A DNA stretch of 64,000 bases from Octopus bimaculoides. Taxonomy: Eukaryota. The notes beneath the pieces were generated by a model. That model saw only the letters and a program-made list of their open reading frames with translations. It made no database searches and was not told where the DNA came from. The position numbers and the translations under genes were made by a program. Where the stretch lies: the NCBI RefSeq assembly GCF_001194135.2, contig NC_068991.1, positions 44,618,044-44,682,043 on the forward strand. Direction: 5' to 3'. This document shows positions 1-64,000 of the stretch, piece by piece. Every line of letters begins with the position of its first letter. Within the stretch, counting starts at the first letter, position 1.

Positions 1-418
1 ATACTTCATAAGCTCTCTGTTGGCACAATAAGCTAACAATATTGTTAGCCTGATCAATAGACCAATTGAGTAAACCTATCAGTAACATAACCTATAATGA
101 CTACCGGAAACAATGGTAAGCCAAATTTACTCTAATAAAGGAAAAATACGTAATGACAATCATTTATACATTGACTATATATATATATATACACATACAC
201 ACAGGTAGATAGATATATGCATATACATAATACGTAAAAATTCCATTACATATGCGTGTGTACATAAATATATACAAGCATATACATAACTATATATATA
301 TATATATATACACACACACATACACAAGTATGTCAGCTGTATACCCAATAGATATGTGTGTCAGTGTACACATATGTGTACACTTATATATAAATACATA
401 CACATCCTTATATATACA

Positions 419-1284
419 CAGGGTAGGTAAAAAGTAACTAGGCATTAGAAATTGCTTATAGAATTTTTAGTATCACTGAAGTCATGACAAAAACAATTTT
501 TAAGCAGACAACACTAATGGGGATTTTTTATTTTCATATTGTCTTATTTCTTATTTTCCAGATGGCCAACCACTTGACTTTTCAGGAATGAGCTAAGATA
601 CCAGCATATTTTAATGTGTGGAATTCCATTGTTTTGGTTCAGAGATGGTGGCGTGCATGAAAAGGTAAGCATGCAACACTACATCCGAAGACAATAAAAA
701 GTTGTCATGCAAAGCTGATGACCATGGGCTCTGTGAACAATGCAAGAAGTGGCAATCACACTCCAATCAGCAGAGAATGTGGTAACAGTACAGGAAATGT
801 TTAATCACAGCCTGCAAAAATCAACACGTCAAGCAGCTCATGAAAGTGGACTAACAAGATAATACAATACATATGGTGCTGCATAAAGAATTGAATTTTC
901 ATTTGTGGAAACCCCATTACATGCAGGAGCTAAAACCTGAAGACTGTGACCACAGAAGTCCAGAAGTCCAGCACTCCAGATCTCACTCCATGTGATTTTC
1001 ACCTGCGGGGGTTACACAAAAGAGGTGTACAAAACAAAACTTTGCACACTGGAGGACTTGGAGACACGGATTCAGGAGGTTCTCAATGATATCCCAGATG
1101 ATGTCCTTCAGCAGGTTGTTCATTCCATTCCTGGCCATTTGAGGAAACTGATTGACGTCACTGGTGCTTACATTGAAATGTCAAGATTTACTTTCATTTC
1201 CCATGTAATAGAGAACGTATCATTGGTGTCAATAAATTTGCAAAAGGAATATGAATTTTATTACCAATTTTTAATGCCTACTTA
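419..1284 (+). mobile_element. Internally deleted Tc1/mariner-superfamily DNA transposon remnant
   Basis: Left end cagggtaggtaaaaagtaactaggcatt; partial inverted copy aatgcctactta at 1273-1284 next to a gap. Frameshifted transposase C-terminus (SPDLTPCDF then GYTKEVYKTKLCTLEDLETRIQEVLNDIP) at about 970-1150. Confidence 0.75.
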
Positions 1285-1782
1285 NNNNNNNNNNNNNNNN
1301 NNNNNNNNNNNNNNNNNNNNNNNNNNNNNNNNNNNNNNNNNNNNNNNNNNNNNNNNNNNNNNNNNNNNNNNNNNNNNNNNNNNNNNNNNNNNNNNNNNNN
1401 NNNNNNNNNNNNNNNNNNNNNNNNNNNNNNNNNNNNNNNNNNNNNNNNNNNNNNNNNNNNNNNNNNNNNNNNNNNNNNNNNNNNNNNNNNNNNNNNNNNN
1501 NNNNNNNNNNNNNNNNNNNNNNNNNNNNNNNNNNNNNNNNNNNNNNNNNNNNNNNNNNNNNNNNNNNNNNNNNNNNNNNNNNNNNNNNNNNNNNNNNNNN
1601 NNNNNNNNNNNNNNNNNNNNNNNNNNNNNNNNNNNNNNNNNNNNNNNNNNNNNNNNNNNNNNNNNNNNNNNNNNNNNNNNNNNNNNNNNNNNNNNNNNNN
1701 NNNNNNNNNNNNATATATATATGTATAGACCTATATATATGTATATATCTATATCTATATATATATATATATATATATAATG

Positions 1783-1823
<41 letters not shown>

Positions 1824-4800
1824 CCATACATACATGCACAGAAGGAGATACCGAGAGAAAGTGAGCAAAAGAAATATAGAGAGAGAAAAGAAAAAGATAC
1901 CTTCATCTAATAACATTTCCTTAATGGAATATTTGATGTGAAGGGAGGTTTGCATATAAGAATGATGTAACTTGTTTATGTTTGAATCAATGATTACATT
2001 GAGAATAACTGATGTGTATATAAAAATCTACATGTAAAAAGGTTCTTTTGTTATAGATGTAGTCTATAAAATTAAGAACAATTTACAGACTGACATCCTT
2101 TATATATAGTTATCTAGTGTCTAGCAAGCTGTAGTAGGTGAAGCCATGTGGCCATCCTATCATTATTACAGTCATGGTATCCAATCAATGAAGACAATTT
2201 AAAGACAGCAAAATATTTGTTAGAGTAGAATATGTTAAACAAGTAAACAATGCTCCTAACCCGGTTCAATAATTGTAAATTTAGTTATATCCAATTACTT
2301 TTTGTTTAAATTGACAAATAATATATAATATTTTCCAGTTCATGAACCAACAAAATATATCCTAAAATATTCTAAAACATTTCTGTAATATTACATATTT
2401 ATATTTTTGATTTTGAAATATTAAACACAATATAGCAAAAGCTAAAAAAATTATAACAGAATTTTTAATAAATTATAACTATTTTACTTTTATAAATATT
2501 TTTTTTTGTTATAGTCCCTACTTTGAAAATGTTATCCTTTAAGAAAAAAAGGAGTTTAATTTCCCTTTATATATAATTAGCATTTACCCTAACTTGCTTC
2601 AGCAATTATTCGTTGTATTTTGGTTATAAATCTGAAGATAAAATCTGATGTCTGAAAATTACACAAAAGCCAGCTAATAAAAAAAGTCAAAGCATTAAAT
2701 AAATTGGAAAAAAAAAAATACAAGAAAGCTATTCTAAAATAATACTAAGCATGTAATATTAATTCTTTAAATATTTTTAAAGAATACAATGAATGAGAAA
2801 GATTTTCATGAGAGAGTTTTCAGCAGGTGATTTTTTTTATCTACATATTCAGTGCTAAGCAGATTACTACCTCTAGCAGAATGTGGCCACTGTTACCACC
2901 TAAACTACACTTCTAAGAGAGCTATCATCTGGAACATCATGCATTGGGAAACAGAAAATTCTGTTTTTAAAAGTTGCTCCATTACTCTTTCCTGTAAAGC
3001 TTAATGACTCAATTATGTATCGAATATGTTTATATACATAATATTGTAACCTGTTCATGAAAAACAAATTTTCTTTGTGCAAGAAAATAATCAATAATAA
3101 ATTACAGTGATATGTAAAGAAAATGAAATAACAACACATAACAAACAAATACAGGAAATAGTAGACATTAAAGAAGAATGTAATGAATCTAAAAAATTTA
3201 TTTCAAGATAAGATCAGGATAAGTGACAGAAAAAAACCAAAGCAAAAGATACTTATTGCTTGTAAGTCTTCACTTTCAGAAAATATGAGAGAGAGAGAGA
3301 GAGAACAACAAAATGTTCTTATTTGATTAATTTTTTTTTCCTTATTCTGCTTAATACTATATTAAAGATCTTTCTCATAAACATGTTTAAAATTATTTTC
3401 AAAATCTTTAATTTTTATGTTAGTAACAAATTTACATAATAGCTTATGCACATACTTATTCTAGTCTTAGGTCAGAATCTATACTTCTCTTAACAGCCGC
3501 AATAATTTTGATATAGTTATCTGAACCCCAAATTAGTATTTATTTTGTCCAACTCATTCTTCTTGCTACCTAACTACTTTCATTCTCTCTCTGAGTCACT
3601 TACCAAACATTTGATGCAGGTTTTCAATTTGAGGACTGTGACTCTGTTTATTTACTTCCATCTCATGTTGTCTTATAATGAAATGAACATTTTAGAATGT
3701 ATATTAACCATGACAGTTTCACATATCCACCACAAATTTCATTTAAGAAAACTTTCATAGCTATTGGTGGACCAGTTGATAAAAGAAGATACAGCTTATT
3801 CTGTTAATACTTTCTATTTTTCTTTACTAATAATATTCTTGCAACTTTCAGCATTTGCTTATTTATATGGGAAAATTCTCATGAGTATCATGGATGATTC
3901 AGAAAGCTTCAAGTCAATGCTAACTACACATGATATAGACAAAATCTCAGCTATGCCCATAAAGATATAATGCCCTCTCCTAAAATAATAAATTCTATTG
4001 TAAGAAATTTACTAATACAACTGTGAATGTGAATCAGTTTTTAAATGGAACTTGAATATCTAGCACCCTTTTATAAAGAAACAAATCATTTGTTAAACTA
4101 ACTAAAATTGTAAATTACTATTCAATTAACCAAGAGGAATGATTGAACAAATACAGCTTTTATTTACAAGCCTATCAAGGAAGTAAAGAGAATAAATTTC
4201 AACATTTTATGAATATTAATTTAATGACTCATATTCCTTTAACAATCGATATCTTTCAATGCAGAGCACATCATAAATAATATTCTTATCAAACAAAAAA
4301 TAAAAAGAGAAAAAAAGAAACTAGTTTAAATTCATAAAAAAGCAGTATAATATATATATTTATTTAGTTAAAATGAAACTCAAAGATGAGGCCCACTATT
4401 TGAATGTGAGGGTATACATTTAATGTTTTCAAAGGCATGATTAAAATGCAACCTAATTCTTAACTATTGATACAGTTTCAAATGATCCTAGCAACATTTA
4501 TCAACCATTAAGTTTAGAAAAAAAGCCAATTTCAATCTTAGATATACTTGTAAAAATAAGGTGCATATTCATACACATACATAGTTATATTATATATGAT
4601 TACACAAATATTGTACATATAAGTTCACATAAACATTCAAACACACAACAAAACATGTATGAATACATCTTTAGTGACTGTATCAACTTCCATACAATAG
4701 TATCACACCAGTATCCAGGAATTTGAATATGGCAACCTTCAAGGGACTCTCTTGAAAGTGTTGAAATGAATGACAAGATGCTGGCATGTCACATATGTGA

Positions 4801-5069
4801 CACAACCTATGCTCTGTTGCCTCCAAAAGAGAGGAAACATTTCAGTGTGACAAATTGACATTTTTTATTTAAATCTTTTTTAATTTATTTTTTAATTATA
4901 GGTGTGGGGTGGTTTATGAAGAGTGAAATATAAATTATACTGTTTTGGACTATCATTGTATGTAGTAGCACTCTCCTGATAAATGATGTAATGTCAGTAA
5001 GCTCATCTCTATTTTATCTTTCTTTTGCCAAGACTACAAGGAGAAATTTGCAACAAACCTCAAGTCCAG

Positions 5070-6200
5070 GTTAAATCCTGCAAAAAGTGAGTTTGGAAAA
5101 GTCACCAAACCCATACTAAAGAGGTGTACGCTTGCTTCATAGAACTCAAAAATGCATATGACCACATGCTACTGGACATGCATGTGAAGGGTTTTACAGG
5201 AGTTTGGAATTAATGGGCAACTTTTTTTAGTTGGGAAATCCCTATATAAAATGTTCAGATGTTTGTATTCAGATAAATGGTGTTAAGTTGAAACCTTTCA
5301 ATGGGGGGGTGTTGGGTTTCAGCAGGGATGCATTTTGTCACCTCTCTTCATAATTTTTATGAACTGGATTGACATGTGCAGCCATTGTGAAAGTGGTATC
5401 ACAATCAGTTGGTATAGGATTGGTTGGCTGATATTTGCAGATGACATGGTGCTACTTGGCTCATCAGCAAGTGACCTCTAGTATGCACTGAATTGGTTTG
5501 CTGTCAAGTTTTGCAAGGTAGGAATGAGAATTAGTGTTACAAAAACTGAAAACATTGGTCTTTTCAAGAAAGTTTTCCCAGTCCACTCTGCATATTAGTG
5601 GAACATCGCTGAGACAGGTGGTGAAGTTTAAGTATCTTGGGGTTGAATATTCTTGAGTGATGGGAAGCAGGATGCTAGATTTGCAAGTGCTAGCACCTGA
5701 CAGTAATGCACCAACTCCAGCATTCAATTCTCAGGAGAGAGGTTGGTAAAAAAAGTCATACTTTCTATTTTCAAACTAGTTTTTGTGTCTACCCTTACCT
5801 ATGGTCATGAATGTTGAGTAATGATAAAAAAAAGTATGATTGCCACTACATGCTCCAAAATAGGGTTACACTGAAGGATCTCTGGAATAATGTTACTCAA
5901 CAGGCTACTTCAGAACATTGAGAAATCACGGCTCTAGTACCACAAACATGATTAGATTGTCACAGGAAAGAATTGCAAGACAGATTCTTTGAGCCAAGTC
6001 AACCAGGAGGGGACCTAGAGGTAGACCAAAAACAAGATGGATGGATAATATCCATAGTCTCAGTTGGTCATGCTTGAGAATTCAATGGAGAACTCTAAGG
6101 ATGGTTGCATCTGATAAGACTAGGACTCTACAGAGGAGATGCCTGAAGGCTAAGCTCCCATGACTTTTCCAGGAATAGTGGTGAAGATGGATGGATAAAA
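5070..6200 (+). mobile_element. Degenerate RTE-like LINE, 3' RT fragment
   Basis: GFQQGCILSPLFIIFM (~5314-5361) and IFADDMVLL (5431-5457) RT motifs; RGRPKTRWMDN-like C-terminal motif near 6015-6050; many stops and frameshifts. Confidence 0.75.
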
Positions 6201-6249
6201 TTTGAAATTCCACTAAATTCAATGGGATAACATCAATACGGTAGTTTAC

Positions 6250-7350
6250 TCTTTTAGCAATATTAACAATGAAAATGGATGCACATTGACTCAGTTCAAT
6301 ATTGTTGAATTCAACCTGTCAATTTCCAAGCCTCTCTTCAACAGAGCTTTGGAATTTGAAATGACGCATTGCAATAGTGTTGATAGCAATCTCAACATGA
6401 TCATGAGTGTCAGAAAGTCACAGTGTTCCATGGAGAAAGACACTCATGGTTCATTTGATATTATGGTGGGCCAGCTTTGTCAAAGGAGATGCATGTAATC
6501 TAGTTGGATTATTCACCCTAAGTAATCTTAAAAAGACATTTAAGATTTTAGACATCAGGCTGGACAGAGATGACAACCTGGCTATTATTAAGAACATACA
6601 TGAATAGGACCTACATAACACAAGGAAACGAAATACCTAATTAGAACCTTTAAAGAACTAGGGAAGAATATCACTAATTACATATATAAATTTCTAGAAT
6701 ATTCTTATTTTTATCTCAACCAATCTAAGAACTATACAGAAAACAAAATGAAAAGCTCATTTACATCAACAGAATCTCCACCAATTTTAAAAATCTTACT
6801 AGCAATAATATAGTAAAAACTCCAGCATCTTCTCAGAAAATGGAACATTTGATAGAATTACAATCCAGTGCTACAAAATACTGTTGAATAATGGATTTAG
6901 AGAAAAAAATTAAGTTTATCTCTAAACCTGAATCACTATAAAATCATAGAAAATGCAATGATGGTGAAATCTAATTTGGGCCACTATATTGCCCATGTGG
7001 ATATTTGATGTTGCTAGGAATTTCATAAACATGATCCATTCTCTCATAGGATACAAACATTCCAAACTAGTTCACAACAAAACTTAATGGTAAACTATAG
7101 ATGCAAGACAAACACAGGGGACATCCTTGCATGCTGTAGGTGCCTCAAACTACCATGAAGTTATGAGTGACAATGACTGCAACAGTCCAAATAGAATTAT
7201 ACCTTTGGTAATTGATGCAATGATGTATCAATGATTTATGAGCTATCATGCTAATCCAAGGAAACATATGATCTAGATTATATATTGAAATGTGCTAGTG
7301 CAGTTTCAAGAGCCAAGTCTACCTTTAGACATGCAGACAAAAAGAAACAA
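6250..7350 (+). mobile_element. Degenerate Penelope-like element (RT remnant)
   Basis: GSFDIMVG...GDACNLVGLFTLSNL...LDRDDNLAII (6445-6590) matches the Penelope RT FDVTMGS.DGAE.CELVG...YRDDGL pattern, with frameshifts. Confidence 0.6.
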
Positions 7351-9911
7351 TGGTACTTGAAATATCACAATATTGATAACTTTTAATATCACCTAATCTA
7401 AACTATTTTTCAGAAGCAAGCACATCCATTGCTATGGTTTTACTTTAAAATATTCATTGTGACCAAAACAACAAAATTACACTATTTTGACCTATTACTG
7501 TATGTGGTGGCTTCATCCTGATGAACCATGTAATGTCAATAAGCTCATTTCTAACTTTATGTTCTTCAAGACTGCAAGGAGAAATTTGCAACAAACCCCA
7601 GAACTAATTTCTAAGTGTTAACATGAGAATAATTTCTAACTTTCTAATCTCAAAAGAATGATTGAGCATAAAACATCTGAACAATTGAAAGTTCACAGAC
7701 CACCATCCTATACAAAAGACAAACCAGAAGTCAACAAAATGATGGGCCATACTAAAAAAAAAGCTTCCTTCACAAAAAAATAATCTAACAAAAAACAATC
7801 CATATGTGTTATTCATTCCACCAGCTAGCCTCATCCAAGGATTGTCTAAGAACAGGGACATGAAACCCTGATTAATGGAATGCTGTAAGTTGTAACTATA
7901 ACCCTACAAAGTTTTCTCATATTTTGTTTGTAGTATTCATAGACATATACACACATGCTCACATATATACAAATATTTTACATATACAATCACAAAACTG
8001 TTTCAAAGATAAGACGAGAAACCTATAGTTTTAAATAACTAATAGAAAATAATTAATTTTTCCATGATAACTGAAGTACTTGTCTTGCATATTCATAATC
8101 TCATCTGATTATAAGACAAGCAATTAAAGATGTAAATCCTAATGGTTGTAGGCACTATTGCAAATTTAGTTAGTCATTTCACTTTATTTAATAACTTATT
8201 ATTGATCTCTTATTTAAAATAAATGTAAACCTTCAAGATATAATATATATTTACAAAAGTAAAAACTTCAGTAGTTAAAGGAAAATTGCTAAAGTTGCTA
8301 TTTAGGTGCTTAACAGTAAAAGTTAAAGTTAATGTTAAAATATTTGAAGAGAGCATTAAAAGAGATATGTGGTGAAGGATAAACAAACTTAATTGACTAA
8401 TGTTATTTTCAATTATGTAGCAAGTATGGGACACAATTTTAGCAAGTACAGGAGATATGATTGGCTTTGGATCTCATCAGTAAAACAAAGTCTTCACAGT
8501 ATTTCCCTGGTAGTGATGAAATATCATTAATTGTACAATAACTGTACACTGATTGTTGTAGGAAAATAGAGTTGTTCAGTAGAGGATAAAATGTCAGAAC
8601 AAGACTGAAATAGGGAAAAAAAGACTGCCTCTGAAAATACTAGTTATTAATTAAAATTGTTTTCTTTCCTTGTAGTAGATTTATTTCTAGTGAGCTTTGC
8701 GTTGTTCTCTGCATTGAATATGTTTGCACTAACTTGGCTATTGTTTTTCATGTGGATAGTGTCTCTGATTATCTGTTTCCTTGACTAGTCAATCAACATC
8801 TTGATTTTCCCAAGTATATAACATTAAACTGCCCAATATTTTAGCAAACAATAACACTAAATTGATTGTGAAATGAAGATGTAGAAAATAGTATTTTAGT
8901 ATTTAGTTTGGAATTATCTTCAATGAGTAATAATTAATGTTGAATAAAAGCTTCTAAATATTTTCATACTATATGTTTATGTAATTTTTGTTTAATATGA
9001 TGCAGGTTTAATATGAGCAGAATGAAGTAAATAAACAACATTATCAATATATATGTTCAAAGCTATTCTAAGCTTGACAGCTATATATTGTTCCACCACT
9101 ATTTAAACCATATAATTTCTTTTCTATGTTATTTAATACATGTGACTTATTTTGTAGTAATTTTTGAAAAACAGTTGTTGCTATAACTGAAAACAATACC
9201 AATATTATAAAAATAGATAAATAAAAAGAACTAAATGAAAACTTAAAAGAATACAAACTTTAATATGTTCACATACTGAAGGGAAACTTTGACTACTAAA
9301 ATAATAAACAGACATCTTTTATAACATTAATGACATATAAGTGAAACTACTGCAATCATAGGAATATTGTGAAGGCTGTAAAGAAATTTTATGCACAGTC
9401 AGTAAATATATTATTAAAGATTACAATCTTGAAAAACATTAAAATCAACGAATTTTCTGTGATAGCAATTTAAATAAACATAGCAGGTAATATTATTAAA
9501 CACCCCTTCTGTCCGTAGGGGTGGTATTTTTTTTTTGATAGTCTTTATAAAAGAATGAAATAAAATTATTATATTGGACAAATATAGCTTTGCTCTTTAG
9601 ACTGGCAAAACATCCTCAATTTGCATTTAATACACATTTTTCCTCAACATACAAATGTTTTATCAATTGTGATGTTTGCTGAAATGTTTCTAGTTTGAAG
9701 TATATTAATGTGCTAAATTCCTTAAGCATGAAGTATGATGCTACTTATATATATTGAGTAAAGCATATGGGTGAAAAGTACAATATAATTTTGCAAAAAA
9801 AGAAAAAAAAAGAAAAAGGGCATTTGAATTTGACTTTTGCCATCAAAATAAAACATTATTTAAAACAGAAGAATAAAGAACAATTATCTCAGAATGAGAA
9901 TTTAAATCTTT

Positions 9912-10098
9912 TACTGTTGTGTCTGTGGAGAGTCATTCTCTTTTAGTGCTTTATAATTTAACACACTCACCAGTAAAATTTCCACTTATTTCCTTCTTTG
10001 GTTATTTGTTTCTTTATTTTTCTAGTAGAAATTTTACTGGTGAGTGTGTTAAATTATAAGGCACTAAAAGAGAATGATTGTCCCCAGACACAATAGTA
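9912..10098. repeat. Palindromic MITE-like foldback (about 75-bp arms, 37-nt loop)
   Basis: 9912-9986 is the near-perfect reverse complement of 10024-10098 (for example acacactcaccagtaaaattt / aaattttactggtgagtgtgt). Confidence 0.9.
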
Positions 10099-10654
10099 TA
10101 TGCTTCAACACACAAACTCACATAAAGAATCTTACAAACCAAATCCAAAAACGAAATTAAATCTTATAGCTTATAAATATTATCAAAGATAGTAATTAGT
10201 TAAACTTTTAGTCATCTAAAAAAAAGCATGCATGAATACTTGTGTGTNNNNNNNNNNATATATATATATATATACATATCAACTGTGGCTAAAAGTTTGA
10301 ATACAAATTTGAAATTTAAAATTTTTCTAAATATATTTTGATATAAAGATAAAAACTAATTATCAACTGAATATTTTCAAATAACAAAGTTAATTAATTT
10401 ATATTTCATATTATAAGAATGATGTCATATTTCATAATTTCAACATCTGGCTAACATTTCTGATACTATAAATTACTACCTAGAGTCATCTAGCAGTGGT
10501 CTGCCCATGTGCAGTTCCTGTGTATGTGAACACTCTCCCACACTCTCTGCCACTCCCCTGCCACTGTCAAGTAAATTATTGCAATTTCAGGTACAATGAT
10601 TAGACTTGGGATGAATACTGGAGTGGTTTCTTGTTGCCTTCTCTAGGCAACCAC

Positions 10655-10800
10655 TAGGCATATGGCCTAGTGGTTAGAATGTTACACTCATGGTTACAAG
10701 ATCATGGATTCAATTCCCAGATCAGGTGATGTATTGGGTTCTTGAGCAAAACACTTCATTTCATGCTGGTCTGTGGGTGGAAGAGTGGCAGAATTGTTGG
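10655..10800 (+). mobile_element. tRNA-derived SINE head
   Basis: A-box-like tggcctagtgg and B-box-like ggattcaattcc, followed by the cttgagcaaaacactt core typical of these SINEs; no complete cloverleaf. Confidence 0.65.
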
Positions 10801-11484
10801 CTGTCATAGAACAACACTGAGGATTGCTTGCAATTTTGCAAGGATGATAAAAATTGAATTAAGGAAGATGGCTTAAAGTCATGTTTAATCACAAAACATC
10901 AATTAAACATTTGGTATCTAATGCTCCTTTGATTCATTTTCCATCAAACAACTGTCAGTATAAAGCTGTTGCGTGTGTAAAGTAATGCTGGTATTCAGAT
11001 GATGCTTTAAAGTACAGCCATAAACTCTAAAACTTATCTGGATATTCTGAAGAACGAAGTTTCTTACACATATGATAATCTTTACTTGCACTATATTCTA
11101 ATAAGATGGTCCACCCAGTCATTCTACAAAATGCAGGCAAAACCAAATAGATTTAATCTTATTATTTTATTGGATAGATAGTCAGAATAGTCTGCTAACC
11201 TGAAGCATACAAAAATTGTATAGGTTCATATAAAAAGGAAAATTGTAGCTTTAATTCTTTATTAATTTCAGATCTAAATGTGAAGAAATCACAAGTTTGA
11301 AGACACAAGGTTCTTCAAAAACTTAGTAAAAAGAGTAACTGATGCATTGCTGCCGTTGTACTGGAAGCAAAAGTGCATATCAGATATGAACACTATAATG
11401 TTGTACTTTTGTTAAAAGCCTTCTGGTTATCTACTTATTTTAATATTAAGTATACTCCTTAGTGACATTTCATCAAGTCTTTAT

Positions 11485-11632
11485 TTTCTGAGTTCAAATT
11501 CTGCCAAGGTTAACTTTGCCTTTTATCATTTTGGAGTTGGTAAAATAAGTATCAGTTGAGTATTGGGGTTGATGTAATTGACATACTCCGACCAATGAAT
11601 TTGCAGGCCTTGTGCCAAAATTTGAAACCAGT
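11485..11632 (+). mobile_element. SINE 3' part (family with further copies near 19600-19850 -, 44940-45150 -, 46840-47030 -, 47700-47860 -, 62580-62690 +)
   Basis: Shared gagttcaaattc..aggttaactttgcctt..taaaataagta.cagttgag..ctgggg..gat motif and ggccttgtgccaaaatttgaaacc end, recurring through the window. Confidence 0.7.
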
Positions 11633-11866
11633 TTTAAGTATACTCCTTGCTTTTGATATACATCATCAATGATGACACCTAAATAAGAGTATTCGTACTT
11701 TTGATAAGGAATGTATATATTATATGTATATGTATATATGCAGTGTGTGTATGTGTGTGCATATAAACACAAACATATATATACATACACACACACACAC
11801 ACACACACATATATTTACATTTACAATATAAATGTAGAAGTTTTGAAATATATATATGTATATCTA

Positions 11867-11897
<31 letters not shown>

Positions 11898-12544
11898 NNN
11901 NNNNNNNNNNNNNNNNNNNNNNNNNNNNNNNNNNNNNNNNNNNNNNNNNNNNNNNNNNNNNNNNNNNNNNNNNNNNNNNNNNNNNNNNNNNNNNNNNNNN
12001 NNNNNNNNNNNNNNNNNNNNNNNNNNNNNNNNNNNNNNNNNNNNNNNNNNNNNNNNNNNNNNNNNNNNNNNNNNNNNNNNNNNNNNNNNNNNNNNNNNNN
12101 NNNNNNNNNNNNNNNNNNNNNNNNNNNNNNNNNNNNNNNNNNNNNNNNNNNNNNNNNNNNNNNNNNNNNNNNNNNNNNNNNNNNNNNNNNNNNNNNNNNN
12201 NNNNNNNNNNNNNNNNNNNNNNNNNNNNNNNNNNNNNNNNNNNNNNNNNNNNNNNNNNNNNNNNNNNNNNNNNNNNNNNNNNNNNNNNNNNNNNNNNNNN
12301 NNNNNNNNNNNNNNNNNNNNNNNNNNNNNNNNNNNNNNNNNNNNNNNNNNNNNNNNNNNNNNNNNNNNNNNNNNNNNNNNNNNNNNNNNNNNNNNNNNNN
12401 NNNNNNNNNNNNNNNNNNNNNNNNNNNNNNNNNNNNNNNNNNNNNNNNNNNNNNNNNNNNNNNNNNNNNNNNNNNNNNNNNNNNNNNNNNNNNNNNNNNN
12501 NNNNNNNNNNNNNNNNNTTTTATATATATATATATATATATCTA

Positions 12545-12575
<31 letters not shown>

Positions 12576-15500
12576 TTATATATTAATATATATGTCTGCG
12601 TGTACATGTGCATGCGTGTGTATTCTGGAACAAAGATTATAGCATAATATTAAATTTCAGTAGGATGGATCCTTCATATTTGAAATTATTTTTCTGAATG
12701 ACAATGAAAGTATTTAAAATGAACAGAAAATCAAGGGTTTAAATAAAACATATAAATTTTGAACAACTGTTACATGTTAGTGTAGAAATAGAAACCAAAA
12801 TTAGAATGATGAAATTAAAACAAAAATATAAATATATGAACATACATATACAGACAAAAGGTAAGAAACACAACTAAATAATAAACATGATTGAAGTGAG
12901 CACTTACAGTCTCCTACCCTCCCCTTCACTCATACACTAACCTTATTAGCAGAATAAGAATGTCAATATATGAAGTCTTATCTACATAATATTACAGTCC
13001 ATGAAATGAGGCCAATAATATAATAATCTCTCTAATTACATGTGTGCATGCACACACACACACACACACACAAACACATACATCAATAATATATATGTGT
13101 GAGTGTGAGTGTGTGCATACATATGCACACATCTACATATATAACACACATACGCACACACATGCATATATATATATATANNNNNNNNNNNNNNNNNNNN
13201 NNNNNNNNNNNNNNNNNNNNNNNNNNNNNNNNNNNNNNNNNNNNNNNNNNNNNNNNNNNNNNNNNNNNNNNNNNNNNNNNNNNNNNNNNNNNNNNNNNNN
13301 NNNNNNNNNNNNNNNNNNNNNNNNNNNNNNNNNNNNNNNNNNNNNNNNNNNNNNNNNNNNNNNNNNNNNNNNNNNNNNNNNNNNNNNNNNNNNNNNNNNN
13401 NNNNNNNNNNNNNNNNNNNNNNNNNNNNNNNNNNNNNNNNNNNNNNNNNNNNNNNNNNNNNNNNNNNNNNNNNNNNNNNNNNNNNNNNNNNNNNNNNNNN
13501 NNNNATATATATATATATATATATATATAAAGCCAAATGTTAGAGGAACTCCATATTTTCTAACATCAATGATTTTAGAAATAATTTCTGATCCATTTCA
13601 AATCAATAATGTTTTACTTTGACCTTATTTCATTTCAACTATATCACATCAGGAAAATAATTACATTAGAATTAATATATTATTATTTTCATCTTCTTTA
13701 CTGTGAAAACCCAGGTGACACTGTTTAGAACTTATTCCAGTTGCAATAGATTTAGTTTGTTCATTTAACATAATCTTGTTACACACACAATCTTTTGACA
13801 AATTCCTACATAGAGCTATTTTGTGACTATGTAAATTCAGAATTCAGCCACCAGATATTAAAGAAATTTCATTAAACTAACGATCAAATAAGTTTGGTGG
13901 ATGACTATTTACTATTAAAGATCTGAGTGTAAAAAAAGAACATTTATTTATTGAAATTCTATTACTCCTCCATGAGTACACAAATTTAAATTGCTCAAAA
14001 TATGTTACTTTACCAAACTGCAGTTTCAAATAAATAAAATGCAATATAAAACAGACAACTAACTGCTTCTTAAAATGAAGAAGCTAGGTTTCACTTCTTT
14101 TAATAGAACAACGTTGTATCTGTTTTTACAATTAGTTTCAAATTACTAATCATACCAGAGCTAAAGTTCATATGAACAGTAAGTTTTATACACTGCATGA
14201 ATAGTACCTATAAAATGTCCAAAATAGAATAAAACAACACACATCCAATGACTTACACACTTATAGAGCCTTACTTAAAAATAATATATCCCTACTACCA
14301 TACATACATGAATGTTGCTGACTTGATTCTAAACAACCTATTTAAGTGTTCATAAAGGGAACCTGTACAAAAAAAACTGCTTGACCAAAAAAAAAAAAAA
14401 CTATTCCATTCTTTGATGATAGTTATACTATGAGATTTACAGCATGTTGTCTATTGACCAGAATAACAGGAGAGAAGAAGATATATTCTTATAGACTAGC
14501 TACTGTCTCATACATACAGACTATTCACTGCGCTAATTACATAAATACACACCCCAAATACATGCATGCATACCAATACATACATATACCCACCCATGCG
14601 TATTGTACATTGTCAAATGGCATACTATGAAGATGGCTTTATGGAGTATACAACAATAAAATAAAGATGCCCGGAAACAGAAATATGCATAAATAATTCA
14701 TATAATACTTCCTTCAGATCAATGTTTATAGATCAGTATAATTTTCAAAATATTTCATTATGTCATTTTTCTTTTGTGGTTCAAGAAAGAAGCTCATATA
14801 TTTATTTACAAATTAATTTTGGAGTATTACTTGGTATTTTTTCAATTGAAATTTAATATAGTCAAAATTATCATTAATTTCTTAAAAAACATCCTTTTAC
14901 TCAAATTGTGTATTATCAAAAGTATTTCACATAGTCCGATGTGATTAATGAAATTATAAAATATTTCAAGATAACTAATTTTAAATTGAGCTGTATGCAC
15001 ACATGATTCACCTTTTTGCTAAATCCTTCTGAAATTAGTCATATCGTTTTACCCGAAATATTAATTCCTTGTCAACTGAAAACTGAAAAACTTTTACTTG
15101 CTAAGACACAAATACCAAGAAAATATTAACCTTTTTGGGCAATGTTCTCATTTCTAACACCCTTTACATCTATGAATGAAAAGTTTCCAATATAAAATGG
15201 AGAAAGAAAAAAATTAAAACTTCAGATATTTTGATAAGAAACTTTTAATGAAATATAATAGCTAAAATTTATTTTATTTCAATATGATTCTTTACTTTGT
15301 CAAACAATATGTTTAGATGATTAAGATTTTACTGTTATACAACAGAATCAGTTGCATGACTGTGAATTCAGACATTTATTAAAATAAATATCAGAATTCA
15401 CAGTTGAAATACAATTGTCTGCCCTGTTCCTAATGCTAATCTTTCAACCTTTTCAGTGGCAAATGGTAGGCTTAATCTGTTACTGATGCTCCTTTAATGT

Positions 15501-17147
15501 CACCACCTGGTCCTTGCTACTTTTAGTGAAGTCTATTCTGTTGCAAGCATGTGGACCAGATCTCCACTCTGAGGATAATTCAATATTTTGATGTGTTACT
15601 TTCTACCACAGCAGCCCATGAAATGTGACTTCTTTCTCCCTTACCCTCATCAGACTCAGAGGTCTGTACAAAAATGATGGATGTTGTCCTTTCTCTTCAT
15701 GCTTAATAAAAAAAAAAATTGAAAAAAAGATAAGCTCTCCACAAATGAATCCTGGTTTCAACTATTTCACACACTGTTATTTCTATAAAATGTTAAGCAG
15801 CATGCCTATGTAAGAAATAAAATGTTTCCAATGTTTGTAAAGATTTAAGCAAGGGTCACTTTTATTATATTAATAACTTTCTAACATAGGCACAGAATTA
15901 TTAATATTATCATCACTAGCACAAATGGTAGAGTGCCAAAAGTAGTAAAAATAAATCATTTTTGGTCTAGAAAACTATCTAACCATGCATTAGTTGCTAG
16001 TGAATTTGGTCAACAATTGAGCATTTTCAATTTCATAGTGGCCAGGTTAAGAGGTAAGATTTTAATGGCTTACTCAGGGAATACCTAGCTTCAGTGTTAA
16101 GATACGAATTTGTTTTTAATTAAGATGCCAATGCTACATCTATTCAACTATAATGACTCCTTGAAATAAGATGACTAATTAGATTAACTAAATTTTGAAA
16201 ATATATCACAGAAATTCACTAAGAAATTAAAAAGATTATATGCATATAAATAAATTAAAGCTTCTTAAAAATAATTCCAAAATGTAAACAAAATCAATAG
16301 TTCATACATAAAAGTAAACCAGAAATTCTGATACATTTCCAGAAACTCTTGTAGGTCACTTGACTATGCTTATATAATTTCAAAATTGATTTTTAATGAT
16401 ATCATATTTCTGTTTACTCATCTATAGTTGGTGCACCATTTTTGTTATATTGCATAAATTCAAGAATACAAATAAACAAGTCAAACAATAAAGAAGAATA
16501 GAACAGAAAACATGTCTTTGAATTAAATATGGTTAATTGAAGAATCAGGAATCTAGTCAATAACAGAATGGAAAATAAAATTTCATACATTTATTACATT
16601 AAAATTCCTTATAAATTTTAAGCATTTCATTATTAATCATTAAAGTACACCAATTTGAGTATAAAACCATATATCTGATCTTATGCCCAAATTGTTTTCT
16701 CATTGTTTTTTAAGCAACAATAATTTTTTATTGTTATTTTCAATCCAAAATACACACAACTTGAATAATTTAAACAAAAACAAAACTTTTAATGGATAGT
16801 TAAAAGATAAAAAACATTTATAAACTGTAAATTGTAAAAAAAAATTGTGCATATTTTCGTATTTGTAATATCCTCTTTTTGTTGGGTGCTCAACAAATGT
16901 TATTTTTACTTTTTCTTTTTGAGGTATTGAAGAAGTTTCAGATACTTTAAAACTATTAAATATTGAAACATGTCTCAGGAGACATCATCAATAATTTAGT
17001 TTTATATAACTTAAGTACAGCTCTGAAAAAGGTTTAAAGAAATATTTGATGAATGTTAATCTTTGAAAATATTTGATGGTTTAAAAAAGATAAGAAATAA
17101 CTTTTAGGTTAATCAGACTGTTTAAAACTGTTTAGATAAATCATAAT

Positions 17148-17165
17148 AATAATAATAAAAATAAA

Positions 17166-17227
<62 letters not shown>

Positions 17228-17260
17228 TAAAATTAATGATAATAATAATGATAATAATAG
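17148..17260. repeat. (AAT)n microsatellite
   Basis: Directly visible trinucleotide run. Confidence 0.95.
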
Positions 17261-17649
17261 TTTAATTGAAACTTAACTATATTGGAAGAAATCACTAAAC
17301 ATTCATAGTTAATTACAAAACACTAAAACTAGCTTTAAAAGATACCAACAAACATTAAGAAATATTGATAAATGTTAACACTAGTTTTTAGGGGAACATT
17401 AAACATTCAGGACTATTGATGAAATGTTAAAACTAATTTTTAATATGTTACTAAGCATTCAGGGACAGTGAAAACAAAGGCAGTACTCATCTGGTTAAAA
17501 ATTGATAAAATTTTTTTATCAAATATTTCAAGTTGACCAAATTGTTTTAATTATAACTGATATCTTGAGACAGTAGTGAAATTAAAGGTGTTAAAAAACA
17601 ATAAGCTAGTTGGGAAAGGGCTTAAAATTGCCTGAAAATAATTACTAAC

Positions 17650-17814
17650 CTTCCGTTCGGCTTCCTCTTCTTCAGCATCTGCTTGGTCTTGTTTCTGTTG
17701 CTCGTCATAAGACATAGCAACAATGGCTAATATTAAATTAACCAGATAGAAAGATCCCAGAAAGATGACCAAAATAAAGAATAATGCATGAATGGGACCT
17801 TCAGCTCGTATAAC
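17650..17814 (-). CDS. Nav1: Voltage-gated Na+ channel alpha subunit, coding exon 9 (domain I S6 and start of the I-II linker)
   Basis: [55 protein letters not shown]; acceptor tttgatag, donor gttagt; 165 nt, phase 0/0. Confidence 0.97.
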
Positions 17815-18989
17815 CTATCAAAAAAAAAAACAGTTTTTTCTTTAAATGCAAACATTTGTAATTTGGATAGGAAATTCTAAAAATCTACGTAAGTTTTATA
17901 ATTCTTTATCATCTGCAGTTGAGTAAAATAAGTTTGGTAAATAAGTGAGTACCAACATGGCACAAAGAATTTGATGGAGGCAGAACAGAATCCAACAGCA
18001 TAGATTTTCTTCTACGCCTAAAAACAAACTTTACAAAACCTTATGTAAAGCACAAAATTATATGAAGTATTTAAACTTGGTATATTAAACAATAGGTGGG
18101 AAACCTGTAACCTTAGAGACAAATGTGGCCTTATGAAAGAAGTATGTTGTAGGGAAAATCATTATACTAGAATATATATCTTTTCAATTACTTGAACATT
18201 TTAGAAACATTTATATTTCTTTATCTACACCTATAATTACTTCTTTAAAGTAATTACAATTGTGTTTAAAACAGGGATCTGAAGAACTTTTCAGAAAAAA
18301 GTTACAATGATGCTTATTCCAAAACTCTGCCTTTTTTTTTTTTACACTTTGTTAGAGTTTATATGAGAAATTACATTTTATAAAATGAGAATTTAGTAGT
18401 ATCAATATTTTTTTTAATGAAGCTTTGGTAAATGGCAGTTAACTTCAATGTGGCCTTTTAACCTTAAAAAAGCTTCCCCACTGCTGCACTAAAACTATCA
18501 GGAGTAACATTTACTTACAAGTCATTATCCTTATATTCATATACATATATGAAAGATAAGTACAAATATATTTTCATTAAAATATTAAATATATTTTATT
18601 TTTTGTGTACTTCCTTTTCCAACTGACTAAATAAATATAAATTTTCCATTGAATTGCCTGTCTCATTCAAAAGGATTTTTTGAAAAAACAAACAAACAAA
18701 AAAACCCCAGAGTTTTAAGTCCTGATATACTTCCTGTTACCAATATTCAGAAGCAACAAAAAAGATTTTACAATCAGTGTCTTTCAAGACTTATTGTAAG
18801 TATGACACCATAAGCTCACAAGATTTTGAAGTTGACATCATACACATTAATTTTCTACATTAAAGACCAAATTGGTTCAACATATGCTACCTCAGCTGAC
18901 TCTCCATATTTTTAGTAAATTTGACAGTACATTATCAGACTGATAGAGACAAAAAGACATATTTATCTAGTTGAAATATAAACAATTTG

Positions 18990-19532
18990 CCTTGATGTAG
19001 TACCAGGCAGTGGCTCTCATGGCTTCTGATCTTAACTGATTGGAAGTATTATCATGTACATTGTTTTGTCTTGGTATAAAAGATGGGCTACAGCAAATAT
19101 TCTGCTCAATACCACAGATTTGCTTGTCAATTGTTTGACCTTAACCAGTTGAGCATGTTGCTTAGTGGCTGACGATATGTGCATCTCTGATCACAAGCAG
19201 AAGTAGTGGGGGAGCATCATAGCCATGTGTTGAGAGGAATTCTTTGGGGTTTGGATAATTCACCTCTGGTAACATAGGTGTTTCTTTCAACATCCTTAAA
19301 CAACCCTTATCCAGGGGTCTTTTGAGCAGGATGGGCTACTCAACCTGAAGAAAATTCTAACTGGGCCCCACATGCATTGTTTATCTTGATATGAGATCAC
19401 CATGTCATGCACACATGGTTGTGATGCATGTGCCTGGTGTACCCTTATAAGACGGGTAGTCATGATGGGTATACTCGACTTTGTACATTTTACCCCAGTA
19501 TCACTTTGATGGCATGCACTGCTCTCTCACTC

Positions 19533-19570
<38 letters not shown>
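18990..19570 (+). mobile_element. Non-coding interspersed repeat with (AAT)n tail (SINE or LINE 3' end)
   Basis: GC-richer block ending in ctctctcactc(aat)n; no ORF; family not identified. Confidence 0.5.
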
Positions 19571-19572
<2 letters not shown>

Positions 19573-19898
19573 GTGATAACTGTTGTTGACAGAACTATGA
19601 GACCAACAAATTTTATGTGTATTGGGGAGGAGAAGTTAGTCATCTAAACTGACCCCAGTATTTGAGTAATAATAGTAATGATTCCTAACATAGATACAAG
19701 ATCACAAATGGTTAATCAATTAATTTATTGGTTCTGGAAAAATGAAAGTAAAGTCAACCTTGGCAGGATTTGAATTTAGAAAGTAAAAGAGCTGTAACTA
19801 AACAGTACAAGGCATTTTAGCTGACACACTAATGATTCTGCTAAATAACAATATAGAGAAAAATCTAGTACTTAATTAAATAACAAATACTATCTTAC

Positions 19899-20043
19899 AA
19901 GCTGGTATAAATTTTCCCAATAATCTTGAGTCATCAATCGAAAGGCACATAACATAGCCCAGGCAAAGTTGTCAAAACTTGTATATCCGAAATTTGGATT
20001 ATCTCCTATTTCTTGTAAACATGTGAAATTTTCAGCACATTGT
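19899..20043 (-). CDS. Nav1: Nav alpha subunit coding exon 8 (domain I pore loop)
   Basis: [48 protein letters not shown]; acceptor tctttcag, donor gtaaga; 145 nt; selectivity-filter Asp codon at 19923-19925. Confidence 0.97.
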
Positions 20044-20264
20044 CTGAAAGATAACAAAAAACATATATTAATAAAAAATAAAATTAATTTGGCAAATAAT
20101 TATTTTCTTATGTAGAAATTACAAAAGTTTACCAAAAATGCTTTTTTTTTATAACCAAATAAATCTGAAATTATAATTTTTTTTACATACTTAAAAGTAC
20201 CTAAAATGAAAAAGAATTCTATATTTATCAGACTGGTAATATAAATCTGCCTATATATATATAT

Positions 20265-20973
20265 ATGGGCTGTGACTGCTGAGGACATGCGTAAGCTCAC
20301 AAGGAATGAAGCCAGTATGCTCCGTTGGATGTGTAATGTCAGTGTGCATACCCGTCAGAGTGTAAGTATCTTGAGAGAAAAGCTGAACATTAGAAGCATC
20401 AGTTGTGGTGTGCAAGAGAGACGATTGCGCTGGTATGGACATGTGGTGAGAATGGATGAGGATAGCTGCGTGAAAAAGTGCCACACCCTAACAGTTGAGG
20501 GAACCCGTGGAAGAGGTAGGCCCAGGAAGACCTGGGCTGAGGTGGTGAGGCAAGACCTTCGAACATTGGGCCTCACCGAGGCAATGACTACTGACCGAAA
20601 CCTTTGGANNNNNNNNNNACCATTCTGAGCGTGACCGTTGCCAGTACCGCCTGACTGGCCTTCATAGGATTTTCGAGCGAGATCGTTGCCAGTGCCCCTG
20701 GACTGGCTCTTGTGCGGGTGGCACATAAAAGACACCATTTTGAGTGTGGCCGTTGCCAGTACTGCCTGACTGGCCCTCGTGCGGGTGACACGTAAAAGCA
20801 CCCACTACACTCTCTGAGTGGTTGGCGTTAGGAAGGGCATCCAGCTGTAGAAACTCTGCCAAATTAGATTGGAGCCTGGTGTTGCCATCCGGTTTCACCA
20901 GTCCTCAGTCAAATCGTCCAACCCATGCTAGCATGGAAAGCGGACGTTAAACGACGACGATGATGATGATGAT
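20265..20973 (+). mobile_element. 5'-truncated RTE LINE (ORF C-terminus, 3'UTR and (GAT)n tail)
   Basis: ORF ...MLRWMCNVSVHTRQ...LRWYGHVVRMDE...RGRGRPRKTW; 3'UTR ggttggcgttaggaagggcatcc; ends in acgacgacgatgatgatgat. Confidence 0.9.
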
Positions 20974-20981
20974 GCATATAT

Positions 20982-21410
20982 ATCAGGTTGAGTAAAAAGT
21001 AAGCAATGTTTTGAACGATGAAGAATTTGACCCAGATTTTTGCAGAGTTTTGGATTTTTTTAAACAATTTTTTGCAATTGTCTGATAATATAGACATAGA
21101 CTTGCCAAAATGCATCAATAAATTAACATTGATATTTTTTTTCACCATTATTACAATCATCTGAAATGGAACTGTCAAAGCGTGATATTCAGGCAATTTT
21201 GCTATTCAACTTCAAAAAAGGACATAAAGCAGCTGAAACTGCTGGCAATATCAACAAAATGTTTGGTGAAGAAATGACCAGTGAGTGGTCAGCTCAAAAA
21301 TCGTTTAAACAATTTTGCAGTGGAGACCTGAGTCTTGAACATCGTGAGTGTAGTGGACGCCCATCTGTCATTGAGGATGATCAATTAAAGACTGTCATTG
21401 GGAAAGAAGT
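20982..21410 (+). mobile_element. Mariner 5' fragment (TIR and HTH region of the transposase), truncated
   Basis: ta|tcaggttgagtaaaaagt end; MELSKRDIQAILLFNFKKGHKAAETAGNINKMFGE...SGRPSVIEDDQLK is a mariner N-terminal HTH. Confidence 0.8.
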
Positions 21411-22150
21411 GGTATTATAATTAATGGGTATAGGATCAGTTGGCTGATATCTGTAGCTGACTTGGTGCTACTTGGCTTGACAATGTTATCTTCAACATAT
21501 ACTGAAAAGGTTTGCAGCCAAATTAGAATTGCAAAGACTGAGAAACTAGTCCCCTAGTGAAAGTCTTCTCAGTGCCTCTGCATATTAGTAGAACATCACT
21601 ACCTCAGAGTAGTTGAAATGAATGTTAGAATTCCAGGTGCTGGCACAGTAATGTGCTAGCTCCAACATTCAATCCTCAGAAGAGGAGAGGTTGGTGAAAA
21701 AAGCCAAACTCACTATTTTCAATTTGGTTTTTGTACCTATCCTTACCTACGTCATGAATGTTGTGAATACAAGTAGCTGAAATAAGAATCCTCTGAAGGA
21801 TCTTTGAAGTAGCCGTACTTGATAGGGCACACATCGTGAAGATCTCCAAGTTGAGCCACTACTTCAGAAAATTGAAAGATTACAGCTCCAGTACTACAGA
21901 CATATGATTAGGATATTGCAGGAAAGAAAGAATCACAAGAGGGATTCTTCAAGCCAAGCCAACTGGCAAGAGACCAAGAGGTAGACTAAGAATGAGATGG
22001 TTGGATAATATGCTTAGTCTCAGTTGGTCAAGCTTGGGAATTCAGCAGGAAAATCTAATAATGGTCGCTTTTGAAAGGACCCTATGGCAAAGATGCCTGA
22101 GGACTCTATACACATGATTCTCCTAGGGAAAATGGGCTGAGAAGTTAGAT
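21410..22150 (+). mobile_element. Degenerate RTE-like LINE 3' fragment, same family as 5070-6200
   Basis: ggtataggatcagttggctgatat..gacttggtgctacttggc aligns to 5411-5460; gaccaagaggtagactaagaatgagatggttggataata aligns to about 6010-6050. Confidence 0.7.
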
Positions 22151-24976
22151 GAATGTAGAAGTTTGCTTTTACTAGCAGATGACCAATTTTCTATTCATTT
22201 GTCATAGATTTCAAGCCACAATAAACTAAAAAGTTTGAAACTTTTTGTTTACAAATATAAATTTACAAGCAGTATAAGCACACACATATACACACACTCT
22301 CTGTATATTTTGGTGTTTATATTCATCTTTGAAACTTGAAAAATCTTTGGTCAATCTCGGAGGTATCTAATATATTACTTTATATTTTAAGTGCAAAACT
22401 CGAACCTTTGATATAATTGGGAAGAAAATCTAATAACAGTGAAGGGGGAACAATTCTCATGATCTCTACAAACTTTTACATATTAGTGAGATTGAGGCAA
22501 TTGATGTTTAACTCAAAAAACATGTAGGTCAAAGATGTGTAAGGAATGGCCTATTGGATTTATGAGTCTGGGGAGGAAAGAACCGAAGAAAGTGTTTCAT
22601 ACAAAGTTTGGTGTTGTGACACAATAAGGGCAATGGGAAAAGGAAAAACTATAGGGTCAGATGAGCCTAGGTGGACAAGTGTGCAACTAGCTAGTTCAGA
22701 AGCAGTAGCATCATCTCATATATGTGAGCAGTACTCAGTGTAGGTATATCTTTAGCTATTTTTATAAAGAGATAATAATTATAGATTGGAGTTGAAGTAT
22801 TTTCCTGGAGAGGAAGATTGGTCTTTGAGTGGTTTTGGTAATGCTTTATATATTAATATGATGGAATCTTCCATCGAAGATAGCAGTGTTCAGTTTTTGT
22901 TGAACAACCTGCACAAATGATTTGTTTATATGATCAAATGTATGCACTGTATATTAGCTCATTCCCTCCATTAAATTGATGTTGCCCAAACAAGTGCACA
23001 ATATACCACATGTCAGATGTTGAAGTGATCGCTAAGATACTAAGCATAATGTCCCCATTAAAGAATGTTCATGATCTCTATTCATGGAAACAGTATAAAT
23101 TTGGTACTTAGGGTGTGTAGATGATACCTGTATTAAGAAAGCAAAGGGGGAAAGGTGGATTGTTTCATCTGCATAGGAACGTATGTTGTGTGGTTAGGAG
23201 CTACAGCAATTTGAATGATTAATATGCAAAAAGGAAAGTATGGAAGACATTAGTGAATCCTGAGGTGTATTAAAATTTGAGTGTGGGTTAAAGAGAGCTT
23301 TGCCAGCATATGTAGTAGTGTGATCAAATATAGGAGATTTCTAATACAAGAAATGAAAGAAGTATGTAAACCATAAATGAACAATTTTGCTGGAAGCTTC
23401 TCATGTCAGACAAAGTCATAATCTTTTCTGATGTCTAGAGCAAACAGCTGTAGTCAATGTTCTCAAAGAAGAGTGACTAGTAAAGTGTGATTTATGAAAA
23501 TTTCAGGTAGGTCTCGCTCAAATGAAGCCAAACTGTATGGATTCATATGTGATGGAGGAGGTACTTGTTAACAATTATTTTAGAAAATATGATATATATA
23601 CATCAATATTATCACTGTCACTTTTATATCCATATTTTCTGTGCAAGCACAGATTGCATGGAGCTGTAATATAGCATCTCTTCCTGCTAAGAGACACCTT
23701 TCTCAAATTAGAATAATCTGTTTCCCAAAGCTACCATGTATTACTTCTACCATCAATTCTTGACACCTTTTCTCTCATCATACATCATCTATTCATATTA
23801 CATACTTTCTACAGTGTAGTACTCAACAAATGTTACTTAAATCAGCTGCTTAATTCATTCATTTGTATTTGACAGTCTTATAAGCTAGGCATATAGAGTG
23901 AATAAAACTTAATATTTTTCCAGTTATATTAAAATATTTTGTATTCACTATGCATGCCTTACTGTCGTACATCATATTTCTTACCTGTTTCATATAAATT
24001 TGTCTTGTATGAAGATAGGAATCTTTTGATTCAAGTAAAAGCAAATACTTTATAAGAACTTATTTCATGTAAACTCTCACAGTAGCCACTAAGCTATCAC
24101 TATTGCCATCATCACAGTTAAGTATGAATCTACATAACAAAACTCTATTACCACTTCCAGCTTGCAGATGTTTAAATTTCTTGTCACTTTATTAGAAATC
24201 TCACAGCACCTATTGGTATTCCTTTCAACCATATAATATCACTTTATTGTTGTTGAGTGCAGCCCTGCTCAAAACTAGTACTTAAATTTTGGTAATGTTA
24301 GCCTTCAGGTTTTTTGACTTGAGTCTGCGTTTTAAGTTTTGAACTTGTATTTCATTTTCTTCAATATGAAATTAAGATTAGGTTATCAGAACAAAAATGT
24401 TCCCATGGGTGCCAAGTTCTGGTCTTGATGATTGCTGTCGTAAGGACTATGAAGAAGAGAGGATAACTGAAGATAGATCCTAAATAGATAGCAAATTTTT
24501 TTGTGAGTGTACACAAAGCAAACTATATGAGGCATATATAAGATATTTGTAAGGCAATGAATGAGAACAATGTGTCTGAGAAATTAGCTCAGCATGATCC
24601 ACTTGATGTGCCAATCTAATTACAAGAATGGTTGAATGTAAAAGATTTGAAAAGGCAGGTCATCATCAGAGATAATTTTACTGTCATATGGAAATGTCAA
24701 AAGAAAACATGATGTATATTGAGCAACATAGTTTGTCTGTAAAGACCACAAAAATGACCACCACCAGAGTATAGGACTTTCTATTGTTGGTGAAATATAA
24801 CCAATGATAAAGGTTAGGGATCAATTAAATGAAACTGTAGTCTGTGATTGTTATCCTTATTTCTCTCTTTTTCTTTCATATACACATACATAAGAAAGTG
24901 TGAAAGAACAAACAATAGATAAATAGATTGTTGTTATTTCAGTAAGAAAAAAAGAAAATTGAATAACATTACATAC

Positions 24977-25037
24977 CCTGCGCCTGAAGCATTTCCACAT
25001 ACGAGAGTGTTTCCATAATAATCTTCACCCCAATTAT
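24977..25037 (-). CDS. Nav1: Nav alpha subunit coding exon 7 (domain I S5-P extracellular loop)
   Basis: (D)NWGEDYYGNTLVCGNASGA(G); acceptor ttctattcag, donor gtatgt; 61 nt, phases 1/2 fit the neighbouring exons. Confidence 0.95.
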
Positions 25038-27337
25038 CTGAATAGAAAAATGTAAAATTAAATAACTGAAGGAAAATAAGCAATGGATCCAATTAAAGCA
25101 TCTTTAGAAATATATAAATATATCAAATGTCTGTGTTTTCGAAATGTTTATACAGTATATTTTTGCAGTACATTTATTCTAGAAATGTTTCTCTACATAT
25201 TAAAGGCAATATTTTCCTTTCTGAACAAACAAATAAAAACATTTAATGAGTAGATTTCAAGTATTTCAGATCTACAAAAAGAAAGAAGGTAGTGCATATT
25301 TTCTAAAGTAATAACAAATTTACAATATTGTTAAAGTTTGTAGATTTAGATAATTTCAAATTTTGTTGGGAAATGTGAGTGTTGGGGTTCTGATCATTAG
25401 TGATTGGCAAGTTTCCTCAGACTCTGATCTTATTTGTTATTTACAAGTATTTATTAAATAATTAAGTGAATGAAATTTTGATCTCATAGTTCAAGAGCTT
25501 GTATGTGGTTACTTAAATGTAATCTGTTCAAGATAAGATAATACATATATCCTGGTTCAAATAACTGACAATAGAAGAAGAAATGAAACAGCTTGACAAC
25601 AATGAAACAGATTGACAGTGTGTTTAACTAATATATAACTGATGAATAGTTTGGTAATTTTTAATACTAAATTGAATCCTTTTACACAAGAATAATTGAA
25701 ACTATGATGAAAAGAGAGAAAATTAACAAAATAGAGTTGCTACTTGCCATGAATTGTAATAGAATTGTGGTAGCCATTTAAAACATATGTACATCATTAT
25801 ATTTGCTTTTGCTTTATTCTATAATTCCATGCTAAGAATGAATTAACAGCTAAGGTTTTCAATATAAAATGATATTTGATATTATGAGCACTATTTTGAA
25901 ACAGAAAAGAGTAATAAACTCACAGACATTGACCAATAGTATTTTTTCTGTCTAAATACTTGTGGTATTTAATGCCATTTTAGTATTATACATTAAGTAT
26001 CACAGCTTTTATATACACCTATGACCTGGTCACTGATATTCTATTCTAGAGTATGTATTAGAAGTCATTTGTTGGTCAGGTCCTGATAGGCTATGGAGGA
26101 GGTTCGTTTGTTTTTATATTCTTCTATTCTTTTATTTTCTGTCTCATTACCTATTGGTGAACATACACTTTACAGTATTATAGAAAAGAGCATCATTCAC
26201 TTGGCCATAGATGCACAATGAAAAATTTGATAATTAATAATACATAAAACTATTACAAAATAAAAGGGAGTGAGAGTATCAATGTATTTTAAATAGTTAC
26301 ATGGCTCTACCATGAAGCAAGTGTTTCAGTTTCAATACAAGATCTCTAAAACAAATCTTTTGTTAAATAAGTACTTCACAATTAATTTTGTTATAAAATT
26401 CAATAATCTAATACATTTATAGATAAAGTAAAACTGTAATGCTGATCAATTAAGCTATAGTGTAAGTTTTTAAAATTTCCAAATATTTTCAGTAAGATTA
26501 CAATATTTCAGGCTGGATTCAAATCCAGCTTTCTACGATGTACATATCCAATAACAAAAGACCTGATGAGTGGAGATCTAATTGAAACATATTGTAGAAA
26601 TATTGTTGATACAAATACTGAAAATGCTTCATCTTTTAAAGATGGAGTTAATTATCTGAAAAATTATCTTGTTAACAGCAAGTAATCTCAGATGTTTAGG
26701 CATTTAATTTTCACTAAACTTAAGTTTCTGTTTGATATGCTATGAAACTAATCACTTTCCCTATCATATCACAATGTTGCATGAGACTAGTGTATTTTCT
26801 TCTTTTAGATAGCACTGAAAAAAACAGACGAATCAGTCTCAAATATAAACAGGCATATTGCAAGCAGAGCTGTCTTAGCAGCATTGTAGGCCTCTGGGCA
26901 AACCATGTACAGGGCCCTATGATATTTATTTACTGACAAGGCAAAGCATAACTAGATCAGAATTGGACTGCTAGACCTGTGGGGCCCCTGGGAAATTGCC
27001 CAATGTGCTCATGCCTAAAAACTACACTGACTGCAAGTAGTCATTTCTTCCACAGTATGAATTGATCTTGGTGTATTGAGCCAATGAATTATTTGTCAAG
27101 TTGCAGAAGTGAATTATATCTCAATATACCTATTTAGATTTGTGTAAATTTAATAATTGAGAGTTAGGTATCTTGGACACAAACTCATGCATTATTAGTG
27201 AAACAATCTGAACTGTGGACCAATCAACTGGTTGTTTCATACCGATTGAATTGATCATCCATTTTCTCAGATATACCAGTAGAGAGGAGAAAAAGAGCAC
27301 ACAAAAAAGTGCAGTATATATTTTATGTTCCTCTTAC

Positions 27338-27541
27338 CTTTATTTAAAACATGTTCCATCCACTCTTCATCTGTAATATTCTCATTATCCACAATATTTT
27401 TAATACACTTGCTACGTAATGTTCCTTGGTAGAGTTGCATACCAATTAGTGCAAAGATGGACAACATGAAGCACGTAAGTATCATTACATCTCTTAACCG
27501 TCTGACGGCTTCTAATAAGGCACCCACGATTGTTTTTAAAC
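27338..27541 (-). CDS. Nav1: Nav alpha subunit coding exon 6 (domain I S4-S5 linker, S5)
   Basis: (G)[67 protein letters not shown]; acceptor gttcacag, donor gtaaga; 204 nt. Confidence 0.97.
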
Positions 27542-27749
27542 CTGTGAACACAAATAAATAAGTAAATTAGTAATTTGTACAAAGCATTTCTATTTTACCT
27601 TATCTACCAGTCACCACTGAAGAAGAATAGAAATGAGTAAAAGGTAAACAACAAAGTAAACAAAAATTATTGCTGTGGAATAAGGGAGCTCTTCTTTAAG
27701 CTAGAAATGAATAGGAATATAAGTCCCCATATCAACAGAGTAAAATGAT

Positions 27750-30700
27750 GGCACTCTAAATGTATGCACATTGAAAGGTAGGTCTAGCGAGATTGTAGAG
27801 ATGCTTGAATGGAGACGTGTTGATGTATGTTGCGTACAAGAGATAAGATGAGGAGGAGCTTCAGCCAGAGTCCTCACAGGCAAAGTACATAGGTATAAAC
27901 TCTTGAGGGTAGGTAATAGTGATGGAATAGGGGATGTGGGCATACTTCTTGCAGAGAAATGGGTGGATAAGGTCATAGAGGTAGTGAGGGTGTGCGATAG
28001 AGTACTTAAACTCAGGCTAGTCTTGCAGAATAGTATAGCTACAATTATCTCTGCCTACGCCCCACAAGCAGGCCTACCAAATGAACAGAAGGATCACTTT
28101 TATGATATTCTTCTGCAGGCTACTTCAAAGATGAGTCACAATGATCTCATCTTTAAGGCTGGAGATTTCAATGGGCATGTTGGACAGCAATCTGGTATCT
28201 TCCAAGGTGTACATGGGGGCCATGGAGTTGGTACCAGAAATGAAGAGGGAACTAGGCTCCTGGAGTTCTGCAATGCAAATAAGCTATTGATCTGCAACAC
28301 CAACTTCAGGAAGCCAGCTAGCCACCTGATAACCTATCAATCTGGTGACTCTGCTAGCCAGATCGATTTCATTCTCACCAGATAGTGGGATGCATGGTTG
28401 CTCTTAAATACAAAGACCCTCCCTGGTGAAGAATGCACCCCCACAACATAGACTAGTTATTAGTGACTTTAGACTTGAGGCCAGAAGGATGCCAAAAAGC
28501 AGACCAATCTGGAAAAGGACTTGTAAGCTTAGGAACCCTACACATGGTCAGAGATTTAGGGATACCCTTACTGAGAAATTTGATGATAGGGAGGAGGAGC
28601 TACAGTCTTGTGACATAGAAGGCAGCTGGGAATTCTTTGCGAGACAGCTTGCTGAGTGCCACAGACCAAATCTGTGGCTGGTGCAATGTCCCTTCCAGAC
28701 CCAGGGTAACATGGTGGTAGAACAATACCGTAGACAGGGCCATTAGATGAAAGAAACAAGTTTGGAATGCCTGGAAGAGTGGGGGTAGCAGGAAAATGTA
28801 TCAGGTAGCCAAAAGAGAAGCTAAGAGACAGGTATATATAGCCAAGGGAGTAGCAGAAAGGAAGAAGTTTGCCTATGTTCAGCGATGTGAGGACCAAAGA
28901 CCTGAAGTATTTCAGATTGCAAGATAGTGTGTGAGAGAAAACCATGATGCCATAGGAGAGATGGATGATGGTGTCCTTACGTTTAATGATTCTGCAAAGA
29001 AAGAGGTTTGGAGATGCCATTATGAAAGACTGCTGAATGGGAGAATGAATGGGAGGAGGAGAGTCTGCCAAAGGTTGACCCAATTGAGGAACCAGCTATC
29101 CAAATCAACAGTACCCAGGTAGATAAAGCAATTAAGGATATGAAGACAGGGAAAGCACCTGGCCCATCAGGAATCACTGCTGGGATGCTTAAAATATCAG
29201 GCGGTGTGGGTTATGTTCCTGTGCCCCGCATCATAACTCAGGTAGTTAATGAAGGAGTCATACCCAATGACTGGTGTAGCAGCACCATAGTCAACTGCTA
29301 CAAGGGGAAAGGTGATGTTTTAGACAGAAATAACTACAGGGGTATCAAATTATTGGACCAGGTTATGAAAGTTACAGAAAGAGTCATAGCCCAACTAATT
29401 AGGGAGAGAGTTAGCCTAGATGAGATGCAGTTTGGTTTTGTGCCAGGCAGAAGCACCACTGATGCTANNNNNNNNNNGCCTAGATGAGATGCAGTTTGGT
29501 TTTGTGCCAGGCAGAAGCACCACTGATGCTATATTTCTGGTAAGGCAGCTGCAGGAGAAATACCTAGCCAAAGACAAACCCCTGTACTTGGCTTTTGTTG
29601 AATTGTAGAAAGCCTTTGACAGGGTCCCCCGATCCCTTATCTGGTGGTCAATGCGGAAACTAGGGATAGACGAGTGGCTGGTAAGAGCTGTACAAGCCCT
29701 GTACAGGGATGCTGTCAGTAAGGTGAGGGTTGGCAATGAGTATAGTGAAGAATTCCGAGCAGAAGTAGGAGTTCACCAAGGATCAGTCCTCAACCCCTTC
29801 TTATTCATCATAGTCCTCCAGGAATCCAAGACAGGTTACCACTGGGAGCTCATCTATGCTGATGACCTTGCTCTAAGAGCTGAGTCACTGCCAGAACTGG
29901 AGATGAAGTTTAGGGTGTGGAAGCAAGGTCTAGAATCAAAGGGCATTAGGGCTAACCTAGCAAAAACCAAAGTGTTAGTAAGTAAGAAGGCTGTCAAATC
30001 ACAACCTGCTTCAGACAGATGGCCCTGCTCAATCTGTAGAAAAGGCGTGGGTAGAAACTCCATACAATGTACATGGTGTAAGCTATGGACACATGAAAAG
30101 TGCAGCAATATCAAAGGAAGGTTAATTAGGAAAATAATTTTTGTGTGTGGCAGATGCACTGGGGCAATAAACACTGAAGACATACAGAAAATGGATTTCA
30201 TCACATGCCACGGGGAGAAACTAGAAGTAGTTAATAGCTTCCACTACCTAGGTGACCAAGTCTGTAGTGGGGGTGGCTGCTCTGAGAGTGTAGCGACTAG
30301 AGTAAGAATAGCCTGGGAAAAGTTCAGGGAGCTCCTACCTCTTCTGGCAACTAAGTACCTCTCGCTCAGGGTGAAAGGTAGACTGTATGATGCATGTATG
30401 CGAACTGCCATGCTACATGGCAGTGAAACATGGGCCATGAATCCTGAGGACATGCATAGGCTTGAAAGAAATGAAGCTAGTATGATTCGCTGGATGTGTA
30501 ATGTCAGTGTGCATACATGACTGAGTGTAAGTGCCCCGAGAGAAAAGTTGGGTATAAGAAGCATCAAATGTGGTGTGTAAGAGAGGCATCTATGCAAGTA
30601 TAGTCATGTGTTTACATATGAATGCAGACAGCTGTGCGAGGAAGTGCCACTCCCTAACTGTGGAAGGAACCTGTGGAAGAGGTAGACCCAGGAAGACATG

Positions 30701-31265
30701 GGATAAGGTGGTGAAGCAATGACGGGAGACTGGGACCTTTAGAGATATGCTGTGATTGAAAAGACCCAGCAACTAAATTGAGATTGCGGCTATGAATGTT
30801 TGGCCCTGTTAAGAATACCCCTGATGCGTTGGGTGATATGATATGCTTGAGAAGACCTGTGGAGTGAAGTAAAACCAATATCATAGCTGTGGCCAGTGCC
30901 CGCTGACTGGCTTCTGTGCTGGTGGCACGTAAAAAGCACCATCCGAACGTGGTCGATGCCAGGTCCGCCTGACTGGCTCCCGTGCCGGTGGCATGTAAAA
31001 AGCACCAACCGAATGTAGCTGATGCCAGGTCTACCTGACTGACTCCCATGCCGATGACACATAAAAAGCACCAACAGATTGTGGCCGATGCCATTACTCC
31101 CGACTGCCTCTAGTGCTGGTGGCATGTAAAATGCACCATCCGAACATGATCAATGTCAGGCCCGCTTGACAGGCTCCTGTGCCGGTGGCTCCTGTACTGG
31201 GTGCCCTTCCTAACGTCAACCACTCCAAGAGGAGTGGTTGGCATTAGGAAGGGCATCCAGCTATT
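27750..31265 (+). mobile_element. Near full-length decayed RTE-clade LINE (AP endonuclease and reverse transcriptase), antisense to Nav
   Basis: EN motifs (VDVCCVQE, ISAYAPQ, GDFNGHVG, SQIDFILTR) at 27760-28385; RT motifs (KAPGPSG, NYRGIKLL, QFGFVPGRST, GVHQGSVL, YADDL) at 29140-29900; C-terminal RGRPRKTW; RTE 3'UTR. Broken by stops and frameshifts. Confidence 0.95.
30916..31190 (+). repeat. 66-bp minisatellite (about 4.2 units) in the RTE 3'UTR
   Basis: Units start at 30916, 30982, 31048, 31113 and 31179 (gtgc.ggtggca.gtaaaaagcacca..cga..gtgg.cgatgcca..). Confidence 0.9.
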
Positions 31266-31522
31266 TAATTGTAAATATGCATGTATATTTACATATTTAT
31301 GCATAAATGTATTTACATATTCAGATTTATAGAATGTGTTCAATCTTATCATGTCATATACAATCTATCATAAAGAGAAACTACATCAATCAAAATACAT
31401 ATATATTTACAAAGGGTATGTATATCAACTCTAACTCACTCTTCATCATCTCATTATCTTCACATATAAGGAAAAAAGTGGTTTAAAGGGAGGTGGGTTG
31501 ATATTCAATGAGGTTCACATAC

Positions 31523-31614
31523 CTGGAATCACTGCGACAGTTTTTAGGGCTCGAAGCACCCTGAATGTTCGTAAAGCTGATAGATTACCCAGATCAACTA
31601 CTTCTGTCAAGTAT
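31523..31614 (-). CDS. Nav1: Nav alpha subunit coding exon 5 (domain I S3-S4 voltage sensor)
   Basis: (A)[30 protein letters not shown](G); acceptor tttgtttag, donor gtatgt; 92 nt, the same size and phase as vertebrate SCN exon 5. Confidence 0.97.
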
Positions 31615-31741
31615 CTAAACAAAAAAATATAGAAACCTTTATATTATAGTTATAAATATAATCCATTGTCGATTGTCATTATAATACACACACACACACA
31701 CACGCACAATGTACCACAGATACATATATACACACATAATA

Positions 31742-31803
<62 letters not shown>

Positions 31804-32517
31804 TGCATGTGTGTGTGAGTATGTATGTACGTATTATGTATGTATGTATGTATGTATGAAATTAATGGAATAACAAAGAAACAAAAATTACATAACCAAC
31901 TTCATTAGCTTACAGCTGTTTCTGCTGTAGGATGTAGTGCACTCAGAGCTGAGTGGTCATGCATCATCTTATAGCTTCCTTAGAATCTTTAAAATCGACT
32001 GTATATTCATTTGGAAAATATCACTCAAAAAGGTAAAAATACATAAGATATGGTGTGTAGAGTTTGTAGGATAGAAGCTGCTCTCAGAAAATATCCAGAT
32101 TTAAAATAATCATATGTATATACACAGGCACACTATGAACCCATATATAAATATTCATACACATACAGAAATATACAGAGAATATACATGCTAATACACA
32201 TTCAAACAGGTGCATATGAGTGACAGTCAGAATCCAGGTAGAAAAAAAATCTACGGAGACTGATAGAAGGGGAACGAATCTAAGCCTAAAGAAAAAAATA
32301 TTGTGATAACCTTAGAGAGATAAAGAAATGGTGTGGTAAATTTGTAAATTTATCAACAAGTTAGTTGCCCATCACAAGCTAGATTGATGACAAACAGGCT
32401 AGTACAATATAGAAACATATACACAACAAACATTTACATATATTTACATATAGAAACATACATAGACAGACAGGCAGACAGACAGAAAGACAGACACACA
32501 CACACACACGCACACGC

Positions 32518-32571
<54 letters not shown>

Positions 32572-33988
32572 TATACATATCTATATCCTGCTCTTCTCAT
32601 GGTAAGGGAGTTAAACACTGGTTAATAAAATATACATAATTTAACGTATCAGATTTCTTCATTCAACATATTGAATTGTTTTTTCTATCATTAATTATGA
32701 TATCTATTATCCATTATTACTATATTCGTCTCATCACTGGGCCTTATAATTTCACTCTGCTAGAACCTAGTAAAATCTGTTTACTTATTTATTTCCAAAG
32801 GGAATACACTTTCACTAATACGTCATATTTTAAATTTTGATATTTTAATATTATTTGCTTCTATAGCTAGCACCATTGTAACCAATTGTACCCTAAATCT
32901 CCCCTTACTGCTAGCTTCTAGTCATATCAAACTCACTGTTGTAAGGGATGTCATTTGAGAAATTCATTATCTTTTACAACCACTTTACTACCATCTAAGT
33001 CCCACCTCCCATTCTTGCTATCTGATGACTCTGGTTATCGCTAGTGGTCAACAATAAGATATAACTAACTGACATCTGCTACATATCTCTCTGATGATGG
33101 ACTACCCAACTTATGGGAAAAAATCTGTCCATCTTTACACTTGCTACCCCTAATTTCTTTGGATAAGAATACCCCTTACTTGTCTTTGCACTCACTCCCT
33201 CTAATTTCCCTGGACAGGAATAACCTCCATTACACTGATTAGTATATATCTAGTACAAAGCTCTTATCTACCTATCTTTCTTACACCAGAGTGTTTTATT
33301 TATTCCCCCCCCCCCCAATTTCTCTGGACTAAATACCCTGCTATACTGAATAGTATATATCTATTACAAAGCTCTTATCTATCTGTCTTTCTCACACCAG
33401 AATATATTATTTATTCCTCCTCTCAGTATTTGTCTAACTTAGAACTGCTAGCATTCATTTATCCCTACTATGGAGTACTATCTAACCATTTTTTTCTTTC
33501 ACCATGGATTACTATCTAACCATTTTTTCTGACATAACTGGATCTAACTGAATCTTTCCTCCTTCTTGGACATAATGAACCACAACAACTATCATTGATG
33601 AGGAACTTTCTTCCACTATCACTATCTAACCTATATCTCTCTGATGATGGACTACCCAACTTATGGAGTTTTCACTCAACACAATGTTCCAATAGCTGGG
33701 ATATCTCAGAAACAGCTGTCAGAAACTATTTTTTCTGCCATTCATTATGTAGATAGATTAAATTAGATTATATTAAATGTCCTTGTCAAGTCTTACCTAA
33801 TTGTTTGCCTTTCCTCACTACTTTAACCTATGCCTACTGACTCAAGAGGAAGCCACTTCTCACTGTTTTGAACAGCTTCAACTGCTGTTCAAACTGGAAT
33901 GTTAGTGGAACACCTATTTGAACACTCAGAATGCATATCTATTAGTTTGAGTCACTCTGACAAAAACTCTTCCCATCCTTTATGTATA

Positions 33989-34853
33989 TGTGGTCTGATC
34001 AATAAGTATCCAGATTGTTACTGTAGTAATGAAGTTAAAGCACGGAGAGTGAAGCCACTCGGTACAGAGTGACCGTGAACTCTGTTGTGCATGCACACTA
34101 AGATTTAACGTTTCAACTCACTTTCACTGTTTACAGCAGTGTTTGGAAGGAAGGTGTGTAGCGTGTAATCATTGCATTGACTATGACAGAGAAAATTGAG
34201 CAGAAAATCAGCATCAAATTTTGCCAAAAGCTTGACGATATCTCCTCAGAGGCCTATGCAAAATTTTCAAGAAGTTTTCATCATTCTCAACACAATCAAG
34301 AAGATCTCATGCAACTGAAACTCGACTGTCTTTTTGGTCAGCTGAAAGCAATTTTGGCACAAACTTGGCAGACACGCATCTCATGCCCAAATCTTCAGTG
34401 ATAATAGATTAAACTGAGCCATAACTAATCTGCACATCCTCTGATAACACAAAGATGGTGACTTGATGATTTTCCCCTCACAGCGGGACACACATCTGCA
34501 ATGTTTCTCTCAGTTCCACTGGTTGTGTGTCTCCCAGAACGTTCATCAATATCAACATTTTTTTGGTCATCTTCGTGACGTCTTGTGTGCGGCTCATACA
34601 CTTCCTGCAACTTTGTATAGGCCTCTGAGCAGGTATCGCCATGACAACTTTCTCTGTCATGGTCAATGCGACAATCACATGCTACACGCCTTCCTTCCAA
34701 GCACTGTTGTAAACAGCGGAGGTGAGCTAGAATGTTAAAATTTAGTGTGCATGCACAGCAAAGTTCAAGGTCAATCTGTGCCAAGCAGCTTCACTCTGCA
34801 TGCTTTAGCTTCGTTACTATGGTAACAATCCGAATACTTATTGATCAGGCCTC

Positions 34854-34854
<1 letters not shown>
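33989..34854. mobile_element. Mariner-derived foldback element with long inverted arms
   Basis: Left tgtggtctgatcaataagtatccagattgttac..aagttaaagca vs right tgctttagcttcgttactatggtaacaatccgaatacttattgatcaggcctcg. Inverted homology continues about 270 bp into a transposase start (MTEK) on each arm. Confidence 0.85.
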
Positions 34855-34907
<53 letters not shown>

Positions 34908-35104
34908 CACATACATCTATGTACATCTATGTAAATCTAATGTATCTCATGTCTATGACTATATCTATATAAGTATGTCTCTCTATCTAGGTATCTACCC
35001 ATATATTTATGTATTGTTGCACTGTTATTTACATTTATATTTCATATTTATATGTATTTATGTACACGCACACAACATACACATATGTATGTCTTTATGT
35101 CTCA

Positions 35105-35300
35105 TCATCATAATAATTTAATGTACATTTTCTATGCTGGCATGGGTTAAATGGTTTGACAGAATCTGGCAAGCTGCAGGGCTGTGCCAAGTTCCAGTGT
35201 CAGCTTTGGTATATTTTCTACAGCTCCTAAAACCAACAATCTTACAATCTGTACTGGGTGCTTTTTTTGTGCTACCAGCACTAGTGATGTTGCCAAGTAA
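35105..35300 (-). mobile_element. Short RTE 3'-tail copy (same family also at 39750-40135 -, 47297-47660 -, 53330-53495 +, 55020-55215 +)
   Basis: (CAT)n followed by ttta..gtcc..tt.catgctggcatggg.t; matches the 3' end of the RTE at 20800-20973. Confidence 0.75.
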
Positions 35301-36746
35301 CTTCTAAAACAGAAAAGGGAAATTTCCTCATGACTAAGAGGAGTGGGGCTAGATTTAAGAAAGAAATATTAGTGTTTGACACCCCTATGGTAACTTGGAT
35401 TAATATTAAAGAATGTACTTCTGCTCATCTAAAAAAAGGTGTAGATGTCTCCAATTTGGCATTTAGATACACTCCAGTCTGCTTCTTTTGCTGCTATTAC
35501 TGTAAAACTGTATTTCTTAAACAGTTTCCATTTGATATTGTAGTCTACAACCTTCTTCAACTGCTGTATATGCTTGGCCAGTGTAGTGATTTATGCATGT
35601 TGTAACTCTGGTTTTGAGTTCTACCTCATATACAATGGTGTCTTTGTTACAGAGACTATTGAGCAAACTAGTGATGATATTCCCACAAGAATAACTAATT
35701 TAAGAACTAGGATGGGCTTATGCAAAAGGATACTTCTCATGTTAGCTTTGGATTGGAAAAACTTTACATGTGTGTCTATTGAATAGCTTTCTGCACTTGT
35801 GTATGTGAGGAAAATATTTATCAACTAACTTAAGGAAGGCTTACCTATGGTAGGTTTAATATTTAGAGAGAAAGTGAGTGTAAAGCAAAAAACTTCGTGG
35901 TACTGTTGTCTTTTAGGTGAGTTTAGGCTGAATGTGTAAGTGATCTCCTTCAGTTTATATATATATATTGTTCATGCATCATTATGCATAGCTGGATGGT
36001 TTTGTATTTGAATTGCCAGAATAGTTTCTTGTTTTACTGTTAGATATTATTTCCAGTATCAAAATCTAAAAATGTAAAGCTGGCTATATTCAGTTCATCA
36101 ATTGGCATGGTTTTAAAACATCAACTCTTGGATCAATAATTCAGCTCAAATCTGGAGCTTAACTCAATTTCCAAAATGTCAAGTGTTGGGAGTAACATTT
36201 CCTCTTAGATAAATAGCTAGTCTAATTCTGCTTTCTTACCCAAAGATAGGGTTCAGCACCAACAATTAAAAATTGCAAGTAATCAACTGTAGCATTACAT
36301 TCAATTAGTTCAATGCACTAAAACTGTCAAACCTGTCAATTTTGTTAACCTGATATTTATTTGAATATAAAGGGTGAGACACAAAGCTAAGCTCAGTGGA
36401 ATTTGAACTATAGAAAGTTAGATTCCAAACAAGTCAGCAAATACTGACAGTAATTTTTTATCCTTCAAAAAAACAAAAAAAAAAGAAGACAAAAAACCTA
36501 AAAGCTTTTTTCTGTGCTAGAAGAAATCAAATTAATGCATACACACAAAAAAAAAAAAATAATAAATAAATAAAAGAAACAAGAAGGCAATTTTGCTTCT
36601 ACTGAAAATAGATTTTGCTTTAAAAAATATTTATTTGATATCTTATAATATCACTGCCTATTGTAGCATAAATGAATTATTTAAATCTAAAATAGAAAAG
36701 AAAAAAGTATCTTTTTAAGTGTGAAAACATTTAAAAAATGACTTAC

Positions 36747-36875
36747 GCTAAACCAATGACTACGAAATCCAACCAATTCCAGGCATCTCTGAGGTATGTG
36801 AAGGGTTCTAAGATAAATCCTCGGGCAAACAATTTTATTAATGCCTCACATGTGTAGATTCCGGTAAATACATAT
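36747..36875 (-). CDS. Nav1: Nav alpha subunit coding exon 4 (domain I S2-S3)
   Basis: (E)[42 protein letters not shown](A); acceptor tttttctag, donor gtaagt; 129 nt. Confidence 0.97.
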
Positions 36876-38039
36876 CTAGAAAAATTCAACAAAAGAATAT
36901 ATGTTTATTTTGTTAAAGAATAAGAGATTTCAGAATATTAGAGAAATGAAATTCCAATGATTAGAGTCAATGATTTTTATAATGAAAGTAGAAGAAAACC
37001 AATTTCTGCTTGTGTTTCAGGCAAAGCAGATATAATATACACTCTTAATATCTCTTTATAATTGCATTGTTTTTATCTTTTCTAAAAATTTCAGTTCGTA
37101 GTAGTGGATAATATTTCAATAACAGAAAAAATTCAGAAACAGTTTTGGAAGGATTTGATATGGAAATTGTGAACCATTCAACTGCTATGTGAAACTTTAG
37201 TTGACACCTTTATTTCCAGTTGCTTTTTATTTACTCTACGGGGAAAAAAAAAGAGAAAAAAAAAAACTAGTGCTTCAGCTTAAATATTTTGTTATTATAT
37301 GACATAAGATTACACATTGTCATATGAACATTCAATTTGTTCAGACACATTTTTGCTTCTTTTCTTAGAAGACATATTTTTATTGTTTGGCACCTTTACT
37401 ACCTCAAATCCCTTAATCTATTTCTAATTAAACAGAATGGGACATGTGAACATAATTTGTAAATATAGTTGAGAATTCAGTAAGAGATCTGGATTGAGGG
37501 ATAAAAATAGGATGAGAGATAAAACAATAATGCTAAGGCTCTTTTCCTCTCATATAACTGTCAATTTCTTGGGCTCCAAGTGGCTAACTGTTTTCCTTAT
37601 TCTTTAAGCTTGCTCTATGTAAATGAGTGACTATAGAAAAGGATGAACATTAAAATTATCAAGTTAGGATACTGGTTTCACAAACTAAGGCAATAATTTG
37701 GTACTTATCATTTAATAAATACTCTTATTGTAAACACATTGTAACCCATGATAATGCATATTCCTATGAGGCATACTTAAATCACTGGCCAAGTGTTTTC
37801 AGTTTTTCCTTATATGCATTATACTATTTTTATACATAATTATATTATTATGATTTTTACTGCAATGTTAATAGTTAAGTAATTAATAGAAAAAAGTACT
37901 TCTAGTAAGAAAATTGATTTCATGGCTGTATCAAAATTGTTGAAAATATCATGACCAGTTACAATTAAGTGTTACAATGAATATCTAGGCATAAGAATGA
38001 AGAATATTGTTTAACATAGTTAAAAAATAGAGAACAATT

Positions 38040-38255
38040 AAAACTCCCTTTGGTCATGAATGACCATGGGATTGCATCTAAAAAGTTCCCCTCTGAGGCA
38101 CAAGTCAGGGTAAGGTTGTTTATAGAAGACCAGCAGTCACCCATGCATATCAGCATCTCCTCTCCACACCAATGATGTTATCCAGTGATGTTACAACTCA
38201 TTTCTACAACTGAGTGAACTGGAGCAACATGAAATAAAGTGTCTTGCTCAGAAAA
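38040..38255 (-). mobile_element. SINE fragment
   Basis: Reverse strand reads tgagcaagacactttatttcatgttgctccagttcactca, the same core as the SINE at 10740-10770. Confidence 0.6.
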
Positions 38256-38530
38256 AACTAATACAGTAACAACATTTTTTTTTATTGAGCACTATCTTAT
38301 CCATATTATTACAAGTGTGGTGATAATTAAATGAAATAATTCATATATGTACATGTATGATATTTTTTTATATATTTGACATTTTTTTCAAATATTTGAT
38401 ATTTTTAAAATCAAATATTTGATACTTTTTTGCACAATGTGAGAATAATTAAATGGAAATATTAGTATTCCTAAATAATTCTCAGCCTATGAATTGAACC
38501 TGAGTTATTTTAATGTATGATAAACAGACA

Positions 38531-38577
<47 letters not shown>

Positions 38578-40469
38578 ATGTACATATGTATGTACATATG
38601 TACATATGTACATACGTACATACATACATACATACATACATACATACAGACACACATACATACAATAGTTAGTCATGCTAGGTGGTAAAGAGATATAAAA
38701 GCTTTTTGTAATGGTTTCCAGGTGTTCCCCAATGACCTAAAACTAACAAAATCAATCAATAGTCATTGAGAAAATTGAAAAGAAATATAAACATGAATAT
38801 CTGTTATTATATTGTACATTAGTGTCTTATATATAAAATCTGGCTGTATTCATTTCTGTCTTAATAGGCAATATAAACTCAAATGCAATGAATTTATTTT
38901 AGAGTGTATATGGTAGACAGCTGCATGTTTTAGCTGCATGTTTTAGACATCAACCATCAACAATTATTGTGATCTAATTAAGTTTTCAAAGCATTTATAT
39001 AAGGCATTTAATGTGGATGATTTCCCTGAGTTATTTCCCTCAGTTACTATGTTATTGTGTCACACCTGTGTATACCTGTCTTTGTATATGAATATATTTA
39101 TTTCTCTGTCTATATTGATTTCAAAGATATGTGAATGACTGCTTCACTGAGGAGATTTAATAACTAAAACATATCCAGAGTTGTCACTTTGTTAAAGATT
39201 AGAGTATCCTTTTATTTACCACATTATCTAATTCCAATTCTAATATTTTGGGAACCTGGTGCATCAACTCATTTCAAATGTCCTTTTTCTTTTTGATGTA
39301 GGGTTGTTGCCCTTGCTTTTGTTTAGTTTCAGCATTGTTCTACGATGTTTGTCTCTCCTTGATTGATTTAAGTTATGCTGCTCACTGCATTTGGTATATT
39401 AGCACTTCATTAGTTATTTTTGCTTCTATTTTGTATTAAGATTAGTACACATGCAAAATAATGTGGATTAACTGGATTTAGAAGATTTGATACCTTTTCA
39501 CTTAAGTGTTTATGAAAACGTCAAGTAAAGACATGAATATAATAAAATCTTTCTATTTCACATCTATAAACCTGAAGTGTTATACTTAAGTAAAACATTA
39601 TTTGCCAAGTTCTTGAATGATCATGATTATCATAATGGCAGAGTTGATTAGATTTCAGTGAATAATAAAACCTGAATAATATTCTTAAACACCTTTTACA
39701 CCTCAGCATTCAGACTGTTCTGTCAAATGTAATGCTTATTTATTCACATTCATCATCATAATTTAACACCTGTTGTCCATGCTGGCATGGGTTGGACAGT
39801 TTGACCGGGGTTGGCATGCTGGAAGGCTGCACCAGACTCCAGTCTGATATGGCATAAATTTCTATGGATGGATGCCCTTCCTAGCACCAACCACTTCAAG
39901 AGTGTAATGGGTACTTTTTACGTGCCACTAGTACAGATGCCATTTGTGTGACACCGGTATCTGCCACAACCGTGATTTTGCTCAGCTTGATGGGTCTTTT
40001 TCTCGAGCATGACATAATGCCAAAGGTTTCGGTCAGTGCCTCCATGAGGTCCAATACTCAAAAGGAACTCAGCCACTTTTTCTCTATGAGGCCCAATGCT
40101 CAAAAGGTGTTTTTTACGTTCCACTGGCACATTGTTTTGAATTAATCATGCATAATCTTGTAGCTTCAAGACTTTGATGATGTGATAGCTTATTTCTAAA
40201 ATGACATTGCAGGGTAAGTTTCAGAGGCTAGATCTAGTCATTCTGAACATAAAACAGGTAGATATGGGCTGGTTTAAACGCTAAAGGGTTAAAATATTGT
40301 GAAAAGTGTTTACAGATAGATTGTTGATTGCCAATGGTTTCAAGTTATAGCAATTACTGAGACTTCAAGAAACCTATCTGAAAATTTGATATTAACCTTC
40401 TATAAAATATTCAATGATGCTTAAAAAGAAATATTAAACTTTTTAAAGAAATTACTAAAAATTACTTAC

Positions 40470-40553
40470 TCCGCTGTGGGTAGAGGATTATCCTTCATTG
40501 TCATGAATACACAGTTGCAAACGATGGTCAAGATGACCACAAGGCTGAAAAGT
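40470..40553 (-). CDS. Nav1: Nav alpha subunit coding exon 3 (domain I S1)
   Basis: (P)LFSLVVILTIVCNCVFMTMKDNPLPTA(E); preceded by an AC acceptor with a TTCCTTAG branch site; donor gtaagt; 84 nt. Confidence 0.95.
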
Positions 40554-41735
40554 GTATGGATGCTAAGGAAGTCAATAACAAAGAATCTTACATAAAATTA
40601 AATCAAAATTAATAATAAATAACAACCAGAACAACTTCAACATTAACCCCAGTACTATTATCAGTATATTCATTCTGCCTTTCATAACCTTCTACTATAA
40701 CTGATCAACTAAGTGCCATTTATATATTGAGATTGCCTTGAATTTATCCCATCTGTCAAACAAATTAGTTTATTTCCTGCTAAAAGAAATAATGATAATC
40801 CATGCACCAATCAACAAATGTACAGACATGCAAAATTCTAATGTTTGCTCATTCCTTTCAATTTAAATTGCTATAGACTCATCATAACTTGATCACTCCA
40901 GACTTACTCAGCAACATATTACATCAGTAAGTAGTATATACTGATTACATATGGAGATTGAGAAAGTTTTGAACAATCAAGCTATGACTAGAGTTGAACA
41001 AAATTAATTCTGTACTTGTATACATTTGAAGATCCTTCGAAATTTTACAGACTTCTACAATCATTGCTTCTATTTTTACTACAATGCCAAATTATAGCAC
41101 TGACAAGAGAACTTATTTCTAGAGTGGAAAGGGAATCTCTTTGTCCTGAATAAAAAAACTCTTGAAAAAAGTTTTCAGTCATAGCTCTCTGAGCTTATCT
41201 TTACTCTGATTATGATTTAACTTTTCATATTCATTCATTTATCATTTGTCCATACAACCATATAATATTCATTTTCTCTCCAAAGCAATATCCTTTTCAT
41301 AAACATTTTATTCTGCTATAAACATTTAAATTTTCCAATTTCACAATCCTTTCAAACTTTTACTGGCTATAACACTAACAAGACAATAACTTAGTTTTAG
41401 AATAGATAGTGAATCTCTATGTCCTGAACAAAATCTCTTGAAATAAATTTTCAGTTTAATTGCTGAAATCATTAGATTTTAAGTTAACTAACTGATACAC
41501 CATTTCTTTTTCACACATGTTACTTGTTTCTGGGCAATAAGGTAATTATCTAAACAATCACTTTTCATTGAATCAAACTGTAGATAATACTATGTTTCCT
41601 GCCCAATAGCTGCACTACCTTAACTGTTCATCTTCTGTGATACATGGAACTAAATTTTAATCACCAAAATAAATCATACAAAAAAAAGATTATATACAAA
41701 AGTGCAAGAAATCAAAGTCATTTTGAAAAGGATAT
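40554..41735 (-). other. U12-type AT-AC intron (1182 nt)
   Basis: 5' splice site ATATCCTTTT (41735 downward); branch site TTCCTTAG at 40570-40563; 3' end ...catccatAC at 40554. Joining gives CAT CC|A CTT TTC = H-P-L-F in frame. Confidence 0.95.
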
Positions 41736-41854
41736 GGATGGACCAATATACAAATAGCAAGTCGTCTTAATGGGTTAAATGGACTCAACAGAAAAATGGC
41801 TTTCGTTGCGGAAAATCTGAAGATTGTTTTATCTCTTGCTATTACACAAAAGCA
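41736..41854 (-). CDS. Nav1: Nav alpha subunit coding exon 2 (N-terminus to pre-S1)
   Basis: [39 protein letters not shown](P); acceptor tatgttacag; 119 nt. Not in the ORF track; read manually. Confidence 0.96.
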
Positions 41855-42632
41855 CTGTAACATAAAGAAATAAAATGATACAAATGAATTTTTTCATCAT
41901 TAAAATGCATTCTAGTGCAACAAGTAAATACAATTTTGATACATTTTTCACGATGACAAATCCCCCCCTCCCACAAACACACACCAAGACACTGACAGGT
42001 GAAAAGTGAAAATTGGAGGAAAATGTCTCTTTTCTTTTAGTTTCTGAATAATAAATCCTTTAATAAAATCAAGTAGTGGGGATGAAATAAAATTTGATAT
42101 TCATAGAAACTTGATATATTTTTAAGCTATTATTTTACTAGATGCTTTTATATTGAAAAAGAAAAATAGAAAAGATACACTGTATCTTTAGTTGCTATAA
42201 GAGGCAACTAAAAAGGTTGCTGACAGATAGAGAAACCTGGCTGTAAAACATTGCATTAAAGAGGGAGCCATGTTGAATATGATTAGACTGACATAGAGCT
42301 TGCAAGGTAAACCCTTCTTTGACAAGGAAAATTATTTTTGTTGTTATCAGGGTTGTGTACTTTTAAAAGATTTTGAAATTTGATTTGTTTCCTTCTATGG
42401 TTTTGTCAGAAAATTTAAAAGGAAAGGTGTTTATGGCTATTACCTATGATATATTGAGTGATACATGAGTTATAATTAAATTATATGAATAATTAAGTGA
42501 TGTTTCTATTGCACTGTAGGGTACAAAACAAATATAAACAAATACATTTTTGCTATCTGAAGCTTTTTTTTTTTTACTACCACAGAGAAATAGTAATGCT
42601 TGGAGGAAATGTGCTAGTTGGTGATAGTTCTA

Positions 42633-43916
42633 TTAGGTTGTTCCGAAAATAATGGCTGATTTCAGAAACATAACTTTATTTTGGAAAAATTAACAATAGA
42701 AATGTTTTGATTAGCCAAAGTATGAGCCGTGAGCATCTATGCATCTCTGCCATCAATCAACAAGATTATTTATGCATCGTTGATAAAAACTTATTGGATT
42801 TGATGCTAAGAAATCTTTGAAAGCTGATGTCACCTCTGGTTTGGACCTGAAAGTTTTATCACTTAAAAACGTGTTTAAAGGCTTAAAAAAATGGTAGTCA
42901 GTGGGTGAAAGATAAGGAGAATATGGAGGATGTGGTAAAGTCTCATATCCCAAGTCTGTGAGTTCCTGCAGTGTCATTCTTGCAACATGTGACTTTGCAT
43001 TATCATGGAGCAGAATTGGGCTATGCTGATTCACCAATGCAGGTCTCATTTTTCACAAGTGAGCATGCATTTCAGTGAGTTGATTGCAGTAAACCTCTGC
43101 TGTAATGCTCTGATTGGCTTCCAGAAAGCTGTAATGAACAACACCAATTGCAGACCACCAGACAGTCACCATAATCTTTTACTGATGCAACTTTGGCTTT
43201 GGAAAATGTTTGGGGGACTCATCATGATCAAGCCATTGACCTGATCATTTATAGTTATCATAAAGGATCCACTTTGCATCACAAGTGGCTATTTGGTCAA
43301 GAAAAAGATCATTGGTGTTTCGCAGAAAGAGCATTGAGCACACTTCAAAATGCTGAACTTTTTGATTTTCATTGAGCTCATGCTGTACCCATTTATCAAG
43401 CTTTTTCACCTTACCAATCTTCTGCAGATTGTGTGAAACTGTTGCAATACTGACACCAAGTGCCTGAGACATTTCTTTGACACTTTGACGTGGGTTTTGT
43501 TCAACAATTGCTTTTCAATTGTTCATTGTCAAGACTGCCTGACTGTCTTCTTTCTTCTTGATCTTCAACGCACTCATCACCACAACAGAATTTCTGAAAC
43601 CACCTTCGTACTGTGTGATCACTTGTGGACCCTCTCCCTATGCTCTGTTGAAATTGGCAGCAGTTTGGGAGGCATTGTGCCCAAGCTTGAACTCATGCAA
43701 GAAAAGTAAGCAAAGGTCCTTTTTTGTCATGTTCATAATTAAGGGTGCCTATGCTTCAAGAATGTTTTCTGTCTGAAATAAGTAGAAAATTATTAAAGAG
43801 CATACATCAATTATTAGGTATGTCAAAATTCACCTAAAATATTATTAAAATACTATGATAAAATTGCATTTCAAAACACAACACTTAGAGTGGCCATTAT
43901 ATTTGGAACAACCTAA
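42633..43916 (-). mobile_element. Full-length, inactive mariner transposon (1284 bp)
   Basis: TIRs ttaggttgttcc.aa.ataatggc at both ends with TA flanks (42631-42632, 43917-43918). Transposase fragments WVQHEL..TCDAKWILYDN and HDNAKSH..HPPYSPYLSPTDYHFF are split by frameshifts. Confidence 0.92.
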
Positions 43917-46409
43917 TAGTAGGATGTGTTAAGTTTAAGCAAAGACATTTTTGAAGAATTGGCAGAAAACATATAATCATTCTCTGGAGAAGCAGTTGTA
44001 AGTCAGTTAACAATGTCAATAGTCGAAATCCTTACATTAGTCTCCAATTTATTTGTGTCAGTTTTCTAAAACTTGAATTTTCTTAAATGAATTTTCTTAG
44101 GTGTAATTAATAATTTGAAAATGTACAGTAGTGGTTTCCAAAGTAGGCAATATTTTCTCACCTTCCTTGAGGGCAGGGAGTATAGTGGAAAGATCCAAAG
44201 AGTCATGAGGAAAAAGGGACCAATATAGTCAATCTCTTATGTAATGACACAGTCATTTATTATATTTAAGTGTTATCTAATACTTCATGAATGCACATAT
44301 ATTGATATTATATTCAGAGTGGTTAAGTACCACTTTTTGAGTGATAATATCCTAACAAGCAGCGTAAAATCTTGAGTCCTGTACAGATAATAAAATCTCT
44401 CGACCTCCTACACATTAGATTATTGATATATTAATCAATAATGCTGTATATAGATATGCCTGAGACTTCAGGATCCTTTTTACTTTTGCTAAAAATACGA
44501 GACTGGGCAATCAACCCATTCCTGGATATCAAGAATGAGGAAACAGGAATGGTAGAGGAAGAATTGATTTCACTCTAAAATGACACTAAAATAAGGCCAA
44601 AATATGAAAAAGATTAAAAAAAATTACATTATAATGATTATCAGTTACAAAAATACATTTCTCTCTGCGATCTGCATTATTGAACAAAGTCAAGATGTAT
44701 TTTATTGTTTTCCTAACATCATATTTAGTGGATGTAGTAGAACAAGGCTTCAGTGCATTGTCCCAGTTTCTTTCCAAACAAAGAGACTAAAAATTACTGA
44801 ATGTGAGGACCTAAGACTTTTCTCAGTACATTCCTGATTGATGTTGAGAAGTTGATACACCTGCATTAAGCATTGCCATCCCATTAAAACTGTGAAGGCA
44901 ATGTAGTCACATGTGAAATGTAAATTTACTTGCTCATATTGGTTTCAAATTTTGGCACAAGGCCAGCAATTTTGAGGGAGGGGGTATATCAATTACACTG
45001 ACCCAGTATTCAACTGGTATTTATTTTATTGACCCCCAAAAAGATGATAGGTAAATTTGACCTCAGTGGAATTTGAACTCAGAACCTAAAGATGGATGAA
45101 ATGCTGCTAGGCATTTTGCCTGCCATGCTGATAATTCAGCCAGCTCACCACCTTAAATTTACTTGTCATACTGTTGACTAAATCAATTTATTGGATTAAG
45201 TTTTAATTTGTAAAATACATAAGTTTGTTTACAGTGATAGATTAGCTATTGTAAATCTGCAGTAGACTAAATACTGATACCAAGAAAGAAGTGTGTTTGT
45301 TGTATGTGAGTGCATAGGATGGGGTGTTAGGGATGTGGCTTGTGAGCAAAGAAGGGCAGCAACTGGAAAAAGTCTAAGAACCATTGATCAACAGTAACTA
45401 TTTCAGCTTGATCTTAATCCCAAAATATGAATGTGCAGCATTCACATTCCTGTCCCATAGATTGTTAATTCTTGTAATAACATTTATTTTATTCTTTCAG
45501 TATCTAAAATTATCATATCTTATACTTTAGGGATACTGGTCATAATTTAAGAACTCTTTCTTTTTGGAATATGTTTGATAGACTTGAATCTTTTACTCTT
45601 TCCCTTTGATCATAAAATATACTTCTAAAATTTTAAGATTTTCACCCATTTTTATATTAATTTCTAAAATAAATTTATTCCATCTCCCCTTACTGTTACA
45701 AAATAAATTTTCATTGACAGAAGAACAATTTTAAAATATATTTTTATAAAAAAAGAAAGCTTTCAAAATCCCATCATCACATTATCATATATCACATTTG
45801 TTTAGGCTTTAAAGAAATCAAACTTGTTCTTAATTCTGGAGCCATTCCTAATTAGTTGAGTTAATAAACAATTCTTAAAATAGTAATTTCATTATGATAA
45901 AATGGTTGATACAACTTAAATATTATCATATCTCCAATAAGAGATGAGCAATAATGTAAAATTTGGCATAAAGAATTAGCAAGTATAGACAAAAGTCTTA
46001 ATTAAAATATTTGACAAAAGTGTTATGGCTGTTATTGTTAGTCTGGCTATAAGAATAAGTGTACTAGTATCAAGCTACAAAGAAAAAAAAAGAAAAGAAA
46101 AAAGCAAGAGCACTGCATAAACAAACCTATTTATTGTTTATTGATTTGTATAAATTGGAAAACAGTTTTAAATGCTGGGATTTGCTCAATAACTAACAAT
46201 CATACACTAAATAAACTTCTGTGGGTTTTCTTTCCTTATATAGTTAAGCGACAAATTCTGTCTTTGGGAAAACAACTTATACAACCAAAAGATATCTACT
46301 AACATTTATAGAAATTAGAATTCGTAAATTATTTCAATCAAATTATTTTGACTTGCACATTATTCAGAATCAATTAAAAATTTATAGGAAAAAGTTATGT
46401 TTAACAAAC

Positions 46410-46691
46410 CTTCATATTATGATAGTACTCATCAAGATCTTCCAGTGGCCGACCCTGAAACTTTCCAGGCACCTCCCCAATAGAAGGGGGAAGGCCTTTA
46501 CCAGCTTCAAACTTAGGATTCGGCTTCAGTTCCATTACATTTTCTTCTTCATCAGAATCTGCGTCCTCTGCTTGAGCACGCCTCTCGGCAATCCGGCGTT
46601 CGATGTCAAACAAGGTTTCCCTTGTGAACAGCCGGAAATACCCGGAACTACGAGTATCTGCTTCAGCTTCCACATCTCTGTCCGTTTCCAT
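46410..46691 (-). CDS. Nav1: Nav alpha subunit coding exon 1 (cytoplasmic N-terminus)
   Basis: METDRD...FRLFTRETLFDIERRIAERR...KPNPKFEAGKGLP...GRPLEDLDEYYHNMK; strong Kozak aaagccATGg; donor AAG|gtttgt. The ORF-track start at 46703 is a GTG. Confidence 0.95.
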
Positions 46692-46777
46692 GGCTTTTAT
46701 CACTACTCTCCTTCTTAGCTAGCACCAACCACACTGATTCTAAAAAATGATCCAGTGTAGCATCCTTTGAGGAAATA
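46692..46777 (-). other. 5'UTR part of the start-codon exon (so an upstream non-coding exon must exist)
   Basis: Polypyrimidine acceptor gctttcttttcag ending at 46778. Confidence 0.75.
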
Positions 46778-48124
46778 CTGAAAAGAAAGCAAAAAACATA
46801 TGTGATATTTGCTTCTTTTTAAAAGAATTTTAGCATTTATCAACAATAATAATAGTTTCTAACATGGGCGAAAAAACAACATTTTGGGATAGGTATAGTT
46901 GATTACATTGAACACAGTACTTTACCAGTACTTATTTATTGGCTTTGAAAAATAAGAGACATAATTAACTCACAACATAAAAAGATAACTAAATACAGTA
47001 AAGAATTTTGCCACATAATCTACTGATTCTGCCATCCACCCAAATTCTAAAACATGAATAACAATGAGCTAACTAGGAAGCTTCAATGTAGTTACTTGGC
47101 CTGCTAGAAATCACACTTTACCATCTGAAAAAAAGGAAGGACCCTTTGAATAAGCTAGTCCTAGGTACACTACCTGAAAGGAAGAGGGATGGTTACAGTT
47201 GGAACACCTTTGATCATGCACCTGTTTGTTTAGGGCTCATCCAGAGCTAAACAATGACACCAGTAATAATAACTTTGAGCTTTTATATAACTCTTATCAT
47301 CATCATCATCATCAACATCATTTAACGTCCGTGTTCCATGCTGGCATGGCTTGGACGGTTTGACTGGGGACTGGCAAGCCAGTAGGCTGCACCAGGCTCC
47401 GATTTGATCTGGCAAGGTTTCTACAGCTGGATGCCCTTCCTAATGCCAACCACTCCAAGAGTGTAGTGGGTGCTGTTTATGTGCCACTGGCATGGGAACC
47501 AGTCAGATGGCACTGGCATCAATCACTTTTGGATGGTGCTTTTTACATGCCAACAGCACAGGAGCCAATTGGGATGGAGGGTGGTTGGCATCAACCATGT
47601 TTTTATGTGGCACTGGCATTGGGCACAACTACAATTTCCATTTTGATTTTGATCTTGATTTGATTTTGATTAATCAAAATCAACTCTGCCAGTAACAATT
47701 ATAATAATTGGTTCTACTAAAGGCACAAAGCCTGAATTTGAGACAGTTGTCAGCTGATACTTGATTGGTATTTTATTTTATCAATCTCAAAAGGATGAAA
47801 GGCAAAGAGTTGGTCTCTTTGAACTCAGAATGTAAAGAAGCAAAAGAAATACTGCAAAGTGTTTTGTCAAAATACTCTAATGAGTCTTTCTTTAAAACAT
47901 TTTAATATATTATGGTTGAAATAACTAATCACTTGAAACAGCACAATATTTGAACCAGTCAAAATATTACACATGTAGAAAATAAAGGATGTACATAGAT
48001 AACAATAAAGTTAGATACAATAATATCCTTTTATATTGTCACCAGAAATAGACCCCTCAATATCTAAGTGGCACTAGAATTCAAATAGGTTAAACCAGCA
48101 TGTATTCTTTCAAAGGTCAAGAAA

Positions 48125-48320
48125 TAAGAGGTGGCACACAAAAGAAAGCGGAATTTTGCAATATTATTTTATTCATTTAGTTTTACATGTTTACACTTTT
48201 ATCGCCTTCAAAGTATTCTCCGTTTGAAGCAATGCATCGGTCCAGGAGCGTCTTCCACTATTCGAAGCAGTACTGAAACTCTTGCAAAGTGATGCCTTTT
48301 AAAGCTTCTGTTGTTTTTTT
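48125..48320 (-). mobile_element. Mariner 3' end fragment
   Basis: gaggtggcacacaaaagaaagcggaattt TIR-like end; the reverse strand resembles a mariner C-terminus (CFE*WKTLLDRCIASNGEYFEGD). Confidence 0.6.
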
Positions 48321-48334
48321 TCCGACAAATATCA

Positions 48335-48800
48335 AGGAGTGATGTTTGTAGAGGCCACAGCCCATGGAGAACTAGCCCATAGATTTAGGAAAGCTCTAAG
48401 GGAGACCAAACTCAACATTAAGATTGTTGAAAAGCCAGGGAACTCCATCAAATCACAACTATGTAGGATGTACCTTGTTGAGAATACCATATGTACGAAT
48501 GATAACTGCATGGTATGTAGGATTAACTCTGGCATTAATTGCAGAACTAGAAATGCAGTCTACATCATAAGATGCATAGGTGCTTGTAAAGACATGAACA
48601 TGACATACATAGGAGAGACATCTAGGATCATTGTGGAAAAAACTAAATGAACATTTGAGACAATATGACGACAAAAAACAGTCCTCCATATGCCAAGGAC
48701 CAACATGGAGGCAATCTGGGTCAACTTGGCACCTGCATTTTATCCAAGCACCCAAAAGGACCTAACACTCAGAGGAAATGAAACATCCCCATAAATGAAA
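48335..48800 (+). mobile_element. Penelope-like element fragment encoding a GIY-YIG endonuclease
   Basis: CTNDNCMVC...NCRTRNAVYIIRCIGACKDMNMTYIGETSR, then EH after a frameshift; this is the Cys-rich GIY-YIG (VY...YIG) signature of PLEs. Confidence 0.75.
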
Positions 48801-50198
48801 TATCCCCAGTACTAAATAGGAAATGTATGTAGTAGGTAATCATACCCCCCATACCCTCAGTTTACATTTATATACAGGTAGAATAGTTAGTGGGCTGTTA
48901 TATAGATGTGTGTGTGTGTGTGTCTGTGTGTGTGTGTGTGCATACATATACGTATATGTATATGCACATGTATGTAGGCAAATGGATATGAATGCAAACA
49001 GATAGATATAAAGATGGATAGGTACATAGGTAATATGAACAGACAAGCACACATACACATGCAAATGAAGACTGAAACACCTGACCATATACACACACAC
49101 TTCACTTTACACAAGGATACATATGGAGACACACATCCATACATACATAGTACATAGTCACAAAAACCCATACACGGACACACTCAGACATGCACACACA
49201 AGGAGACAGAGGTACACACACACACATGCAAACACACACACACAAAACACACAAACACATGAATATGCAGAATACATGCATGTAAATGTACACACATACA
49301 TATATACATACGTACACACACACACATACACGCATACTTTCACTTACATGCATACATACATACATACATACATACATGTGTATGCACACACACACACTGA
49401 CCCACACACATGTGCACAAACAAACAAAAAGAACGCAGCTTAGATAATGGACAGAGTCAATGACTATTGAAAAGGTTGCANNNNNNNNNNNNNNNNNNNN
49501 NNNNNNNNNNNNNNNNNNNNNNNNNNNNNNNNNNNNNNNNNNNNNNNNNNNNNNNNNNNNNNNNNNNNNNNNNNNNNNNNNNNNNNNNNNNNNNNNNNNN
49601 NNNNNNNNNNNNNNNNNNNNNNNNNNNNNNNNNNNNNNNNNNNNNNNNNNNNNNNNNNNNNNNNNNNNNNNNNNNNNNNNNNNNNNNNNNNNNNNNNNNN
49701 NNNNNNNNNNNNNNNNNNNNNNNNNNNNNNNNNNNNNNNNNNNNNNNNNNNNNNNNNNNNNNNNNNNNNNNNNNNNNNNNNNNNNNNNNNNNNNNNNNNN
49801 NNNNNNNNNNNNNNNNNNNNNNNNNNNNNNNNNNNNNNNNNNNNNNNNNNNNNNNNNNNNNNNNNNNNNNNNNNNNNNNNNNNNNNNNNNNNNNNNNNNN
49901 NNNNNNNNNNNNNNNNNNNNNNNNNNNNNNNNNNNNNNNNNNNNNNNNNNNNNNNNNNNNNNNNNNNNNNNNNNNNNNNNNNNNNNNNNNNNNNNNNNNN
50001 NNNNNNNNNNNNNNNNNNNNNNNNNNNNNNNNNNNNNNNNNNNNNNNNNNNNNNNNNNNNNNNNNNNNNNNNNNNNNNNNNNNNNNNNNNNNNNNNNNNN
50101 NNNNNNNNNNNNNNNNNNNNNNNNNNNNNNNNNNNNNNNNNNNNNNNNNNNNNNNNNNNNNNNNNNNNNNNNNNNNNNNNNNNNNNNNNNNATATATG

Positions 50199-50241
<43 letters not shown>

Positions 50242-51129
50242 GTATGAATGATACAGATGGTGAGTTAACCAAGAAACTGACATACATCATGCATGTGCAA
50301 GGTGCAAGTATGAGAGATTTGCATAATGTGTGAGCAAGAGAGCAAGTGGATCTGCAAGTGTATACAAAACTGAAAAATTACACTTGTATGTACACATATG
50401 TATTATGCAAGTGAGTCTGCATAATGTGAGCATAGTGTGTGCTTTCATGCAAATGGCTCTGCAGAAAGATAAATGAGTGATGGTGATAATATTTTTGCAA
50501 GCATACATATGATTTATGACATCTGTACCAGAGAAAAAAGAGGTTGTAGAAAGTTCTGCATTATGAAAACTACTGGATGCTAGAGCTATTTGTTGCTGTC
50601 AGTGATCTGCTGCATAGCTGTTTAATTTGTTTGCCACTGTTGAATTGTGATGGCTCTTGAAAGAGATGCTGTGTTGTAGTTGATACTTCAAGCTGGTATG
50701 CAGTATTTCTGATTGAAGCAAAGTATTTACAGAGGCAAAAATGTAGACTCTGACATTACATTGAGCATTAAATAATTGGGTTCCTAACTGAAAAACAGTG
50801 AGTAGGGTTACTAGACTAGAAAGGAAAAAGGAATGTCTGACTGAAAAACTAGTGTAGCTAGAGTTAGTGTTGTAACAACAGAAAGTTAGAACACATGGAA
50901 AATTTTGTAGGTTAGGAAAACAGTTAGAAAATAAAACTGCTTAATTGAAGGTCAAGTTCACCACTGCAGAAAATACTGAATTTGTAAATATGGGCTTGCG
51001 AAAAATGCAGAAAATAATAATGGATTTGTAAATACATGTTTCTAGAACCATGCAGAAAATGTTAATGAACTCGTAAACATGTGTTCAAAAAAAGTTTTTT
51101 AAGTGTTCTATTTTGAAAGTCACAACAGA

Positions 51130-52525
51130 TTACTACATCTTGTAAAGGCAAGAGGAAAGGAGCTATGGGAAGAATAGCTTTGAGCTTCTGTGTTCTTATA
51201 GCCAAAATAGTAGACAGTTTAGCATTGTGTCAAGAAGAGATACTAACAATGGCATATTCTTAGTGGAACAACAGCAAAATTCCTTAACCAGGTGTAAGCT
51301 ACTATACCTAACAGTCATCATCCTGAAGAATGTTTCTGACAGTGTTCCACACTTTGTTATCTGGTAGTTGCTAAGAAGACTAGGTGTAAATGAATGGCTT
51401 GTGAAGTCTGTGCAAAGAAATGTCAAGGTGCAGTCAGTGAGGCAAGTGTTTCCCTCACTGACAAATTGAAGTGTGAAGGACAAATTGAAGTATGCAGTTA
51501 GGAGTCAATTAAGGCTCAGTCCTGAGACTCCTTCAGTTTATTATACTTCACCAGGTTATAATAGAGAAGTTTAGGGCTGGCTATCTGTGGGAAACTTCTG
51601 CATACTAATGACCTAGTTCTTAGAGTTGAATATGTAGTAGATTTAGAAAAGAAATTTCAGACTTAGGAAACAAAATCTTAAATTGTGAGGCATCAAAGTA
51701 AACTCAGCAAACACTAAAGTTTTGATATGCAGGAAAGAAAATTCTGCTACCATCAAGGAAATGGCTGTGCTTACTAAGCAGATAAGGAGCGAATAGAAAT
51801 TCCATATGGTGTACCAAGTGTGAACTATGGATACATACATACAATGACAGGCTAACAGTAAAGGTGAACTGTATATGTTGCACAGACAGATACACAGGGG
51901 TAGTAAGCACTAAGAGCACATGTAAAAGAGTTTCTCTTAAATGCTTGAATGGCTCCCTAGAATTGTTAGTTTTTGTTACCTAAATGATTTAATTTGCAGA
52001 AGAGATGTAAGAACAAGAGATAAAAAGTTGAGGATGTTATTACCAGTATTGGTAATAGCTCTCAGAGTGAAGGGCAGATTGTATTGTGATTGTGTATAAT
52101 CTGTAATGCAAAAAGGTATTGAAACATGGCCTTGGATGCAGGGGATTTGCAAAGATTAAAAAGAAACGAAGTGAGTATGCTCTTCTGATTATGTTAATGT
52201 GCATGTATGATGCAACACAAATGAGCTGAAACAAGTTGAGTATAAGCGGAATCAGATGTAGTGTGCAAGAGAGAAGATGGTACAGTGATGGTACAGGCAT
52301 GTAATACGTTAAGAATATGCAGCTGTATAAAAAAGAGTAGGTTACTCAAAGTAGAAGAAACCTAGGAATACATGAAATAAAGTGATGAAGACTGATCTCA
52401 GGATGCTGAGCCTTACAAAGTCGATGACAAAGGAACATGATGATTGGCAACAGAGTACTAGAAAAGATACCACCCACCCACCCATACAAGAAAGACCTAA
52501 TGAAAATTAAAATGATGGTAGTAAT
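51130..52525 (+). mobile_element. Old, heavily decayed RTE LINE fragment
   Basis: gaagactaggtgtaaatgaatggcttgtgaagtctgtgcaa (RLGVNEWLVKSVQ) is homologous to KLGIDEWLVRAVQ at 29655; further matches near 52240-52280; gatgatg tail. Confidence 0.65.
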
Positions 52526-53141
52526 GGCAGCTTGAAGATATATATGTACATTTGGTTCTATTACCCAATATATTTTTGTTAAGCATCCATTTCCTGTTCC
52601 TTACCTCTTTGACATGCTTATCTCTCTATCACTAACCTATCACTCATCCTTTCCCCATTCAATCTCTCCAACTTATACTCTCTAGTATCCACTTTGCCAT
52701 TATTCTGTTTCTCTCATTATACTTTCACTCCAACACTGCAGCTCTTCCACTACCCCCACCTCTACTACTCTCTCTTTTGGTCATGTTGGCCTCTTTTGGC
52801 CTTGAACAAACAGACACCATAGGATAGTGAGGACTCTTCATTCAGACTTGTAGAGCATTCAGCAATCCCCATTGTTGGTGCTGTCATAAAATTCTCTAGT
52901 GTATGCTGTAATGCAGTTAACAAATGAATGGAGACAACATAAGAGTCAAAAGGACCCTTTATTGTATCTGAGAACATGCTGCTGATACAATAAAATGCAC
53001 TTAGTACCTTCAGTGGGTGACAAATTGGGCAAGTGTCTTCTAATAGAACTCTGGGATGATCAAACCCTTTGGTAGTCAGACACAAAAAAAAAGAGAAGAA
53101 AAACAAAAGGCCTGCTGTCTCTCTCTCTCTTTCTCTCTCTC

Positions 53142-53172
<31 letters not shown>

Positions 53173-53720
53173 CATCAGCCACCAGTCAAGTGCCTTCACA
53201 TGCACACACACACACACGTGTGTGTGTATGTGTTTGTATATATATATATCTATTATATATACACACATACATGCATGTGTTACTGTCACCTTGACTTGAC
53301 ATCACATGATAGTCATGAGTGTCCTTCATTTCTAATCTGCCATGAAAACATGTCTAGCTATGAGAAAATATTAGCTTACTTGGAAACCAGTGAGGGTTGG
53401 CAACAGGAAGAGCATCTGGTTGTAGAAAATCCACTATAACAAATTCTATCTGACTTGTGTGAGCATGGAGAAGTGGACATTAAAATGATGATGATGTAGA
53501 CACATACATAATTATCTCTTCACACATATTCACATATAAAATTACTTAGACTTACATACCCCGCCTCTCTCTCTCTATTCACACACACACATGTAATTTT
53601 TTGACAAATGGGTATATATAAATTAGTGTGTTGAGTGAAACGATTGTTGTACTGAATAAAGACTGCTAAATCGGTCTTCTGTTTCCTTCATCAGTTATGA
53701 TATATATATATATACACACA

Positions 53721-54956
53721 CAGGGTGCATAAGGTATTTGAGGACATGTTTTTTTTGAGTCATTGCTGCATTTTTTGCTAACTGTATAATCTTTGTTTCA
53801 GAAGATAATGATGGCAGACCCTCAGCTTACTCAAGAAATGAAGAGGCATGCTGTTATTGTAGTTATAAAGGCTGATTATAGCGATTTAGAAATATCTCGA
53901 TTTTTAAAAGTTGCCATATCTTTCGTCTACAAGGAAATGTAATACCAGTATCAAAGCATAAAAAGCATTCTAAATACTCTGAAATCATCAGAAAACTTGA
54001 ATTTATCCAGCAAGTTCAACAGACCATTGATTACAATCCCAGAAAGTTCATGAGGTCAATTGCAAAAAATCTCCATGTGTCAGAAGGTACAGTCAGAAAT
54101 GTTGTCCACGAAGACACCAGATATAAGTCTTATATGATGAGGAACGGTCAATTTGTCAGAAAAAGCAAAGGAAAATCACTACATCAGCTCTAAAAGGCTC
54201 TTAAACAAACTGAAAAATCCAGCAAAAGAAGATTTGATTTGGTTTTTCTCAAATGAGAAAAACTTCAACCAAGATCAAAAAGTTAACAGAAGAAATGATA
54301 GATGGTTATGTGCAGACCCTTCTGAAGTTCCAAGTGTTATGCATACAAAATTTCCTACAACTGTCACGGTTTGAAGGGTTGTCAGCAATGAAGGACATGT
54401 GATGCTTCCTTACTTCTTTCCACAAGGTCTTAGAGTTAACTCTGCTGCCTACAGTGAAGTCCTGGAAATAATTAAGCCCTGGATAGACAGTGTATGCAAT
54501 GGAAGGCCATATGTGTTTCAGTAGGACTCTGCACTATCATACATGGCTCTAGTAATACAGGAATGGATGGCTGAAAATTTTCATGATCACACAACCCCTA
54601 ACATTTGGCCTCCTAATTCCCTAGATCTCAATCCATTGGACTATTATATGTGGAGCATTGTTGAGAAAGAGGTCAATGAACATACCCATAACACCAAAGA
54701 TTCTTTGAAAGCTGCTATAGTCAGAATAATGTCCAAAATGAACTAGGGGCCACTTGATTCGAGCATGTAGATGATTTAGATCTCATATAGAAGCATTTGT
54801 TGAAGCTGAAGGTGACTTTATTGAATGACATTATAGAAAAGAAGGTTTATTTTTATCCTCATAGCATTTGTTGACAAATAAAGTTATTATCTGTTATTAT
54901 ATGTCTGTTTTTTTTTATAAACATAAATCTGTCCTCAAATATCTTACACATCCCCT
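53721..54956 (+). mobile_element. Full-length, inactive Tc1/mariner-superfamily element (maT/DD37D-like)
   Basis: Imperfect TIRs cagggtgcataaggtatttgaggaca / tgtcctcaaatatcttacacatcccct; transposase motifs WFFSNEKNF and WPPNSLDLNPLDY; stops and frameshifts. Subfamily assignment is by motif resemblance only. Confidence 0.85.
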
Positions 54957-54959
54957 AAT

Positions 54960-55009
<50 letters not shown>

Positions 55010-55630
55010 GAAATTGTAGTCATAGCCAGTGCTGATGACATGTAAAAGATACCCACTACTCGTGGCTGGTGTTAGGAAAGGCATCCAGCCGTAGGAACCA
55101 ACCCAAATCAAGCTGGAACTTGGCACAGCTGTCTGGGTTACTAGCCCCAGTCAAACCGTTAAAACCATGCCAGCATAGAGAACAGACGCTAAATGATGAT
55201 AATGATGATGATGATATATTTATATAACATACATACATATACATATGAGAAAGAGAAAAAGAGAAAGCAGCAAATATTTTCGTTATGTTGTGGTGTTTAA
55301 AGTGTAGTATTTGAGAAATACTGTTGAAGGGGTCAAAAACAAGATAGATAGAAAACAAGTAAGAGAATGAATGAAAAAGGGAGAAAATGAAAGAAAGAGA
55401 AAACTGAGGGAGACATCACCTTATTACATCTGATATTTCTAACAAGTCGAATGAGAAGATGCATTGAAATATTTTTCTTCTCAAAGAACTCTTTCTACGT
55501 TGTCATTCTCAATCTTTCTTGATTTGAACTCTAGCTTCTCCCCCACCCACTTTAGCTTCAATTTTATAAATATTCGTGAATTTTTACAAACAATACACAA
55601 TGTTTCAAGCGAACTACAATACACTGTTAC

Positions 55631-55828
55631 CTTTTACTCATACGTTTGGTGATTTCTCCGCGAGGAATACGGGCACTGATACTGTCGCCACGCAGGAGCG
55701 ATAAGGTTCTAAGTTATTGCGTAACATTGTAAAACGTTGTCTGCTTAGAATTGGAAAGACAGGAAAAGTTCGGTTGTTTCCGGATAGTTTCGGCTTCAAC
55801 GTAAACGGGTTGACCTTACAGTACATGA

Positions 55829-55830
<2 letters not shown>
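55631..55830 (-). promoter_or_regulatory. Candidate non-coding first exon and TSS region of the Nav gene
   Basis: CpG-rich unique sequence downstream of (CT)n/(CA)n tracts; donor AAG|GTAACA at 55630 (alternative AAC|GTATGA at 55643); has an inverted paralog at 63330-63530. Confidence 0.6.
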
Positions 55831-55873
<43 letters not shown>

Positions 55874-55937
55874 NNNNNNNNNNNNNNNNNNNNNNNNNNN
55901 NNNNNNNNNNNNNNNNNNNNNNNNNNNNNNNNNNNNN

Positions 55938-55984
<47 letters not shown>

Positions 55985-55989
<5 letters not shown>

Positions 55990-56213
55990 TAGTGTTGCTT
56001 CAGAACTGGTATCGTAAGATCGCCGAGGCAATAAACTGGCCGGCTTTTGGAATAGCTAAAATTGGGAATACCTCATGGAGAAGGAAAAGGGCACAAAATT
56101 GGGGGACAAAAATTTAAAAGATTGAAATGAGCTTAAACTCAGCCACAGGCCCTGATGGATTTCCAGCTATCTTCTTACAGAAATGCAAAGGTGCTCTAGC
56201 AAATTTCCTGTTA
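55985..56213 (+). mobile_element. CR1/L2-like LINE RT fragment interrupted by a Helitron-like insertion
   Basis: SLNSATGPDGFPAIFLQKCK matches the RT N-terminal (S/A)xGPDG motif. Confidence 0.55.
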
Positions 56214-57290
56214 TCTATATATATAAAAATGAGAATGTGTGTGTGTCTGTCTGTCTGTCTGTGTGAATCCCTAAAACTCGAGAACTACGCAACCAATTTC
56301 ATTCAAATTTTACACATGCCTTACTTAGGGTTCCAGTTGTGTTTTAGTCAAAAAATTTTAACTTCTTGCAGAGTTCGAGCCCACGGCAACATAATATCTC
56401 CTCCACTATTTAAGTATTACGTGTCAAAAGTGAAACAAAAACACTCATGTCAAATACTTTCACTTTAAAAATGAAACTATTCTACTAACTGAAACAATCA
56501 CATTTCGATACTGTAATGACAGATACTTTCAGAGAGAGAGAGAAAGAGAGAGAGAGAAAGAGAGATGTATATGTATACATATAGATGNNNNNNNNNNNNN
56601 NNNNNNNNNNNNNNNNNNNNNNNNNNNNNNNNNNNNNNNNNNNNNNNNNNNNNNNNNNNNNNNNNNNNNNNNNNNNNNNNNNNNNNNNNNNNNNNNNNNN
56701 NNNNNNNNNNNNNNNNNNNNNNNNNNNNNNNNNNNNNNNNNNNNNNNNNNNNNNNNNNNNNNNNNNNNNNNNNNNNNNNNNNNNNNNNNNNNNNNNNNNN
56801 NNNNNNNNNNNNNNNNNNNNNNNNNNNNNNNNNNNNNNNNNNNNNNNNNNNNNNNNNNNNNNNNNNNNNNNNNNNNNNNNNNNNNNNNNNNNNNNNNNNN
56901 NNNNNNNNNNNNNNNNNNNNNNNNNNNNNNNNNNNNNNNNNNNNGCAATGTGGTGCATAAATTGTCAAGTAAATGAGACGCATCTTTGCCTCCACTGATT
57001 CACTTGCAAAGTGTTGAGTAAAATTATTTCGTTGCAGACCTCCTTTGGGTCTTTTTATTATCACTGCGACACACATAGTCCCCAGTTAGTAACATTGATT
57101 TCAAGGCCCTCCTAGATGAGAGACTGGCATTTCACTTAATGTCTATGTTCCATGCTGGCATGGATTGGAGAGTTATTAATGTAGAAATATGGTATCGTAG
57201 CTACTAACAGTTGAGGGTTGCATAGTCTAGACGGCGTTTTTAGATTTCATTATTCTCTTTAACCCGGGCAAAGCCGGGTATTTCTGCTAG
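56214..57290 (+). mobile_element. Non-autonomous Helitron-like element
   Basis: A|TCTATATATATAAAAATGAGAATG(TG)n(TCTG)n 5' end; 3' hairpin acccgg-gcaaag-ccgggt (57262-57279) followed by CTAG|T; inserted in AT with no TSD. Confidence 0.8.
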
Positions 57291-57672
57291 TATAGAATAC
57301 AGGAATACTTTGATGCCCCTCACTCCCTATAACTCCAATTTTGTAAGCTGTAGAGAAGGGATGATTTGTTTACATTGAATTTAATAACATACTTTACCTA
57401 CAATTTAGACATTAAACAGTTTATTCATGCGAGTACAGAGACTAATATTATCATCTAACAGGAGCAATAAGGTTCTAAATAATTATTTGTTGTTACACTG
57501 TAAAATGTCGTCTGCTTATAACTAGAAAGTCCGGAATAGTTTCGACTTCAAATGATTAACAATACTGTGTGTGTGTGTTTGTATGCGAGTGTATCTGCCC
57601 GCGGGCAAGCGTAAGAAAGTGGAAGAGAGGTAGATAGATAGATAGATAGATAGATAGGTAGTGAGTGAGAGA

Positions 57673-57718
<46 letters not shown>

Positions 57719-58196
57719 TGAACGAAGGAGTGATAGAAAGAACAATGAAAGGGAGAAATATAAATTATTTCATGCCTACTCGGAGTTTGTCGTTTCTGAC
57801 TTAAAATCGCATTCCACCTTCCTCCTACTTTAATTACTATATAGCAATAATTTAAAAATTCATCAAAAGTAATATTTTTCGCCCCGTATCGAGTTTCCAC
57901 TTATACGCATGCATGTATGTATGTATGTATGTATGTATGTACGTATGTCTGTCTGACTGTCTGTCTGTCTATCTATCTATCTATTATTATTATTATTGAT
58001 ATTATAAAAACCATGAGAGAAGATGGAGATACGATTAGTAAAAGTTTATTAATACATTGACAAGACCCGGTACCTATATTGGTAGGTATTCAACCAGTTT
58101 AATCTGGGATATTTGTATCCCTCCGAGGTTTATATCCTCACCCGTACTTTGGTACACACACACACACCCACACCCACACCCACACACAAATATATA

Positions 58197-58252
<56 letters not shown>

Positions 58253-58390
58253 GTGTATATGTATATATATATATACATATGTACATATGTACATACATAT
58301 GTATATATATACATATCCATACACACACATTTATAAAAATACGTACATACATACATATTTAATACATACATGCATGCCTGCACACATACA

Positions 58391-58421
<31 letters not shown>

Positions 58422-58871
58422 TTGATATTTGAGAATCTACGCAAATAGCGATACATACATACGCACGCATATACACACGTGCGTGTGTATCTGTCGATAG
58501 TTTCGAAATAGAACGATATGTATGTGTTGAAAATGTGTGTGAAAGAGAGGGTATTAAAAAATTAAAAATACAAAACTGATTATTTAAATTACTACCTGAA
58601 TAAAGAAAATCAATGGACACCAACGTAACAAGGATTTCAAGGAAAAATGATACGACACTCTAAATTCAACCCATAAAACAATTTTTCGTGCTTTCCTCCT
58701 GTTTTCTAGTTGACGAACTGAAATTTCAACATGTCAGTCTTCTCATTTGTATGTATATTGTATATATAGATCGATATCTATACATGTTTATTGCCTAGTA
58801 TCTATCTATTAGCAGATAATCCTTTGACGTTGTTTATCTCCATGTATCTATTGTTAAGAAGTAAAAATATA

Positions 58872-58932
<61 letters not shown>

Positions 58933-59018
58933 GATAGATAGATAGATAGGTAGGTAGGTAGGTAGCTAGCTATGTATATCTATCTATCTATCTATCTATC
59001 TGATGAGTTTGTATTTTT

Positions 59019-59111
<93 letters not shown>

Positions 59112-59126
59112 AGCAAACATAACACA

Positions 59127-59860
59127 TCTACTACATATGTGGAAAATGGGTGTGTGTTTGTGGCGTTGTTAGCTAACTCCTCTTACATCGTTTTATTGAT
59201 TTTGATGAAACTTGACACGTGAGTAGAACTCATGTCTGGAAACCTCGTAATATACTTAGATTGGTGAAAAAATCGATAATACGGCCCCTTGAAGGGACCT
59301 TTATATCTACCTCATATAGTTAGGGAAATAACCCATAGCACCTGTACAATATATTTTTAAACACTGAGGGGAAATAACCCATTTCATTGTTTATGTTCGA
59401 TTACTTTGAATATTGATATTTTGTGTGTCCTATTTCTAATTTTTGCAGACAATATCACTTTTATATTTTATTTGACACGTGAGTAGAACTCATGTCTGGA
59501 AATCTTCTGACATACTTAGATTGTTGAAAAAATCGACAATAGGGCTCTTCCAATGGATCCTTCTACCTACTACATATTACTAATATTTTATTTAAACAAC
59601 CCAAAGGAAATAACCCAGAAGGATAGACATATCATTGAGAACAATAGATTTAGTTGGTGGTCTTGTTATTTCTATTCTAGCTTTTGGCGGAGTAGAAGAG
59701 GTTAGAAAGGGTCAAGCGGTGAAGACATTATTTCGGCCTAGCTAAAGGCATCTGGAAAATGCTAAACTGCTGTCAGAGAAAAAGCATTGTTCCACCGTGG
59801 GAAAAGTTCTGTTGCAGTGTTAATTTAAATTTAGCTAGAGTGGATCGAATCCACTTCATG
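59127..59860 (+). mobile_element. Probable non-autonomous Helitron-like element with an internal ~70-bp direct repeat
   Basis: 5' tctactacatatgtggaaaatgg; repeat ttgacacgtgagtagaactcatgtctggaaa..tacttagatt..tgaaaaaatcga at about 59212 and 59472; terminal hairpin gtgga-tcgaa-tccac. No CTAG end seen. Confidence 0.45.
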
Positions 59861-59869
59861 CATGCAAGA

Positions 59870-59936
59870 TCTACTATATATATAAAAGTGCCAACGCATG
59901 TAACCCGCAGATCTTGAGTCACTCTGTTGCTTCTGC

Positions 59937-60006
<70 letters not shown>

Positions 60007-62005
60007 CGCACTTATCCAACAAGCGAACTGCCAGTATCATTTTTCCATCGCCAAGGGTTACAACCAAACCAATCTCTCTTCATGAGTTCATAGATTTACC
60101 TAATGAATACCTATTTTAATTATATTTTAACTGGATTTCCTCTCCCTTTCTAGACAAAGTGAACCACAATAATACCATTGATGTGGAATGTTCATATGTT
60201 TAGCCTATCTCATCCACTATTACATATGTTTAACCTATCCGATGATGGAATACTTGGCCTATAGAATCCTCGCTTGATACGATGTTCCAATAGCTGGGAT
60301 ATTCTAGAAATAATTGTTTGAGACTACGCATACATTCTTATTATATATATATATATATACAGTATCCCACAAAAGTATGTACACCCCTAAAAAATTTCAG
60401 TAAAATTGCCATTACTCTGATAATATCGAAGGAAATCAAACGAAATTTATACTGAATAAGATATATTATACATGAAAAACAATATCGGCGGCAGCAGCAA
60501 CAACAACAACAGCAGCAACATCATATAAAGAATATGTAGTTTTAAGGAGAGTAGGTGACTTTTCAACACACATAACATATATATACGTACATACATACAT
60601 CGGTCTACTATTCACTATTTTCAACTCGAGATTACCTGTGTACGTTTATAAATGTGTGTGTGTCACGTCCTATAACTATCTGTCTCTACTTTTGTGGGGT
60701 CTTCCCTGTTACTGTCACATATTGAGATTTTAAAATTACGTAAAAATTTTCAAATTTGATATATTGAAATAATTTTCCACGTTAATTCCGATTTTGTTAT
60801 TTATTTGTTTCAGAAAAATTGCTGAAAAATATTACTGAAGTTTAAAGTTTAATCAATTTTACCTAATCAGAAAACAGGGTTTCGAAGCTGGCATTTTCTG
60901 CATGATAGCTCTCTATCACAAAATGAAATTAAAATCATTAGGAGGAGGAATTTTTATTAAACAAACGAAAGCAAAGCATTACGACGACCAAGGTTGTAAG
61001 AACTTCGGATCTTTTTGGTTTGACGGGCAACACTTGTTTTCTTAGCGAAACACTTTCAAACTTGGGACACTGGTAGAATGTGTCATATAANNNNNNNNNN
61101 NNNNNNNNNNNNNNNNNNNNNNNNNNNNNNNNNNNNNNNNNNNNNNNNNNNNNNNNNNNNNNNNNNNNNNNNNNNNNNNNNNNNNNNNNNNNNNNNNNNN
61201 NNNNNNNNNNNNNNNNNNNNNNNNNNNNNNNNNNNNNNNNNNNNNNNNNNNNNNNNNNNNNNNNNNNNNNNNNNNNNNNNNNNNNNNNNNNNNNNNNNNN
61301 NNNNNNNNNNNNNNNNNNNNNNNNNNNNNNNNNNNNNNNNNNNNNNNNNNNNNNNNAACCCTAACCCTAAAACCCTAAGCTAAAACCAGTACAAACGCAC
61401 GAACGATGTCATAAATAACAGTGACAAACGAAATATATACCGCTGATAGTTGTTGTTGACAACGGATAGTTGTTGTTGACAAACAACGGCACTAATTTTA
61501 TTCAAGGGAAAAGATCCCGTGACACCGTTGTTTACATTTCACGACATTAATTGTTTTCACCTCAATAGACGTCAGTGATTGGTTGAAATTACCGAACTAC
61601 GACAATTTTTTTACATGAAATAACTTCGAATACAAAATTTTTTATCTGTTCCATAACACAAAATATACAAGTATTCGAAGTTTGAAAGTGTTTCGGTACC
61701 AAAAACACTACATAAAACATAAATGAAAAATGTTGCCCGTCAAATCAAAAAGATCCAGAACTTCTGAAGTTTTAATAAGTCTTAATGAATAAAGTCACGT
61801 GAAATGGTCGAAAAGACATGTAAATAATTCAAAAAGGAAGCCCCCCCCCCCTCAACAAAGTTTCTTTGCGAAAAGTTGCACAAATCTGTCCTGATCAAGA
61901 GGCCTATCTGTCGGGGAAGGCATACTCTGACATGGAATAAACAAAAAATTATATAAGACATTCTATTGTAAAAAATTGCTTGGCAACGACGGGCTACGCA
62001 ACTAG
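59870..62005 (+). mobile_element. Possible Helitron-like element with nested insertions
   Basis: A|TCTACTATATATAAAAG 5' end at 59870 and ggcaacgacgggctacgcaaCTAG|T 3' end at 62005. Pairing of these two ends is inferred. Confidence 0.4.
60997..61765. mobile_element. MITE-like element with inverted ends and an internal (TAACCC)n-like tract
   Basis: ggatctttttggtttgacgggcaaca and cgaaacactttcaaactt (61007-61063) are inverted at 61678-61756; aaccctaaccctaaaaccctaa abuts the internal gap. Confidence 0.7.
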
Positions 62006-63278
62006 TTTCATATAAAGGAAATTATGACTGAACGAAAATAAAGTTTTTTCAAAAAATTTTCTTTTTTTTATATTTATACTTGTCCCTTTCCATCCGTCCC
62101 ATCCTTTCCATTCACAATGTCGTATTCCCAATAATAACTTCTCTTAAATCTCTTAAAGTTCGCTGTTTGTCTGCTAGGGTTGCTACTTTGAGCTGTTCGC
62201 CTTTTAACTATTTTTGGTGCAAAAGTCCATCAAGTTACGTGCCCGCATAATTTTAGTCCTTTTTATTATAATTAAAAGCTTTTCTATTAAAAGTGAAATC
62301 AGAATTTAATTCAAGATTTTCTGTCCAAAATTTTGGTTACATATCACTTCGGCTGCACATTCAGTATTTGCCATTATGAGAGACACATTATAGTGCAAAT
62401 TTCTGTATATTAACAGAAATTTTAGCCAAAATTAGAAGATTAGAAATATTTGAAAATCATCATAGATTTGGAATATTCGTAGAACGAATACTACTAAATA
62501 TAGAATTAATTCATTTTTAATTCACGTTTTTTTCATATACTTTTAATTTCTTTGTTATATACCAGTTTAAATACTTGAAGGTGGCGTGTTGGCAGAATAG
62601 TTAGCTTGCCGGACAAAATGCTTAGCATTGGGATCGATGCAATCGACTAACCCTCCCACTTAAAATGGCTGGCCTTGTACCAAAATTTGAAAGATTTTTA
62701 TAGATATTTCAATATATCATTTTAAATTTCAATGTTTAATTGAATTATTTTAAAGCTGTACGATGGACACAAGTTTCAAGTATTATTGAAAAGGGATAAA
62801 ATTCATTTGAACATTTGTTTTAATACCTAGAGAAGTTTTGGATATCATATATAGACTTAAACGAAATAGTAATTGTTATAAATTACCTATCGAAGGTTTA
62901 AAGAAAATTGAATCCATGGATGCTTATAAATCATGTAAAATTACAGTTTCTACAGCAAAAGAAATTGATTGGGAAACCTTCGAAATTATTACGGAGTAAA
63001 AATAGAAGTTATGTCAATTTGATTTTAATTTAATCAGAATTGAAGTTTTCTAAAATAAATCTTTTAAAAATTCACACGTCTTTATGAAATTTTTTTTGCT
63101 TAGGTGCTTTCATTTGGTACTTTTTACATTTATTCAGTGCATTTTAGCTATGGAAATAGAGCTTGTTAAAATTGTTTTGGAAAAACTGTTGTCTGCCTCA
63201 TTTTCGTTTTTCAAATCTCCCACCCTATGGAGCCACAGCCATCTTTTTCTTCTTCTTCGTCGTCGTCGCCGTCGTTTT

Positions 63279-63314
<36 letters not shown>

Positions 63315-63329
63315 TCTCTCTCTCTCTCT

Positions 63330-63530
63330 CATTTACACATCTTAAGCCAACCACTGAACGTTGAAGCCGAAACTATCCGGAAACAACCGAACTAGTTCTG
63401 GCTTGCCAGTTCTAAGCAGACGACATTTTACAGTGTTACGCAATAATTTAGGACCTCATCGCTCTTGTTTTGATTACAACATCGTTCTCTATACTCTGCA
63501 CAAAAAAGCCATCTAATGTCTAAATACAAG
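63330..63530 (+). promoter_or_regulatory. Candidate non-coding first exon of a divergently transcribed paralog
   Basis: Inverted homolog of 55631-55830: a 36-bp identical block plus a 44/50 block; preceded by (CTA)n(CT)n; donor AAG|GTAAAG at 63531. Confidence 0.6.
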
Positions 63531-64000
63531 GTAAAGTAACTTATTAAATTATTTGAAAAATATTCATCTCTTCTTTACTGCTTACAAAATTGAAGGTAGA
63601 GGGAAGGAAGTATTAGTGTTGAAACCAAGAACGATAAAGACATATTTGAAATAGTTTTTGAAGTGATAGAAATTGTATGCATATAATTCTTCGTTGGAGT
63701 TTTGAAATAGTTGCTGTTACCTCATAGGAGAAGGAAAAAAGCAAGGAATTGGTTGTTTTTATTGTTACATTCATATTCTAGTACTCCTGTGCTTAATACA
63801 ATGTGAATTAGGATTCTGAAAAATTTTTTTTCTCCAAAAATTATTAGTTATTATTATTTTTTTTTTTGCTTCCCAATTCTGTGCCATTTTCCTCCTCTTT
63901 AAGGCACGAAACTTATTCTTGAAGCCCACTATTTGTCTACCTTCTTTTACGTAAGAAACGCTATCATCTCTCTCTGTCACACACACACACACACACACAC

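What the first reader, a model, noticed from the sequence alone, without database searches (positions are those of the whole stretch)
55631..63530. Head-to-head pair of paralogous first exons: evidence for a divergently transcribed twin of the Nav gene
Seen: the reverse complement of 55767-55802 is identical over 36 bp to 63358-63393. The reverse complement of 55701-55750 matches 63410-63459 at 44/50 with no indels, and cgctc.tg follows in both. Both copies are preceded by a (CT)n tract and ctcat.tac. Both have an AAG|GTAA splice donor 70 vs 71 nt after the cgctc anchor (55630 on -, 63531 on +), although the sequence between has diverged. The Nav start-codon exon has an acceptor at 46778, so it needs an upstream exon. 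Inference: an inverted duplication produced two outward-facing genes about 7.5 kb apart with a retained promoter/5'UTR module. The right-hand gene is most simply a second Nav1 paralog. A head-to-head Nav pair sharing an upstream region would be an unusual co-regulation arrangement.
Basis: partly seen in the sequence, partly recalled or inferred. Interest (0 to 1): 0.85.

Follow-up and report, generated by a model that had tools for sequence, protein, structure and literature searches.

The report
Three-copy repeat at Nav gene's start
The inverted match is real, but it is two of three copies of a short non-coding unit just upstream of a sodium-channel gene: the left copy may mark that gene's start, and nothing shows a second "twin" channel gene.

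Summary

It is a trio, not a pair. A third, more decayed copy lies at 57299-57572, in the same orientation as the left copy. The repeated unit is about 0.3-0.4 kb. It always ends at a (TG/AG)n microsatellite, and homology runs about 180 nt past the proposed donors.

All three copies lie in a gene-free, microsatellite-rich stretch of about 8 kb that has kept its CpGs (o/e 0.8-0.9). The 55 kb to its left, which holds the Nav exons, is strongly CpG-depleted (o/e 0.20, with TpG/CpA excess). The switch, at 54.9-55.6 kb, falls at the left copy. I read this as the 5' edge of a germline-methylated transcription unit. The ATG exon's acceptor is also conserved in a related species. Together these make the left copy a credible Nav first exon or promoter.

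No evidence points to a right-hand Nav paralog. I could not settle whether the trio arose by local duplication or from a retroposon, because no cephalopod genome or transcript data could be searched by DNA. Interest is modest.

The parts
55434..55825 (-). Copy A of the repeated unit. The strand given is that of the proposed exon; read as a retroposon it would be on +.
   Evidence: Homologous to copy C over 55434-55651 (72%, z about 8.6 against shuffles) and 55693-55812 (86-88%). nhmmer profile hit 55553-55825.
55693..55812 (-). It is CpG-rich: 14 CpGs between 55643 and 55806.
55629..55633 (-). Donor-like site AAG|GT of copy A. The last 'exon' base is 55631.
   Evidence: The same motif sits at the homologous position in B (TAG|GTAAAG, last base 57398) and in C, so it is part of the repeat.
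55826..55989 (.). Microsatellite bounding copy A: (TG)n then (AG)n. Assembly gap 55874-55937 lies inside the (AG)n.
   Evidence: No homology among the copies beyond the microsatellites.
57299..57572 (-). It has the same orientation as A, is shorter on the side away from the microsatellite, lacks about 20 nt of the core, and has lost most CpGs.
   Evidence: 75% over 220 nt to copy C, E = 1e-34. Also.
57560..57716 (.). Microsatellite region bounding copy B: a short (TG)n, then (TAGA)n and (GA)n.
63336..63709 (+).
63348..63467 (+). It keeps 7 CpGs, although the adjacent 72 nt kept only 1 of 6.
63528..63532 (+). Donor-like site AAG|GT of copy C. The last 'exon' base is 63530.
63250..63335 (.). Microsatellite bounding copy C: (TCG)n, (TAC)n, (CT)n.
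54936..55559 (.). Support interval of the CpG-depletion boundary (maximum likelihood at 55059). I infer it is the 5' edge of the germline-methylated Nav transcription unit.
   Evidence: Likelihood-ratio statistic 138. The boundary lies within one contig (50192-55873).
55400..63600 (.). CpG-undepleted, microsatellite-rich interval with no protein-domain hits. It contains all three copies.
   Evidence: CpG o/e 0.81, or 0.87-0.89 with microsatellites and the three copies masked. No Pfam hits for the interior ORFs.
46410..46777 (-). Nav start-codon exon. ATG at 46691-46689, acceptor cag at 46780-46778, donor AAG|GT after 46410.
   Evidence: Relatives are named sodium channel protein. The acceptor and exon are conserved in L001/L002. 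Other Nav exons match Ion_trans.

Best explanation
The two arms belong to three diverged copies of a non-coding unit of about 0.3-0.4 kb. A and B point the same way; C is inverted. Each copy ends at a (TG/AG)n microsatellite.

All three sit in a gene-free stretch of about 8 kb that has kept its CpGs, directly upstream of the CpG-depleted Nav transcription unit. Copy A lies at that boundary. I take A to be, or to lie within a few hundred bases of, the Nav core promoter and non-coding first exon, spliced from 55631 to the conserved acceptor at 46777.

B and C are most likely local duplicates of this module. B is decaying. The 120-nt core of C stayed close to A through gene conversion between the inverted copies or through a shared function. 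No second Nav gene is implied.

Shown:
- the three copies and their limits;
- the microsatellite boundary;
- the CpG domain switch;
- the conserved acceptor.

Inferred:
- that the CpG switch marks the transcription start;
- that A's donor is used;
- that the copies arose by local duplication.
For: - Three copies only, all within 8.3 kb. None in the other 56 kb of the window or in 20.9 kb of Octopus vulgaris DNA, even with a profile search at E <= 10 (window) or E <= 1 (locus). Independent insertions of an evenly spread repeat family would rarely give this: my Poisson estimate is about 2e-4 at the best-fitting density, and about 1e-3 after allowing for the choice of the 8-kb stretch.
- CpG o/e is 0.20 (TpG 1.35, CpA 1.30) over 1-55060, and 0.15 over 46800-55060, the putative intron 1. 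It is 0.87-0.89 over 55400-63600 with microsatellites and the copies masked.
- The change point is 55059, support 54936-55559, LR 138. That is 70-700 nt downstream of A's donor in the Nav direction of transcription.
- Octopus methylation is concentrated on gene bodies. In a large class of genes it spares the TSS and promoter (PMC9476566).
- The ATG exon's acceptor is conserved in a related species, and similarity falls off upstream of it.
- A keeps all CpGs: 6 in the middle segment and 8 in the core. B and C lost them, partly by different decay products at the same site, so A is closest to the ancestral state.
- A-C identity is 86% in the core but 58-59% elsewhere. B-C is 66-73% throughout. 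This fits constraint on, or conversion of, the core in A and C only.
- No coding potential in the interval.
Against: - No transcript, CAGE or methylation data could be consulted, so use of A's donor and the TSS position are untested.
- The CpG boundary fixes the TSS only to within roughly 55.4-56.5 kb. With three copies spread over 17 kb of upstream DNA, one falling near the boundary by chance is not very unlikely (about 0.1-0.15).
- One fixed end at a simple repeat, and a variable other end, is the classic anatomy of a 5'-truncated retroposon.
- Octopus genomes are about two-thirds repeats, with hundreds of unclassified SINE families (PMC13282606).
- A simple donor PWM does not single out the three sites.
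- The relative orientation of C rests on scaffolding across three gaps.
Confidence: 0.42

Rival explanations
1. The three copies are members of an interspersed non-LTR retroposon family: SINE-like, or 5'-truncated LINE 3' ends. They were copied by target-primed reverse transcription. The microsatellite is the 3' tail, and the conserved 120 nt is the end recognised by the partner reverse transcriptase. The donor-like GTAA is simply part of the repeat's antisense strand, and Nav's start nearby is a coincidence.
For: - All three copies end at a simple repeat on the same side, and homology stops there.
- The other end varies: A and C are about 390 nt, B about 275 nt.
- Homology runs through the 'donor'.
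- Segment-wise mosaic relationships and a shared 20-nt duplication look like subfamily structure.
- The window's abundant octopus SINE (47296-47670, 55036-55215; five copies in the O. vulgaris locus L006) also carries a microsatellite tail, (GAT)n.
- SINEs with 3' tandem repeats and LINE-shared tails are well known (PMC4758252).
- LINEs and SINEs make up about 24% of the O. vulgaris genome, with about 900 SINE families among its recently active insertions (PMC13282606).
Against: - Only three copies, clustered in 8 kb. None in 56 kb plus 21 kb of other octopod DNA.
- No target-site duplications.
- No tRNA-like head and no Rfam match.
- No partner LINE tail in the window.
- The tail motifs differ between copies.
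- No translated trace of the repeat in the huge protein collections.
- CpG retention is uneven within copy C: 7 of 8 kept in the core against 1 of 6 next to it.
Confidence: 0.3
2. The copies are local duplicates with no function, produced by rearrangement in a microsatellite-rich intergenic region. The Nav first exon lies elsewhere between about 55.4 and 56.5 kb.
For: - The copies are clustered.
- The interval is microsatellite-rich.
- The CpG boundary allows a window of about 1 kb for the TSS.
- Many other GT sites score as well as A's.
Against: - The A-C core is much better kept than the rest.
- A keeps every CpG.
- A's donor sits 70-700 nt from the boundary, on the correct strand.
Confidence: 0.17
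3. One reading: an inverted duplication created two outward-facing genes. The right-hand gene is a second Nav1 paralog sharing a retained promoter/5'UTR module.
For: - The inverted arms, donors and (CT)n tracts are real.
- C's core keeps its CpGs.
- CpG density thins right after copy C: o/e 0.47 in 63601-64000. That would fit a second methylated gene body starting there, but only 5 CpGs in 400 nt are available.
Against: - A third copy exists.
- Homology is limited to about 390 nt and ends 290 nt before the window's end. No other inverted homology exists between the flanks.
- No Nav-like sequence lies right of C.
- A small module in three copies does not imply a gene-scale duplication.
Confidence: 0.04
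4. A and C are the long terminal inverted repeats of a large foldback or DNA transposon of about 8.3 kb.
For: The arms are inverted with the microsatellites facing inward.
Against: - No target-site duplication at the outer ends.
- No transposase or any Pfam domain inside.
- A third, internal copy lies in direct orientation.
- The arms are only 58-86% alike.
Confidence: 0.02

Closest known systems
SINEs and 5'-truncated LINE copies with simple-repeat 3' tails (non-LTR retroposons; octopus OR1/OR2/OK SINEs, Ceph-SINEs)
   Same: A short non-coding unit with one fixed end at a microsatellite and a variable other end. The terminal ~120 nt is better conserved, and relationships between copies are mosaic.
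   Different: Only three clustered copies were seen. There is no tRNA- or 5S-like head, no target-site duplications and no partner LINE. The tail motif is not uniform.
Duplicated or alternative first exons, each with its own promoter (for example the variable first exons of clustered protocadherin or UGT1A loci)
   Same: Repeated units of promoter plus non-coding exon plus donor lie upstream of a common acceptor. A and B are in the sense orientation upstream of the Nav ATG exon.
   Different: No transcript evidence. One copy is inverted. Homology extends past the donor.
Head-to-head (divergent) gene pairs sharing an unmethylated intergenic promoter region
   Same: Two outward-facing promoter-like modules flank a CpG-undepleted interval of about 8 kb.
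   Different: Classical bidirectional promoters are under 1 kb apart. The right-hand gene is unseen.
Invertebrate gene-body methylation domains (CpG o/e footprint; octopus methylation patterns in PMC9476566)
   Same: A sharp switch from CpG-depleted, TpG/CpA-enriched DNA over the gene to CpG-normal DNA upstream.
   Different: The footprint is inferred from sequence only. No methylome data for this locus were consulted.

Membership tests
Non-LTR retroposon / SINE family | Many dispersed copies across the genome | tested here: inconclusive
   A profile search found 3 clustered copies in the 64-kb window and none in 20.9 kb of O. vulgaris DNA. No cephalopod genome could be searched by DNA. The metagenome scan gave only chance 20-mer matches; the viral and prokaryote scans found nothing.
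Non-LTR retroposon / SINE family | Simple-repeat or A-rich 3' tail at a fixed end, with variable 5' truncation | tested here: met
   All copies end at (TG/AG)n-type repeats, with no homology beyond them. B is about 115 nt shorter at the other end.
Non-LTR retroposon / SINE family | Target-site duplications flanking each copy | tested here: not met
   No convincing direct repeats at the flanks. The copies are old (14-45% diverged), so loss is possible.
Non-LTR retroposon / SINE family | Small-RNA-derived head (tRNA, 5S or 7SL) with pol III boxes, for a SINE | tested here: not met
   ARAGORN found no tRNA-like sequence. Rfam gave no match at any copy.
Non-LTR retroposon / SINE family | 3' region shared with a partner LINE | tested here: inconclusive
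   No similar LINE end in the window, which includes an RTE-type LINE at 27.9-31.7 kb. The genome's LINE library was not available.
First (non-coding) exon and promoter of the Nav gene | Spliced transcripts joining its donor to the ATG-exon acceptor; TSS signal (CAGE) | not testable with these tools
   No transcript data. The protein collections hold no transcript-derived Nav N-terminus of this species.
First (non-coding) exon and promoter of the Nav gene | Sense orientation, donor site, and a downstream acceptor that requires an upstream exon | tested here: met
   AAG|GTAACA at 55631 on the minus strand. Acceptor TTTCAG| at 46778/46777, conserved in L001/L002.
First (non-coding) exon and promoter of the Nav gene | Position at the 5' edge of the transcription unit | tested here: met
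   CpG-depletion boundary at 55059 (54936-55559), 70-700 nt downstream of the donor. The reading rests on octopus gene-body methylation patterns (PMC9476566).
Head-to-head paralogous gene pair made by inverted duplication | Exactly two copies, with homology extending over gene-scale flanks | tested here: not met
   There are three copies. Homology is confined to about 390 nt, and no other inverted homology exists in 54-64 kb.
Head-to-head paralogous gene pair made by inverted duplication | Paralogous (Nav) coding exons downstream of the right-hand copy | not testable with these tools
   The window ends 470 nt after the right-hand donor. A look-up of a window ORF near the end found no record that would extend the scaffold.
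Terminal inverted repeats of a DNA or foldback transposon | Target-site duplications at the outer ends, and a transposase or repeated whole unit | tested here: not met
   No TSD. No Pfam domain in the interior ORFs.

The most novel reading that the evidence does not exclude
Copy C is an active, outward-facing promoter and first exon built from a duplicate of the Nav core-promoter module. Nav and an unseen right-hand transcript (a neighbouring gene, a long non-coding RNA or, least likely, a Nav paralog) would then be driven by paralogous promoters at the two edges of one unmethylated 8-kb island, and so be co-regulated. The twin-Nav version alone I put at about 0.03.
Probability: 0.12. Interest if true: 0.55.

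Novelty: new member of a known kind. Interest (0 to 1): 0.3.

Why it matters
If copy A is the Nav promoter and first exon, this places the transcription start of a cephalopod voltage-gated sodium-channel gene about 9 kb upstream of its start codon. It also gives a compact, CpG-preserved 120-nt element to test for neuronal expression. It shows that the CpG-depletion footprint can locate the 5' ends of genes in unannotated octopod sequence.

The more exciting claim, a divergently transcribed twin Nav gene, is not supported. The repeat itself is either an ordinary retroposon family or a small local duplication. Neither would surprise a specialist.

Tried and rejected
1. Searching for more copies through protein space. 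I translated two open frames of the repeat and searched the 5.8-billion-cluster collection (no candidate) and the 1.84-billion-representative library (two weak, unrelated hits). Nothing came of it.
2. Exact-pattern scans. A 20-mer against JGI metagenomes gave two hits that match only the 20-mer itself. A 22-mer against viral contigs and prokaryote genomes gave none. These collections hold no cephalopod DNA, so the result says nothing about copy number.
3. Fetching same-species DNA.
- The Nav exon's closest relatives are short genomic Logan contigs of another species (84% aa).
- An RTE reverse-transcriptase ORF led to one O. vulgaris locus of 20.9 kb, which has no copy of the repeat.
- Looking up a window ORF to extend the scaffold past 64000 failed.
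4. Known RNA. Rfam gave only sub-threshold miRNA-like hits on TA/TAGA microsatellites at 58.2-59.1 kb and none at the copies. There are no tRNAs. Folding z-scores of the cores are -0.2 to -1.5 on one strand and +0.1 to +1.0 or -0.9 on the other, so none is significant. A structured-RNA reading is rejected.
5. Target-site duplications: none found.
6. Homology beyond the microsatellites: none.
7. Donor scoring with a simple PWM was not discriminating. The genuine ATG-exon donor scores lower than all three sites, and many other GT sites score higher.
8. TIR or foldback transposon: rejected.
9. My first reading, 'just a dispersed SINE', was weakened by the clustering of the copies and by the CpG-domain result.

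Full report
**1. The observation**

The inverted match is real.
- The repeat finder reports arms 55693-55812 and 63348-63467, 120 nt at 86% complementarity, 7535 nt apart.
- BLASTN within the window gives 88% over 110 nt, E = 4e-34.
- The pairwise alignment shows the 36-nt identical run, the next block with a few mismatches and no indels, CGCTC.TG after it, CTCAT.TAC before it, and pyrimidine/purine dinucleotide tracts upstream of both.

On the gaps:
- The arms do not touch any gap.
- Gap 55874-55937 interrupts an (AG)n tract that continues on both sides.
- The two other gaps have unrelated flanks.
- Nothing here is coding, so frame is irrelevant.
- The three copies described below lie on three different contigs. 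Spacing and relative orientation therefore depend on the scaffolding.

**2. It is a trio, and the unit is larger than the arms**

BLASTN of the right-hand region against the window finds a third copy, B, at 57324-57541. It is 75% identical over 220 nt to 63390-63604, E = 1e-34, and has the same orientation as the left copy.

Local alignments with shuffle controls set the limits:

| Copy | Coordinates | Orientation |
|---|---|---|
| A | 55434-55825 | as B |
| B | 57299-57572 | as A |
| C | 63336-63709 | inverted |

- A and C are also homologous beyond the 'donors': 187 aligned columns at 72%, score 78 against a shuffle mean of 33 (sd 5).
- B and C are 77% alike over 150 columns that include the donor position.
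- The motif read as a donor (TTTACCT on the other strand) is shared by all three copies.
- On the opposite side, every copy ends at a microsatellite: A at (TG)n(AG)n, B at (TG)n...(TAGA)n(GA)n, C at (AG)n(GTA)n(CGA)n.
- There is no homology past these tracts.
- A profile built from the three copies finds no further copy in the window at E <= 10.
- No other inverted homology exists between the flanks of A and C.

**3. The surroundings**

The Nav gene is on the minus strand.
- ORFs at 46401-46703, 27267-27551 and 17551-17772 encode the N-terminus and parts of domain I.
- They match Pfam Ion_trans and proteins named sodium channel protein.
- The ATG exon runs from 46777 to 46410, preceded by a polypyrimidine tract and CAG.
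- That acceptor and the non-coding start of the exon are conserved in genomic contigs of a related species (84% amino-acid identity), and similarity falls off upstream of it.
- The stretch between A and C has no ORF with a Pfam domain, no tRNA and no Rfam family above threshold. It is packed with microsatellites.
- The window shares an abundant SINE with Octopus vulgaris: five copies at 73-83% identity in the 20.9-kb locus L006. That SINE ends in a (GAT)n tail. The window is therefore most likely from an octopod.

**4. The CpG domain boundary (the unexpected result)**

| Region | CpG o/e | TpG o/e | CpA o/e |
|---|---|---|---|
| 1-55060 | 0.20 | 1.35 | 1.30 |
| 46800-55060 (between the ATG exon and copy A) | 0.15 | 1.48 | 1.42 |
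| 55400-63600, microsatellites masked | 0.89 | 1.10 | 1.05 |
| 55400-63600, microsatellites and copies A-C masked | 0.87 | 1.11 | 1.05 |

- A single-change-point model puts the switch at 55059, with an approximate 95% support interval of 54936-55559 and a likelihood-ratio statistic of 138.
- The switch lies inside one contig.
- This is the footprint of germline cytosine methylation on one side only.
- In Octopus bimaculoides, methylated CpGs cluster on gene bodies and are scarce in intergenic DNA and transposons. In one large class of genes they cover the body but spare the TSS and promoter (PMC9476566).

I infer that the Nav transcription unit extends to about 55.1-55.5 kb, that 46.8-55.6 kb is intron 1, and that the TSS lies a few hundred bases further up. 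Copy A sits exactly there, on the right strand.

To the right of copy C the CpG density thins (o/e 0.47 in 63601-64000). Only five CpGs are involved, so no second boundary can be claimed.

**5. Relations among the copies**

| Segment | A-C identity | B-C identity | A-B identity |
|---|---|---|---|
| Last ~115 nt before the microsatellite (core) | 86% | 66% | 66% |
| Middle 72 nt | 58% | 73% | 57% |
| Far segment | 59% | 71% | 45% |

- A and C share a 20-nt tandem duplication in the core that B lacks.
- In the middle segment, 22 of 30 A-C mismatches are transitions.
- A keeps 6 CpGs in the middle segment; B and C keep 1 each. At one site B has CA and C has TG, so the ancestor had CG and A is the best-preserved copy.
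- C keeps 7 of 8 core CpGs but only 1 of 6 in the adjacent segment.
- The pattern fits a tree ((B,C),A), with the core either held constant in A and C or copied from A to C by gene conversion. It also fits mosaic retroposon subfamilies. I could not separate these readings.

**6. Weighing the explanations**

For a retroposon:
- one fixed end at a simple repeat;
- a variable other end;
- homology through the 'donor';
- the very high repeat content of octopus genomes (66% repeats, 11.6% SINEs, about 900 SINE families among the recently active insertions; PMC13282606);
- the known habit of SINEs to end in tandem repeats and share tails with LINEs (PMC4758252).

Against a retroposon:
- three copies within 8.3 kb and none in 56 kb plus 21 kb of other octopod DNA, which an evenly spread family would give with probability around 1e-3 by my Poisson estimate;
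- no target-site duplications;
- no small-RNA head;
- no partner LINE;
- non-uniform tails;
- uneven CpG retention within C.

For a local promoter/first-exon module:
- the clustering of the copies;
- the CpG boundary at A;
- the conserved acceptor;
- the preservation of A.

Against it:
- no transcript evidence at all;
- the boundary locates the TSS only to within about 1 kb.

I commit, at 0.42, to this reading: A is at or next to the Nav TSS and first exon, and B and C are local duplicates. The pure retroposon reading gets 0.30. Non-functional local duplicates with the Nav exon elsewhere get 0.17. A TIR or foldback element gets 0.02.

**7. Comparison with what is known, and novelty**

The thing works like either of two ordinary objects: a short retroposon family, or a duplicated promoter/first-exon unit upstream of a common acceptor.
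- It meets the anatomical tests for a retroposon (tail, truncation). It fails or leaves open the others (TSDs, head, dispersal).
- It meets the positional tests for a first exon (strand, donor, acceptor, edge of the methylated domain). The defining test, spliced transcripts, could not be run.
- It fails the tests for a gene-scale inverted duplication: there are three copies and only 390 nt of homology.

I rate it a new member of a known kind, of modest interest (0.3). The useful outcomes are a concrete, testable position for the Nav TSS and a 120-nt CpG-preserved element.

**8. Limits**

- No cephalopod genome or transcriptome could be searched by DNA.
- The protein-space and pattern scans I tried cannot speak to copy number.
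- The scaffold beyond 64000 could not be retrieved.

Noticed in passing
window 1-55060 versus 55400-63600: A sharp CpG-depletion boundary. CpG o/e is 0.20 with TpG/CpA excess over the Nav gene and the 8 kb upstream of its ATG exon, and 0.8-0.9 from 55.4 kb on. The change point is 55059 (54936-55559). I read it as the 5' edge of a germline-methylated transcription unit.
   Followed up: yes
window 47296-47670, 55036-55215, 57130-57170; L006 2881-4160, 11394-11826, 14764-14937, 16505-16820: An abundant SINE-like repeat with a (GAT)n tail (...CCATGCCAGCATGGAACACGGACGTTAAAT(GAT)n). It is shared with Octopus vulgaris at 73-83% identity, with five copies in 20.9 kb. This indicates the window is from an octopod.
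   Followed up: partly
window 27903-30520 (+), also 20272-20628 (+): An RTE-type LINE remnant with reverse-transcriptase and PHD-finger ORFs, followed by a (TG)n tract near 31740. The closest named relative is a 70%-identical O. vulgaris protein. Similar elements turn up as contaminants in records labelled as bacterial MAGs.
   Followed up: partly
window 42753-43472 (-): Broken ORFs that look like a mariner/Tc1-type transposase (...HPPYSPYLSPTDYHFF...) inside a Nav intron. Judged by eye only.
   Followed up: no
window 61357-61387: A short telomere-like tract (AACCCT AACCCT AAAACCCTAAG) directly after assembly gap 61091-61356. It could be an interstitial telomeric repeat or a sign of a doubtful join.
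   Followed up: no
window 56042-56122 versus 63700-63752 (+) and about 63856-63927 (-): A motif of about 55-80 nt (...ACCTCATGGAGAAGGAAAAGGGCACAAAATTGG...) next to copy A's tail recurs twice just beyond copy C, once in each orientation (scores 49-52 against shuffle means of 26-28). It adjoins an ORF with a reverse-transcriptase-like SATGPDGFPAIFLQKC motif at 56127-56230, which has no Pfam hit.
   Followed up: partly
window 59212-59317 and 59472-59577: A 106-nt direct repeat, 82% identical and 260 nt apart, inside the CpG-normal interval.
   Followed up: no
window 58190-58420 and 58872-59111: Long TA/ATAC and ATCT/AC microsatellites form palindromic low-complexity DNA. They give many sub-threshold Rfam miRNA 'hits' (mir-297, mir-466 and others), all far below the gathering scores. 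These are artefacts of composition.
   Followed up: yes
window 46777-46800 (-); L001 about 720-740: The splice acceptor TTTCAG|TATTT of the Nav start-codon exon, and about 85 nt of 5'UTR within that exon, are conserved in a species whose exon is only 73% identical in DNA.
   Followed up: yes

What the first reader, a model, noticed from the sequence alone, without database searches (positions are those of the whole stretch)
63410..63453. Substitutions between the two copies preserve a nested RNA stem-loop on the predicted transcribed strands
Seen: left copy (transcript sense) UUCUAAG..AACGUU-UUAC-AAUGUU..CUUAGAA (55750-55707); right copy UUCUAAG..GACAUU-UUAC-AGUGUU..UUUAGGA. Five of the six differences in the 50-nt block fall in stems, and every one keeps pairing: inner stem A-U>G.U, G.U>A-U, U-A>U.G; outer stem G-C>G.U, U-A>U.G. 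The UUAC loop is unchanged. G.U tolerance works only on these strands, which are the strands implied by the splice donors. Inference: a conserved structured 5'UTR element (translation control, localisation or ADAR substrate; coleoids edit neural mRNAs heavily). Caveats: all changes are transitions, two could be CpG decay, there is no double compensatory change, and only two sequences are compared.
Basis: partly seen in the sequence, partly recalled or inferred. Interest (0 to 1): 0.7.

Follow-up and report, generated by a model that had tools for sequence, protein, structure and literature searches.

The report
Weak hairpin in duplicated sodium-channel leader exon
The 44-base hairpin lies in a short module (likely promoter edge plus untranslated first exon) of a cephalopod-like voltage-gated sodium-channel gene that occurs three times here; the sequence island around it is conserved, but nothing shows that the RNA stem-loop itself is what is being preserved.

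Summary
The sequence facts are correct. The copies at 55707-55750(-) and 63410-63453(+) differ by five transitions, all in the proposed stems, and all keep pairing on the sense strands.

The case for a selected RNA structure is thin:
- The hairpin is worth only -4.5 and -2.6 kcal/mol, no better than shuffled sequence.
- No pair has a change on both sides.
- The chance probability runs from about 0.01 to 0.3, depending on the test.
- In the right copy's exon context the outer stem has a pairing probability of 0.09.
It evolves at a neutral rate, so it does not settle the question.

What is really there is a module of about 300 nt: a CpG-rich upstream block, a predicted untranslated exon 1 and the start of intron 1. 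It belongs to a Nav1-type sodium-channel gene whose start codon is in exon 2 (46691, - strand).

Two islands resist decay: a 36-nt block that is 100% identical between the left and right copies, and a 58-nt island that holds the hairpin. In that island the unpaired bases are the fully conserved ones. Constraint on primary sequence is the best reading. Orthologues could not be retrieved.

The parts
63410..63453 (+). R copy of the 44-nt proposed nested stem-loop (the finding)
   Evidence: Proposed fold -2.6 kcal/mol, MFE z-score +0.1. Pair probabilities in exon context: outer stem 0.03-0.09, inner stem 0.19-0.31.
55707..55750 (-). L copy of the 44-nt proposed stem-loop
   Evidence: Proposed fold -4.5 kcal/mol, MFE z-score -0.9. 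Pair probabilities 0.26-0.46 in exon 1 alone.
57473..57521 (-).
   Evidence: The covariance model scores it 60.5 bits. Its substitution rate here equals its neutral rate.
63358..63393 (+). R copy of the 36-nt block ACGTTGAAGCCGAAACTATCCGGAAACAACCGAACT, 100% identical to L. It holds three CCG(G)AAAC-like motifs about 10 nt apart.
   Evidence: 0/36 differences where the homologous flanks are about 52% identical.
55767..55802 (-). L copy of the 36-nt block
55631..55812 (-). L module: conserved block through predicted untranslated exon 1, ending AAAAG|GTAAC (donor GT 55630-55629). TSS unknown. It is the most CpG-dense 200 nt of the window.
   Evidence: 14 CpG, o/e 1.6, against 0.28 window-wide.
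57398..57555 (-). M module: a degraded copy. The 36-nt block is truncated or deleted, there are 4 CpG, and it ends TGTAG|GTAAAG.
63348..63530 (+). R module: conserved block through a predicted exon ending ACAAG|GTAAAG (donor GT 63531-63532), in the opposite orientation to the channel gene
46410..46777 (-). Exon 2 of the Nav1-type gene: acceptor cag at 46780-46778, 86 nt of 5'UTR, ATG at 46691-46689, donor GT at 46409-46408
   Evidence: N-terminus matches SCN2A/SCN3A/SCN1A at about 5e-13. Acceptor TTTCAG|TATTT is conserved in contigs L001/L002 of a distant cephalopod.
27267..27551 (-). Further exon of the same gene (domain I S4-S5/S5 region)
   Evidence: Nav1.7 at 7e-24. Pfam Ion_trans at 2e-9.
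63582..63602 (+). Motif in the start of the intron, TTAYAAAATTGRAG..., shared by all three copies (L about 55550-55570, M about 57326-57346, both on the - strand)

Best explanation
The hairpin is part of a module of about 300 nt: an upstream block with three phased CCG(G)AAAC motifs, a predicted untranslated exon 1 and the first 100 nt or so of intron 1. The module belongs to a Nav1-type voltage-gated sodium-channel gene.

Local duplication produced three copies. L is proximal, on the gene strand, and the most CpG-rich. M lies 1.7 kb further upstream on the same strand and is decaying. R lies 7.5 kb upstream and is inverted.

Most of the module has drifted to about 52% identity between L and R. 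Two islands have not: the 36-nt block (100%) and a 58-nt island that contains the hairpin (88%). I read both as elements constrained at the level of primary sequence. They would be binding sites for transcription or initiation factors on the DNA, or for proteins on the 5' leader RNA, used by the promoter and first exon.

The small AU-rich palindrome and the five wobble-compatible transitions are then a by-product, not the selected feature.

Shown: the three copies, the gene and its exon 2 start, the mosaic conservation, the CpG enrichment and the weak fold.
Inferred: that L is spliced to exon 2, where transcription starts, that the islands bind factors, and that R is active.
For: Gene and exon structure:
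- Nav1 identity of the - strand exons.
- ATG in exon 2 and a conserved acceptor.

Copies:
- Three copies and no more in 64 kb.
- Homology of all three runs through the donor into the intron.

Mosaic conservation:
- L-R identity is 36/36 in the block, 39/44 in the hairpin, 12/14 in the tail, about 0.62 in the spacer between block and hairpin, 0.52 in the 3' part of the exon and 0.53 in the intron.
- The island shows 4 observed against 18 expected substitutions on the L/stem branch (P = 9e-6).

Promoter-like hallmark:
- L and R are the two most CpG-dense 200-nt windows of a window with CpG o/e 0.28.

Sequence rather than structure:
- 18/18 unpaired bases are invariant and all variation is in the stems.
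- The fold is no more stable than shuffles.
- No pair changes on both sides.

Vertebrate Nav genes (SCN1A, SCN8A) are known to have several alternative untranslated first exons and promoters (PMC8080386 abstract; reference list of PMC4752963).
Against: - There is no transcript, TSS or orthologue evidence, so the exon 1 assignment rests on position, strand, splice consensus and CpG content only.
- The five differences are all compatible with pairing on the sense strand and not on the antisense strand. That has P = 0.01-0.02 under a null with post-hoc structure choice and is what a wobble-tolerant RNA helix predicts.
- All eight changes in the island are transitions (P about 0.04 at a 2:1 ratio).
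- No transcription-factor or RNA-binding motif was actually identified.
- R faces away from the gene, so its role is unexplained.
Confidence: 0.5

Rival explanations
1. One reading: a nested RNA stem-loop in the 5'UTR is the selected feature, for translation control, localisation or protein recognition of a hairpin. G.U wobble lets transitions accumulate without loss of pairing.
For: - All 5 differences keep pairing, on the sense strands only.
- RNAalifold recovers the structure.
- P = 0.006-0.02 in the more generous tests.
- The island is constrained.
- M's two stem-breaking changes occur in a copy that evolves neutrally, so they do not refute it.
- In L joined to exon 2 the outer stem has pair probability 0.6-0.96.
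Against: - The fold is worth -4.5 and -2.6 kcal/mol, with z-scores -0.9 and +0.1.
- 89% of shuffled blocks do as well.
- In the R context the outer stem has probability 0.09.
- No compensatory pair, and covariation is not above shuffles.
- The loops are more conserved than the stems.
- P(no break) is only 0.23-0.33.
- No Rfam match even at E <= 1.
- The TSS is unknown, so the hairpin may not be transcribed at all.
Confidence: 0.2
2. No selection on the island. The L-R similarity in the 36-nt block and the hairpin island reflects short gene-conversion tracts between the inverted copies, followed by a few mostly transitional mutations.
For: - The 36-nt block is identical in L and R although R's closest relative over the flanks is M.
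- All 8 island differences are transitions, as expected for a young tract.
- Two of them are at CpG sites.
Against: - Two separate tracts would be needed, because the 16-nt spacer between them has 6 differences, 4 of them transversions.
- In the hairpin, four sites still group M with R against L, the same tree as the flanks.
- The homology of about 110 nt is short for efficient conversion in animals (my own knowledge).
Confidence: 0.15
3. R is not truly inverted. Its contig (61357 to at least 64000, bounded by the N run 61091-61356) was placed in the wrong orientation in a gap-rich draft scaffold, so the locus is really a tandem array of three alternative first exons. This bears on the 'two transcribed strands' premise, not on the hairpin itself.
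For: - Ten N runs in the window, one of them directly inside of R's contig.
- Each copy carries a (CT)n/(CA)n microsatellite upstream in its own sense orientation.
- No gene is visible to the right of R in the 470 nt that remain.
Against: No direct evidence of misassembly. Scaffolders usually orient contigs of this size correctly.
Confidence: 0.1
4. L and R act together. A pre-mRNA that starts upstream of R on the - strand would contain the antisense of R and the sense of L, which could pair over about 110 nt at 88% complementarity. That is a long duplex of the kind ADAR edits.
For: Inverted repeat I1 is 120 nt at 86%, with arms 7.5 kb apart. Heavy editing in coleoids is documented (PMC4384741).
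Against: No evidence for any TSS upstream of R. This would not explain the conservation of strand-specific wobble pairs, nor the splice donors at the end of each copy.
Confidence: 0.05

Closest known systems
Alternative untranslated first exons and co-active promoters of vertebrate sodium-channel genes (SCN1A 5'-untranslated exons; SCN8A alternative 5'UTRs)
   Same: Non-coding leader exons lie kilobases upstream of the exon that carries the ATG, and there is more than one of them. They sit in a CpG-rich regulatory region of a Nav1-type gene (PMC8080386; reference list of PMC4752963).
   Different: Here the copies are recognisable paralogues of one another, one of them is inverted, and none has transcript support. 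The vertebrate leader exons are not known to me to derive from one another.
Small cis-regulatory 5'UTR stem-loops, such as the iron-responsive element
   Same: A short hairpin with an invariant loop in a leader exon. Wobble-compatible changes are confined to the stems.
   Different: Curated elements of this kind show covariation across many species and are recognisable by model. This one has no compensatory pair, no stability above background and no Rfam match.
Inverted-repeat dsRNA substrates of ADAR, such as inverted Alu pairs
   Same: L and R are a 110-120-nt inverted repeat at 86-88%.
   Different: The finding concerns an intramolecular hairpin of 13 pairs, not the long duplex. Co-transcription of both arms is not shown.

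Membership tests
Conserved structured RNA element (cis-regulatory 5'UTR stem-loop) | Fold more stable than sequence-matched background | tested here: not met
   z-scores -0.91 (L) and +0.11 (R). Proposed fold -4.5 and -2.6 kcal/mol. 89% of shuffled 120-mers hold an equally stable 44-nt window.
Conserved structured RNA element (cis-regulatory 5'UTR stem-loop) | Covariation: pairs kept through changes on both sides | tested here: not met
   0 pairs change on both sides. The covariation score is reached by 340/500 shuffles. With only 3 sequences the power is very low.
Conserved structured RNA element (cis-regulatory 5'UTR stem-loop) | Pairing retained in all homologues | tested here: inconclusive
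   13/13 pairs in L and R. M loses pairs 3-42 and 13-28, but M evolves at its neutral rate.
Conserved structured RNA element (cis-regulatory 5'UTR stem-loop) | Lies within the transcript | not testable with these tools
   No transcript or TSS data. Exact look-ups of window ORFs found no record.
Conserved structured RNA element (cis-regulatory 5'UTR stem-loop) | Match to a curated family | tested here: not met
   Rfam: nothing at the gathering score over the whole window, and nothing at E <= 1 around the three copies.
Untranslated first exon / promoter module of a Nav1-type gene | Upstream of, and on the same strand as, the exon that holds the start codon | tested here: met
   Met for L and M, which are on the - strand 8.9 and 10.6 kb upstream of exon 2. 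Not met for R, which is on the + strand.
Untranslated first exon / promoter module of a Nav1-type gene | Ends at a splice donor, and the next exon opens with an acceptor upstream of the ATG | tested here: met
   Donors are AAG|GTAAC (L), TAG|GTAAAG (M) and AAG|GTAAAG (R). The acceptor TTTCAG|TATTT is conserved in L001/L002. This is consensus only, and splicing was not observed.
Untranslated first exon / promoter module of a Nav1-type gene | Promoter-like base composition (escape from CpG depletion) | tested here: met
   L has 14 and R 12 CpG per 200 nt, against a window median of 1 and a 99th percentile of 10. Window o/e is 0.28. Part of R's count comes from a (CGT)n run.
Untranslated first exon / promoter module of a Nav1-type gene | Transcript evidence for use as a first exon | not testable with these tools
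   No RNA data for this species could be reached.
Terminal inverted repeats of a DNA transposon / MITE | Sharp outer ends with target-site duplication, and dispersed copies | tested here: not met
   Similarity fades gradually past the outer ends to the donors and into the introns. A third copy lies in direct orientation. There are only three local copies in 64 kb. Genome-wide copy number could not be tested.
Protein-coding exon (either strand) | Excess of synonymous over non-synonymous change in an open frame | tested here: not met
   Frames are open in L and R on both strands, but by my hand translation of the L and R sequences in those frames almost all differences change the amino acid. M has stops in every frame.

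The most novel reading that the evidence does not exclude
A wobble-tolerant stem-loop in the leader RNA is maintained in two oppositely oriented first exons that flank a 7.5-kb CpG-rich region upstream of a cephalopod Nav1 gene. In that case a duplicated, divergently transcribed pair of leaders would share one post-transcriptional control element for a key neuronal channel.
Probability: 0.15. Interest if true: 0.5.

Novelty: new member of a known kind. Interest (0 to 1): 0.25.

Why it matters
If the island proves functional, it marks the promoter and leader of the main neuronal sodium-channel gene of a cephalopod. That would give a handle on how channel expression is controlled in an animal known for unusual RNA-level regulation.

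As it stands, the result is mainly a caution. Wobble-compatible transitions between two AU-rich paralogues are weak evidence for RNA structure. The more robust signals at this locus are the 36-nt invariant block and the CpG-rich domain.

Tried and rejected
Orthologue hunt (failed):
- A search with the exon 2 peptide found only one cephalopod cluster, P0001, at 84% amino-acid identity. Its Logan contigs are at most 1.7 kb and match the window only over exon 2, at 73% nt.
- Exact look-ups of two window ORFs found nothing on record.
- A metagenome scan for the hairpin core found 0 hits.
- A metagenome scan for a 22-nt piece of the block found one GC-rich bacterial contig, L006, which is a chance match.
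- A six-frame peptide query built from L and R found nothing at E <= 10.
- A conserved stretch of 12 residues cannot reach significance, and its hits could not be traced to DNA.

Other checks that gave nothing or were rejected:
- Rfam at gathering and E-value thresholds: nothing.
- A covariance model built from the three copies found no further copy in the window or in L001-L005.
- Coding on the sense or antisense strand: rejected.
- Transposon terminal repeats: rejected.
- A more stable hairpin just upstream in R (-14.5 kcal/mol window) is not kept in L, so it was not pursued.
- I looked by eye for initiator and downstream-promoter motifs around the hairpin. CCA(G/A)TTC directly 5' of it fits YYANWYY in L and R, but I found no DPE or MTE match. 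This is too weak to use.

Full report
**1. The observation**

They differ at five positions: 13 A/G, 16 G/A, 24 A/G, 38 C/U and 43 A/G. All five are transitions, and all lie in the 26 stem positions of a 7-bp outer and 6-bp inner helix. All 13 pairs stay standard in both copies on the sense strands. The two 44-mers are part of a 120-nt inverted repeat, 55693-55812 against 63348-63467, 86% complementary.

**2. Chance**

For five random transitions on this structure:
- the probability that none breaks a pair is 0.23-0.33;
- the probability that all five fall in stems and none breaks is 0.006-0.009;
- if structure and strand are chosen after the fact by RNAalifold, a score as good as observed arises in 1-2% of simulations.

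The hairpin as such is unremarkable:
- MFE is -4.8 (L) and -3.3 (R) kcal/mol, with z-scores of -0.9 and +0.1.
- The proposed fold is worth -4.5 and -2.6 kcal/mol.
- 89% of shuffled 120-mers contain an equally stable 44-nt window, and 13% contain a perfect 7-bp inverted repeat.
- In the predicted exon context, pair probabilities are 0.26-0.46 in L. In R they are 0.03-0.09 for the outer stem and 0.19-0.31 for the inner stem.

**3. A third copy**

A covariance model built from the three finds only these three in the window.

M carries C3>A, which breaks pair 3-42, and U28>A, which breaks pair 13-28. It also has a 5-nt insertion and further changes in the 3' internal loop. On the three-sequence alignment 37 of 39 cells pair, no pair changes on both sides, and the covariation score is reached by 340 of 500 shuffles.

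**4. What the locus is**

- The - strand carries a Nav1-type voltage-gated sodium-channel gene. The peptide from 46691 downward matches the N-termini of SCN2A, SCN3A and SCN1A at about 5e-13.
- The exon at 27267-27551 matches Nav1.7 at 7e-24 and Pfam Ion_trans.
- The ATG (46691) lies 86 nt inside an exon that opens at 46777, behind a pyrimidine tract and cag.
- That acceptor, TTTCAG|TATTT, is conserved in genomic contigs of a distant cephalopod. Those contigs otherwise share only the exon, at 73% nt identity.
- The gene therefore has an upstream non-coding exon.
- L ends AAAAG|GTAAC at 55631, M ends TGTAG|GTAAAG at 57398, and R ends ACAAG|GTAAAG at 63530.
- L and M are on the gene strand, 8.9 and 10.6 kb upstream of exon 2. 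R faces the other way.
- The short ATGs just before the donors are upstream AUGs, not the start of the protein.

**5. Extent and history of the duplication**

- Homology of all three copies continues through the donor and about 100 nt into the intron.
- M and R are sisters, 70-74% identical in the 3' exon part and intron.
- L is the outlier, at about 52% identity, still above shuffles (P < 0.0005).
- Against that background, two islands stand out between L and R. The 36-nt block ACGTTGAAGCCGAAACTATCCGGAAACAACCGAACT is identical (36/36). The hairpin plus a 14-nt tail is 51/58 identical. A 16-nt spacer with 6 differences separates them.
- Lineage-specific counts in the 58-nt island: 4 observed against 18 expected on the L/stem branch (P = 9e-6), 6 against 6.8 on the M branch, and 3 against 5.2 on the R branch.
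- The island is therefore constrained or converted between L and the M/R lineage. M has lost the constraint.
- Consequently M's broken pairs neither confirm nor refute the structure.

**6. Nature of the constraint**

- All 18 unpaired bases are invariant between L and R, and only stem bases vary. The probability of all five differences landing in stems is 0.06. That is the reverse of what a purely structural element usually shows.
- All eight differences in the 62-nt stretch are transitions, and three of them lie outside the hairpin. Two of the five hairpin changes are at CpG sites.
- Coding is excluded. Frames are open in L and R on both strands, but by my hand translation of those frames nearly every difference is non-synonymous. 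M has stops in all frames.
- The window is strongly CpG-depleted (o/e 0.28). L and R are nonetheless its two most CpG-dense 200-nt windows, and the whole 55.6-63.5 kb interval is enriched. This is promoter-like, with the caveat that a (CGT)n run adds to R's count.
- The 36-nt block contains three CCG(G)AAAC-like motifs about one helical turn apart, seen directly in the sequence. That suggests factor binding on DNA. This is inference.

**7. Verdict**

The best-supported reading is a triplicated promoter-edge and untranslated-exon-1 module of a Nav1 gene, with two sequence-constrained islands. The hairpin sits in one of them.

That the RNA stem-loop is itself selected remains possible (about 0.2). 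It rests on one-sided, wobble-compatible transitions in two sequences, with no thermodynamic or covariation support.

Gene conversion (about 0.15) and a misoriented contig for R (about 0.1; it is bounded by the N run 61091-61356) are open side issues.

**8. Known relatives and novelty**

Multiple alternative untranslated first exons and co-active promoters are established for vertebrate SCN1A and SCN8A (PMC8080386; reference list of PMC4752963). I found no paper on a cephalopod Nav leader element and no Rfam family. This is a new instance of a known kind of gene architecture, and the claimed RNA element is unproven.

**9. Limits**

No eukaryotic DNA collection could be pattern-searched. The species of the window and its close relatives are absent from the protein and contig collections I could reach. 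The decisive orthologue and transcript tests therefore remain to be done.

Noticed in passing
window 55767-55802 (-) and 63358-63393 (+): A 36-nt block is 100% identical between L and R, although the homologous flanks are about 52% identical. It contains three CCG(G)AAAC-like motifs spaced about 10 nt apart. It is truncated or deleted in M. This is a stronger conservation signal than the hairpin and is possibly a core-promoter or factor-binding array.
   Followed up: partly
window 55600-63500: This is a CpG-rich domain in a strongly CpG-depleted window (o/e 0.28). 10 of the 15 most CpG-dense 200-nt windows lie between or at L and R, which rank first and second.
   Followed up: partly
window 55637-55639 (-), 57410-57412 (-), 63516-63518 (+): An upstream AUG is kept 11-15 nt before the donor in all three copies (ATGAGTAAAAG| , ATGTCTAAATTGTAG| , ATGTCTAAATACAAG|). 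Spliced to exon 2, the L version would open a uORF of about 38 codons, out of frame with and overlapping the main ATG. The M version stops before the junction.
   Followed up: partly
window 55550-55570 (-), 57326-57346 (-), 63582-63602 (+): A motif TTAYAAAATTGRAG.TA.AG is shared by all three copies 50-75 nt into the predicted intron, within sequence that is otherwise about 50% identical between L and R.
   Followed up: no
window 27903-30520 (+): A LINE-type retrotransposon remnant (endonuclease and reverse-transcriptase ORFs, broken by a short N run) lies inside an intron of the channel gene. A related reverse-transcriptase tail is at 20272-20628 (+).
   Followed up: partly
window 42753-43049 (-): An ORF with a weak DDE-transposase match (Pfam DDE_3, E = 0.008, below the curated cut-off). 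It is probably a mariner/Tc1-like fragment.
   Followed up: partly
window 1285-1712, 11898-12517, 13181-13504, 49481-50191, 55874-55937, 56588-56944, 61091-61356 and three 10-nt runs: There are ten runs of N, mostly inside microsatellites, so this is a gap-rich draft scaffold. The order and orientation of the contig that holds R cannot be taken for granted.
   Followed up: no
window 63360-63410 (+): R alone can form a much more stable hairpin (a 44-nt window at -14.5 kcal/mol) between the 36-nt block and the spacer (GAAGCC...GGCTTG). L does not keep it.
   Followed up: partly
L001 and L002 (Logan contigs ERR3431203, ERR14857104): Contigs from another cephalopod carry the orthologous Nav1 exon 2. 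The 5'UTR part and the acceptor are conserved, but there is no detectable intronic similarity to the window. L001 and L002 differ from each other at a few upstream bases.
   Followed up: partly
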